Positions 1-64,000 of a DNA stretch of 64,000 nucleotides are shown piece by piece. The stretch lies in the NCBI GenBank assembly GCA_051313645.2, contig JBNRSN020000029.1:20646001-20710000 (forward strand). Direction: 5' to 3'. A program made the position numbers and the translations under genes. Position 1 is the stretch's first letter. Every line of letters starts with the position of its first letter. The DNA comes from Centroscyllium fabricii (taxonomy: Eukaryota). The notes under the pieces were generated by a model, which saw nothing but the letters and a program-made list of their open reading frames with translations, had not been told where the DNA came from and did not search any database.

Positions 1-1345
1 AAACTGCCACACAAAGGATTATTGCTCAGGATAAAAAAATCACAGGGATGGGGTTAATCTTCTGGCATGTGTGGTGGATTGGCTTTCTAAAAGTAAGAAG
101 AGAATTGGGATAAATGGTTCGTTCTCAGACTGGAAATCAGTGACTAGTGCTGTTCCGAAGGGTCGCTGCTGGGACTCCAACTCTTTACAATCTATATTAA
201 TGATTTGGAGGAAGGGGCCAAGTGCAACATATCAACGTTTACGGATGACACAGAGATGGGAGGGAGTGTGATGAGTGAGGAGGACATTAAATACCTGCAA
301 AAGGACATAGATAAGCTAAGTGAGTGGGCAGAGATTTGGAAAATGGAATATAATAATGGAAAGTGTGAAGTTATGCACTTTGGCAGGAACAATAAAGGAG
401 CAAATTATTATCTAAATGGAAAGAAATTGGAAAGTATTTCAGTGCAAAGGGATCTGGGGCCCAGGTGCAGGAAACATAAAAATATTATGCAGGTGCAACC
501 GGTCGTCAGGAATGCCAATGCATTGTTCACTTTTATTGCTAAAGGAAAAGAGTATAAACGCAGGGAGCTCTTGCTGCATTTGTACACGGTATTGGTGACA
601 CCACACCTGGAGTACTGCGTGCAGTTCTGGTATCCATATTTAAGAAAGGACATACTTGCTCTCGAGGCAGTGCAAAGAAGGATCACCTTGTTAATTCCGG
701 GGATGAGGGGAGTGACATGTGACTCGAGGTGGAGTAGATTGGGCCTCTACTCATTGGAGTTCAGAAGAATGAGAGGCGAACTTACTGAAACATATAAGAT
801 TGTGAGAGGGCTTGATTGGGTGGATGCAGTGTGGATGTCCCCAATTGTGGATGAAACTAGGACTAGGGGGCATAATCTTAAAATAAGGGGCTGCCATTTC
901 AAAACTGAAATGAGCAGAATCTTCTTCACTCAGTGGCTGTGGTATTTGCTGCCCCAGAGCGCTGTGGAAGCTATTACATTGAATAAAGTTAAAACAGAGA
1001 TGGACAGTTTCCTGGAAGTAAAGGGAATTAGGGGTTATGCTGAGCGGGCAGGTAAGTGGACGTGAGGCTCGGTTTCTATCGGCCATGTGATCTCCTGGAC
1101 CAGATTTCGATCCCCTAGATAAGTCCGAGAGGAATTTCCCACAATTCTTTCTCCCAAATTGGCTACTGGGTTTCATAACTGTTTGTTGGCCTCGCCCGGG
1201 TGATCACATGGGTTTGGGTGGGATGGAGAGTAAAAGTAAAATTAAGGTTATGATCAGGTCAGACATGATCTTGTTGAATGGCGGAGCAGGTTTGAGTGGC
1301 CGATTGGCGTACTCCTGCTACTATTTCTTATGTTCTTATGTTCTT
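1..1345 (+). mobile_element. CR1 LINE, 3' part of ORF2 (RT C-terminus) plus 3' UTR; begins before the window
   Basis: ORF 205..1065 has CR1 RT motifs ([29 protein letters not shown]); ends in the TATGTTCT repeat tail at ~1329-1345. Confidence 0.95.
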
Positions 1346-1349
1346 TTGT

Positions 1350-1470
1350 ACGACGGGATTATGTGGGGCCTGAATATGGGCAGAGGGAATTTCAGAGATT
1401 TGTCGGTTATTATTAGAAGCGTAGACGTTGTTTTTCAACAGTTGCAAACGTTTACATTACATTTGAAATA
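1350..1470 (+). pseudogene. Foamy-virus-like gag relic (capsid C-terminal domain)
   Basis: 1361-1423 reads MWGLNMGRGNFRDLSVIIRSV, resembling PFV Gag LGMMLSGQNYQLVSGIIRGY (recalled). Confidence 0.6.
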
Positions 1471-1559
1471 TAGTATAGTAATAACGAGCAATCGCTATTA
1501 ATATCAAGAGGGGCAATTGAAGGGAAGTCTGTGCTTTACAATCAGGACCAGGATTGTCT

Positions 1560-2520
1560 TGGATGCTAATACGTGGGCCATCCGATATCTGCTCGCTCAA
1601 TGTCCAGTTCCTTAGACCAATGGAGCTGAATGTCGGGAGGGGCAGATAACAGGCAGCTCGTGCCATTTCGCCCAATAATTTCTAAGCCCAGATAGCTGCG
1701 GCTACAAAGGAGCTCTCCTTTAATATTTCTCAACAATTATCCTAAATGTATTTCAAGATCTGTATTTGAATCCCGGTCTAATTATTGTCAAACGCAATAA
1801 CACTGTGGATGCCGGAAATCTGAAATAAATGCAGAAACTGCTGCAAATACTCAGCAGATCAGGCAGCATATGGGGAGATAAACAGAGCCAACATTTCAGG
1901 TCGATCATCTTTTCACAACATAATTATTGCACCCCATTTGTTGAGATAAAACGGCTCTTTGAATTCCAAACTGAACCGAATACTGTAAATAGCAATAACT
2001 CTTGAATCAGATCCAAATCTCTGTCAAGAGTAGAAATTTAAACTTTGTGCACTGCAGCTTGTACAAATATAACAGTGGAAATCCTTGTCACTGTGTGGAA
2101 ATCCTATATAATGACCATATCCCAGTTTCTTTTTTGTCTGTCTGAGCTTGATGTGATACGCGGTATTTCTCCTACCTCCAGTTTTCGTAAATAATAAATG
2201 TTAAAAAAACTATCAGCAGATTAATTAAAGTCTATTATTGATTTGAAATATTTATCTCTTGCTTTATCGACCGGTACACTAGGGCCAGAAAAGATGGAAT
2301 TATTTACCTTTACCACGTGTATGATAATATGAAGAACAGGAGACCAGCGCACTGAAAAGCCAGCCCGACGTTCATCTCATTCTTAAATGTGAAAATAATC
2401 CCTGCATCAGGTTTTTGTTGTCTGCAGCAACACTATTGAAGATAATTACTGGGATGGAGCGCCGATCTCCTGTGATAAATGTAACCTTACCACTGTTTCA
2501 GCCTGATTACAAATACCTTT
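1560..2520 (+). pseudogene. Foamy-virus-like env relic E (leader peptide and N-terminal SU), interrupted by a SINE and truncated by a CR1
   Basis: Collinear motifs: IRYLLAQC 1580-1603 (PFV FRYLLYTC); RLQRS 1699-1713 then PKCI (RIARSL..PKYV); PGLIIAPH restored across the SINE TSD (PQGVYYEPH); LNRIL*I..NLCQE*KFKL 1971-2045 (LSQILMI..NLTQEVKKLL). Confidence 0.75.
1788..1920 (-). mobile_element. Short Penelope-associated/SINE-like repeat with decayed hammerhead end; 9-bp TSD
   Basis: Same family as 45262-45400 and 47892-48025; flanked by TAATTATTG at 1779-1787 and 1921-1929. Confidence 0.8.
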
Positions 2521-5500
2521 AATCGAAGGTTTCCAGTCACAAAAACAACCTTCAACCATCACGTTCTGCCTTCTGCCACTAAGCCAGTTTTCGCTCCAAT
2601 GTGCCAATGTGCCCTGGATCCTATGGGCTCTTAACTTCTTGACCAGTTTCCTATGCGGGACTTTATCAAATGACTTACTGAAATCCATGTATACCACTTC
2701 CGCTGCACTGGCTACATCCACACACCTATTCACACTCTCCAAATATGCAATCAAATTGATCAGACATGATCTTCACTTGACAAAGCCATGCTTACAGCTC
2801 TTGGTTAATCCTTGCCTTTCCAAGTGGAGACTAATTCTGTACCTATGACCTTTTGCCAATAATTTCCCGACCACTGATGTTAGGCTAACTTGACTATAAT
2901 TCCCTGCTTTATCCCTGCTACCCACTTGAGTAATGTTACTACGTTAGCTGTTCCCCAGTCCTCTATCACATGCCCTGTGGCCAGTGAGGTTCTGAAATGT
3001 TGTGTCAAAGCACCTGCAATCTCTTCCTTTGCCTCACACAGCAGCCTAGGTTACATCTCGTCCGGGCCTGTGGATTTATCCAATTTAAGCCTGCTAAAGC
3101 CGCTAATTCCTCCTCCCACTCGTTGCTAATATGTTCAAGTATATGACAGTCTCCCTGCCTGATTTCCATGTCTACATCATCTTCGCTATAGTGAACACAG
3201 ATGCAAAAGCAATTTTATAAACCCCACCTACATCTTCTGTCTCTATACACAGATTGCCAATTTGGTACCTAATTGGCCTGCTCTTTCCCTAGTTATCATG
3301 TAGCCCTGAATGTATTATAAAGCACCTTGGGATTTCCTTTGATTTGCTCGCCAGTGTTATTTACTGGCCACTCCTCGCTCTCCGAATTTCTTTTTTATTT
3401 AAGCCACTTCACTTTTCATACTCCGCTAGGGCTTCCTCTGTCTTTAGTCCTTTGAAGCTGCCAAAAGCCACCCTTTGTTCACAATCCATTTTGACATCTC
3501 CCTTGACAGGCACGTTTTCCTGGGCTTGTTGGTCCCATCCTTGACCTTTACAGGAATGTGTTTCCATTGCACTCTCTCCATTTCATTTGTGAAAGACTCT
3601 GATGAGGAATTTGCTAGAAGTAGCTGAGCCCAGTCCACTTTGGCCAAATCCTACCTTAACATACTTAAACCGGTCTCACCCCAATTTAGAATCTTTTTGT
3701 CTGGTCCATTTGTCCTTTCCCATGACTAACTTAAAACTCACCGAATTAGGGTCACCATCACTAAAGTGCTCTCCTACAAACACTTCTACCACTTGCCCGG
3801 CCACATTAGCTAGAATTAGATCCAGTATAGGCCATCTCTTGTAGGATTTCTACATACTGGCTCAAAAAGCTCTCGTGGGGGCACTTTAAGTATTCTGTGC
3901 CCGGTAAGTCTTTCACACTCTGACAACCCCATTTAATATTGGGGAAGTTGAAATCTCCTTCTATTATTACACTATTATTTTCATACTTCTCAGAGATTTG
4001 CCTCCATATCTGTTCCTCTATCTCCCCATGACTGTTTGGGGGCCTATAGTACACTCTCAGCAAAGTGCTTGCTCACTTTTTGTTTTTAGGTTCTACCCAT
4101 TAGTCCTCATTAGAGGAACATGTTAATTGTATCATCTCTACTTACAGCAGTAATTGGCTCCTTTATAAATATTGCGACACCCCCGCCTCTTTTACCCCCC
4201 TCTGTTTCGCCTGAACATTCTATTCCCCGGAATATTGAGCTGCTGGTCCTGCCGCTAACCGTAAACATGTCTCCGTGATAGCAACAAAATCAAATGCCCA
4301 TGTGTTCATCAAAATCTTCAATTCATCCACCTTAATCGCAAGATACATTGCAGAAAACTAAATGCCATCGAGCCTTGCTCTACTACCTTGTGCCGTTATA
4401 TATTTTCTCTAACATCCAGGCTTACTAGATTTTTCCTCATATATTTGGCTGTGCATCACCCCCTAATAAAGTTTCACTCCTTATCCCTTCACCCTGACAA
4501 GTAAGTTGAAATCCCCCCCAACAGCACTAGCAAACATCCCCGCAAAATATTGGGCCTGTTCTGGTTTATGTGCAACACATCCGCCTTGTCCAAGTCCCAC
4601 CTTCCCAAGAAGCAGACCCAGTGATCCAAGAAACTAAAGTCATCGCTCATGCACCAACTCTTTTGCAATACATTCATCAGCTCTATCTCTCTTTTCGTGT
4701 ACTCACTAGCAAGTGGCACTGGGACTAATCCAGAGATTGCAACCTTGGAGATCCTGCTCTCTAATCTGCTCCCTAGCTCCCTATTTTTTTGTTGCAGGAC
4801 TTCATCCCTCATCATACCCTTGCCGTTGGTAGCAATGTGAACTACGAACTCTGACTGTTTGCCCTCTCACTTCAGCATGACCTCCAACAGTCCTATGACA
4901 TCCTTGACCCTGGAACGAGGAAGGCAACAAACCATCCTGGTGTCACATCGACGGCCACAGATACACATATCTGTTCCCCACACGATAGAATCCCCTATCA
5001 CTATTGCTCTTCCATTCTTTTTCCTCCCTGCCTGAGCAGCAGAAGCACCCCTGGAGCCAGGAAGTTGGCTGCTGCTGCCTTCCCACGGGAAGTCTTCCCC
5101 TGCAACAGTATCCATATCGGTTAGCTGTTTGAGAGGGGGATGGGCAAAAGGGCACCCTGCACTACCTGACTGCTTCTATTACTCCGCCTGATGGTCACCA
5201 ATTTCCCTTCTGCCTGTGCAGCCCTTACCTACGGTGTGACCAGCTCACTAAACAAGCTATCCTCGATCCTCTCATCCTCGAGAACGCTCGAATAGGCATC
5301 ATACGCAGCTCCATTAACACAATGTGCACTGCTATTAGCTGAAGCTGGATACATTTCCGGCAGACATGCATGTCAGGGACATTGGCAGCGTCGCTGAATT
5401 CCCACATAGCGCAGGTGGAGCACAACACGGAGATGGGCTATCCCAACATGACTTACCCTTAAATTTATTGAAATCAAATCAACACCACCAAATAAATGAT

Positions 5501-5720
5501 ATACGCAAGTGCGCTTGCCTGTCAGCAGGGCCCGCTACTTGCTCTTTAATTGATCGAAAATTAAAATTAAATCAATCAATCCCACTAATTAAACTACAGT
5601 TAAATGGTTTACCAACATTCAGCGCTTCACCAGAGAGACTTTTGCAACTATAAACCACAGAGGTTAATTTTAAAAGCGAGAAATACTCACCGTCCAATCA
5701 CTTACCTGCTTCCTGGTGTC
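2520..5720 (-). mobile_element. Degenerate CR1 LINE (ORF1 zinc finger and SGNH esterase, APE endonuclease, 5' RT), 3'-truncated
   Basis: Fragments CSTCAMWE..VCRKC (5225..5428), VIGDSIV..VCCLP (4867..5115), YYRPPN..GDFNFP (3806..4063), YMDFSKSFDKVPH (2446..2754). Confidence 0.9.
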
Positions 5721-5874
5721 GTCACACTTTGAACGTGCCTGTTTAAAATGATTTATTTCACATTTACTAATATTAAAATAATTATAACAGACTATATGAA
5801 TTATTTAAATGTTAACTTTTTATGCTTGTTTTCAACTGTTATTTTGGATTTTGTGAAAATGTTAACGTTCTTAT

Positions 5875-5965
5875 AAATTCATCTCGGGCAGCAATATTCA
5901 TCAGGCGGGTATGACGGGGCCCGATCCGATACCGTCCTTTTCGTGCCATAGCCCGAGATGAATTT
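5875..5965. repeat. 91-bp mini inverted-repeat element
   Basis: Perfect 15-bp arms AAATTCATCTCGGGC (5875-5889) and GCCCGAGATGAATTT (5951-5965). Confidence 0.7.
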
Positions 5966-6129
5966 CAAAGATTCACTTTATCAAAATTACTTTCACAACA
6001 ATTTTCAGTTTTCCTCTACATGTACTTCTTCTATTTAAATAGAAAGCCTGTGAGGGAGAAACATGCCTTTTGACGATGTTGCCTAGATCCAGCGTGTGAT
6101 TCAGGATGATAGAGCTGAAAACACCAGGG

Positions 6130-6655
6130 AACAACAAAGAAGTCTGATAAACTATCAATGTCGCCTGATCAGGAGAAACTGCTACACACCCCAGAGTAAG
6201 GATGTCTTTTCAGATGGTGCCAGAGGAGTTGTATGTGAGGAGGCTGCGCTTTAGCAAAGATGCAGTCGATGGACTAGGTAACATTTTAAAGAATTATCTC
6301 CAAACCCGCTGAAAGACCCGCACTTCATTATCAGTGTCCATGAAGTTAATCACAGCGCTAAACTTATTTGTCTTTGGAGATTTCAGTGAGGCACCGGTGA
6401 CATTTCAAACATCACCCAGACTGCAGCGAGCGCCTGCACTCACCAGGTCACAGATACCATTTTCCGTGGGGCTTCAGAGTTCAGAGATTTGGAGTTGTCC
6501 ACTCGGCAGCAAAGATAGACGGTCCTTGCATTTTATAGAATTGCTTGCATCCACAAAATGATTGGGCCCGTCGATGGAACCCATAGTGCATTGAAGTCAC
6601 CAATTGATGCACCTGTGACAGAAAGAAAGAGGAAGGAGTTTCCTTCAATTACTCA
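6130..6655 (+). pseudogene. PIF/Harbinger (HARBI1-like) transposase relic
   Basis: RRLRFSKDAV..TSLSVSMKLITALNLF..GD, then IGPVDGTH.ALKSP..RKEFPSI, match the Harbinger DDE N-terminal motifs (IDCTH, NRKGFHS); stops and frameshifts present; MITE-like sequence follows to ~7167. Confidence 0.8.
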
Positions 6656-7476
6656 TGTGCCGGATTTTCTGACGCCTCCGGGGTGTACACGCTCAAAAGC
6701 GGGTTTGCAATTGCTGGTGTCATGCATGCGAAGTGCCTGCACTGAAACCAGTTACATGCGATCTGTCAAGAATTCTCTTGAAAGATCAACTGCATCCCCA
6801 GGAGAAGAGCCTCCGTGGATGGAGATTTCCGTGTTTTGCACAAATTCCGCCCGCTAAATGGCTGTCATTCGTAGAGGCCTGCTTTTACCAGCTGAAGAGT
6901 TTCATAACACATTTATAACTTAGAAATACTCTACAAAATGGTACGTGTATTTTTAGCATCATGAAATCATTATTTTTTGATAAAATTTAATAATTTTTTA
7001 ATATTCAATTAAAAATATTAATGTAACTTGTTGTGTATTTAAAGGTGAATCCCATTCATACATGTGACAGTCTGTACCAGCTTTAAGCTTACGCGGTAAA
7101 ATCGAATTTCTAACAATAGGTTCTACTTTGCGGCGGTTGTGACATATATGTGATAGAATTATGGCCTGTGATCAACAGTAACTAAATTAGAAAAATTCCA
7201 TTTAAATTAAATGGAGTATTATTAAACTCCTCTGTTGTCTTAAGGATTGACTTCAACAATCCATGCCATTAATTTTTGCACAGTGTAAACGAGTAACCTT
7301 TTAAATCTATAATCCTTAATTACAATTTTAAAACAGACAACACAGCAAGCTGGAATGGGCTAGGCACGAATTGGAAATAAGCATATGTAGATGAAATGTG
7401 GAGGTGCATTGATTTCAGACAAAGTTTGTTGCAAACCTATTATTTTGTATCAATAGATGGAGCGCCGAGCATTAGC

Positions 7477-7980
7477 TGTAATGGTTGTAGGTTGGGCCCA
7501 AATGCAAAACAGCAAAACAGCATACGTTGAAGTAAACTCCTTTATTTCTGAGCAGTAGAAGACATAGGTAACAGTGGGTCGATATATCGGCAGAAAGTTC
7601 ATGGAGGCAACAAGTCCAAAACAGAGGTCAGGCAGAAGGGAATCCAAATACCAAAAACAGGTCAATACCGGGTAGTCCGTCCAGGAGAGCGACAAATCCA
7701 AACGAGGTCAGGCAGAAGAGAATCCAAATTCCAGAAAGCAGGTCAGTATCTCGAACAGGCAGGATCAGAGAGCTTAGAACAAAATACAGGTATCACAGTC
7801 AGAAAGAACAAACGATCTGGCAACCACTAGGTAGAAAGCAGGAGCTTATATACAGCTCATGATTATCACTGGTGACTCTGGGCTGTTCAATCAGGTGTGG
7901 CAGTAGAGCTAACGAGGTGATAACCAGTTAAAGGGGAAGAGCCAACCTATGAGTTAAAGGGGAAGAGCCAACCTATGACA
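7477..7980 (-). mobile_element. Solo LTR (Gypsy-like), 504 bp
   Basis: TG...CA ends; 5-bp TSD TTAGC (7472-7476, 7981-7985); minus-strand TATATAA (~7850) and AATAAA (~7545); internal direct repeats at 7624/7704 and 7926/7952. Confidence 0.85.
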
Positions 7981-8250
7981 TTAGCAGCAACAACGTTTTA
8001 GGAGTTCCTTCGATTGATTAGACCCATCGAAATTTGATGGGTTCAGATGGCATTAATTGTTTATTGAGTATGCTCAGAGATATTGAAATGTCAATGATTC
8101 GTGGACCTGGACAGTAGCCAGCGAGAGAAAATCAAACGTTTCTTTATGTCTATTAATTAAAGTTCCATCTAAAGAAAAACATTGCTCATAGCATTGAACT
8201 GTTAACGAAAACATAAATACATCATTGAGCAATACATAGAAAAGTTAACA

Positions 8251-9387
8251 TTGCCAGAGATAGTCGGGTTGCAGGCATCCGCCGGTGCAAGCCTCTGACT
8301 TACAGTTACCTAGCCCGCCGGCCGTTGTGCTCTGGGCCCCCGTGGGATTCCGAACCGAGGTCTGCTCCAACTGCCGGCACACTGTGCTTGCATACCACAG
8401 TGTTGCAGATATTTCGAAGCATCCCCTGGGCGGCACGGTGGCATAGTGGTTAGCACTGTCGCCTTTCAGCACTAGAGACCAGGGTTCAAGTCCAGCCTTG
8501 CGGTACTATCTGTGTGGAGTTTGCCCACTCTCCCCGTGTCTGCGTGGGTATCCGCTGGGTGCTCCATTTTGCTCCCCCAGTCCAAAGATCTGCGGGTTAG
8601 GTTGGTTGGCCATGATAAATTGACCCTTAATGTTAGTGGATTGAATGTGTAGGGTTACGGGGATAGGGTTGGGATGTGTGTCGGTGCAGGCTCGATAGGG
8701 ATGGAGGGATATGGGGACAAGGCAGGGAGAGGGTACTGGGTTTGGATGATCAGTCATGATCTCATTGAATGGCGGAGCAGGCTCGAAGGTCCAAATGGCC
8801 TATTCCTGCTGCTAGTTTCTATGTTTCTATCTCATGGGCCATGGCGAGCCAGTGGTAGCTGAGAATCTCAAATCATGGTTTTGAAAGAAACACCTGTCAA
8901 ATCTATGAATCCAATTCAGTCCCGAATGATATCTTAAGCATCAAATATTTTTCTTAAAAATCAATTTTTAAAATAAATGTAAATAACATAAAATAAATTA
9001 TTTAAACAATAATTCAATGATTTGAAAAAATTAATGACACTTTGTAAGGGGCTAAAATAACCTTAACGTTTTTAAGGTATTTAATATTGTAAACCTGTGG
9101 AAAAATTGCTTTAATGTTAGTTAATACAGCACTAAGCTTCCGACTGATTTTTGCAAGTGAAGCTCCTGGAGACTTACCCTCCCGGAGAAACCGGCAAAAA
9201 AAGCGAGTGTCAGGTCGATGCACTGCCACTCCAGCACATGCGGTCAAATGCGAATCCTTTCCTTTAAGGGAACACAAGCTGCGGTTTTCCATGAATGCGC
9301 TGTGCTTGCACGAAACCAGCATGCTCGTTGGGGCTATGCACGAGTAACAAGTGCGTACTCACCCGTGGGAACCCGAAGTCCTGGCCA
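8251..9387. mobile_element. Non-autonomous TIR element (Harbinger-type MITE family) carrying a SINE insertion
   Basis: GCCAG/CTGGCC-type ends, GC-rich subtermini (GTGCAAGCCTC) and AT-rich core like 28397-29140, 35457-38767 and 54906-55380. Confidence 0.65.
8428..8830 (+). mobile_element. HE1-type tRNA-derived SINE with CR1-derived tail
   Basis: A-box TGGCATAGTGG, B-box GGTTCAAGTCC, CR1 3' tail GAATGGCGGAGCAGGCTCGAAGG and TTTCTATG repeats. Confidence 0.85.
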
Positions 9388-9740
9388 TCTGTCGGCAGAC
9401 TGATCTGCTCCTGCGTTGCACATGACTCTTCTTCTGGTGTGTACTCCTCCTCTAGGCGGAGTCGCATTCGGCTCTCACGGGCTCAGCAGGCAGGTTGGCG
9501 TATATTTCTCGGGTTCTTGCTATTTGCAGCATGAGTGAAGGCAAATGGAGTTCTCATTTTGTCCAATCAATCACCTTCGCGACTCATTAATGATGGACGG
9601 TTGGCTATTTCTTGCGTGTCCCTCACATTCGTTGGAGTTTATAGAATCATAGAATCATAGAAGATAGGAGCAGGAGTAGGCCATTCAGCCCTTCGAGCCT
9701 GCTCCGCCATTCAATGAGATCATGGCTGATCTTTAGCAAA

Positions 9741-12689
9741 CTAGTACCCCGTCCCCGCCTTTTCTCCATAACAATTAATCCCTTTAGCTTGAAGAAATAT
9801 ATCCAATTCCCTCTTGAATATGTTTAATGAACTGGCCTCCACCGCCCTCTGTGGCAGGGAATTCCACAGGCCCACCACTCTCTGAGTGAATAAATTCTTC
9901 CTCATGTCTGTCCTAAATGGTTTACCCCTTATCCTTAGACTGTGGCCCCTGGTTCTGGACTCCCCCGACATTGGAAACATTCTCTCTGAATCTAACCTGT
10001 CCAGACCTTTCAGAATTTTATACGTCTCAATGAGATCGCCTCTCAATCTTCTAAACTCCAACGAGTACAAGCCCAGACTACACAATCTCTCCTCGTAGGT
10101 CATTCCTGCCATTCCAGCAATCAGCCTGGTGAAACGCCGCTGCACTCCTTCCATGGCAAGAACATCCTTCCTCAGGCGAGGCGACCAGAACTGTACACAA
10201 TACTCGAGGGGTGGTCTCACCAGTGCCTTGTACAGCTGCAGTAAGGTATCCTTATTCCGATACTCGAACCCTCTTGATATGAAGGCCAACATACCATTTG
10301 CCTTCCCAACCGCCTGCTGCACCTGCGTGCTCGCCTTCAGCGACTGGTGCACAAGAACACCCAGGTCTCTCTGCACCTCCCCATCTCCCAATCTATTGCC
10401 ATTTAAGTAGTAATCTGCCCTCCTGTTTTTGCCCCCAAAGTGGATAACCTCACATTTATCCACATTATAGTGCATCTGCCATCTATCTGCCCAGTCCCCC
10501 AACTTATCCAAATCGCCCTGTAACTTCCTGACACCCTCTTCAGAGCCTGCCCCCCCTCCTAGTTTGGTGTCGTCCGCGAATTTGGAGATATTACATTCAA
10601 TTCCCTGATCCAGATCATTAATATATATTGTAAACAGCTGAGGTCCCAGGACAGACCCCTGCGGTACTCCACTAGTAACCGGCTGCCACTCAGAAAACGA
10701 GCCGTTAATTCCAACTCTCTGTTTTCTGTCTGCCAACCAGTTCTCTATCCACATCAAAACTTTTCCCACAATCCCATGAGCCTTAATTTCACATGCTAAT
10801 CTTTTATGTGGAACCTTATCGAAAGCTTTCTGGAAGTCAAGGTACACCACATCTACTGGCTCTCCCCCATCTATTTTCCGAGTTACTTCCTCAAAGAATT
10901 CCAATAGATTAGTTAAACATGATTTACCTTTTGTAAACCCATGTTTACTCTGTCCGATCTCATCCCTACTTGTCAAATACTCCGAGATTACATCCTTGAT
11001 GATGGACTCGAGCATTTTGCCCACTACTGATGTAAAGCTTACTGGTCTATAATTCCCTGCTTTCTCTCTGCCCCCCCTTTTAAATAGTGGGGTAACATTA
11101 GCCACCCTCCAATCCGTGGGTACTGATCCAGAGTCTATTGAGTTCTGGAAAATGATCCTTAATGCACCCTCTATTTCCGGGGCTACCTCTTTAAGTACCC
11201 TAGGATGTAGATTATCAGGCCCTGGGGATTTGTCGGCCTTCAGTCCCTTCAACTTCCCCAAAACCATCTCCCTAGAAATACTGATATCTGTCAGCTCCTC
11301 CCTTGCCTTGGACCCTATGTTCGCTGCTATCCCTGGGAGGTTGCTTGTGTCCTCCTTTGTGAAGACAGTACCAAAATATGAATTTAGTTGGTCTGCCATT
11401 TCTTTATTCCCCATTATATATTCCCCTGAATCGGACTGCAAGGGACCGACTTGGGATTTTACCAATCTTTTCCTCTTGATGTACCTATAAAAGCTTTTGC
11501 AGTCAGTATTTATGTTTGCCGCAAGCTTACATTCATATTGTATCTTCCCCCTCCTGATTAATCCCTTTGTCTTCCTTTGCTGTATCCTGAATTGCTCCCA
11601 ATCTTCCGGCCTAGTACTTTTTTTGGCCAATTGATATGCCCATTTTTTGGATTTAATATTGTCCCTTATTTCCCTTGTTATCCACGGTTGAGTCACCTTT
11701 CTAGGTTTATTCTTATGCCGAACCGGTATGAACGAGTTCTGTATTTCTTCCATCCTATACTTGAATGCTTGCCATTGTCTATCCACATTCAATCCCCCCA
11801 GGAACACTGCCCAATCTATCTTGCTTAATTCCCTTCTCATACCTTCATAATTCCCTTTATTTAAATTCAGGATCTTAGTCTCTGAGTTGATCTTTTCACT
11901 TTCCATCTCAACTGAGAATTCGATCATATTATGATCGCTCCGACCCAAGGGGCCTCCTACAACGAGATTGTTAATTAGTCCCTTCTCATTTCACAATACC
12001 CAGTCTAAGATGGCCTGATCCCGAGTTGGTTCCTCGACATATTGGTCCAGATACCCATCCCGTAGACGTTCTAGGAATTCCTCCTCCTTAGTATTTTTAC
12101 TAACTTGGCTAGTCCAATCAATAAGTAAATTAAAGTCGCCCATGACGACAGCTGTGCCCTTATTGCAAGCTTCTCTAATTTCCCTTTATATGCCGTCCCC
12201 CACCTCCATATTACTATTTGGAGGCCTGTATATAACTCCCACTAATGTTTTCCGCCCTTTACTATTTCTTAGTTCTGCCCATATAGATTCCGTATCATCT
12301 GAGTTAATATCCTTCCTTTCAATTGCATTTATCCCCTCTTTCACCAGGAATGCCACCCCACCTCCCTTTCTTTTGTGCCGATCCTTTCTGAATGTTGTAT
12401 ACCCCGGGATGTTGAGTTCCCAGCCTTGCCCCCCCTGCAGCCATGTTTCCGTAATTCCAATCAACTCATATTTGCTTACCTCTATTTCCACAGCTAGTTC
12501 ATCCACCTTGTTCCTAATGCTTCTTGCGTTAAGATACAAAGCCTTTAGGCTTGTTTTGATCACACTATTATGAATTTGTTTGGCCCTTTGTGTTTCTCTC
12601 CCTTGCTTATTGTTTCTCACCTTCCTACCATTTGTTTCTGGCTTCCTATGACATCCCTCTTTTCCACTACCTATCCAAACCCCCTGCAA
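9741..12689 (-). pseudogene. CR1 ORF2 (APE endonuclease + reverse transcriptase); one frame, two nonsense codons (~12187, ~11991)
   Basis: YLNARSI, ITETWL, YRPPN, GDFN, SDHN; [35 protein letters not shown]; ORFs 12186..12689 and 9741..11948 share a frame. Confidence 0.95.
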
Positions 12690-12691
12690 AG

Positions 12692-13641
12692 TTAGTTTAA
12701 ACCCTCCCCAACCATGCTAGCAAACCTCCTCGCCAGGATATTGGTCCCCCTCTGGTTAAGGTGGAGACCGTCTTCCCCATACAAGTCCCACCTTTCCCAG
12801 AAACAGGGCCAGTTATCCAGGAAACTAAAGCCCTCCCTCCTGCACCAACTCTTGAGCCACGTATTAAGCTGCTTTCTCCTTCTATTCCTATACTCACTAA
12901 ATCGTGGCACAGGGAGTAATCCAGAGATTACAACCTTTGAGGTCCTGCACTTAAAATTTCTGCCTAGCTCCCTGAATTCTTGTTGCAGGACCTCATCCCT
13001 CTTTTTACCTGTGTCGTTGATTCCTATGTGTACAACGACCTCTGGCTGGTTTCCCTCCCTTTTCAGGATGTCCTGCAGCCATTCCGTGACATCCTTGACC
13101 CTGGCACCAGGGAGGCAACAGACCATCCTGGAGTCACGTCTACAGCCACAGAAACGCCTATCTGCTCCCCTTACGATAGAGTCCCCTACCACTATTGCTC
13201 TCTCATGCCTTTTCCCCCCCAGCTGAACAGCAGAAGCAACCCCAGTGCCCGGATTTTGGCCACTGCTGCTTTCCCCTGGTAGGTCGCCCCCCCAACAGTA
13301 TTCAAAATGGTATACTTGTTCGTGAGGGGGATGGCCACAGGGGTTTCCTGCTCTACCTGCCTGGCCTTACTGTTCTTTCTGATGGTCACCCATTTCCCTT
13401 CTGCCTGCACACCCTTAGCCTGCGGTGTGACCAGCTCACTGTATGAGTAATCCACGCTCCCCTCAGCATCGTGAATGCTCCATAACCCTTCCACCCTCAG
13501 TTCCAGTGCCGCAATGCGGTCAGTCAGTAACTGAAGGTGGACGCATTTCCCGCACACATGGTCACCAGGGACTCCAGTGGTGTCCCTAGCTTCCCACATG
13601 TGGCAGGAGGAGCAAAGCCCGGCACCGTGCTCCACTGACAT
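12692..13641 (-). pseudogene. CR1 ORF1 (zinc finger/leucine zipper + SGNH esterase), one frameshift
   Basis: CSSCHMW..HVCGKC (13192..13641); VGDSIV, HIGINDT, DGLHLN (12692..13192). Confidence 0.9.
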
Positions 13642-14084
13642 GACTCACCCCACTAATTACTTTTACAAAAAATTAACACCACCAAAAAACTAGATATATA
13701 CTAGGGTGCTAGTCTATCAGAAGTCCCCGTTATGCCACAGAGACTTCAGAAAAATAAATAAAAATAAATAAATCACTTACCCTGCTTGCCTTTATAGCCG
13801 CCGCCTCCTGTTGTCTCCTCCTAGTACCGTCCCGCTGCCTGCTCCTGAAAAGAAAGAGCCGCGAAAAACTCCTGCCCTGGTCCTGCTGCTGCCACCGACT
13901 GCTACCTCTGTCCAGGAGCCCCTTCCACTCGCGTTCAGTCTCTGAAAATAATCAATAAATCACCTACCTTTTTTTAAAATTCTCTCAACCCCTAAAGGTT
14001 AGAGGAGGTGGAAGGGTGGGAGAAACTAGTGTAGTGTCTCGGGTTTAGCAACTGCTCCACCTATATACGGGTTCCAATCGATTT

Positions 14085-14778
14085 GCCCCGCCCCCTGGCT
14101 TTGAAAAAAGCCCGCGCTGCCACTGTGCTCTGGGCCTCGCTCCTCGGCGACTTTTGTAGCCGCCTCCCCGCTGCTGTTGCCGCCGCCGCCGACTACGTGA
14201 CCTCTCCTAGGTCCGCTCCAGTCGCGCTGCCCCCCCTGGCTTTGAAAAAAGCCTGCGCTGCCGCTGTGCTCTGGGCCTCGCTCCTCGGCGACTTTTGTAG
14301 CCGCCTCCCCGCTACTGTTGCCTCCACCGCCAACTACGTGACCTCTCCTAGGTCCGCTCCAGTCGCGCTGCCCCCCTGGCTTTGAAAAAAGCCCGCGCTG
14401 CCGCTGTGCTCTGGGCCTCGCTCCTCGGCGACTTTTGTAGCCGCCTCCCCGCTGCTGTTGCCGCCGCCGCCGACTACGTGACCTCTCCTAGGTCCGCTCC
14501 AGTCGCGCTGCCCCCCTGGCTTTGAAAAAAGCCCGCGCTGCCGCTGTGCTCTGGGCCTCGCTCCTCGGAGAATTTTGTAGCCGCCTCCCCGCTGCTGTTG
14601 CCGCCGCCGACGACTACGTGACCTCTCCTAGGTCCGCTCCAGTCGCGCTGCCCCCCTGGCTTTGAAAAAAGCACGCGCTGCCGCTGTGCTCTGGGCCTCG
14701 CTCCTCGGCGACTTTTGTAGCCGCCTCCCTGCTGCTGTTGCCGCCGCCGACTACGTGACCTCTCCTAGGTCCGCTCCA
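14085..14778 (-). repeat. Five tandem CpG-rich ~140-bp monomers forming the CR1 5' end
   Basis: CTGGCTTTGAAAAAAG recurs at intervals of 141, 140, 140 and 140 bp; units nearly identical. Confidence 0.95.
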
Positions 14779-16799
14779 CCCACAGCCTGTCCTTCTATCT
14801 CACATGTACCAGGCTTTGGATTGTGGAGGCTTCTCTTAGCAGTGTCCAACATGTCTTGACATTCTCAACGATTTGAAATGGCTTCAGCTGTCTTTTATCA
14901 GTTTGGTTTCAGTTGTGGTATTTCGTTCTCATCAGTTGTTTGTTGGCTTTTGCAGCGACATCTACACTGACTGTCATTTTGTTTTAAATTCATAATGTCC
15001 CAGGTATTTAAATCCACAATGTCTTCCCTTCAGTCCTCTAAAATAACTCTACCAGATCAGCTGATTGACACACTATACATTCCTTGAGCATTGATTGTGC
15101 TTCGTTTTGGGTACACCTCAGCAAATTTCAAAACAACACTAGAATACATTGCTTACCTATTGAAGCCATTCTAATTAATCTAACCTTTGGGTGTTGTTCA
15201 CTAGTAAAATCTACCTACCACCATGCATTACTCCAAGGATAGTTGCCCTGTTTATCTTTTCAGTATAGCGCTGTTTCATTGCATGTCATTCTTTCTACAT
15301 TTAGGGTTTTAAACTAAAAAAGCGATCCAAGAAAATGGTTTTCTCCATGCGGACCCAGCCATAATCTCCTCTGCACCCTATTAAACCTATGTGGCTCTAT
15401 CGAAGGGTCTTATCTTGTTCTTAATACATACCTATTTCGTGCCATTTGCTCCTCTAGTCTCAATTTTATTAGACCAATGTTAAACATAATGATACAGACA
15501 GGAAAGCCATATTAGTTTACACAGAAAATTACTGTGTACCATATTACTAATAAATAATAGGCTTAGAAAATTCCCCAGCTGTCATGTTTTCCTTAACCAT
15601 TTTATGGAAAACGTTTGCTAAGTTTTTTTTATCACACTAGCATTATGTTTCCCAATGTCATTTTTAAATCAAAGAAACGTAATCCTGTATTTTGTATCAA
15701 AAATCTTTTATCCCTTTTTACCTTAATTTTAATTACTCCAAAATGTTCCAGCGTGTTTAGCCATAACCTGACTATTGTGTTAAATACAAGTCGGTTTATC
15801 TATGCATCATATGTCAGAACCTTGATAAAAATATTTAATCACTCTGTGCAGCAATATTAACAATTATAGATCATGAGGTTGTCAAGTGTTGTGCACAATT
15901 GAGACCTGACCTTCAGTGCATTACCATGATGCATTTGCACATGCTAGTTGCCAACATACAGCACATCACATGTTCATACAGACACCGTTATCCCATTATC
16001 ATTCCATATGTGACATCGCATACAAGCCAATCCTGGTATTTCATTTTTTCTTACCGAAATGTTTGGATGTCTTTGCTCAACTCTCCTTTCATTGTTGCAA
16101 TGTGCGGGGCAGAGAAAGGCAATCAAATGCAGTTTTTATATGTTTCAGTATAGGCAAGTGCACGAAATCGCCAAAAGACAACTATCAATATCTGCTACTT
16201 CAAAAAAAAGCACAGGATCGATTGGCTGAGTGGCTTTATTCAATGGTGTAGTTTATATGTACCTATCAATTAATTATTCTTAACTACGCATTTCTGACTT
16301 GCATTGCATTGCGCATTGATACCAGATAGATACATTTTGGTGAACTGTGCCTAAGTGTGTTAGGTTACTCATGTGTGCGTGCGCATAACTTTCCCAAACA
16401 CTTTGGATTTATTCAAATTCACCCATTAGCACCGCAGAAAATAAGTTCGAAAAATTAGTTTGGGGTTGTAATTTTTCTGCATCTATCTTATATCCTCAAA
16501 AACTTCATCTCATACAATTTTGCACACTCTTTGTTATTACTAATTCATCTCATTTCTGAGCCCTGGGGGGTAATTGACTTGCAGTAAACTCCTTTGAACT
16601 TTGGCCAATATCTCATTACATTTATTCTTTATCTTAATTAAAGTCTTGTGCGACTATTTTACCTTCCAAATATCGTATTACATTCCCACGTCGCAAAGTC
16701 ATATATTTTTCATCTCAAAGACGTCTAATGGCCTCAGTGGTCTTTAATCCCTGTATTTGAGTTGTAGCATTTATTTCTTATCAGTGGTTTATTTGGCGT

Positions 16800-16960
16800 T
16801 TACTGCATTTCTGCACAAACTGTCATTGGTTTGTAGGTTCACCATGGCCCAGCAACTTAAATGGACAGTGTCCCAGGGATGTTGATGCAATTGCTTCGAA
16901 AAGCGGGTACTTTTATAGGTCGGTTTCCGAACAAGTAGGAAACCCATCGGGGCTGAGACT
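16800..16960 (-). pseudogene. Possible foamy-like integrase C-terminal tip overlapping the env start
   Basis: PMGFLLVRK..DTVHL..LLGH loosely resembles PFV PVVGQLVQER..RTVVILDHLG; position matches the foamy pol/env overlap. Confidence 0.35.
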
Positions 16961-17049
16961 GCATCCGTCCAGGTTAGCTTTCAGCACTGAACATCAAAGA
17001 TAAATTGAAACGGGCCATTCGAGACCCTGAGAGGGACTATCTGTAAGCA

Positions 17050-17780
17050 ACGTCACGTGACTTCATCTGACTTATACAATTTTGAGGCCACTATGATGTG
17101 ATCATTGTGTCTCATTGGATACTGCATCAGTAGCTGGAAATATTGCACCACATAATCTTCATTCTTATGTAAATATGGAGGGCCTAATTTCCTATCAATA
17201 AAAGGCAACATTGCATGATTGCAAACAGCCATCCTTTTTGCAGGATATCACCAATCTAAGCGAGTCATGCTATGTCCAAACTAGGCCATATTTCTTTCCA
17301 CAATTCGCCATTGTTCTTCATTTTCCCCCAAACTGGCACATATTGCTTCCGTAGCTTTTTGAATCCAAACATCTCAAATCAAAGTTATATTATGTTCTAT
17401 CACACAGAATAAAGCTGACAAAATGCACAGTCCTGAGTTGTCTATTGTTAACACCTGTTTCAATATTACATGCAGGATGATTTGACCCTGCTGTCGATAC
17501 AGCCCAATTTTGCACAGGCCTTCCCCTATTTACTCTTTTGCTACAGCCCACTGCGCTAATTATCCCGTGCTGTCCATTACTTATGGAAAGCTGTTAACCT
17601 ATCTTGTTTGGTTTTATGTTTTGGCAGCAATGTGGGATGGTTCTGTCATTCAGCAGAAAGCGGTCGGTGTCCGAAAGTTTGACACAAATGCTGTGGGACA
17701 GCTTGAGTTTGGCAGCATTAAACTAAAATGTCTGGATGATGAGCCTACGTCAGCCTTACTATATATTAACGTTATACGGG
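17050..17780 (-). pseudogene. Foamy-virus-like gag relic upstream of env A
   Basis: RFLLND (RLILQDD), TG*LAQWAVA..EGLCKIG (SGPLAELQLA..EGPLRFG), VWIQKATEAI (IWLGRNAPAI), LA*IGDILQ (MHQLGNVIK). Confidence 0.6.
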
Positions 17781-18695
17781 ATCTCTGTCAACAGTTGGTA
17801 TGAATATTTGATTTCGATTTTTGGACGTGTGTCCCTGTGTCTGTTTCTCATCCTGTCTCTGTATTTTCTCCCTCCCCCTGCTGTAACGAAGATAACCATT
17901 CTAATGTAATTATCAAAACACAACACAGGTGAATGATAATCAAAACTGTCAATTAGTCATTCCGTTGTGTTTTTATATGAAATAAATTAAAAAGAAACAA
18001 CCAAACAAAATCTAGGCTAAATTTTCAACTTGATCACTAGGTCTTCACGTGACACCTGAGTGGATCGCGGACAGAAAAAGCTTACATGTAGAACCACACA
18101 CATTCTTTTCAAAGAGAGGAACATCAGACGGGTTCAGCAATTTTTATCAATTGCAATTTCATTGAAAGCTTTAGTTTGGAAACTACAAAGATCATGCACT
18201 CTGAAAGCATTTTTATTAATATAAGGGGGAAGGACAGATAGCTAAACTGTACTGTCTGGTTGAACAAGCAAGGCATTTGATGCGAAATTGGTCTCCCGCA
18301 ACAGCATGTAAAGTCTCATAGATCAGATAATCAACTTGGGCTGTAGCGCTAAACAGGCTTTATCATATCAGCTGCCTGTTACACATTCTTCCCGATATTC
18401 AAGCGGGCCATTTAATAGGGAGCAGATGTGAAACAATCCATAAAGTGCAAGTGACCGTGTCAAAGACTTATCCCATAACGAATTCGCAACTTGTTTACAC
18501 CATGTCCAATTTGCATTGTGTTTGAAGTAAATGGCAATGGAAAACGGGCTGTAGGGATACAGATGTTCAAGTGATTATTGAACCTCCACAAAGTAACCTT
18601 ACATATTACAACATTTTACACAGCATTAAAATAGTTTACCGACCATAAAGAAAGCTTAAAGCAAGAAACACACACGTTAAACCAAGAATTCAACG

Positions 18696-19800
18696 TCATG
18701 TCGGCAGACTGATCAGCCCTTGACTGGAACTTGGCTCTTCTTCTGGTTGACGTCTTCCTCTAGGCTGAGCGTCCGTAGACTCTCGCGGACTGCAGTGCAG
18801 GACTTGCCACGATGTCTCATTTTAATGTTGTTTCTGCCGGTTGAGTCGAAAATAACAATTATTGGAAAATCAATGTTCTCCAATCATCCACCGTTGCTAG
18901 TCATTAATGGTTAACGGTTGACTGTTTGGTGTGTGTCACTGAACGGCATTAGCTGTTAACCCATGTGAAACCCAACACCCACAGCCAGGCCGTCTACCTT
19001 ACATGTTCCAGATTATGGCTAGCGTCAGCCTCACTTGTCAGATTCCAAACTCGGTCGAAGCCTCATTTCACACAGATGCCCTGTCCTTCCCAACGATTTA
19101 TAATGACATCGACAGTCTTATCCCAAGAATTGTAATACATTTGCCAACTTCATTCTGATCAGTTGATTTGGGGCTTTTGCAGCGAATATCTGTACAAACT
19201 CTGTTTTCATTTTAAATGCACAATGACCGATGATTTTTGCCGGACACTTCAGTTGCCCCTCGACTGTCTCTGACAGATGTTATGATAGTTTCACCTTATA
19301 TGCATTGACCATTAATTTTCCTTGTAGTTATTTTAGTAGCATAAGACAATTATCATAATAAATGTTCGAATTGATTGCGTACATGTTGAAGACAGTCTCA
19401 TTATTCTAACCTATTGGTGTTGTCCAATGTTGTAAACTGTGTCTAACCATTCATAGTCTCATAACTTTTGTAACTTTTAATCAATAAAATAATTACCTAT
19501 TTTACTGTTAACTATGTGGTAAACTGAGATTCGTGATTGTGCCATATTCCTCCACTGTCATAGAAGGGTAATCCATACTGGCACAATCACGCATCTCAGT
19601 TTACAACATAGTTAACATTAAAGGGAACGAAGATACTTGCGATATTATTTACCTTTGCTTGTAGTTTAAGACAGGCGATGTCGGCTCGGAACAAACACAT
19701 AATAATTTTTCAGAACCGGGATTAAAGCAAATAGACAAACATATCTGTTACCCTTCCTGATTGAACCTCAAAACTGGTTTCCTTACCATTCTCTCAAACT
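18696..19800 (-). pseudogene. Foamy-like env relic B, paralog of relic A
   Basis: Nucleotide similarity to 9391-9640 and 14779-15600; shared frames GTCKVDGLAVG/GTCEIEGQAVG, QHQ*VRIMRLSS/QHPKVRLIRMAS, ISLPT. Confidence 0.75.
19506..19617. repeat. Inverted repeat, 39-bp arms, 34-nt spacer
   Basis: 19506-19544 vs reverse complement of 19579-19617: 2 mismatches. Confidence 0.9.
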
Positions 19801-19829
19801 CCACTCCCGTCAGTAACACGTGCAGTTAT

Positions 19830-20940
19830 CTGCTGATACAGCCATTTGTTCCCTTCAAAGGATTAATGTTGTAAATGAGCCCCAGGGCGTATGATTCTTG
19901 CAGTGAAAATGCCCTGCCTGACCGGTTATTTTGTTCCCAAATTGAGAATTGACAACAATTATTCACAATGTATATAAAGGATTTAGTCTTTGCAATCAGA
20001 AGCACAATTTCTAAATTCGTGGTGGACACCACATTGGGGGAGAGGATAGCCAATACTGAGGCGAACAGCAACAAATTCAAAGAAGTCATTAATCAACTTG
20101 CAGAATTGTCATACAATACGCAAATTATTTTTAACGTAGGTAACTGTAAGGTATCGCATTTGGTAAGAATCATTATCTGCATCTTACTTGGAAAATAACA
20201 ATCTAATTGTTGTAGTGGAGAAAATGGATCAGGAATTATTAAAAAAAACACATCACTAAGATGTGCGACACAGGTCACTAAACCATTGGAAAAGCTAAAG
20301 AAGCAGTACGGTTTATTTCTAGGGGGAAACAGTTGAATACGTAGGGAAAGTGTGCTAAGCTTTGTGATGAACCTTCATTAGTCAACTCTTTGAGTTCTGT
20401 GTACAGTTTTTGTCACCTTATAATGAAAAAGGAAATAGAGGGACTGGAGAAGGTGCAAAAAATTGTAAGGGTAATAGCAGGACTGTGACGTTATACATAT
20501 CTGGAAAGGGTGAACAGGCTCTTGAAAAAAGAAACCTGTGTGGAGACATAATAGTGGCCTTTGACATAATAAAAGGTTTTATTAGAGAAGAAACGTAGAG
20601 GAGGAGAGGGTGTTTCCACTTGTGGGGAAGAACACAACAACAGGCCGTCATCCTAAGATAGTAACTAAGAAATCAAATAGGAAATTCAGAAGAAAATCCT
20701 TTAACCAAAGAGGGGTGATAATAAGGAACTGGCTGTCACGGGGAGTAGTTGAGGCGAATAGTATAGTTACATTTCAGGGAAAGCGAGATATGCATAAGAG
20801 GGAGAAAGGAAAATAGGTTTATGCGGATAGATTTGGATGAAGACAGATCAGAGGAGGCTCGAGTGAAGCATTAATGCAGGCATTTACTTGTCGGATCGAA
20901 TAGCTTATTTCACTGCTGTGTGTTGTAAGTAATGCTATGT
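19830..20940 (+). mobile_element. Old degenerate CR1 3' fragment
   Basis: ISKFVVDTTLG, CKVSH, MFPLVG..TTGRH..FNQRGV. Confidence 0.8.
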
Positions 20941-21039
20941 AAACCCACAAATCAGATTTCGAATCAGCATTAAAAACAATGCAAACCTTAGATTACTGCT
21001 ACAGTGGAAATCAATGCAGCTACAGAAGTTACCTTGAAA

Positions 21040-22420
21040 TCAATAAAATGGGGGCCAACTGTCCCACAGTTTGGGAGGCAATGTTAAACGTATTGGCTGC
21101 TTCCAATAAAAGTGGGCTTAATTGATAAACAATTAGAGCGCTTAATACCGCCAACTACATTGGTTCTCAGTCCATATGTATTCGATTTACAACTATGCCG
21201 TTCTCTACACTAAGTATAATGTTTCCCTTAATTTATTTCCAAACGAAGGCACAAGGATAGGAAAGAATCCCCATTAGATGTGCTGTTTATTTTTGCTCAG
21301 ACGGACAGATCTGCACAGTTAACGCCATCACTGGCATGGCAACAATGGGATTTTCATAATGATGCAGTTTGCTCAATCCATGAATAAGTCAGATACCCTT
21401 CCTATTTCAAACCATGCACCTTAAAACGCAAAGATTCTCATTTTGTTACAGAATCTTAGAAACAATGTCCCATCAAACTTCCCAACATGTTCACGTTTTC
21501 GAGGGTACGAATATGAATTCGGAAAGGGAAGCAGAGCGGATTTCCCAAAATAATCGAAGGGAGAAGAGACGGAATGTAATGCCTGAAATCGCCACCCTGA
21601 ATGGGATCAGCCACAACAGATTGCAACTTTTTGGATTAAATTTGGAGAGGCCTATGGCAAGTTTATGCAAATAGCATTCAAGTAGCATAAAGCGCACAAT
21701 CTACCTGTCATATACAAAAGTGGCACCTTTTTCCGCAATTTAAACCTAATTCCCAATCCCAACATCTGCTGCAGTGAGAATGGTATTCACGTTTGTAAAC
21801 TATCTGAATGTACATCTACATTTTAATATATGTCAGACCAAAATTGATAAATGACAAAATGGTGGAACATTCAAAAAGATGATGGGTATTAATGAATGTG
21901 CCATATTTCAAAAATCACTCGGCTTCGTGGTGTCTACTTGCCATTGACCAGCTCCCAATTCTGCTTACACAGTAGGCTTGAAGTTTCGTTTTTGCCCTCA
22001 GACTCCTTAGAATTTGACGGCCATGAACTTCCAATCGCACTTCCAAACCGCTACTGAGATGCTTATGAACATTGATCTTTCTCACACCCGGTATATATCA
22101 GACACGGCCCTGTCTCCTTCCACTCCTACCAACGCCTGCTGGTGCTGAAAAACAACAACCTAGTATTTCACGGGGCTGCTCAGCTGTATACAACTGACTA
22201 TATCACTGTGTGTGTGTGTCTGTGAACTCGTTTCCATCTAACGTGCACCAGGGATATTTTAGGAGAGCAGAGTTCAAACTAATTCATTTTATATTATGAT
22301 CAATTTTATATCGTTGACATTTTGTGAATACGGAATGTCCTGCTTCCTGCTCAGTAGGAATAAATATGGCTCGCCTCTTAATCTGTTTGTACAAATGAAT
22401 TTGTTGATGCCAATTGTGCA
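21040..22420 (+). pseudogene. Foamy-like env relic C (SU C-terminus and TM)
   Basis: MYSIY (VYSLY), LNLFPN..IG..P (VNEMPN..VG..P), MATMGFS (LRSMGYA), TMSHQTSQHVHVFEG (TLMEATLHDISVMEG), KLSECT (HLEDCT), NIC..KI, NECAIF (SDCPVW), E*IWLAS (KDVWPAA). Confidence 0.7.
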
Positions 22421-22539
22421 ATTCAGTATTATCACTTGAGCTTTCACTCAGGTCTGCAAAGGACCTAATTTTGAAATCAGCGTTCCCCTAACAGTAACAG
22501 TCCGCACCGCTCCCTCTGAAAATAGGGCAACTGGTAGTA

Positions 22540-24050
22540 ATCCCTGGCCCTGGAGATAGTAGATGCTTTAAGGATAATTTTCTGGAACTCGATAGACTCG
22601 GGAACAGTACCCATGGATTGAACGGTAGCTAATGTTACCCCATTATATAAAAAGGGGGGTAGAGAAAAAGCAGGGAATTATTGACCAGTAGCCTTACATC
22701 AGTATTGGGCAAAATGCTAGAGTCCATTATTAAGGATGTAATAGCGGAGCACTTGACAAATAGGGACGGGATCGGACAGAGTCAACATGGATTTACAAAA
22801 GGTAAATCGTGCTTGACTAATCTATTGGAATTCTTTGAGGAAGTAACTGGTAAAATAGATGGGAGAGAGCCAGTAGATGTGGTGTACCTTGACTTCCAGT
22901 AAGCCTTCGATAAGGTCCCACATAAAAGAATAGCATGCAAAATTAAGGCTCATGGGATTGGGGGCAAAGTATTGACGTGGATAGACAACTGGCTGGCAGA
23001 TAGAAAACAGAGAGTTGGAATAAACGGCTCGTTTTCTGACCAGCAGGTGGTGACTAGTGGGGTGCCGCATGGATCTGTCCTGGGACTCCAGCTGTTCACA
23101 ATATTTATTAATCATCTGGACCTGGGAATTGGATGCAACATCTCAAAATTTGCAGACGGCACTAAACTAGGAGGGGGGGGTGGGCTATGAAGAGGATGTC
23201 AGGAAGCTCCAGTGCGATTTGGACAAGTTGTGGAAATGGGCAGATACATGAAAAATGCACTATAATGTGGGTATATGTGAGGGTATCCACCTTGGGGGCA
23301 AAAATAGGAGGGCAGATTATTATTTAAATGGCAATAGATTGGGAGATGGGGAAGTGCAGAAAGACCTGGGTGTTCTTGTGCACCAGTCACTGAGGGCGAG
23401 CATGCAGGTGCAACAGGCGTTTAAGAAGGGAAATGTTATGTTGGCATTTATATCAAGAGGGTTCGAGCATAGGAATAAGGATACCTTACTACAGCTGTAC
23501 CATGCACTCGTGAGACCACACCTTGATTATTGTGTACAGTTTTGGTCACCTCATCTGAGCAAGGATGTTCTTGCCATGGAAGGAGTGCAGCGGCGATTCA
23601 CTAGGAATCAATGGCAGGAATGACCTACGAGGAGAGATTGTGTAGTTTGGCCTTGTACTCGCTGGAGATTAGAAGATTGAGAGGGGATCTCATCGAAACA
23701 TAAAATTCTGACAGGCCTGGACAGGTTAGAATCAGAAAGAATGTTTCCAATGGCGGTGTAGTCCAGAACCACGGGCCACAGTCTAAGGATAAGGGGTAAA
23801 CCATTTATGACAGATATGAGGAAGAATTTATTCACCCAGAGAGTGGTGAGCCTGTGGAATTCCTTGCCACAGATGACAGTGGAGGCCAGTTCACTAAATA
23901 TATTTAAGAGGGAATTGGATATATTTCTTCAGGATAAAGGCATTAAGGTTTACGGAGAGATGGCGGGGACGAGGTACTGAACTTGAAAGATCAGGCATGA
24001 TCTCATTGAATGGCGGAGCAGTCTCGAAGGGCCAAATGACCTATTTTCTA
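22540..24050 (+). mobile_element. CR1 3' fragment, same family as 9641-14778
   Basis: RT fragments 22681..22902, 22972..23190 and 23255..23623 nearly identical to ORF2 of the full-length copy. Confidence 0.95.
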
Positions 24051-24109
24051 ATCATACAGATAGAAAGCAATTCTTGCAAACGTTGCTGTTTATAGTAAGC
24101 AGCTGAAAC

Positions 24110-24560
24110 ACAGCTAATATTCACCATTAACTTTATACTAATGTCTCACTGCTCCTGCTGGCGTTGTAATACAATGATCTCTTTGCTTTGTGCTGGTTAA
24201 CCTGCAGACGGTAATTACCACCAGCAAATAAATAACCACAAGAAAACTAAAAAAATCCTACATTATCCTCATGTAATAACCGGACGGGCAGCACAAATTG
24301 CTCTAAAGTTTTATGTTAACAGTTTCTGGGGATTTGGTGTAATTTGTGGATAGTCTTGCACATATCTTTCTGACCTAAATATTAGCATCGCAGCTTGTTT
24401 CTTGTTGCTTAATATTATTGAAGAGTAGAAAATATCCATCAGGATAAGTTGCTGAGATCTGCCGTCACAGATCAGCTGAACGGCCCAGTTACGGCCACCG
24501 ATCGGAAGAACCTACAGCTTTTGGAATTATACTCCACAAATTATCCCTCGAGGTAAAATC
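24110..24560 (+). pseudogene. Possible foamy-like env relic D (SU/TM junction)
   Basis: YPHVIT (YPNVT), LSDLN..FLLLN (ISDIN..YLLRD), FWNYT (DWTYM); weak. Confidence 0.4.
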
Positions 24561-24699
24561 TGTGCTACCTCTCCTTTCTTTGGCGTTAGTAAGAAAAGGC
24601 ACCAATGATATAAATCACTGAAAGACTTTACTTAAGTTGAGGGCAGAACTTTTTTTAATTGTTTTGTTTTTTGTTTTTAATACAGATCACAGCATGTAC

Positions 24700-25025
24700 A
24701 ACATTTGAATGCTTGTAACCCCACCTCATTGTTCTTGGCTGGAATGTTTCCTGACTGACCTATTGGGACACCATTCACACCATTAATCGCTATGATTGTC
24801 TCTCTGCTGATGTGTGATAAAGCGCATGTGGAAAGATTACCTGTAATCATCTAGCATTGTTCTCTGACTATTAATGCTGTGCCTATATACATCTCTTCAC
24901 TTCACCTGACGAAGGAGCAGCACTCCGAAAGCTTGTGATTTCAAATAAAACTGTTAGACGATAACCTAGCGTTGTGTGACTTCTTACCTTGTCCAACCAA
25001 GCCCAACACCGGCACGTCCACATCA
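24700..25025 (+). mobile_element. Penelope-like element pseudo-LTR fragment
   Basis: Contains a minimal hammerhead followed by AATAAA (~24944), the layout of Penelope pseudo-LTRs; boundaries approximate. Confidence 0.7.
24902..24938 (+). ncRNA. Minimal type I hammerhead ribozyme (Penelope-type)
   Basis: Stem I TCAC/GTGA, core CTGACGA 24906-24912, stem II GGAG/CTCC, GAAA 24927-24930, palindromic AGCT helix III, CUU cleavage triplet. Confidence 0.8.
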
Positions 25026-25179
25026 TACCTATAGAAGCTTTTACAGTCAGCTTTTAGGTTCGCGGCAAGCTTGCTCTCAAAATCTATTGCACCCCTCTTA
25101 ATTAATCGTTTTGTGCTCCTTTGCTGAATTCTACACTGCTCCCAATCGTAAGATTTGCTGCTTTATCTGGCCAAATTAT

Positions 25180-26061
25180 GGGCCATGTCTTCCTGTGGCC
25201 CGATTTCTGCGGGTGCGCGCTGACGTGCACCCGCGGCGCACGTGCACATAAAAAAATCTGTCACGTGAAGTTCCAGTGCAAAAAGCCGGGTTTTTTTCGT
25301 TCGGAGCGGTCGTGTTTTTTTTGGTGCGGGGTGCACTGAGGTCGGCTTTACCCCCGCACAAAGCACAGAATCGGCCTGAGGATGAAGAAGATCGGGTAGG
25401 GAAGCACCTTTTTTTGGGGTTTTTTCAGTTTCTAGGAAGCTGGTTTTTTTAAGTTTCTGTTTTTTCTGCTGTTAGGGTTTTTTTTGCTCCAGAGAAAAAA
25501 ACACGTTAAAAGTTAAAAAAAATTGATTCCTTTGGAGATATTTGTCTGTGGTCTTTCAGCTTGTGAATGTGTAGGGTTTTATATTTTTTGGTGAAAGTGA
25601 AAAAAAACGGGGATTTGAACGCGATGTCAGCAGCTGTGATTCCCATCAGAGCTGCTGACATCGCGTTCAAATACCCGTTTTTTTTCACTTTCACCAAAAA
25701 ATATAAAACCCTACCCATTCACAAGCTGAAAGACCACAGACAAATATCTCCAAAGGAATCAATTTTTTAAAAACTTTAAACGTGTTTTTTTCACTTCTCA
25801 AAGCTGCCTGCAGCCTCTTAAGACTGCTTTTTATATGTGTAGCAAAAGAGACACTTCCCCACGTGATACACCTGCATTTTGAGCAGCTGCCAACAGGAAG
25901 TCTGCAGCTCAAAGTCTTCCTGGGTAGGAAGCTGAAGCCCCTTGCCCATCAGCACAGGAAGTTCACGTTTCTGGTAATCACCCGAGCTGCACCCCCACCA
26001 GGCATTTCTGATCCCCCTTCGCGGAGGTGCAGCTCTTCTGGAGCACAGGATAACAGGGCCC
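25180..26061. mobile_element. Harbinger-type MITE with internal long palindrome
   Basis: Imperfect TIRs GGGCCATGTCTTCCTGTG / CACAGGATAACAGGGCCC; 3-bp TSD TAT (25177-25179, 26062-26064); removing it restores CR1 sequence. Confidence 0.8.
25495..25790. repeat. Near-perfect palindrome, ~145-bp arms, loop TCCC (25641-25644)
   Basis: Arms are reverse complements; mirror ORFs 25506..25718(-) and 25567..25770(+) give near-identical peptides. Confidence 0.95.
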
Positions 26062-28147
26062 TATATGTCCTCTCCTTGGATAGTATGCTATCCTTAATTT
26101 CCATTGTTAACCACTGTTGAGTCACCTTTTTTGTTTTATTTTATGCCAAACAGGGATGAACAAATTCTGTACTTCATCAATGTGATCTTTTAATGTTTGC
26201 CATTGAGTGTCCACCATGAACCCTTTGAGTAACCTTCCCCAATCCATCCAAGCCACCTATTGCCTCATATTTTCGTAGTTTCCTTCATTTAAATTCAGGA
26301 ACTGGTCTCTGAGACAATTACTTCTCTCACCATTTTAATGAAGAAGTCTATCATATTATGATCGCTCCTCCCTAAGGGGCCTTGAACAACAAGTTTGCTA
26401 ATTAATCCTTTCGCAGTACATAATACCCAGTCTAAGATGGCCTGACCTCTAGTTGGTTCAGAGAAATATTGGTACTGGAAACCATCCATATACAGTCCAG
26501 GAATTCCTCCTCCACAGTATTGTTACTAATTTGGTTAGGCCAATCTTTATATAGATTAAAGTCACCATGATCACTGTTGTGTCTCTAATTTCCCAGTTAA
26601 TGCCACCCCAACCTCATGGATACTGTTTGGGGTCTGTATAAAACTCACACTAACGCTTTCTGCCCCTTGGTGTTTCTCAGCTCTGCCAATACAGATGCCA
26701 CATCATCAGAGCTAATTTCCTTCCTTGCTATTGTGTTAATCTCCTCTTTAATCAGCAATGCTACCCCACCTCCTTTTCCTTTTTTCCTGTCGTTCCTTAA
26801 TAATGAATAACCCTGCATGTTGAATTCCCTGTCTTGGTCACCCTGGAGCCATGTATCTGTAATCGCAATTATAACATATTCATTTACCTCTATTTGCACA
26901 GCTAATTCATCTACCTTAATACGAATGCTCCTTGCATTATGACACGAAGCATTCATGCTTCATTTTTTAACAAGCTTAGTACTTTTAGAATTGTTGTTTA
27001 CTGTGGCCTTTTTTTTATTTACTCCATTGATATATCTGACTTCCAACTGTGCTTTTTTCCTTCCTTTCTCTTGTTTGTTTCCTTGCTTCCATTTCCTCTG
27101 TCTGCTTGCACAGGTTCCCAAACCACTGCCATTTTAGTTTAAACCCTCCCAGCAAACACTCCCGCTAGTACATTGATTCCTGTCCCGCCCAGGTCCTAAC
27201 CCTCCAGTTTGTACTGGTCCAACATCCCCCAGAACCGAATCCAATGTCCCAGGAATTTGAATCTCTCCCCCATACACCAATATTCTTGCCACGTATTCAT
27301 CTGAAATATCGTTAGATTTCTATTCTGAATAGCACGTGGCATTGGTAGCAATCGTGAGATTTCCAGGTTTCAGGTTCTGTTCATTAATATACCTCTCAAC
27401 TCACTATGTTCAGCTTTTAGGACATATTCCCGTTTTTACCTTTATGTTTGGTACCTATATGCACCAAGACAACTGGCTGTTCAACCTCCAACTCCAGAAT
27501 TCCCCGCAGCTGCTGCGAGACATCCTTGAAACCAGCACCAGGGAGGCAACATACCAACCTGAAGTCTCGCTTGCTGCAGCAGAAACGCCTTTCTATTCCC
27601 GTTAAACGAGGATCCCCTGTCACTAAAGGTCTCCCCCTCTTTTTCCTCCCGTCCTGTGCAGTAGGACCACCTATGGTGCCAGGAAGTTGTCTGCTGCTGC
27701 CTTTCCTCGATAAGCCATCTCCCTCAACATTATCCAAAGTGTTTAAAAGGGGGAATACCACAGGGGACCCTTGCACTACCCGCCTGCGCCCCCATTCTCT
27801 TCCTGTCCGTGCAGCCTTTACCTGCGGTGTGAATAAGTCCGTAAACGTGCTACCACGATGTCCTCAGCATCGCAAATGCTCCAGTATGTATCCATTTACA
27901 GCCCCAGCACATTTTTAAGTAGTGTTCCGGGAAAGAATGACCTGGGAGTTAATGTGCATCGCCCCCGCTGAATGTGGCAGGATATATTGAGAAAGTGGTT
28001 AACAAAGCTTTTTTTTCATCAATAAAATTATTGAGAGCAAAAGTACAGAATTTATGCTGAAACTTTATAAAACCGAATGGCCTCCTTCTGTGCCGTTATG
28101 ACTCTATGACTCTGTGACCCCGTACAGAAATCACTGAATTTATTGAT

Positions 28148-29420
28148 GGAATATCAGGAGCAAATTCAGCTTGTGATCCTCCCCACCAGAATGTCCTAAC
28201 TGTATCTTGTACAGATGAATAAAACTAAACTATATACCATGGAGAAAAGTGCTGCAGTGGGCACGTACCTGCTAAACTGGGCAAATGAATAGTGGCTGGG
28301 ACCTGTGCTAACATGATCTGTGCAATGGAAGGAGGACCTCACAATTAGTGGGAAACTTAATAGAAAACCGCAGAAGAAAATCCTTAGATATTAAATGGGC
28401 CAGAAATTATGGTTGGCGTATTCCCGCGAGTGCAAGCCTCCAACACACACTTACAGACCGCAGATAACTTTCATCTTTTCTGGGACTTGAAATCCCGATT
28501 CCCGGCCGAGGTTCAAGCCCGACGCACCGCGCTGAGGTAACACAGTGTCGAAGATAGTGGGAAGCTGCGCGCGGGAACAACTGGTACACGGGGAGGCAAT
28601 CAGGGCAAAGAATGCTCCATTCATAAGTTTGACAGACCAGATCAGTCACACTTATGGAAAATAGATTCCCCAAAACAAACTAAACAGTAAAATATTTTTT
28701 TTAAATCACATTTCTTTTAATTTACTATAACAAAAATGAATTAGCTATTTCAAACAAAAGATAAACATTTTGAAAAAAATATTTTAAGTTTTTAACGGCC
28801 GTAGAAAACTACTTGCCTGTCTTTAAAGTTTTCAAAAATGTTAAATCGGTGAAAAAAGTACTTAAATTTTTAAAATAAGTGTTACCTGAAAAAATCGGCG
28901 CTTGCAAAAAAGAGCCGTAAATACTTCATGAATTATATGAAAAAAAATCGGAATTGCACTGCACACCTCCTGGTGCGCAGGCCAACGCGCTGAAGCCCCA
29001 ACCCACCCCAACCCCGGCCTTCACCAGAATTGCATGTTTCCCAAGCATGCGTGGGAAATGCCGTTCATCAGCTCTTCTGGGGGCCGCACGTGTGAGTACC
29101 CAGTCCATACTCGCACATTGCCGCCCTAGTTTCTTGGCCATTAATACATTTTAAATTATCGGCAGTGCACCTGTTATTTTCTGACAATCTGCCCGCGGTG
29201 TGTAAGATGTTGTCAAAGGCATGGTTCCTCAGACATTTCTGCTCATTATTTTCAAATCGATCTATCTATTATGTCTCTCTCTACCTGAATGTCTGCGAAT
29301 TTTCTGGCAGTTACCATCGCAACAACGTGTTGTTAGTCTGGCAACAAAAACTCGACTGATGAGTCACCCTCAATTGGTTTTAATCAGAAGCTTTAATTAA
29401 ATGACCGAATCTGATTAGCA
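28148..29420 (+). pseudogene. Foamy-like env relic F (leader and start of SU), split by MITE 28397-29140
   Basis: QEQIQLVILPTR (KEQIILDI..PTR), NWANE*WLGPVLT*SV (QWNKDIQVLGPVIDWNV), RRRKSL, SLPECL..QQRVVSLA (SIPQGV..KERVLGLS). Confidence 0.55.
28397..29140 (+). mobile_element. MITE copy (~745 bp)
   Basis: TIR GGGCCAGAAA..TTTCTTGGCC; similar along its length to the reverse complement of 29425-30175. Confidence 0.8.
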
Positions 29421-29424
29421 ATAT

Positions 29425-30175
29425 TGGCCCAGAAATGAGGGCTGCAATGCACAAGTACAGAGTGGGTACTCACGCGTGCAGCGCTCCGAATTGCTGTTGG
29501 ATGCCATTTCCTGCGCATGCGTAGGATACCTGCAATTCTAGTGAAGATCAGGGGGGATGGGGTCACCAGCTTCACTGCGTTGGCCTGCGCACCTGGAGGT
29601 GCACATTGCAATTCCATTTTTTTTTCCATGTCAGTACTGAAGCAATTACGGCTCCTCTTTCGAAGCACAAGGAGCCGATTTCTTCCTGTAAGTCACTAAT
29701 GCATTAAATTTAGAAAAAATAAAATCGCAGGTTTTTCATTTTATTTAATTTTAAAGACAGGTAAGTAGTTGTGTTGGCCAGTTAAAAACTTAAAATATGT
29801 TTTCAAAATTTGTGTTTTTTGTTTAAAATAGCTACTTTATCTTAATTATATTAATTAAAAAAATGTAATTAGTTTTAAAGTTAATTTGATGTTTACTGAC
29901 TTTAGGGGGCTCTTGTTTTTCATAAGTCTGACAGATGAAGTCTGTCAAACGTAAGAATGGAGCATTTTTTGCTACGATTGTCTCCCCGCGGACCACTTGT
30001 TCCCGCGCAGAGCTCCCCAATATCTGCACCCTTCAGTTGCCTCAGCACATCGGGCTTGCCACTCGGCCAGAAATCGCGATTTCAAATCTCTGAAGAGAAG
30101 AAACTTCTGTTCGCTCCGTAAGTGTGGCTTGGAGGCTTGCACTCGCGGGAAGCCTCCAGTCCGAATTTCTGGCAC
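29425..30175 (-). mobile_element. MITE copy (~750 bp), inverted relative to 28397-29140
   Basis: GGAGGCTTGCACTCGCGGGAA (~30131) mirrors TTCCCGCGAGTGCAAGCCTCC (~28421); related peptides in ORFs 28954+ and 29393-. Confidence 0.8.
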
Positions 30176-30214
30176 ATATGTTAAATCACATGCAATTAAT
30201 GCAATCTGGATCTT

Positions 30215-33200
30215 TTTTTTAAATTCATTGATGGGATGTGGGCGTCGCTGACTGGCTAGGCCTGCATTTAGTGCCCAACCCTAATTGCCCTTGACAAGAT
30301 GGTGGTGGACCACCTTCTAGAACCGCTGCAGTCCATATGGTGTATGTACACCCAAAATGTTGTTAGGAAGGGAGTTCCAGGATTTTGGCCCAGCGACAGT
30401 GAAGGAGCGGCGATAAAGGTCCAAGTCAGGATGGTGCGTGGCTTGGAGGGGAACTTGTAGGTGGTGCTGTTCCCATGCATCTGCTGTTTTGTCCTTCTAA
30501 GTGGTAGAGGTCGCGGGTTTGGAAGGTGCTGTTGCAGGAGCTTTGGCGAGTTGCTGCAGTGCATCTTGTAGATGGTACACACTGCAGCCACAGTGCGCCG
30601 CTGGTGAAGGGAGTTAATGCTGAAGGTGGTGGATGAAGTGCCAATCAAGCGGCCTGCTTTATCCTGAATAGTATCGAGCTACTTGAGTGTTGTTGGAGCT
30701 GCACTCATCCAGGCAAGTGGAGAGTATTCCATCACACTCCTGCCTTGTGCCTTGTAGATGGTGGAAAGGCTTTGGGGAGTCATGAGGTGAGATACAAGCA
30801 ACAGAATTCCCAGCCTCTGGCCTGCTCTTGTAGCCACAGTATTTATATGACTTGTCCAGTTCTGTTTCAGATCAATGGTAACACCCCAGGATGTTGATAG
30901 TGGGGGTTTCAGCGATGTTAATGCCATTGAATGTCAAGGGGAGATGGTTAGACTCTCGCTTGTTGGAGATGGTCATTGACTGGCACTTGTGTGGTGCGAA
31001 TGTTACTTGCCACTTGTCAGCCGAAGTCTGAATGTTGTCCAGGTCTTGCTGCATATGGACACGGACTGCGTCAGTATCTGACGAGTCTCGAATGGTGCTG
31101 AGCAATGTTCCTTCATCAGCGAACATCCGCACTCTGACCTTATAATGGAGGGAAGGTCATTGATGGAACAGCTGAAGATGGTTGGGCCTAGGACACTGCC
31201 CTGAGGAACTCCTGCAGTGATGTCCTGTAATTGAGATGAATGACCTCCAACGACCACAGCCAACGTCCTTTGTGCTAGGTATGATTCCAACCAATGGCGA
31301 GTTTTCCCCTTGATTCCCATTGACTTCACCTTTGCCAGGGCTCGTTGATGCCACACTCGATCAAATGCTGCCTTTATGTCAAGGGCAGTCTCTCTCACCT
31401 CACCTCTTGAGTTCAGCTCTTTTGTCCATGTTTGGACCAAGGCTGTGATGAGGTCAAGAGCTGAGTGGCCCTGGCGGAACCCAATCTGGGCGTCAGTTAG
31501 CAGGTTATTGCTTGATAAGTGCCACTTGATCGCACTGTCGACGACACCTTCCATCACTTTGCTGCTGATTCAGAGTAGACTGATGGGACGGTAACTGGCC
31601 GGAACGGATTTGTCCTGCTTTTTGTAGACAGGACATACTTGGGCAATATTCCACATTGCTGGGTAGATGCCAGTGTTGTAGCTGTACTGGAACATCTTGG
31701 CTAGGGGCGCAGCTAGTTCTGGAGCACAAGTCTTAAATACTATTTCCGGAATGTTGTCAGAGCCCATATCCTTTGCAGTATCCAGTGTCTTCAGCCGTTT
31801 CTTGACATCACGTGGAGTGAATTGAATGGTCTGAAGACTGGCATCTGTAATGCTGGGGACCTCAGGAGGAGGCCGAGATGGAACATCCACTTGGCATTTC
31901 TGGCTGAAGATAGTTGCTAATGCTTCAGCCTTGTGTTTTGCACTCACGTGCTGGTCTCCACCATCGTTGAGGATGGGGATATTTTTGGAGCTTTCTCCTC
32001 CTGTTAACTGTTTAATAGTCCACCACTACTCACGACTGGATGTGGAAGGACTGCAGAGCTTTGATTTGATCGATGGTTGTGAGATCGCTTAGCTCTGCCT
32101 ATCGCATGTTGCTTCTGTTGTTTGGCATGCAAGTAGTCCTGTGTTGTAGCCTCGCCAGGTTGACACCTCATTTTTCGTTATGCCTGGTGCTGTTCAAGGC
32201 ATGCTCTCCTGCACTCTTTGATAAACCAGGGTTGATCTACCGGCTTGATTGTAATGGCAGAGTGAGGGATATGCCGGGCCATGTGATCATAGATTGTGTT
32301 TGAATATAATGCTGCTGCTGCTGGTGGCCCACAGCATTTCATGGATGCCCAGTTTTGAGTTGCCAGGTCTGTTCGAAATCTGTCCCATTTAGCACGGTGT
32401 TAGTGCCTCACAACACGGTGCAGGGTATCGTCAACATGAGGCGGGACTTCATCTCCACAAGGACTGTGCGGTGCTCACTTCCACCAATGCTGTCATGGAC
32501 AGATGCATCTGCAACAGGTAGATTGGTGAGGACGAGATCAAGTAGGTTTTTCCCTCTTGTTGGTTCCCTCACCACCTGTCGCAGACACAGTCTGGCAGCT
32601 ATGTCCTTTAGGACTCGGCCAGCTTGGTCAGTTGTAGTGAAATCCAGCCACTCCTGGTGATGGACATTGTAGTCCCCAACCCAGAGTACATTTTGTGTCC
32701 TTGCTACTCTCAGTGCTTCTTCCAATTGATGTTCAACATGGAGGAGGACTGATTCATCAGCTGAGGGAGGGCGGTAGGTGATAATTAGTAGGAGGATTCC
32801 TTGCCCATGTTTGACTTGATGACATGAGACTTCATGGGGTCCTGAGTCAATGTTGAGGACTTCCAGGGCTACTCCCTCCCGACTGTATACCACAGTGCCA
32901 CCACCTCTGGTGGGTCTGTCCTGCCGGTGGGACAGGACATACCCAGGAATGGTGATGCTGGTGTCTGGGACATTGGCTGCAAGGTATGATTCTGTGAGTA
33001 TGACTATGTCAGGCTGTTGCTTGACTAGTCTGTGGGACAGCTCTCCCAATTTTGGCACAAGTCCCCAGATGTTTGTGAGGAGGACTTTGCAAGGTCAACA
33101 GGGCGGGTTTGCCGTTGATGTTGTCGTTTCCGGTGCAAACGTCGATGCCGGGAGTTCTATCCAGTTTTATTCTTATTGGTTTTCGTAGCGGTTGATTACA

Positions 33201-33520
33201 ACTGAGTGGCTTGCCAGGCCATTTCAGAGGGCATTAAGAGCCAACCACACTGCTGTGCGTCTGGAGTCACATGTAGGCCAGTCCAGGTAAGGACGTCAGA
33301 TTTCCTTCCCAAAGGGACATTGATGAACCAGATGGGTTTTTGCACAAATCGACAATGTTATCATCATCGCCATTACTAACACTAACATTTAATTCCAGAA
33401 TTAAATTGAATTGAATTTAAATTCCACCAGCTGCCATGGTGGGTTTTGAATCCATATCCTCAGAGCATTTGACTGAGCCTTTGGCTTACTAGTCTAGTGA
33501 TATAACCACTACGCCAGCGC
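30215..33520 (-). mobile_element. L2/CR1-clade LINE (APE + RT, degenerate) with tRNA-like/Deu-SINE-like 5' head
   Basis: APE ORF 32408..33058 (ILTESYL, YRPP, GDYN, LDLVLTN); RT 31570..31947 (YRPISLL), 31003..31557 ([21 protein letters not shown]), MFADE; A/B-box-like head at 33440-33520. Confidence 0.9.
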
Positions 33521-33839
33521 CTATATGGCTCCGACTACAACATGACCGTTTCTCCGCACAGGGGAACAACACAACCGGTCTCCAGGCTTGGAGAGACCAG
33601 TTCCAGCCACCGTGGCCGTCCAGGCAGCTACGTGGCTCCTGACCATGGCGGGAATTTTCTGATCCTGGGGGAGTGGAAACATGTTCCATTTGTAAATTCG
33701 AATCCAACCTAGGTATCAACTGATGGGGGTAGAGCTTTCCATACGGTATAGTTCCAATGAGAGGGCTGATCACGTGGGGGGGGGGTGTCAAAAGTGTATG
33801 AGTTTTAACGGGCCTGGGAATACAAAGGGCGTGCATTAT

Positions 33840-34715
33840 CACATGGGAGATTTTCTCTTGGGGTAGTTTCACAGGTTGGGAGTTTCACAGGAGAGTATTT
33901 CTCGGTGGGAGAGTCTCTCGGTGGTTAGAAGATCTGCGGAGGAATTTTAGATAACATTTCACAGGTCAGCGGTAGTTTCACAGGTGGAGACTCACAGGAT
34001 GTTTCACATGGCAGGGGGAGTTTGACAGGGGTATCCACATGTCAGGGGGAGTTTTCCAGGTCCTATTCACAGGGCAGGGGAGAATAACAGCGGATTTTCA
34101 CAGAGGACTTCGCATGGGAGGGGGAGTTTGACGGTGCTCGCAAAGGCCAGGGGGCGATTCACTGGGAAATTTCACAGGGCAGGGGGAATTTCACTTGGCA
34201 ACGGGAGATTCAAAGGAGGAGCACACAGGGGATTTTCATCGGGCATGGGGAGTTTCATAGGGGCATTTCCATGGGGTTTTAACTGGGCAGGGCTATTTCA
34301 CAGGGCGAGTTTCAGATGAGAATTTCGGAGGGCAGGGCAAGTTTCACAGGGGAAATCACGGGGGTTCAAAGGACAGGGGGTTATTCACATGTACATTTCA
34401 GAAGGCACGGGTAGATTCACAAAAAAAATTCACATGGGATTTCACAGGCAAAGGCTATTTCACATGAACAGATTCACAGGGGATGGTCACAGTGCAGGGG
34501 GATTTACACAGGGGGGGTTCTACATGGTTACGGGTGTTTCACAGAGCACGGGGAATTGCACGGGAGTTTCACAGGACAGTGGCGTTTCACAGCACAGGGG
34601 GAGTTTCACAGGGGTGTGTGGAAGGGGCGTCACACCTGATGGCTTTTCAGTGTGGAAGTTTTAGAGCAGTGTTCTATCGGGGCCGTTTCAGGGGGGAATT
34701 AACGGGGAAGTTTTG
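33840..34715. repeat. Degenerate G-rich satellite (core TTTCACAGGG)
   Basis: Dozens of TTCACAGG/TTCACATG cores separated by G-runs. Confidence 0.85.
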
Positions 34716-34869
34716 AATATTAATGTATACAAGGGATATGAGGATAGTGTAGGAAAGTGGAGATTAAACTGAAGATAATCCATGATCTTCTTCAATGGCG
34801 GAGCAGGCGCGACAGTCCAAATGGCTGACTCCTGCTCCTATTTCTTTAGTTCTTATGCACTTATATTTA

Positions 34870-35090
34870 TTACCCAATAAAAGATATTGAAATGACGTTC
34901 CTGATGAATTAAATTCAAAAAATATGTTTACAATGATTTCGTTCCAAAGCAAATTCATAAAATTATTAATTATACACAGTGGAATCCATTCAACAGATTG
35001 TAAACTAACTGGCCAGAACGGAAACATATGGTTTGGATCGACTGAATGATATACACCACAACTGATTTTACTTCCAATGCGGCATAAAGG
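34870..35090 (+). pseudogene. Possible mid-SU continuation of env relic F
   Basis: VPDELNSKNMF..LLIIHS..DCKLT loosely like LPKDW..NALF..VILLNT..DCNFT. Confidence 0.3.
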
Positions 35091-35456
35091 GGCGACCAAT
35101 CCGATATCATCCGTTCCCTACTGATTATGTTAAGTAAAATTTAATGGAGTTTATTTTTAACAAATATTAATTGGGAGCAGGTGATCGGCTGGTACAATCA
35201 TTCCCTGTGAACTTATTAATTTGATTTATCATTTCCACTATTGTGCAATAATGTGAGAATAACAAGCTATAATTACTGACACACTGGCTTTTCCAGAAGT
35301 AACTGCTGAGTTAACCATGGGCGTTAGTGCAAAATGGATAGTATGGAATTGACCTCCCATTATGCGTGCCAGCTAATTTAACTTTATGTACTTCAATATA
35401 ATGCGGTCGATTTTAATATCCTCCATTTACATTATCACCCAAAGCTGTGAAATAAT

Positions 35457-38400
35457 GGCCCACAATTTAGACTTGGAGCCTTCCTGCGAGTGCAAGGCTC
35501 CAAGGTACACTTACCCTGCACTCCTGCCGTTTTGCAATTATGGGATGTGAAATCCCGAGTTGTAAAGCTGCTGCAAGCTCCAAGCGACATGCTGGTGCCA
35601 CTCAATGGCGCAGTTGGTGGGAGATATCGCACGGGACCACGTGATCTGCAGGCAGACAATCAATGGAAGCAATCCTCGAAATGATATTGGCTCAAAGGAT
35701 CAGGATAGTGAAACAGTTTGGGTGCAAATAAGAAATAATAAAGGGGAAAAAACACTGGTAGGCGTAGTCTATAGGCCTCCAAAGAGTTGTAACTCAGTTG
35801 GTCGAAGTATAAATCAGGAAATAGTTGGGGCTTGTAATAAGGGAACAGGTATAATTATGGGCGATTTTAACTTTCATATTGACTGGACTAACCAAGTTGG
35901 ACAGGGCAGCCTTGAGGAAGAGTTCATTGAGTGCATTAGGGATGGGTTCCTTGAACAATACGTAACTGAACCGACCAGGGGGCAAGCAATCTTAGATCTG
36001 GTCCTGTGTAATGAGACAGGATTAATCAAAAATGTCCCAGTAAAGGATCCCCTTGGAAAGAGTGACCATAACATGGTCGAATTCCAAATTCAATTAGAGA
36101 GTGAGAGGGTTGGATCTCAAACAAGGGTACTGAGCTTAATTAAAGGAGACTATGATGGTATGAGAGCAGAATTGATTAAGGTGGACTGGGAAAACAGATT
36201 AAAGGGTAAGACGGTACATTATCAGTGGCATGTATTCAAGGAGTTATTTTTCAACTTTCAAGAAAAATATATTGCACTGAGGAAAAAGGGGTGTAAAAGA
36301 AAAAAAAACAGCTTTCCGCGGCTAAGGAAAGTAATAAAGGAGAGTATCCGACTAAAAACAAGGTTATATAAGGTAGCTGCATCTATATAGAAGATAGGGA
36401 AGCTTTTAAAGGTCAGCAAAAATAACAAAAAGATTGATTAGGAAAGGAAAGATAGATTATGAAAGTAAATTAGGAAAAAATATAAAAACAGATAGCAAGA
36501 GTTTCTATAGTTACATAAAAAGGAAAAGGATGGCTAAAGTAAATGTTGGTCCTTTAGAGGATAAGACCGGGAAATTAATGGTAGGGAACATGGAGATGGC
36601 AAAAGCACTGGACAAATATTTTGCATCAGTCTTTACAGTAGAGGACACTCAAAATAGCCCAACATTGGATAAACAGGTGGCTCTAGGAGGGAAGGAGCTA
36701 ATTACGATTAAAGTCACTAAGCAGGTGGTACTCGGGAAAATTAAGGGACTTAAGGAGGATAAATCCACTGGACCTGATGGCTTACATCCTAGGGTCTTAA
36801 GGGAAGTGGCGGTAGGGATTGTGGATGCGTTGGTAATAATTTTTCAAAACTCTCTGGACTCGGCAAAGGTTACAGCAGATTGGAAAACTGCTTACGTAAT
36901 GCCTTTATTTAAAAAGGGTAATAGACAGAAGGCTGGAAATTATAGACCAGTTAGCCTAACATCAGCGGTTGGCAAAATGTTAGAATCCATTGTTAAGGAA
37001 ACAGTAACAGGGCATTTGGATAAACATCGTTGAATAGGACAAAGTCAGCATGGTTTTACAAAGGGGAAGTCATGTTTGACAAATTTGCTAGAGTTCTTTG
37101 AGTACATAAAATATAGGGTGGATAAAGGGGAAACGTCGGATGTTGTGTATTTGGACTTCCAAAAGGCATTTGACAAGGAGCCCCACAGAAGATTATTACT
37201 CAAGATAAATAATCACGGGGTTGGGGGAAATATTCTGGCATGGGTGGAGGAACCGCTTTGCAACAGAAAACAGAGATTTGGGATAAATTGTTCGTTCTCA
37301 GACTGGCAGTCAGTCACTAGTGGTGTACCGCAAGGGTCGGTGCTGGGACCCCAACTCTTTACAATCTATATTAATGATTTAGAAGAAGGGACCAAGTGCA
37401 ACATATCAAAGTTTGCGGATGACACAAAGATGGGAGGGAGGGTGATGAATGAGGAGGACATTATAAACATGCAAAAGGACATGTATAGGCTAAGTGAGTG
37501 GGCAGAGATTTGGCAGATGGAGTATAATACTGGAACATGTGAAGTTATGCACTTTGGCAGGAATCATTAGGTTAATTCTGGGGATGAGGGGGCTAACATA
37601 TGACGAGAGACTGACTAGATTGGGCCTCTACTCATTGGAGTTCAGAAGAATGAGAGGTGATCTTATTGAAACATATAAGATTGTAAAAGGGCTTGATCGG
37701 GTGGATGCAGTGAGGATGTTCCCAATGGTGGGTGGAACTAGGACTAGGGTGCATAATCTTAAAATAAGGGGCTGCCATTTCAAAACTGAGATGAGGAGAA
37801 ACGTCTTCACTCAGAGGGTGGTGGGGCTGTGGAATTTGCTGCCCCAGAGAGCTGTGGAAGTTACTACATTGAATAAATTTAAAACAGAGATAGACAGTTT
37901 CCTGGAAGTAAAGGGAATTAGGGGTTATGGTGAGCGGGCTGGTAATTGGACGACAGGCTATGTTTAGATCGGCCATGTCATTTCCTGGACCAGTTTTCGA
38001 TCCAGATGGGTCGGAGAGGAATTTCCCAGATTTTTTCTCCCAAATTGACCACTGGGTTTTTTATCTGGTTTTTTGCCTCTCCCGAGTGATCACATGGGTT
38101 TGGGCGGGATGGAGAGTGAAAATTATATTGAGGTTAGTATCAGATCAGCCATGCTCTTGTTAAATGGCGGAGCAGGCTCGAGGGGCCGGTTGGCCTACTC
38201 CTACACCTACTTCTTATGTTCTTATGCTCTTATTCGTAACTTACATGGAGAAATCTGTGTATGTTGTGAAAACAAAGAGCTTCAAAAACATATCAAAACA
38301 CAAAAATAAAATTTAAAAAACACAACATTTTTAACAATAATCTGACTAACATAACTTACCTATTTTGAAGAATAAATACACATTTAGTGAAAAAAATGAA

Positions 38401-38767
38401 GGTTTTAACTGGCCAAAAAGAATCATTAACTACCTTTAAAGTTTAAAGAAAATAAAAACCTGTTAAAACAATACGCAAATTCTATAAAATAAAGACTGAC
38501 CTGCAAAACGGGTGGTTACGGCTGAGATTTTTAAGTGTAACATCTTCCATACTTACCCTGATAAAAAACTCGGATAAAATCGGAAGTCCACAGCGCACCT
38601 CGTGGTGCGCAGGCATACGCGGTCCAGCCAGCTGCAGCTCGCGATCCCCCGCTGGACGCCATCGAATTACAGTTAGCAGCTGGAAACGGCGGCTACCTGC
38701 AATTCGGAGCTTTGCTGCGTGAGCAGCCGGCTCAAATAAATCCCACGATCATCGTGATTTTTGGCCC
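35457..38767 (+). mobile_element. MITE of the 28397 family split by a CR1 insertion
   Basis: Left part 35457-35677 (GCGAGTGCAAGGCTCC); right part 38229-38767 ending TTTTTGGCCC. Confidence 0.7.
35678..38228 (+). mobile_element. 5'-truncated CR1 (APE + RT, internal deletion), same family as 1-1345
   Basis: ORFs 35605..36390, 36434..37033, 37076..37570, 37494..37967; structured 3' UTR and TATGTTCT tail. Confidence 0.95.
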
Positions 38768-39076
38768 ATTATTTTGGCAGTAGCAGAAAACAGTCAATAG
38801 CAATTTGGCTGCAATGTTTTCATTTTCACCTTTTCTTTTCCTTGAGTTCAATTAAAACGCAAATCGGCGGGTATAAATGATCCGGTTTCAGCAGAAAATG
38901 AAGATTGGCCTAATTGGCCATTCTTAATATTGTTTGACGCTCAATTTCTCTTAATGCTCACCTCTGGAAATAACCAGAGAATTTGTCCGAAAGTACAGCC
39001 AGCATATTGATTTTGTTTTCCTTGTGTTTGTGACGAGCATTAGCCTGGAAGGTATCGGGAAACATAGATGTTTGAC

Positions 39077-39187
39077 CTGCCTCCTGGCTCAAGACGGGGA
39101 GTAATTTATCGTACTGCCTCCTGGCTCAGGTCGGGAAGTAATTATTGTAAAGCCCCCTGCCTCAAGACGGGAAGTTATTTATTGTAA
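39077..39187. repeat. Three tandem ~37-bp units
   Basis: CTGCCTCCTGGCTCAAGACGGGGAGTAATTTATCGTA and two variants. Confidence 0.8.
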
Positions 39188-39189
39188 TC

Positions 39190-39690
39190 AATTACTTCCT
39201 GTGTACATAATTTCAGGTATTCAGTAAAGGACAACCAATGATAATCTTGGAAAAAATTCCCTGTAAATTGCCAATTGGAACATGCATAGCAGGTGGTCCT
39301 GCTATGCAAAATCAAGCTGTTGGACCGTACACATATGGGTTGCATTTTTCGGGTTGGAAACCATATGGACTCCTTTTGCTCAATGTGTGTTAATTTCACC
39401 GCTCAATGCTCTGACCAGCAGGCACGTTGGACTGGCCAATGGAATGCGGAGGGTTAACTGAGGAAACACGAATCGTGAGAATCACAATGACTCTGAAATG
39501 GCGAACCGAAGGATATCCATCATTTTAATTCTATACAAATCTTGCAATGTTATACTTTTCTGGAGGACAGCGTTCTTATATTGCATAGTATGCAATTTAC
39601 AAATTCTCAATCTTTACAGATCAATTAATTTGATCATCTCACCCTCGTAAGAGAAACTGGATATTAAGATTAGAAATTTGAGTTTCGGCA
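39190..39690 (+). pseudogene. Possible foamy-like env TM relic, heavily deleted; may continue relic F
   Basis: SML*PAGTLDW (TMLLERRIDW), EETRIVRI (DEMKVIKRI), ILRLEI (LLRLDI). Confidence 0.4.
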
Positions 39691-39779
39691 CAAACTGGTC
39701 AATCAAGATATCAATAAATTGGTCAGGTGGTCAGAACAGTGTTAAATGGTATTCAATCCAGACAAGTGTGAGGTGAGGT

Positions 39780-42700
39780 AGCTGGGTTCCGGTGATTCGT
39801 TGGGCAGCTTTGACTACTCGCTGCACGGCCTTCCGGTCCGAGATGGTGCAGTTTCCATACCAGACTGTGATGCAGTGTGTCAGTATGCTTTCAATTGTGC
39901 AGCGGTAGAAGTTGAAGAGTTTGCCGTTGACAGCTTGGCTTTTTTCAGCTTCCTTAAGAATTACAGGCGCTGTTGGGTCTTCTTGATCAGAGAGGATGTG
40001 CTTAGTAACCAGGAGAGGTCTTCCGACAGGTGGACCCCGAGAAACTTCAAGCTGGACACTCTTTCCACCTCAGCCCCTGGGATGAAGATGGGGGTGTGTT
40101 TTCTGCTTTGAGTCTTCTAGAAGTCTACTATGATCTCATTGGTTTTCTTGGTGTTCTGTGCCAGGTTACTGTCGGCACACCATCCCACAAGGCACTGGAG
40201 CTAATCCCTGTAGGCTGACTCATCGTTGTTGGTGATCTGACCATCCACCGTGGTGTCGTCCGCAAACCTGATGATCGTGTTGGAGCCATGGACAGCCGCA
40301 CAGTCATGGAGTGAAGAGGGAGTGGAGGAGGGGACTCAGCACACAGCCTTTTGATGCCACCGTGTTCATTGTAAGTGGGGGGCGGAGGTGAGGTTGCCTA
40401 ACTTCACAGACTGTAGTCTGTTGGTTAGGAAGTCCAGGGTCCAGTTGCAGAGGGAGGTGTTCAGGCCGAAGGTGAGGATTTTGGTCGACAGTTTGCTGAG
40501 GACGATGGTGTTGAATGCTTTGCTGTAGCTAGAAGAAGAAGGAGGCATATGATAGAATGAGAAAGCAGGGTACGGCATGGGCGGTAAAGGAGTACAAAGA
40601 AGCAAGGAAAGAACTGATGAATGGGCTAAGGCATGCAAATGGAGGGCATGATAAGGCATTAGCGGGAAGGATAAAGGAGAACCCTAAGGCTTTCTATGCT
40701 TACGTTAGAAATAAAAGGTGACTAGGACAAGAGTAGGGCCGATCAAAGACGGCAAGGGAGAAATGTGCACGGAGTCAGAGGAAATTGGGGAAGCACTAAA
40801 TGAATATTTTGCGTCCGTGTTCACAAGGGAGAGGGGACTAAAAGTAGAGGAGCAGTGCAAGATACAAGGGGAAAGGATGGTGGAAGTAAATATTCAGAGG
40901 GAGGAGGTATTAGATATTTTGGAGAAACTGAAGGTAGACAAATCTCCTGGGCCGGACGGGATATATCCAAGGATTCTCTGGGAAGCAAGGAACGAAATTG
41001 CAGAGCCACTGACCTCTATCTTTAGTTCCTCGATATCTTCGGGGATAAACCCTGAGCACTGGAGAGAGGCGAATGTGGTTCCCATATATAAAAAGGGGTG
41101 CAGGGACGAGCCAGGGAACTACAGACCAGTCAGCCTTACCTCGGTGGTCGGAAAGGTGATGGAAAGGGTCCTGAGGGACATGATCTACGACCATCTAGAA
41201 AGGGGCAAATTAATCAGGAGCAGTCAGCACGGATTCGTTAAGGGCAAATCCTGCCTGAACAACCTGATAGAATTCTTTGAGGAGGTGACCAAGTACGTGG
41301 AGAAGGAAAAGGCGGTTGATGTCATAGATATGGACTTCAGCAAGGCGTTCGACAAGGTCCCGCACGGTCGACTCATGAAGAAAGTAAGGAGTTGCAGGGT
41401 AAACAAATAAGTAGTGGGATGGATTGAGAACATGCTGTCTCAGAGAAAGCAGAGGGTACTGGTAGAGGGCCAATAATCGGGTTGGAGACCGGTCACCAGT
41501 GGTGTGCCACAGGGGTCGGTTTTGGGGCCACTACTATTTGTGATCTTTATCAATGACTTGGAGGAGGGGACTAATGGGTGGGTCAGCAAATTTGCAGATG
41601 ACACAAAGATTGGCGGAGTCGTGGACGATAAGGAAGGAAGTAGAAGGCTTCAGAGGGATATAGATAGGATGCAGAGCTGGGCTGAATAATGGCAAATGGA
41701 GTTCAACACGGGGAAATGCGAGGTGATACACTTCGGTAGGGCAAACAGGAGTAGGAAATATAGTGTCAACGGCAGGGTCCTGAGCGAAGCAGAGGAGCAA
41801 AGTGATCTGGGAGTATATGTACGCAGATCATTGAAGGCTGCCACCCAGGTGGATAAGGCAGTAAAACATGCCTATGGTGTATTTGCCTTCATCAACAGGG
41901 GAATAGAGTTTAAGAACTGGGATGTCATGCTACAGCTGTAGAGGTCACTGGTGAGACCACACTTGGAGTACTGTGTGCAGTTCTGGGCACCGTACTACAG
42001 GAGGGATGTGGTGGCGTTGGAGAGGGTACAGAGGAGATTCACCAGGATGCTGCCGGGAATGGGGGGAAAGTCGTACGAGGAGAGGTTGAGGGAGCTGGGA
42101 CTCTTCTCCCTGGAGCGGAGAAGGAAGAGGGGGGACTTAATAGAGATGTTTAAGATGATGAAGGGGATCAATGGAGTAAACGTGCAGACTGTTTCCCCGG
42201 GTGGGAAGAACGACAACAAGAGGGCACGAACACAAGATTCAAGGAGGAAGATTCAGCAGGGATGGCAGGGGCAAGTTATTTACACAGAGAGTGGTCGGAG
42301 AGTGGAATAGGCTACCATCTGAAATAGTGGATGCGGACAGTCTGGGAGCTTTAAAAAAGATGATAGATAGGTACATGGAGGGGAAGGAAGAGTAGGGGGG
42401 ACAGGAACAATCTGAGACGGACTACACTGAGGGCCCAAGGGCCTGTACAGTGCTGTATAATCTATGTTCTATGTTCTATGTAGTCAATAAACAGCATTCT
42501 GATATACTTATATTTGCTATCCAGGTGGTTTAGTTCAGAATGAAGAGCCGAAGTGATTGCACCTTCCGTTGATCTGTTTTCTCGATAGGCGAACTGGTAA
42601 TCGTCCAGGTCGGCGGGGACAATTGCTTTGATATGGGCTAGGAAGAGCCGCTCGAAACATTTCATGATTATAAGTATGAGAGCAAAAGGGCGGTAGTCGT

Positions 42701-43085
42701 TCATGCATGTCACGGCCGTTTTCTTGGGCACAGGGATGATGGTGGCGGTCTTGAAGCAGGTAGGGACAGCTGCCTTCGCCAGTGACAATGTTGAAGATGT
42801 CGGTGAAGACTCCAGCCAGCTGGTCAGCACAGTCGTTGTGTGCCCGGCCGGGGATGCCGTCGGGTCCGTGGCCTTCCATGCGTTCACTCCAGGTAGAGGA
42901 CCTCTTACGTCGGAGGAGGACAGTATTAGTGACTGATCTTCCGGAGATTGCAAGACTTTGGTGTCTGGCTCCCTGTTGTCCATCTCCAAGCGAGCATAGA
43001 AGATTTTGAGTTCCTCTGGTAGGGAGGCATCGCTGGTCGGAGGCCAGGTGTTTTTGCACTTTTAGTCCGTGATGGACTGTATGCC
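39780..43085 (-). mobile_element. Rex1/Babar-type LINE RT fragment, split by CR1 40533-42480
   Basis: VPTCFKTATIIPVPKK..NDYRP..MKCFERL..QFAYRENRST..RMLFIDY (42462..42989) resumes as YSKAFNTIV..LCNWTLDFLTNR (40366..40659). Confidence 0.9.
40533..42480 (+). mobile_element. 5'-truncated CR1 of a second, purine-rich family
   Basis: RT ORFs 40718..41410, 41504..41689, 41696..41941, 41951..42310; CTATGTT tail. Confidence 0.95.
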
Positions 43086-43859
43086 TTGCCACTAAATGTT
43101 AGGACACTGCGCAGAGTAGAGGAACAGAAGGACCTTGGAGTGCATGTCCACAGATCCCTGAAGCTAGCATGCCAAGTACATAAGGTGGTTCAGAAGGTAT
43201 ACGGAATGCTTGCCATTATTAGCCATGGCATAGATTACAAGAGCAGCTGGGTTATTCTTCAAATTTCTAAGACACTATAGGTAGGGCTCAGCTACAGTGC
43301 TGCGTGCAGTTCTGGTCACCACATTACAGGAATGATGTGATTGAACTAGACAGGGTACAGAGGAGATTTGCAAGGATGATGCCAGAAGTAGAGAATCTTA
43401 GCAATGGGGAAAGACTGGATAGGCTTGGAAAAGAGGAGGCTGAGCGGAGAGATAATTGAGGTGTATAAAATGGAGAGGAATAGATAAAGTCGATAAAGAA
43501 GACCTATTTCCCTTAGCAGAGCGGCCAAAAAAGCGGGGCACAGATGTAAAGTAATTGATGGAATGTTTAGAGGGGATTTGACGGAAAATGTCTTCACCAG
43601 AGAGATGTGTGGGTGTGGAACTCGCTGCCTGAAAGGGAGGTCGAGGAAGGAACCCTAACCACATTTAAATAGTACTTCGATGTGCACTTGGGATGCTCTA
43701 AACTGCAGCACTACGGAGCAAGAGCTTGGAAGTGGGATTAGGCTGGATAGCTCTTTGTCAGCCAGCGCAGACATGATGGGTGGAAAAGGCTTCCTGCCAT
43801 GCTGTAACTTTCTTTGATTCTACGAGTTATCAGTGTCCCAGTATAAATTCAGTGAAGTC

Positions 43860-45800
43860 TATGATTAATCGCCCCTGATTGCCATGATTAAGTCAATGAA
43901 ATAACTAATCCCTTCAAGAAATAAATAAATTTTACCAATTCAAGCAGAAGATAGGCTCTGTCATGGAACTATTGTGCACAACCTCAAGGCTCACGTGGCA
44001 TGGAAAATAATACTTAATCTGTTCCAAGCTTATTTTTTGCACAATGCTTTACAGGAACTATCCTTTTTCGTATACTCAAATTTGATTATCCCGTCCGTAA
44101 ATGGAAAACCTATTTGCATAATTTTAACTTTTTTGGGTGCGTGAACAGCAACACGTATCAATACACCTTGTTTATGCAAATAGGTGATGAGCAGGATTAG
44201 TGGTTTTACAACAGAGACAGGAGCAATTGCACATACTTTCGAATGTATCTTCCATGGCTCCCGCCTCGAGCACTCTGTCTTGCAACCTGAGATGGGAACT
44301 GAGTTGGTTAAAACCGCGCTTCTGAGCGGTTAATTCTTGCTCCACCGTGTCGCTGGACTCTGAAATTTGATGAGAATCCTCTGTCATCTGTTGAAAACAA
44401 ATACATCTTAACTTTAACAAAACGTGAGGCAGTCAACTTGACTCCTAAAATTATAAAATAACTCTAATACAGTGTGTTGTCTTTACATTCAGCATTGCAA
44501 CTAAGCAAAATATTGATCAGTACATATTCAAGTTCAATGACTTGAGAGAATAGAAGGATGGGGTTAATTATTTCTTGGCTGAGCAAACTTTGAGAAGCGA
44601 CCTTCAGGTTGGAATCAACTATCACAACAGCAGCTTCAGACTGGCTGGAAGAAAATTTAATACACTAGTGATTCGAAAAGTTTTGGAACAGGACATCATC
44701 TTGCAAATGTAAATGTGTAAATTTACACAACTCATCCTTATTTTTTGTTTAGGTCCTGTGCTGCAATCAACGTAATACAAAATAAAACTCGAGCAAAGAT
44801 GCAGTTAAAGTCACAGACATGATTGATCCAATCAAGTAAATAATTATTGTCAAATACATTTCAGCTAAAATTAGTCTAGATTAATGTAAATTTACTTGAA
44901 ACTGTATATGGAAAATTCTCAAACATTAACGGTGAAGGCACAGAGCTTTCCCAGTCTTTAGCATTGTTACTTCAAGTGAAAATCTACGTTGTTCGACTCA
45001 CACATTTCCTTCCTACAGCGCCCTCCCCCGTGTTTTGCATTTCATAACATTCTGTGACGAAATCACCTACACCACATTCTTCGCAATCGATGGAGTTTGG
45101 TTTTAAGCTGCTTAGTTGATTACCTCGCGTTTACAATGACTGTGAAAGAGCCGAAAACCATTTAAAAAACTCAAATAATATTTGAGTTTGTAATAGCTCT
45201 CATTGTCTCTTCTCGTCCCCTTTTCTCTCACAGCACTCCTCTATTCTTCACGGCTGTTTTATCAGTCTCCAAAAAAAAGGGAGCTACCCGAAACGTTGAC
45301 TACAATATCTCCCTTATGGCTGTTGCCTGAACTGCTCAGTTTTTCCAGCATTTTCTGGTGTTATTTCGGATTTCCGGCATCTGCAGTATTTTTTTGTCTT
45401 CAAATAATATTTACATGCTTTAGTTTCAGCTTCCTCATTAAACCTAGTAAGTAAAACAATGATGAACATTAGGAGCAGTTGAATGTCTTGCTATCCAGAA
45501 ATATCGTGTAGTAAAAAGGATGATGTGAGTTTAACCATCGATTATAAATCGATATTGTTAAATTACTCCCTGCATTATAATGCATATGTTGGGAATTTAC
45601 TTCATCACACGGCATGTGTAAAGGAGGATGGACTTCAGCTGCAGTATAAATCGCTAATATACGTTAGTCTTTGCCAATCTGTGTGCAATACAGCATCCGT
45701 ATTGGAGAAAAGAGAATATGTTTTAAGGACACCAACAACTTGCATTTACTTAGCGCTTTTAATGCAGATAAATAGTCCGAGACGCTTGATAGATTTTTAA
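43860..45800 (+). pseudogene. Foamy-like env relic G (C-terminal SU through TM end), with a SINE at 45262-45400
   Basis: YCAQPQG..SLFFAQC (ICSKPES..SLWEGDC), TKREAVN ~44417 (RKRRSVD), SALQLSKI (GAVQTLSQI), AEQTLRSDL (AVQHLHTHL), SDWLEENL (STWLQQQL), FQLPH (LRLPH), KSILLNYSLH (KAELLRLDIH), KE/WTSAA (KDVWPAAA). Confidence 0.75.
45262..45400 (+). mobile_element. Penelope-associated short repeat with decayed hammerhead
   Basis: GGG..CCCGAAACGTTGACT followed by the family body TTTTCCAGCATTTTCTG..GCATCTGCAGTA. Confidence 0.7.
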
Positions 45801-46249
45801 AGAAAAATGATAACCAGGAGCAAACAGAATGAGATTTTCACAGGAGAGTCTGAAAGCTTCCTCGATGTGGTGGGCATCAAGAAGAGGGAATGAAGGGATT
45901 GAGAGAGGCCATTCAGGAGTGTGGTCTGCGGGCGACCTGAGGCAATGGAAAGTTAAATCATGCGGGCTGCAAAACGGGTGACCCAACCGGTTTCTGCTGA
46001 ACCAGGCAGGTTAACTTCAGGACCGGGCTGTAGTAATACAATCTAACGAAATTGAGTTACCTCCATGTTACACCGAAACTTTCATTGACATATATTGTGC
46101 AGATTGATTGAATACATTAATATAATTATCAGTATTAGCAAATTAACACTCTAAATAACAAGTCAGCCGCTGTAGAGTTTTACAGCTTAATAATAATATT
46201 ATAAGAACTCACTTTGTCCTGTTGTGAAAGAGAATAAGGACGTAAATTG

Positions 46250-46545
46250 ATTGGACATGTTTCTGGTTGGAGCGAATGTCACTTGTTACAAAAGGTAGGT
46301 ACCTCGGGAAATCCAGGGTCAGAACGAATAACTGAACTAGATTCGATCGCCTAGAAGAGTCGCAGAGGAAATTCCCAGATTATTTCTCCCAAATTCGCCT
46401 GTATTTGTTTAGCTGTTTTTTCGTCTGTACCATTAAAGGACATTGTTCTGGATGGAGATATACACGAGTTATCACAATCGTGTGGGATAGTCCACATGGA
46501 CCTCAAGGTCTTCACCTGCCCATCATTGTTCGTTTGTCAACGTGG
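46250..46545 (+). mobile_element. Old CR1 3' end of another family with the structured UTR module
   Basis: TTCGATCGCC..GTCGCAGAGGAAATTCCCAGA module plus GTTCGT-type tail. Confidence 0.6.
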
Positions 46546-46639
46546 ACGTAACAGCATTCCTCCCTGTTTAAAAAACTCGCAATGCAGACAGATGTATAGA
46601 AGGTTTGGAGACGCATCTTAAGTTACTGGACACACTTAT

Positions 46640-48450
46640 GATACCGGGATATATTGAAGATGGTTCAATTCCCAAATCAAGAAGTCTTTGGAAATTTTGG
46701 ATTGCATGCTGTTGAAGATGAACCCCTGGGCCAAGAGCTCTCAGTAACTTTTCGGTTGAGCATTGAGGCAAGTAAAATATCCCTTACTAGATCCTACCGC
46801 TCACAGCACCCATATCAGCCAATAGTGCCCAGCGCCGTACTGACAGTGTGGAGATGGGCCTACACCTGACTAAAGAGAATATTTGGCATGTTAGCACTGT
46901 GCTTACTGTGGCCTGGAAATAAACAGCTGGAGGCACTTAGTAAATGAAGACGTGGCACAAGATGTACAAGTCAGGCTACAACAATATAATCACACACCAG
47001 CAGCAATAATAATGTAAAAATCAAACAAAGGGACTCGGTCCACTGGTATTCCTTCAGTTAGTTTTTGCTAATGTTCCACACATAGCTCCATCACTGCATA
47101 TATTACTGACAGAATAAACTGACAGAATAAACATGTCGTGTCAGGAGGGTGATGTGCAGTAAATGGTAACAAAAGAGGATGAGTTGAAAAACATGCAGAT
47201 TTATGGAAGATTGTCCGCAAAGACAAAGCAAAATGGCGGGGGAGAAATTCAACTTCAGAGGGGGCAAAATAAGTGTGGAAGAGGTTCGGCCGCCAGTTAT
47301 GCACCCCGCTTGTACCACCCATTTGTGCCAACCACAATGGAAAATAGCCGCTAAAAACTTCTGAAATAATGAAGCAGCCTTTGCCAGCCTACGGTGGGAC
47401 CTGCATGACATTCAGACATACGAGAGAAAAGGGCAGGCAACATATGTGCCACATACGTGAATCAAGGAAATGACCAGCCACCCTCTGCTGACCTTCAGTA
47501 ATGTGTCCATCACTGAGTCCTCCTTCATACACAGCCAGGGTGTTAGCGTTGATCAGACGATGAAGGCGCTATAGATGTGTATAAGAACAGCTCAATCTGC
47601 TGTATCGGATTCATGGACAGCAATACATAATCGAAATGCTCTTCTAATACATTTAACTCTCCGCCTTTAACCCCTGAAGTGTCCAACCACAAGTGGCACA
47701 CGGGCCCTGGACTTTGGTGCAGGAAGTGGTGCAAAGCTGGTGACAGTAATTCGGCACGTTTCACGCTGCATTGTTTCATTTCCCACCGAATTCAATGGGA
47801 AATTAAATCAGGCGGAGCAAAGTGCTACTGATTTGCTATCACCTGTTCTGCGCTGCCGCTCAGGACGAATTCCAGCCCAGTCACTGTAATAGAAAAGCAA
47901 AATACTGCGGATGCTGGAAATCTGAAATAAAATCATAAAATGCTTGAAATACTCAGAAATTGAGGCAGCATCTGTGTAGCGAGAAATAGAGATAAAGTTT
48001 CAAGTCGATGACCCTTCGTCAGAACGGGTCATAGACTTGCCTTAGGATCCCGCTCATTTCCGCGGTGGCAGCATTCCTGCTACATTCGGGCAAGAGTAGC
48101 TGCAATATTACAGGCATTAATTTTACCAAAGATAAAAGCAGGCATTGCTCATGCACAATTTTACACTAGGCATTTCCAGCAACATCTCTCACTCCACAAT
48201 TTTGACGGAGAAATGTTGGTAACATTATGTCCATGATACCTCATGGTGCTGAAACACTGTGCCGCAGATTGGAAGAAGAAGCAATGAAAAACACTGAGAA
48301 AGAATGCAATAAGTGCTCACATTGTACAGGCGCACCCATTTCATCAAATACTACAATAAATCATTGAAAATGTGTGACGTGCTTTGCTTGTGAGCCTTGT
48401 CCAGCAAGGTTCTACACCAATAAAGCACAAAGACACTCCCTAAAATAGTT
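46640..48450 (+). pseudogene. Foamy-like gag relic H (N-terminal domain ~46640-46950; capsid ~48060-48450), interrupted by repeats
   Basis: QEVFG..LHAVEDEPLGQ (GEVIG..LQDDDNEPLQR); VAAILQALI..GIAHA (LGNVIKGIV..GVATA), TLGI (TLGM), LCRRLEEE (LQQRLDQE). Confidence 0.55.
47892..48025 (-). mobile_element. Penelope-associated short repeat with recognisable hammerhead core
   Basis: Minus strand reads GTT CTGACGA AGGGTC ATC GACTT GAAAC (core at 48022-48016); helix III and stem I mutated. Confidence 0.75.
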
Positions 48451-48640
48451 TATTTTCCAGAAAATTCAACGTCAAATTTTAGCCTCAGAATGTTCTTGCT
48501 ATGCTGCTGGAACCTTTGTCAAACAGTCCCCTCCTCTCTGCTGATTAGTGTAAGGGCAGCTGCCTAACCTGTTTGGTCAATGACTGTGACTAATGTAACT
48601 AATTGGGTAACCCGGTTGCCCCCATGGGCTCTCACTCAGG

Positions 48641-48647
48641 TATAAAA
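48641..48647 (+). promoter_or_regulatory. Putative TATA box of the GPCR gene
   Basis: TATAAAA 78 bp upstream of the exon-1 ATG. Confidence 0.6.
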
Positions 48648-48718
48648 CAGTGTTTGCTGAGAAGCCATTTCAGCTCTTTCTCAATCAGACCCGGCGGCAA
48701 GATCGCCGCTCCTAGAAA

Positions 48719-48788
48719 ATGGGATGGCCAATCATTGTGCAGATAGAAGCAATTTTGTACCCGATTCTTGCAGCGATTGGTGTTCCTG
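48719..48788 (+). CDS. GPR139/GPR142-like orphan GPCR, coding exon 1
   Basis: AAAATGG start context; MGWPIIVQIEAILYPILAAIGVP; donor G|GTAAGT, phase 1. Confidence 0.9.
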
Positions 48789-49389
48789 GTAAGTCAATGT
48801 GATCAATTGTTAGTTTCCCTTACTGATGGTATGGTGTGAAGCGGGTGTCAGGGAATGAGCCGTCTGCTTTACATCTCTCCTGGTTTTTATTTCTATTGAA
48901 TTCAATTGAAGTAAAAATCGAGATATGAAAAACTGGCTTCTGATTGGCTGCTACCCGTGTTTCACCATTGCACTCAATCACAATCTGCCCCCAAATCTAT
49001 TTCTGTACCGATGTGTTGACGCAGTCAGTAATTACAGCAACCGTTCCATTAAGGTCAATGGAAGGGGGAAACGCACGAGGTGTATAACGGAAGGTGAATT
49101 GGATATCCCCATTTTACACCATTGCTCAAAGTTAATATTACACCCTGCCTGATTTAGTTTCTATTGCGTGGATTTCTGCTTTTAATTATGAGCGGAAAGC
49201 AGACAGTAGCGTATTGGCCGCCCATTTTACAACTCTCTCGATTTTCACTTACATTGAATTCATTGAAAGTGAAAGTCCAGCGCTGTGTGAAACAACTGAT
49301 CGCGACAACCCTGGCAGTAAAAGTGAAATATCATCCCTCGTGAAGTCAAAAGCAGGTACTATCGGTGGGGTGCAAAACATGTCTGTTTA

Positions 49390-50450
49390 GTTTCCCACTC
49401 GGCAAATTAAGTTAACATTTACCCAAATTCTCATCTACAAAATGAGAAGATGCTCCATCATGAATTGTGGCACCAACCCTGTCCGGGACAGTCTGTGTAC
49501 AAAAATAACATACGTACACTGTGTGCCCATGAGGCTCGGTTGGTCATAGTGTCATTGCAATTATTTACCACCGCAGTGTCTAGCCTCATGGCCAGCCAGA
49601 TCGGTCACGCCTCCATTAATGTCCAGCCAGGAGAAGAATCCGGGTTTTCTGCTGAGTGTGGAGAAATCAGCGGCATGAACACGATCAACATTTGATGAGA
49701 GACAATTCTGCTTAATGTGTTGTTCGGATGCAGCTGACGCTGGCAAGGATACATTTATTCCACAATCGTAGATTCCCCGTAAAGGGGCTATTAGGTTGTG
49801 TCCTGGTAGTGACTCCATCGAGGGATATTTCAACTTTGGGCATTAGCGAAAAAATGAACACTGAGGAATTCACCATCCATTAGGTGCTCATCCGATTTCC
49901 GCTTCCAGTGATTCTAATGGATGGACAATTGAAAGTGGTTTATAAAGTGTGGATAATTTGATATCATCCATTTTATACAATAGCCCAAAGTTAAAATGAA
50001 GCCCAATGTGTTTGTGCATTCTAGCAGATGGATTATTACACGTTCAACACTGGCGTTATTGGAGTTCATAGAATCCCTACAGTGCAGATGGAGGCAATTT
50101 CGGCCCATCGAGCCTGCACCGACGCATATCCCACCCTATTCCCGTAACCCCACATATTTAATCCCCCTAACACTGAGGGTCAAGTTATCCTGGCTAATCA
50201 ACCTAATTCAGAGCATTATCAATCAGATTATTTGTAATAAGAGTATTTGTTCTGTGTAGCTTGTGCACGAAAATGATATGGTGTAATCAAAGCTCGTCCC
50301 ATTTACCATTCCAGTGATTCAGTGCAAAGCAATATCGGGAGTGTGTATAGCGGACCACAGATCCGCTTTCGCCTGTTTCACACTATCGCCAGAGTAAACA
50401 GTATTCTCCTATGTGTGTTCTAAGAATTGGTGGTGGCGATATTTGCAGCT
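49390..50450 (-). pseudogene. Foamy-like gag relic I (capsid) plus possible env leader, antisense inside the GPCR intron
   Basis: LWSAIHTPDI (IWLGRNAPAI); VIIHLL..LGFILTLGYCIKW..FI..SIH* in ORF 49914..50108 (RIINAI..IGLSLTPGDCLTW..FI..PMHQ); LPGHNLIAPL (LPGQAVVTAL); weak env-leader-like VRMLFLYTDC at ~49520. Confidence 0.6.
50065..50210 (-). mobile_element. HE1-type SINE 3' fragment
   Basis: Reverse complement of the 8590-8700 SINE body with CATAGAAT tail. Confidence 0.75.
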
Positions 50451-50697
50451 ACGTGGATATAAACTGATGCAATCTGGAGGCAATCATTTCAAACCACATC
50501 ATTTTTGTTTAATTGAATTAATTCCCAGAAAAAATCGATATTGAGTGACCATACTGAAATCATCTTTTCAGTATTTGCGCGTTTACAAGCTGTGGAGCAA
50601 GAATGGTTGAGCGATAGGAACAGAAATAGACAATTCGGTGTGATGTAACACCTGATGCTCAATGACTCACGTTCGCTTATTTTTTTCCCTCTTGCAG

Positions 50698-51602
50698 CTA
50701 ATTTAGTGACGATTGTGATTCTCTCCCGGGGAAAGTGCGGTCTCTCCAAATGCATCACTCGCTATCTGATTGCCATGGCAATCGCGGATCTCCTGGTTAT
50801 GATATTTGACGTGATACTTTATGCGATCAGCAATATTTATTTCCCATATTCATTCCTGAACTATACTTCCAGCTGCAAAATTAGTCACCCTCTGATTTAT
50901 TGTGTCATTGATTGCTCAGTCTGGTTTACAGTGACTTTCACATTTGATCGCTTTGTAGCCATTTGTTGCAGGAATTTGAGAATTAAATATTGTACCGAAA
51001 GGAACGCAGCTACTGTTTTAGTGACAGTTTGTGGGCTGAGCTTTTTACAAAATATTCCTATGTATTTTACGTATGAACCCCGGGAAATAATTGGCAATAC
51101 TTGGTGGTTCTGCACTGTTCAGTCTAGCTTCTACACCTCACCCGCCTGGGTGGCTTATTTCTGGTTAGAAATTATTTTAACCCCATTTGCTCCATTTGTG
51201 TTCATTTTACTCCTCAATGCTTTGACCATCAGATATATTTTAGCAGCTAATAAATTCCGCAGGAAAATGCAAGGCAGCATTGGTGAGAATCACAATGATC
51301 CAGAGATGAGGAATCGAAGGAATTCGATCATCTTACTGCTCGCCATATCTAGTAATTTTATACTGTTGTGGATGTTAACTCTTACTTATTACGTGTGTAT
51401 ACAAATTGCAGACTCCCAGTTTTTGCAGACAGATTACACCGACCCTTTCACCATCATGGAACAAACAGGATATCTGCTTCAGCGGCTCAGTTCCTGCACC
51501 AACACTATTATTTATGCCGTGGCTCAGACTAAATTCAGAGAGGAGTTCGTGAACACGGTTAAAAGCTCCTTCACTCTAATTATTAAGTTAATGAAACATT
51601 GA
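50698..51602 (+). CDS. GPR139/GPR142-like orphan GPCR, coding exon 2 (spliced product 324 aa)
   Basis: Acceptor TTTTTTTCCCTCTTGCAG; G|CT = Ala keeps the frame; ANLVTIVILSRGKCGLSKC, MAIADLLV, FDRFVAICC, DPEM..RR.SIILL, SSCTNTIIY; open to TGA. Confidence 0.95.
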
Positions 51603-52479
51603 TGCGAACAAGAGTGCTCCGTAGCTCATTAGAAGACACATCCGTTCCCAATTTTACCTTCACAAAACAGAGTAAATTGCACAACAACGAGTAGATTTTC
51701 AATCTAAAGTAAGTCTAGTTAGATAGTGAGTTGGTGATCAGCTCCATCATTCATCACCCAAGTATGAAAGTGTAAATAGAACCCGAGGATATATTTTGCA
51801 GACTCAGATTTTTGCTCTTTTCAAATAGGTCTACATTTAATATGTTCCTTTTTTACACCGTGACAGATTCTCCTTTTTACGGAAACTGGGCAAATGTAAC
51901 ACCTGTATCACTATCGCCTGCTTCGGTTTACCGGTAAAGTCTAATCTCAACCCCCAAATATGTGTTAGCAAAATATTCCTCCGCAGAAAACTTTATCAGC
52001 GGTGCCAATCTCTTCATAGTAGCTCCTTCCTCTCACTCAACACGTCATAAGCTCTTGACGAAAAGCAGTGACACAGGATGTGATGCCACTCCATGCGTTT
52101 TCAAATGGAACTGGGTTGGGAGGAAGGATTATGCAGAGACGGCTCAGTTTTAACCTGCCTCACCTGGCGGGGAGTCCACGGCATCAGGTGAATCAGCGGG
52201 TTCATAACCCACTCGATATTACTCTCTGTTGACTTAAACGTGAATTTTTATAAATGAGAGGTGAATGCCAGCATTGTGCCCGATTCTGTCAGTTTCCCGA
52301 TGGGCGGTTTCGGTGTAATGTTGCATTTGAAGCCCAGGCTCGGAGGAGGGCTGCCTTGTTCACATCAGTGACTCGCATCGGCGCCAATGGTCCGATGTAA
52401 ATGCAGCTTTAGAAATGTCCTTACACCCAGACCCTTAAAAAAATGCATTTCGCACCATTCTTATTATTTGTTGCATTCA

Positions 52480-52860
52480 GGTAACGATTTATTCCGTACA
52501 TTTGTATTTGTTGAAACCGCAGTGAGATTTAATGGGCGCTCTGACAACCCCGTCTCTGGGATATCTCATTTTATTTCAAGATTTCTTTCGACTTCAAATT
52601 GTCTGAGAGTAATTTTGAACAGGGTGGAATGAGTATTCCTTGTCTAAATATAACATTTACACTAATCTTTAGGATCAGTATATGCCCTGCTATTGTAACA
52701 ACAGGACAGAAAAGCAAGGGCGTAATTTTACATTTTGACAATAATGTAAAACATGGTGATACCATGCACCTAGGTATGTACCTCAGCCGAGCTTCCCTCC
52801 AATGGACTTCATTTTCTAAGCACATGGAGCGCCAACTTGGGAGAGCCAAGTTCTGCATCT
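52480..52860 (+). pseudogene. Foamy-like gag relic J (capsid)
   Basis: LRVILNRV (LRCRIINAI); TMHLGMYLSRASLQWTS in ORF 52599..52862 (AYTLGMMLSGQNYQLVS). Confidence 0.55.
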
Positions 52861-52898
52861 GACCAGCACCAGAGACTCTCCCAACCCCCACCCCGCCC

Positions 52899-53435
52899 AT
52901 GCTCTTTCTCTCTCCACCAGTTTCCATATCCCTCCACAGTCTCTTTCTCTCCCTCAGTGCCTGTCTCTCTCCTCCAGTCGCACTCTTCCTAAGTGTCTCT
53001 CTCTCCCACAGTTTCTCCCCTGTCTCTCTCCGCAGTCTCTCTCTCCCTCCCCAGCTCTCTCTCTCCCAGTCGCTTTCCCCATTCTCTCTCCCCAGTCTAT
53101 CTCACTCCCCGTCTCTCTCTTTCTTTCCTCATCTCTCTCTGTCACCCCTGTCTCTCTCTCTCTACCCTAGTCTCTCTCTCTACACTCGCCTCTCTGTCCC
53201 ATTCACTCTCTCTCTCCCCAGTCACTCCCACTCCCCATTTCTTCTCTCAGCTCAATCTCTATCACTCCCCTAGGCCCGCTGCCCAGTGTCTCCCTTCCCC
53301 ACTCTCTCTCTCTCTCTCCCACCGTCTCTCCCTCACCGTCTCTCTCTCAGTAGTATCTCTCTCTCTCTCTCTCTTTCGTCCCAGTATCTCTCTCTCTTCC
53401 CCTCGCCTCCAATCTTATCTCCCCCTCCCTCTCTG
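52899..53435. repeat. CT-rich low-complexity tract
   Basis: Imperfect (CT)n; the overlapping Ser/Leu ORFs are artefacts. Confidence 0.95.
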
Positions 53436-53439
53436 AGTT

Positions 53440-54300
53440 TCAGGCCCGTAGCAGATTATAGTGCATTGGCACTCATTATACACGCATCCCCATTCGCCAC
53501 GTTCCCAGCACAGTATCGGCATTTAGCAGCAGTTCACAGTCTCAGTGTCTCAGGGCTCAGCACTGTTGCGGCTTCCAGTGCACCGGCACAAACATGGGTC
53601 AAGCGCGCAGGCCCGGAAGCCCGATCCTGCAGGCCTGAAGAACGAGCCTCTGGAATGCAACTGAAAAGAGTGCCTGTGCTCCAGCGAAACTGCAGCGCCT
53701 GATGTGTGACGCTTGCGAGGTAACCCCGTGGACGCGCATCCGCACAGCTTAGCGGGAAAAATGGAATAGCATTATGATTTTGCACTTGATAGAATGTCAA
53801 ACCCTATCCGTTTGAGGCAACTCGCTCCAGCAACTCTGACAGGATTTTCCTCTGGAAGAAATGTCCACTAAGTGGCTAGATTTAAACTGTCATTTTAGGA
53901 CAGCGTGAATAAGAAAGGGCCTACAACAGAAGATAGTTTGGGTTGGAATTACCTACAATTGGCGGTATTTGCAGAGAGAGAACAATAAAATGCTATAATT
54001 TATGACATGTCATTGCTGCCAGATTCGCGGTTAGCCCGCCCATATATCTGCTCAGACTGTTGGGGCTAATATTTATCAAAGGCCAGCTGCCAATGCCGAG
54101 CTGGACCACCATCGTGTCCCACACTGCAGTCCACAGGTGCTTTCTCTGACCTTAACCGACTGACATTCTGGGGCTGCCCGCGCTGCATTACCTACTTTGC
54201 TGTGACGTTACAAACAAACTATTTCACAGTTGCCAAATTTGTCACCTGTTACCTCTTTGCCGTTTTACGATTGATCATTTGTAATGTGAAAATAAATAAA
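53440..54300 (+). pseudogene. Foamy-like env relic K (SU C-terminus and TM N-terminus)
   Basis: GNPVDAHPHS (GTPVNEMPNA), LTGFS (SMGYA), AIIYDMSLL (ATLHDISVM), SWTTI (DWTYM). Confidence 0.55.
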
Positions 54301-54349
54301 GGTTTTCGACTTTAAGAGCAATTTAGCAAATGACTGTTTAACAGACCAG

Positions 54350-54900
54350 TATTGAATGAATACATAAGCCTATTTCGTATGGTTAAAGTATTTGATACAT
54401 TAGATAGAGGCAAACAATTAACTCTGGTGCAGGAGTCGAGAACAACGGGGCAAAATCTTCAAATTGCATTGAATTGTATTGTATGTAGAGCACAGAACCA
54501 GGCCATTCGGCCCCAGTGGAATATGTCAGTGTTCAGACTTAACTCAAACCTCCTCCCACCTATATTCAACTTAGTATATCCTTCGACTCCTTTCTCCATC
54601 AAGGCATCTATGCTATTCGCCTTAACTATTATTTGTGGTAGCGAGTTCCACATTCTTACCAATCTTCGGGTGAAGATGTTTCTGCTGAGTTCCTATTGGA
54701 TTGATTGATCAATATCTAATATTCATGCCCGCTTGCTTTAGTCTGCCCAGAAGTGAAAACATATATACTTTCATCTTAACAAGCTCCTTCATCAACTCTA
54801 TTTGTTCAACTATCAGCATTCTCTTAACTGGATACTAAATCACAACAGGCTCAGTCTTTCCTGACATGTAAGTTTTTCCATTGTGGTATCATTCTTGTAA
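54350..54900. mobile_element. Short degenerate CR1 3' fragments in both orientations
   Basis: FDTLDRGKQL..ESRTTG (+) and MVRMWNSLPQ (-, 54459..54662). Confidence 0.7.
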
Positions 54901-54905
54901 ATACT

Positions 54906-55380
54906 GGGCCGTAATTTCCGATCGGAGGCTTCCCGCGTGCGGAAGACTCTGATTTGGATAACATCTATGCACTTACCTGAGGGCTCCCGAGCTGTGCATA
55001 GTTCCGAGGCTGGGCCGCTCGGACTCCAACTTTGCAGGGCTTACAGCTCCCAGGGACGCATGCAGTAGCATCGCTGATATCACGTGGGCCCTGGGGAGCT
55101 AATCAAAGAAGGGAAGCTCCCGTCACACACTTTACAGATAGAGCTGTCAAATATATGAATGGCGATCAACTCAATAACACTTCAAAACATTAAAAACATG
55201 TTTTTGTCATATTTTTAAATTAATTGAAATAACAATGAATAACATATTTTAAATAAAAATTACATTTTTTGAATAAAATAATTAAAGATTTTTACAGGGC
55301 TAAAAATAAGCTTAAATTTTGATAAGTATTTTTAAATGATATATAACCGAAAAAATTTAAAAAACAAAAAGTTTTTCTAC
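54906..55380 (+). mobile_element. Left part of a MITE of the 28397 family, cut by satellite
   Basis: GGGCCGTAATTT start, GGAGGCTTCCCGCG, CACTTACC and AT-rich core. Confidence 0.65.
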
Positions 55381-55384
55381 TCTT

Positions 55385-56380
55385 CAAACAGAAACTGACA
55401 CCTCACACCCAAACTCACTTCTCAACTCAAACTGACCACACACCACCAAACTGACGTATCACTCACAAATTGACCCATCTCCGTAAATCCACCCCCTCAA
55501 TACACACAGAGCCCTCATCCCAAACTGACTCGTCACTTCCAATCTGACCCATTACCTTCATCTGACTCGTCCTCCAACTGACCCATGACTTCAAAACTGA
55601 CACATCACATTCAAACTGATTCATCCCCCCAAAATGACCCAGCATCCCAAACTGACCAACATTCCCAATCTGACACCTCACCTCAAACTGACCCTACACT
55701 CCAAAACTTACCCTTCAACCTAAATTGTCACTTCATCTCAAACTGATGCAATACCCCCAAACTGAACCATCTCTCATAAACTGACACCTCACTCCCAACC
55801 TGACCTACAACACGAAAATCAAACTGCACCCATAAACTGAAGTATCACCCCAAAACTGACCCGTACCCCGAACAGAACCATCACTCCCAAAATATCCATC
55901 GCCCCCATCCTGTCAGTCACTTCCATACTGAATCGTTACTCCCAAACTGTCTCATGAAATCCAACTGAACCGTCAAACCCAAACTAATAATTCATTAAAA
56001 ACTGACCCATAAACCGCAAACTGACCCCTTCCCTCATTCTAAACGAACACCTGCAAAATGCCCTTCACCCCCAAACTTTCATACCACCTGCAAACTGGAC
56101 AATTATCCCCAAACTGACTATCAACCCTCAAAATGATCATTCACTCCGAAATTAACACATCACCTCCAAAATGATCCATAAACCTAACTTGAACACTCAC
56201 CCCAAACTGTTCCACCACTCGAAAACTTACCGATCACAGCAACTGACTAAAATACCCATACAGACACTCTCTCACAAGATGATGCCACCCCCGAAAAGAC
56301 CCCATAACCAAACTGACCATCGCCCCAAAATTAAACCATAAGCCACAAACTGACCAATCAACACCAACTTTCTGGTCACG
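55385..56380. repeat. Degenerate ~18-19-bp satellite (CAAACTGACC(C/A)ATCACCC)
   Basis: Recurrent AAACTGAC cores at ~18-19-bp spacing. Confidence 0.9.
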
Positions 56381-56394
56381 TCCAAGCTGTCGCA

Positions 56395-59100
56395 TCAACA
56401 ACAACAACATGTATTTGTATGGCACGTTCAACCTAGTAAAACGCCCCAAGGCAATTCCCTCGAGTGTTAAGAGACAAAGCAAAATTGACAGCGAGCCACA
56501 TAAGGAGAATTTAGGTCAGATGTCCAAAAGCGTGTTCAAAGCGGTCAGTTTTAACGAGCGTCTTCAAGGAGGAAATAGAGGTCCCGAGGCGGAGAGGTTT
56601 AGGGAAGGCATTCTAGAACTTAAGGCTTTGGCTTCAGAAGGCATGGACAGCAATGGTGCAGCGCTTAAAATCTTGGACTTTTACGATGGCAGAATTAGGC
56701 GAAGGCGGATATCTCGTGTAGTTGTGGGGCTTGTGGAGATTACAGAGATAGGGAGCGGTAAGGCCATGGATGGATTAACAAAACAAGGATGAGAATTTTT
56801 AAATTGTGCTGTTGCTTAACCGGAAAACAACATAGGTGAGCGAGCGCAGCTGTGAAGGGTGAACTGGACTTGGTTTGATTTAGGGCATGGGCAGCTCAGT
56901 TTGTGAGTTTCAGAAGGGTTGAATATTGTAGGAGTGCATTGAAATAATCACATTTAGAGTCATCCAAGGCATGGTCGACGGTTTCTGCAACAGGAGAGCT
57001 GAGGCAGGTGCAGAGATGGGCGATATTACGGAGTTGGGGATTGTTGGACATAGTTGTAGTGCAGATATGTGGTCAGAAGTAAATTTCAGGTTCAAGTATG
57101 ACAAAAATGTTTGCGAACGGTCTTGCTCAGCCTCAACTAGGAGCGAGGGAGCGGGCTGGAGTCACTGGTTATTAAAAAGAATTTGTGGCAGGGAACAAAC
57201 AATGGCTTCAGTCTACCCACAATTTAATTAGAGAACATTTCTGCTCCACCTGTACTGGAGTCTGTGCAAACAGTCTGAAAATTTAGCGAGCTTAATTAAA
57301 ATGACAGAGTGTTCAATGGTTTGCTTTTTATGAGGAGAGATTTCATGACGGCAGTATTGAAGGCGAGGCAGACAGTACCCGAGGAGAGAAAACTGTTAAC
57401 AATGTCAGCCAGCATGGGAGCCTGAATAGGAAGTTGGATGGTCAGCAGTTTAGTGGGAATAGGGTTGAAAGTGCAGGAGGTGTGTCTCATGGACAAGGTG
57501 AGCTCGGAAAAATCATGGGATGAGGTCAGAGAGAAATAGGAGAAAGATGCGAGGTAAGGGCTTGGGCAGTAGGTAATCGGAGAGGCAGTTTGTCCTGGTG
57601 GGTTTGAGGACAATAGGGAAGTGGCGTAGACAATTGATCAGGTGGTCTCAATCATCGAATTAAATTAGCCCGTGAACTCCTCGCACTTGTTTTTGCAGAG
57701 AAGGGTGGCGGAGACACGGGAGCGGGGTTTCAGAAGACTGTTACCAGCAGAGAATAGGAACCGTGGGTTATCATTGCATTGCTGAATAATTCTGATCTAT
57801 TGAATAGTTTTGGCAAATTCGTGTAGGACTCCATGATGTTTTATGTGGGCAGCCAGATCTGGTGATGAATAACAAACCACGGGACAATAGTATGTTTTCA
57901 GGTCTGCATCCCTTGGACTTAATTGAGCTGTGATTAGGGCAATGCCAGGGGGAGTGGGCAGAGTGAAAGAGAGTAATTGTATTAATAGGGACGAGGACAT
58001 CGAAGTTAGCGGTGAGAGTGTGGTTACGCTGATTGGTAGTTGCAGAAATGCCATGGTGAATGGAGGGCCAGAGGCTGGACAGTTTAGATTTCCTAACTGC
58101 AGTTGCAATATAGGTGGGAGAGATTTTCAAGGGGCGGACACAGAAGGAATTAGGGTTTGAGGGTTGGAACGGGAATGTGGCTGGAGAGCAATAGAAGGGA
58201 GTTGGCAGAGATCACCTTATCTACGATTGACAAGATGGGAGTATCGAGGCCACGGGAGATGGCAAGATCGAGGGAGTGGCCATGAATATTGCTACGGGTG
58301 GTTTACATAGAAGGAGTTGTTGAGGCAGGATTTGAGGGCAGTAACCTCACAGGAGAAAGAGCATGCAGCTTTGAGATGGAAGTTTAAATCAGAGGCAGTC
58401 TTCTGAAAGCAATAAACACATCTCGGTAATGACATAATTATGGTACATGGGTGAATGGTAGACAGTAGATATTTTAAATGAGAGGTGAGACTCGTGGAAT
58501 AAGGTGAGATTCTCAGAGGAGGAGAAAATGTTTCAGGAAGAAAGGAACTGACCAAGGTGTGATTTGGTGATGAGAATTACACCCCCACCACAGCCATCTG
58601 AGTGGGGCAATTGGTAGATGGTATAGCCAGGTGGGAGATTTCATTTAGCTGTAAGTGGTCATCACAACTCAACGAAGATTCAATTAGGCTCATGATGTCG
58701 ATGCAATGAGGCCCGAAAAGCTCATGGATGGTCACAGGTGAACGGACATTTTGGAGGGAGATGTGGAGAGGGTCGATGATATCTAATGCCCTGCCAGCGT
58801 CCACAGGTCAGCACTGGGAGCAGTGTGTTGGAGGGGGAGGACAATGGCAACATTAACACCCAGCACGTGAACTGGGCGGGATGGTCAGCGAAAGAGTAGG
58901 AAGGGACAGTTGGGGTGGATGCTCATGAGGAGGAAATTACAAGTGTTATGGTGAGCTCTTCTGAGGATGCCAAGAGAGGCACAGGGGGAAACTCTAAGCT
59001 TATCAACGAGGGATTCGTGCCTGGGACGGCGGCAGAAGAGTACTAGGTTCGAAGAATATTGAAAAGTTGGGGTAGGGATTTGGGAAGAGAGGAGAAATGA
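56395..59100 (-). mobile_element. Degenerate L2 LINE inserted in the satellite
   Basis: TSCTFNPIPTKLL..LADIVNSFLSSGTV..FNTAV (57296..57613), APE remnants near 58300-58700, (AAC)n tail at 56395-56410; 5' region may extend to ~60100. Confidence 0.8.
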
Positions 59101-60136
59101 TAAGAGTCATAACGACAGGGGAGAGCGGTCGGGGAAGAATAGGGATAAATGACAAAGGGTGACAAAAATGGATTTAGAAGTTTTCAGCTCAGCTCCAGAG
59201 TGGCAAGCAAAATGCATACGCAAAGGGACACAGGGACAAATTCAAGCTAAATACGCCTGGTTACATACAAACTATTACAATAGGTATTTCCTGATAGTAA
59301 CAGGGGCTAGGGTGGAGAGAGTACTAGGGAGCCCAGCGGTAAATTCAGAAGTGTCGTGGTGGGAAATAGCTGATGTAGCTTGGATGGAGTCTGGATGGAG
59401 CATCGGCAAATCTGTTGTACACGTTGGGAGACAAGTGTAGCGAGCGAGAGAAATCCAGTAGCTATTTGAAGGGTAGAGAATTGGAGGATGGATGTTATTC
59501 CCATGGGAATGAGAATCGGTTGCGACGCAGAAATACGATGGTGAAGTTCAAGCAAAGTTGGAGATCACCATAGATTAAAAGCAGCGGGCAAATGTAAAAC
59601 CTCTAGCCCACGACCCACAAAGCTGAAAATCGAGTAGAACCAGTCGCCCAGATCAGCAGAGAAACAGCAGCTAACCAGGCAACAAAAACGCTGAAACAAA
59701 GTAGCACGAGTCACCCAGTGGGGGAAAATTACTAAATAAGTACTTGTACAAAACATTAGCAGCTGAATGAGAGACACAACTGAATTATTATGGTGTAATC
59801 TAGTGTAGCCCGTTTACACTAAGATAATGGTGTAATTCAAGTGTAGTCCAGAGAAGAAGCGTTCTCTTGATGTCCGGCGAAGTCCAGGAATTAGAAAACC
59901 AAAACTGAGAAGACAATTCAGCAGCTCACTGAGAGTAGCAGTGGGCAGAGGGGTGGGGAATATGTAATGGCGAAGTGAAATAGCAGTTTATTTGTAGTTA
60001 ACATGTAGATAAGGCTAAAGTGCAGCAGCTCATGGAGCCAGTGGGACTTGATCAATGGAAGCGAGGAGATTTGGGTGAGAATAGGCAAAGGATGGCTGCA
60101 GATTTACATGGATAGAGGTGAAACAATTAACATCTC

Positions 60137-60458
60137 TGTCGTAAAACACGACTACCTCAATAACCTAGGAAGTATTACTGGTCGGACTTCCAAACTAACT
60201 AGGAACAGTTGCTGGTCGGCCAGCTGAGGGCACCTACCAGGGATGATAAATACTGGGGCCTGAACCACAGTTTAGACAGAGACACTCTAGAGCAAGGAGG
60301 CTAGTGGTTGTAAACTAGTTCTCTCTCTTTATGTCACGTTATAAGTTGAATAAAGCCTTGCTTTATGTTCACCAAGAGCTTGATAATACTTTGTTACATC
60401 AAGCTCCTTATAGAACTGCCAGCCCAGTGTGGCATCTTGTCCTAGTTACAGTGTAACA
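60137..60458 (+). mobile_element. LTR-like segment
   Basis: TGT...ACA ends, GATAAATA ~60245, AATAAA 60349-60354; no TSD found. Confidence 0.45.
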
Positions 60459-60459
60459 T

Positions 60460-63400
60460 GAAACCGCATCTCCAAACAAACCCATCAGTTCCAGAATAAC
60501 TGATCAACCGAAGCTGTTACGTCACGCCCAACCTGTACCTTCACCTCAATCTGGCCTATCATCCAAAAATGAGTTATCATTCCAAACTGACCGCTAAAAC
60601 CAAACTGATGCATCACACCCAAACTGACCTACGACCCTAAAGTGAACTCTCAGCCCAAACTACCGCTGCACCCTAAGTGACCTTCAGCCCAAACCTGAAC
60701 CAACCACCCCAAAATTTCCCAAGGCACAAGCTGATCCATTTCCCTCAGATTCACCCATCACCCGAAATTGACTGCTAACCCTTAGCTGACCCTTTACCAA
60801 AAACAAACCATTTGCCTTCAAACAGTACCAACACCAGATTAATACACATTACCCCAAAGTGATAATCAGAAGAGAGATGCAGACCCACGGATATGGCAGG
60901 TGAAACTTTCGGGCCATTCGGCTTGGTGGGCCGGGGTAAAGGAGAAAGTAGCAGAGGCAGCTGATTAAAGTCATCGGTTCCAAACTGACCGGTCAATTCA
61001 AAACTGTGTCATCACACATAAACTGATCCCTGAGCGAAAAGCATTACCATCAATTTGACCCATTGCTGCATAACTGTACCATCACCACAAACGGACCCAT
61101 ATCCCAAGGTGATCTATCACGCCAAAACTGACCCATCATCAGTGCACTTTCCCATCATCCACAAACTGATAAATCAGTCCCAAACTGACACATCACTCTC
61201 AAAATGACCCATCACTCCAAACCGACCCATCACCCACAATGTAACCGTTCACACCCAATCTAACCCATCATCCCCAAACTCTCATCATCTCAAATTGATC
61301 ATCACCTAAAACCGACCCTTCACACCAAATCGGACCGATCACTATTAAACAGATCAATCACTCCAAACCGAACCATGAGGCTAAATGTGACCCGTCACAC
61401 CCAATCTGACCAAAAACTCCCAAACTGACCCACCACACCAAACTGACCCATCAGCCCAAACTGTCCCATCATCATTATCAGATTCATCACCCCATTTTGT
61501 CCCATCATCCCCAAACCGACTCATCATCCCAAACAAATCCATCACCCAAAAATGACACATCAGACAAACTGTCCCATCATCCCAAAGAGATCTATCACGC
61601 CAAACCGACCCAACACGCCGAATTCACCCATCACCCCAAATTGTTCCATCACCTCAAACTATCCCATTAACCCAAACAGATCCATCACCCCAAACTGACC
61701 AATCAACCCAACCTGAACAATCACCGCCAACTGACCCATCAATTCAAACTGGCCAATCAACCAAATCTGTCCCGTTAGCCCAAGCTGACCCATTACGCGC
61801 AACTTCCCAGACTGACCCATCACACTCTGAAATGATCCATCAGCACAAAGTGACCAAGCAACCCATTATGCCCATCAACGCAAACTGACCAATCACCCGC
61901 TAACTGACCAATCACATCCAAACCAACATGTCACCACAAACAGACCAATCATCACATCTGACCAATCACTCCCAAATAGAAAAATCACCCCAAAATTGAC
62001 GAATCACCCCCAAACTGAGCTATCAACAAAATGTACGCATCAACACAATCTCACCAATTACCGCTATATGACCAATCATACCCAAACTGACCCACCAACA
62101 CAAACTGACCAATCAACAACAAACTGAACAAGCGCCCACAAACTGAGCGAACAAACCAAATTGATCAAATGCCGCCAACTGACCAATCACCCGAAAATGG
62201 ACCCATCAACACAAACTGACAAATCACCGCAAACTCTCCTATCAAAACAAACTGACCAATCACCCTAAACTGAAACACCACGCAAAACTGACCAATCACT
62301 CCCAAAACCGAACAATCACCCCCAAATTGACACATCATCCCCAACTGATCCATCAATACAAACTGACTGTTCACCGAAATTGACCCATCAAAAAAAAACT
62401 GACCAACCACTTCAAACTGACCAATCACACCAAACTCAGCCATCAACACAAACTGAACAATCACCCCCAAAATGACCGATCACCCCCAAACTCACTCATC
62501 AACACAAACTGACCAATCACCCCAAAACTGATCAATCACGCCCAAACTGTCCCATAAGCACAAACTGAATAATCATCAAGAAAATGAGCAATCACATAAA
62601 ACCGACCAATCATCCCAAAACAGAAATATAACCCCAAATTGACGAATCAACACAAACTGACCATTCACACAAAACTGACCAGTCAATCCCAACCAATCAG
62701 ACCAATCATCCAAAACTGACCAATCACCCAAAAATGACCAATCATCCCAAAACTGAATAATCACCCCAAACGAACCCATCAACACAAACTGATCAATCGC
62801 ACTCAAACTGACCAATAATTCCCAAACTGATCAATTACACCCAAACTGGCTAATCATTCCCAAACGTATCAATCACCCCAACCTGACAAGTCAGCCCAAA
62901 CTGACAAAGCAACACAGACTGACCAATCACCCCCAAACTGAACCATCAGGTCAAATTGATCAATTACCCAAACTCACCAATCACCCCCAAGCTGACCCTT
63001 CACCTCCAAACTAAACAATCTGCCCAAATTAACGAATCAACTCAAACTGAGCAATCACCCCTAAAATGACCAATAATCCAAAATGACCAATTACCCCAAA
63101 CTGACCAATCACCCTAAACTGACAAATCAACACAGACTGACCAATGACACAAAAACTGAACCATCTGGTCAAACTGACCAATCATCCAAACACACCAATG
63201 AGCCGCAAGCTAACCCATCACCTACAAACTGTACAATCAGCCCAAACTGACCATCAACACAAACTGAGCAATCACCCCTAAACTGACCTATAATCCAAAA
63301 ATTACCAATTAGCCCAAACTGACCAATCACCCCAAACTGACACATCACCCAAAACCTGACCAATCACCCTCACACTGATCAATCGCAACCAAACTGACCC

Positions 63401-63590
63401 ATGATCCTCAAACAGACGAAAAACTACAATCTGACCGACCACCCCCAACCTGACAGATAAATCCAAACAGAATACTCACCCCGAAACTGGCCCCTCACCC
63501 CCAAACTGTCCCATCAACACAAACTGACCAATCATCCCCAAACTGACAAATCACCCCAAACTGACTAATCAACACAAACTGAAACAGCAA
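60460..63590. repeat. Same ~18-19-bp satellite, more homogeneous toward the 3' end
   Basis: CAAACTGACCAATCACCC and CAAACTGACCCATCAACA variants in tandem. Confidence 0.95.
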
Positions 63591-63594
63591 CTCT

Positions 63595-64000
63595 ATCATT
63601 AGTTCCTCGCTACCTTCGTGGATAGTCCCTGAGGACTGGAGAGAGGCGAATGTGGTTCCCATATTTAAAAAGGGGAGCAGGGACGTGCCAGGGAACTACA
63701 GACCAGTCAGCCTTACCTCGGTGGTCGGAAAGTTGATGGAAAGGGTCCTGAGGGACAGGATCTACGACCATCTAGAAAGGGGTAAATTAATCAGGAGCAG
63801 TCAGCACGGATTGGTTAAGGACAAATCGTGCCTGACCAATCTGATAGAATTCTTTGAAGAGGTGACAAAGTCTGGGGATGAGGGAAAGGCGGTTGATGTC
63901 ATATACATGGACTTCAGCAAGGTGTTCGACAAGGTCCCGCACGGTCGACTCATGAAGAAAGTAAGGAGTTGCGGGGTAAACAAAGAAGTAGTGGGATCGA
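63595..64000 (+). mobile_element. CR1 RT fragment closely matching 41020-41430; runs off the window
   Basis: WREANVVPIFKKG..NYRPVSLTSVVGK..MDFSKVFDKVPHG. Confidence 0.95.

Follow-up and report, generated by a model that had tools for sequence, protein, structure and literature searches.

On the minus strand between positions 16650 and 8076 of the window (the whole stretch of 64,000 nucleotides analyzed), we identified the 3'-most 2.3 kb of an old family of mobile elements, dispersed and now dead, which is on balance most likely of the LTR type. The family member, hereafter the host, was split by younger insertions and has no present function in our data. Altogether, the nested stretch is an ordinary transposon graveyard, and the data do not support the first-pass annotation, which read a foamy-like gag, an integrase tip and an env in this region.

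An old element interrupted by younger insertions

The features assigned to the host, to the insertions and to the surrounding sequence are as follows.

16713..16872, minus: third short copy of the host family, a duplicate of 15023-14863 (71% over 162 nt, E 9e-13)
14779..16650, minus: internal part of the main host copy; 53 genome matches; collinear in loci L031, L033, L035, L041, L045 and L066
16190..16262, no strand assigned: short private insertion; 16263 directly adjoins 16189 in L031, L033, L035, L036 and L043
9641..14778, minus: near full-length CR1 LINE; Pfam matches to a GDSL esterase ORF1, endonuclease and reverse transcriptase (RT); empty site in L029
9388..9640, minus: subterminal part of the host, between the CR1 and the MITE; matched by alignment in 5 of 12 family loci tested
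8254..9387, no strand assigned: MITE-like element carrying a SINE; absent in paralog L050; copies at 67-77%
8076..8250, minus: terminal part of the host; found in 8 of 12 family loci; this copy has a decayed terminus
7477..7985, minus: solo LTR (TG...CA) flanked by a 5-bp duplication, TTAGC; missing in L050
7077..8075, no strand assigned: local flank, with four long matches, all on this contig; found in 1 of 12 family loci
16809..17296, minus: separate low-copy repeat piece, with matches at 70-77% in L047, L053 and L067 only
18550..19430, minus: second partial copy of the host family (internal tail plus terminal part)

Besides a duplicate at 98%, the host family gave 53 matches in the genome at 66-79% identity, and one of its copies had 20 long matches to it at 67-80%. 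The pieces at approximately 16650-14779, 9640-9388 and 8250-8076 are collinear in the dispersed copies L041 and L066 and in the paralog L050, so that they belong to a single old element, which is older than both the CR1 and the MITE. On these two points, the nesting of the CR1 and the SINE-bearing MITE inside one element and the age of that element, the first-pass annotation was correct, as the empty sites in L029 (CR1) and L050 (MITE) also attest. The internal part is truncated near 16650 on the 5' side, is A-rich on the minus strand (A 0.36, C 0.15) and contains no identifiable protein. In other loci, the family extends 2.5 kb or more beyond 16650 in the upstream direction, through sequence absent from the window; its length of at least 4.5 kb is thus a lower bound, the far 5' end lying beyond the sequence examined. 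The genome contains the core and upstream parts at about the same frequency as the terminus, and the short copies L055, L059, L063 and L175 stop at different points on their 5' sides. The insertion at 16190-16262, overlooked previously, is private to the window copy and its duplicate.

The CR1 bears the esterase ORF1, endonuclease and RT together with a short-repeat tail, and a 140-bp unit is repeated 4.9 times in tandem at its 5' end. It is absent from the duplicate L029 (98.1-98.2% identical), which has about 16 bp at the corresponding site, with no sign of a target duplication; this CR1 is young and was inserted with the loss of the approximately 16-bp target. The ends of the MITE-like element are weakly inverted (15 of 21 aligned positions). 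Inside it, a high-copy SINE at approximately 8428-8830, presumably HE1, has a tail matching the CR1 3' end at 82% over 136 nt. The solo LTR, copies of which occur in L053 and L056 (78% and 86%, respectively), is real, but it sits in the flank beyond the family terminus rather than inside the host element as previously annotated.

The family terminus and partial copies in tandem

Dispersed copies of the family stop sharply at ...ATCCCTACA near 8076, with seven copies ending at ATCCCTACA or one mismatch off, and the shared sequence ceases right after ...CCCTACA in all seven dispersed copies aligned. In the terminus search, 39 of the 41 rows extended to the last three bases, about 10 of the 41 being copies of one amplified segment. 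The terminus is of the TG...CA type known from LTR elements, reads TGTAG inwards and is preceded by ATTAAA about 95 nt before the end. It also fits the TGTNR pattern, which an excerpt of PMC2836005 gives for the ends of both Gypsy LTRs and Ginger elements. We infer from sequence that the family is of the LTR class and was copied in the corresponding manner: it would have multiplied via RNA, with insertion by an integrase encoded in parts beyond the sequence examined or supplied by another element. The variable 5' stops of L055, L059, L063 and L175 also fit 5' truncation, an observation that speaks against an LTR origin.

None of the loci examined contains a further copy of the terminus upstream, and consequently an LTR pair, a 5' LTR boundary, a primer-binding site (PBS) and a target duplication are unseen. 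Likewise, the loci examined contained neither a direct terminal repeat of the family nor solo LTRs with target duplication. One candidate pair of termini turned out to derive from a single amplified segment. An apparent link between the terminus and a class I ERV in L175 was also discarded, being a single independent case (its copies represent one amplified segment) with a CR1 piece between the two and no intervening family sequence. Pieces of Harbinger, Gypsy and LTR elements next to family copies are unrelated insertions.

The second partial copy in the window ends in the exact terminus CTGTATCCCTACA at 18562-18550. The segments 16872-16713 and 15023-14863, 1.85 kb apart, match one and the same place in L045. 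The best reading is that the host element is present in the window as two to three partial copies, arranged head to tail. In Rfam, one hairpin match below threshold was recorded at 19512-19611.

Comparisons at the protein level

Searches of Pfam with single frames, in which stops were replaced by X, returned no retroviral family (0 of 12 frames and 0 of 27 short frames), and neither did those with alignment members (0 of 23 and 0 of 13). Foamy_virus_ENV (PF03408) had no match in the 75 frames or members scanned, and hhalign gave probabilities of 0.04-0.47% in all five comparisons; the prototype foamy Env was compared via Pfam and PDB only. Frameshift-tolerant comparisons with the Gag, Pol and Env of this genome's own foamy-like elements scored at the level of chance. 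The Env test barely detected the env remnants of a sister foamy-like lineage used as controls (50-70 against null means of 57-68), and the Gag tests have limited power for distant lineages. Given the low power of the Env test, a very divergent retroviral env could lie in 16650-15050. The profiles of RT and integrase scored 25-41 on family anchors versus 243-271 on decayed Gypsy and class I controls. With such strong controls, neither the window nor 4.5 kb of family sequence gave a Pol signal, and, as far as sequence can tell, Pol and integrase are excluded from the family sequence examined.

Sequence searches of PDB with one frame and the family alignments A1, A2 and A3 yielded nothing meaningful, and word-based protein searches with A1 and A3 found no match among longer proteins, which is weak evidence. 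HMMER with A4 (an upstream block in a frame chosen by eye) against 1.84 billion representatives retrieved two repetitive proteins of bacterial type, which we took as chance. The readings by eye of an RT-RNase H-integrase order, of an integrase alone and of a plus-strand L1 ORF2 were rejected by scored tests; in the ORF2 comparisons, two rows had z above 4, but their raw scores of 42 and 44 were within the null range of other rows. As words resembling RT, integrase, RNase H, L1 ORF2 and Env could be picked out in the same frames but all failed when scored, motif reading carries little weight here. Some stretches have few stops in one minus-strand frame and a mismatch that is uneven by codon position, which hints at a coding origin. 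The synonymous share of the shared variants was near the neutral level in all six frames. Open frames on the plus strand, with fewer stops, were explained by base composition and are not protein-like.

Alternative origins of the host family

An unlikely, yet the best surviving, alternative is a very divergent endogenous retrovirus, foamy-like or other, of which the host would be the 3' half, with env and/or accessory genes in the internal part and a 3' LTR ending at 8076. The class proposed in the first-pass annotation would then be right and its gene borders wrong, with no gag, no integrase tail at 16829 and no Env beyond approximately 14800. The A-rich minus strand, the TG...CA terminus, the true foamy-like lineages in this genome and the low sensitivity of the Env test are all consistent with this alternative, as is the report, in the excerpted part of PMC5210030, of several fish foamy-like ERVs whose gag and env have no detectable homology to any retrovirus. 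The same paper places GGGTG at the border of the polypurine tract (PPT) and LTR in foamy-like ERVs, and GGGTG was found in both window copies and in L050, approximately 450 bp inwards from the terminus (with one mismatch in L066). Against it, the motif is missing at the matching place in L041, L062 and L057, and the preceding tract consists of pyrimidines instead of a clean purine tract. Furthermore, the Foamy_virus_ENV, hhalign and Env chain results given above are negative or at the null, and the integrase pieces adjoining family copies belong to Gypsy-type insertions. Rather improbably, the host may represent the 3' half of an ancient shark retrovirus lineage, foamy-like or unplaced, in dozens or more copies, its env and accessory genes too divergent to be matched with those of the genome's younger foamy-like and class I lineages. 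If so, it would rank with the oldest multi-copy retroviral fossils that cartilaginous fish have yielded. Since only pol was detectable for the one shark covered in PMC5512871, the family, if retroviral, would extend the record of retroviral envelopes. The genuine foamy-like lineages of this genome, which match Foamy_virus_ENV, are the more solid lead on shark env.

We consider it improbable that the host derives from a DNA transposon of the cut-and-paste type, bounded by TGT...ACA (Ginger-like or another family with long terminal inverted repeats, TIRs) and possibly bearing introns, and represents its right end. A sharp end without an A tail, the TGTNR terminus as described for Ginger (excerpt of PMC2836005) and a putative splice-acceptor-like run in the upstream block agree with such an origin. 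The bases beside nine termini are neither CCGG/CCGT nor AT-rich RTATAY sites, however, and there was no Gypsy-like integrase signal. An inverted terminus was not found upstream either: a weak candidate in inverted orientation, at 17020-17267, was lost when a profile of eight termini was used. The 3' end of a non-LTR or Penelope-like element is still less probable. Its fixed 3' end and variable 5' ends would be those seen in the short copies, but the terminus lacks an A-rich or simple-repeat tail, the ORF2 proteins of this genome's Tx1/L1 and CR1 elements gave no signal on either strand, and the core and upstream parts occur about as often as the terminus.

The original full model, a single provirus in which gag (17780-17050) and an integrase tail precede a foamy Env that spans 16829-7240 from leader to tail, is hardly credible, albeit the pieces between 16650 and 8076 do constitute one element. 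As the dispersed copies end sharply near 8076, the claimed Env tail at 8075-7240 is local flank; the stretch taken for TM and tail (7077-8075) is common only to neighboring paralogs on this contig. Across the four pieces, a foamy-like Env gave a collinear score of 66 against a shuffled mean of 68.5, with 15 of 25 shuffles as high. The supposed integrase tail and Env start at 16829 fall in the second copy of 15023-14863; the letters PMT are present there in one frame but are not kept at the homologous place in other copies. In the frameshift-tolerant comparisons, Gag scored 39 against a null of 42.8 and integrase 45 against 41.0. Part of the supposed gag stretch is the low-copy repeat at 16809-17296, and the stretch is not the upstream neighbor in other family copies (17300-17900 was matched in 0 of 12 family loci). 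At 14923-14790, an integrase C-terminal domain was weakly matched (iE 0.07-0.11 among 1704 tiles), though in the wrong place for this model and with equally weak matches elsewhere.

We retain an old, probably LTR-type family as the origin of the host. The locus is useful for repeat annotation, as it contains an unclassified old family and a clean order of nested insertions; otherwise, its significance is small.

Comparison with known systems

The CR1 and the CR1-tailed SINE resemble those of sharks in the GDSL ORF1, endonuclease and RT and in the 3' end common to the two; this CR1 insertion differs in a small target deletion in place of a duplication, and is otherwise not unusual. Ginger1 and Ginger2 share the TGTNR terminus and the lack of a tail with the host family, which is devoid of their CCGG/CCGT or RTATAY targets, Gypsy-like integrase and inverted partner (TIR of 40-270 bp), as far as the excerpt of PMC2836005 describes them. 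With the foamy-like ERVs (FLERVs) of fish and sharks, as portrayed in excerpts of PMC5512871 and PMC5210030, the locus shares a host with true foamy-like lineages, an A-rich strand, a TG...CA end and a long region without homologs before the terminus, reminiscent of FLERV accessory genes. The family differs in that no spuma-like pol, Foamy_virus_ENV match, PBS or LTR pair was seen in the sequence examined and, in most copies, no clean PPT-GGGTG border. None of the copies examined spans both ends, at which FLERVs have a tRNA-Lys/Asn/Thr PBS and a 4-nt target duplication. The FLERV order of gag-pol-env-accessory-LTR with Env reaching 7240 does not apply, given the terminus near 8076 and the duplicate at 16872-16713.

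Gypsy and ERV LTRs differ from the host family in their paired LTRs or solo-LTR boundaries, neither seen here, and in the RT and integrase absent from the 4.5 kb examined. These LTRs, and large non-autonomous LTR derivatives, have several features in common with the host family: the TGTNR terminus, a poly(A)-like signal approximately 95 nt from the end, and dispersed, decayed copies.

An old dispersed repeat family with a fixed end

The stretch 14780-17900 had at least 53 genome matches (the best 40 of 115 candidates were scored), comprising the stretch itself, its duplicate, and all others at 66-79% identity. The element split by the insertions belongs to an old, unclassified repeat family, referred to here as the host family. 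Its pieces between 16650 and 8076 appeared in the same order on a single strand in the dispersed copies L041 and L066 and in the local paralog L050, and therefore constitute one element.

Pieces of the host family (minus strand) matched among 12 loci chosen as family members
16263-16650: 4/12
15500-16189: 5/12
15050-15500: 6/12
14779-15050: 2/12
9388-9640: 5/12
8076-8250: 8/12

The family is dispersed and has a fixed end: all seven aligned dispersed copies shared sequence as far as ...ATCCCTACA (two with one mismatch), and none beyond. In the window, this terminus is decayed near 8076 and exact at 18562-18550, where it ends a second partial copy (19430-18550). A search for the terminus gave 41 rows from 133 candidates, and the last three bases were reached in 39, about 10 of which are copies of one amplified segment. 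The pieces 9640-9388 and 8250-8076 make up the final 430 bp ahead of the terminus and include an ATTAAA roughly 95 nt short of it, and other copies extend at least 2.5 kb upstream of 16650 with sequence absent from the window.

Long matches to one family copy were 67-80% identical (n = 20). At a shark substitution rate of 2.2e-10 per site per year, a value assumed and flagged as uncertain by its author in the part of the source considered (PMC4422223), the family would be older than sharks, so that either this value falls short of the true rate or the copies descend from subfamilies that had already diverged. The sole inference drawn from the dating is that the family appears very old. Word searches of open papers found no description of it; repeat libraries were outside their scope, and hence this is no sign of the family being unnamed. 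In five loci (L031, L040, L041, L042, and L044), a Harbinger-like transposon, so classed by eye on the basis of its frames (L031 1372-4726), lies next to the old family or within it, through either chance or target preference.

Nested insertions and their order

CR1 elements abound in the genome (7.2 Gb), as do SINEs with CR1 tails. L029, a duplicate about 180 kb off (98.1-98.2% identical), and L050, an older inverted paralog directly outside the window (about 75% identity), are natural empty sites, and the nesting can thus be tested without joining pieces. The insertions proposed in the first-pass annotation were borne out by these sites.

Insertions in the host element and its flank
9641-14778: CR1 with GDSL-esterase ORF1, endonuclease, and RT; absent from L029
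8254-9387: MITE-like element with weakly inverted ends; absent from L050, 67-77% copies elsewhere
7477-7985: LTR with TG...CA ends and a TTAGC duplication; absent from L050
16190-16262: 73-bp insertion; absent from five dispersed copies

At the place of CR1, L029 has about 16 different bases, no target duplication was seen, and the absence of CR1 from L029 makes it younger than the duplication that gave L029. The putative HE1 SINE within the 8254-9387 element has a tail matching the CR1 3' end. More broadly, window 5021-28177 and its segmental duplicate about 180 kb off (L028-L030, 95-98%) differ by whole insertions; approximately 150 bp at 18935-19087, inside the second partial copy, is absent from the 98% duplicate.

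The empty sites show the order of events, and the locus most likely arose as follows. An element with a TG...CA-type end spread long ago, and partial copies ended up head to tail in the window. An old local duplication produced L050, after which one copy received the solo LTR and the MITE-like element. A recent duplication produced L029, and CR1 inserted last.

Tests of the foamy-like reading

Apart from the nesting, the first-pass annotation had described one foamy-like provirus with gag, an integrase tail, and a leader-to-tail Env; this anatomy is unsupported, and its borders are contradicted. At 71% identity (E 9e-13), 16872-16713, which had been read as integrase tail and Env start, is a duplicate of 15023-14863. 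Both match the same place in L045, a dispersed family copy, and a single sequence cannot serve Env as its beginning and also as its middle. What had been taken for TM and tail, below 8076, lies outside the family and beyond its terminus: 7986-8075 and 7240-7476 matched L050 only among the 12 family loci, and long genome-wide matches to 7000-7476 were confined to the window's contig. Part of the 'gag' stretch is a separate low-copy repeat (L047, L053, and L067) and part had no match, 17300-17900 being matched in none of the 12 loci. We consider the full model highly improbable.

For protein searches, frames were read with X at stops. Neither the 12 long and 27 short frames nor the 23 and 13 alignment members hit a retroviral Pfam family, and PDB sequence searches with the host-element frames gave no meaningful match. 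Yardsticks were taken from the genome (foamy-like lineages, a class I lineage, and Gypsy and Tx1 proteins). Scoring that tolerates frameshifts was applied to the window by itself and to codon frequencies (about 10-14 copies per column), and the results did not rise above the shuffled level (top z of 1.4, n = 12, and 2.7, n = 18). RT, integrase, and Gypsy queries scored at most 51 in 30 comparisons with the host element. Of ten control comparisons with decayed Gypsy and class I sequences, nine reached 76-345; the tenth paired an RT profile with a control that has integrase only. This excludes Pol and integrase for the family parts examined.

The supposed Env, taken in order through its four pieces, reached 66, where shuffles gave 68.5 +/- 7.4 (15 of 25 were as high), and the supposed Gag similarity 39 against a null of 42.8. 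In seven controls made of env remnants from a sister foamy-like lineage, the Env test was nearly blind, with scores of 50-70 and null means of 57-68, and some fish foamy-like gag and env genes are reported, in the part of PMC5210030 considered, to have no detectable homolog; the Env result is thus unsupportive, short of decisive. Nothing hinted at a retrovirus except 14923-14790, which weakly resembled the C-terminal part of an integrase (iE 0.07-0.11 over 1704 tiles, with a better chance match elsewhere). In some 60-90 bp bins, stops were few in one of the minus-strand frames and mismatches were spread unevenly over codon positions, which counts against a purely non-coding reading; shared variants of the family showed no enrichment for synonymous changes.

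Retroviral lineages and other features

Foamy-like retroviruses of at least two genuine lineages, each in many copies (L092-L109), are present in the genome. Their integrase is closest to the prototype foamy integrase (E 3e-48), and one lineage matches Foamy_virus_ENV (E 2e-20) and a solved foamy Env (E 2e-9). The part of PMC5512871 considered covers one shark, with pol alone detected. The class I lineage has an RT closer to gammaretroviral RT (E 1e-145) than to foamy RT (2e-57) and a TLV_coat match in env. Class I (gamma/epsilon-like) ERV pieces with zinc-knuckle Gag and TLV_coat env (L175 and L176) lie in an amplified segment, of which a few contigs carry many copies at 95-97% identity. Tx1-like elements with long open ORF2 frames form a tandem array on one contig (L135 region).

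The open frame at window 50649-51599 (+), 317 codons long, is that of a rhodopsin-family receptor (E 2e-19), presumably resembling GPR139-like shark receptors; it has no in-frame start, and a splice-acceptor-like site lies close to where it begins. Related stretches are a fragment at 39294-39581, L050 8146-9314, and L028; there are broken relatives nearby, and the arrangement resembles a cluster of duplicated receptor genes.

Further features of the window
19501-19622: hairpin whose 44-nt arms are 93% complementary; in Rfam, a microRNA match far below threshold and nothing else
25495-25790: almost perfect palindrome (arms of 146 nt, loop of 4 nt), also in other loci
28395-30177: MITE-like element with long inverted arms, its end like that of the 8254-9387 insertion by eye
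55388-56400 and 60500-63600: degenerate 18-19 bp minisatellite arrays

Class of the host family

No LTR pair, PBS, or target duplication of the host was found in the loci examined, and its class is therefore given as graded probabilities. We lean slightly towards an LTR-type element, and infer its LTR class and copying via RNA. A divergent retroviral 3' half is unlikely. In three of seven copies, a GGGTG lies some 450 bp inward of the terminus; it is reminiscent of the foamy border between PPT and LTR, as described in the part of PMC5210030 considered, but it comes without a clean purine tract and is missing in three copies. A second estimate of the retroviral reading, as an ancient half, was a little lower still. 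Compared with the LTR-type element, a TIR DNA transposon is improbable and a non-LTR element more so. As for known systems, the TGTNR end is common to Ginger and the host family, whereas the latter departs from Ginger in target site and integrase, going by the part of the Ginger description considered (PMC2836005).
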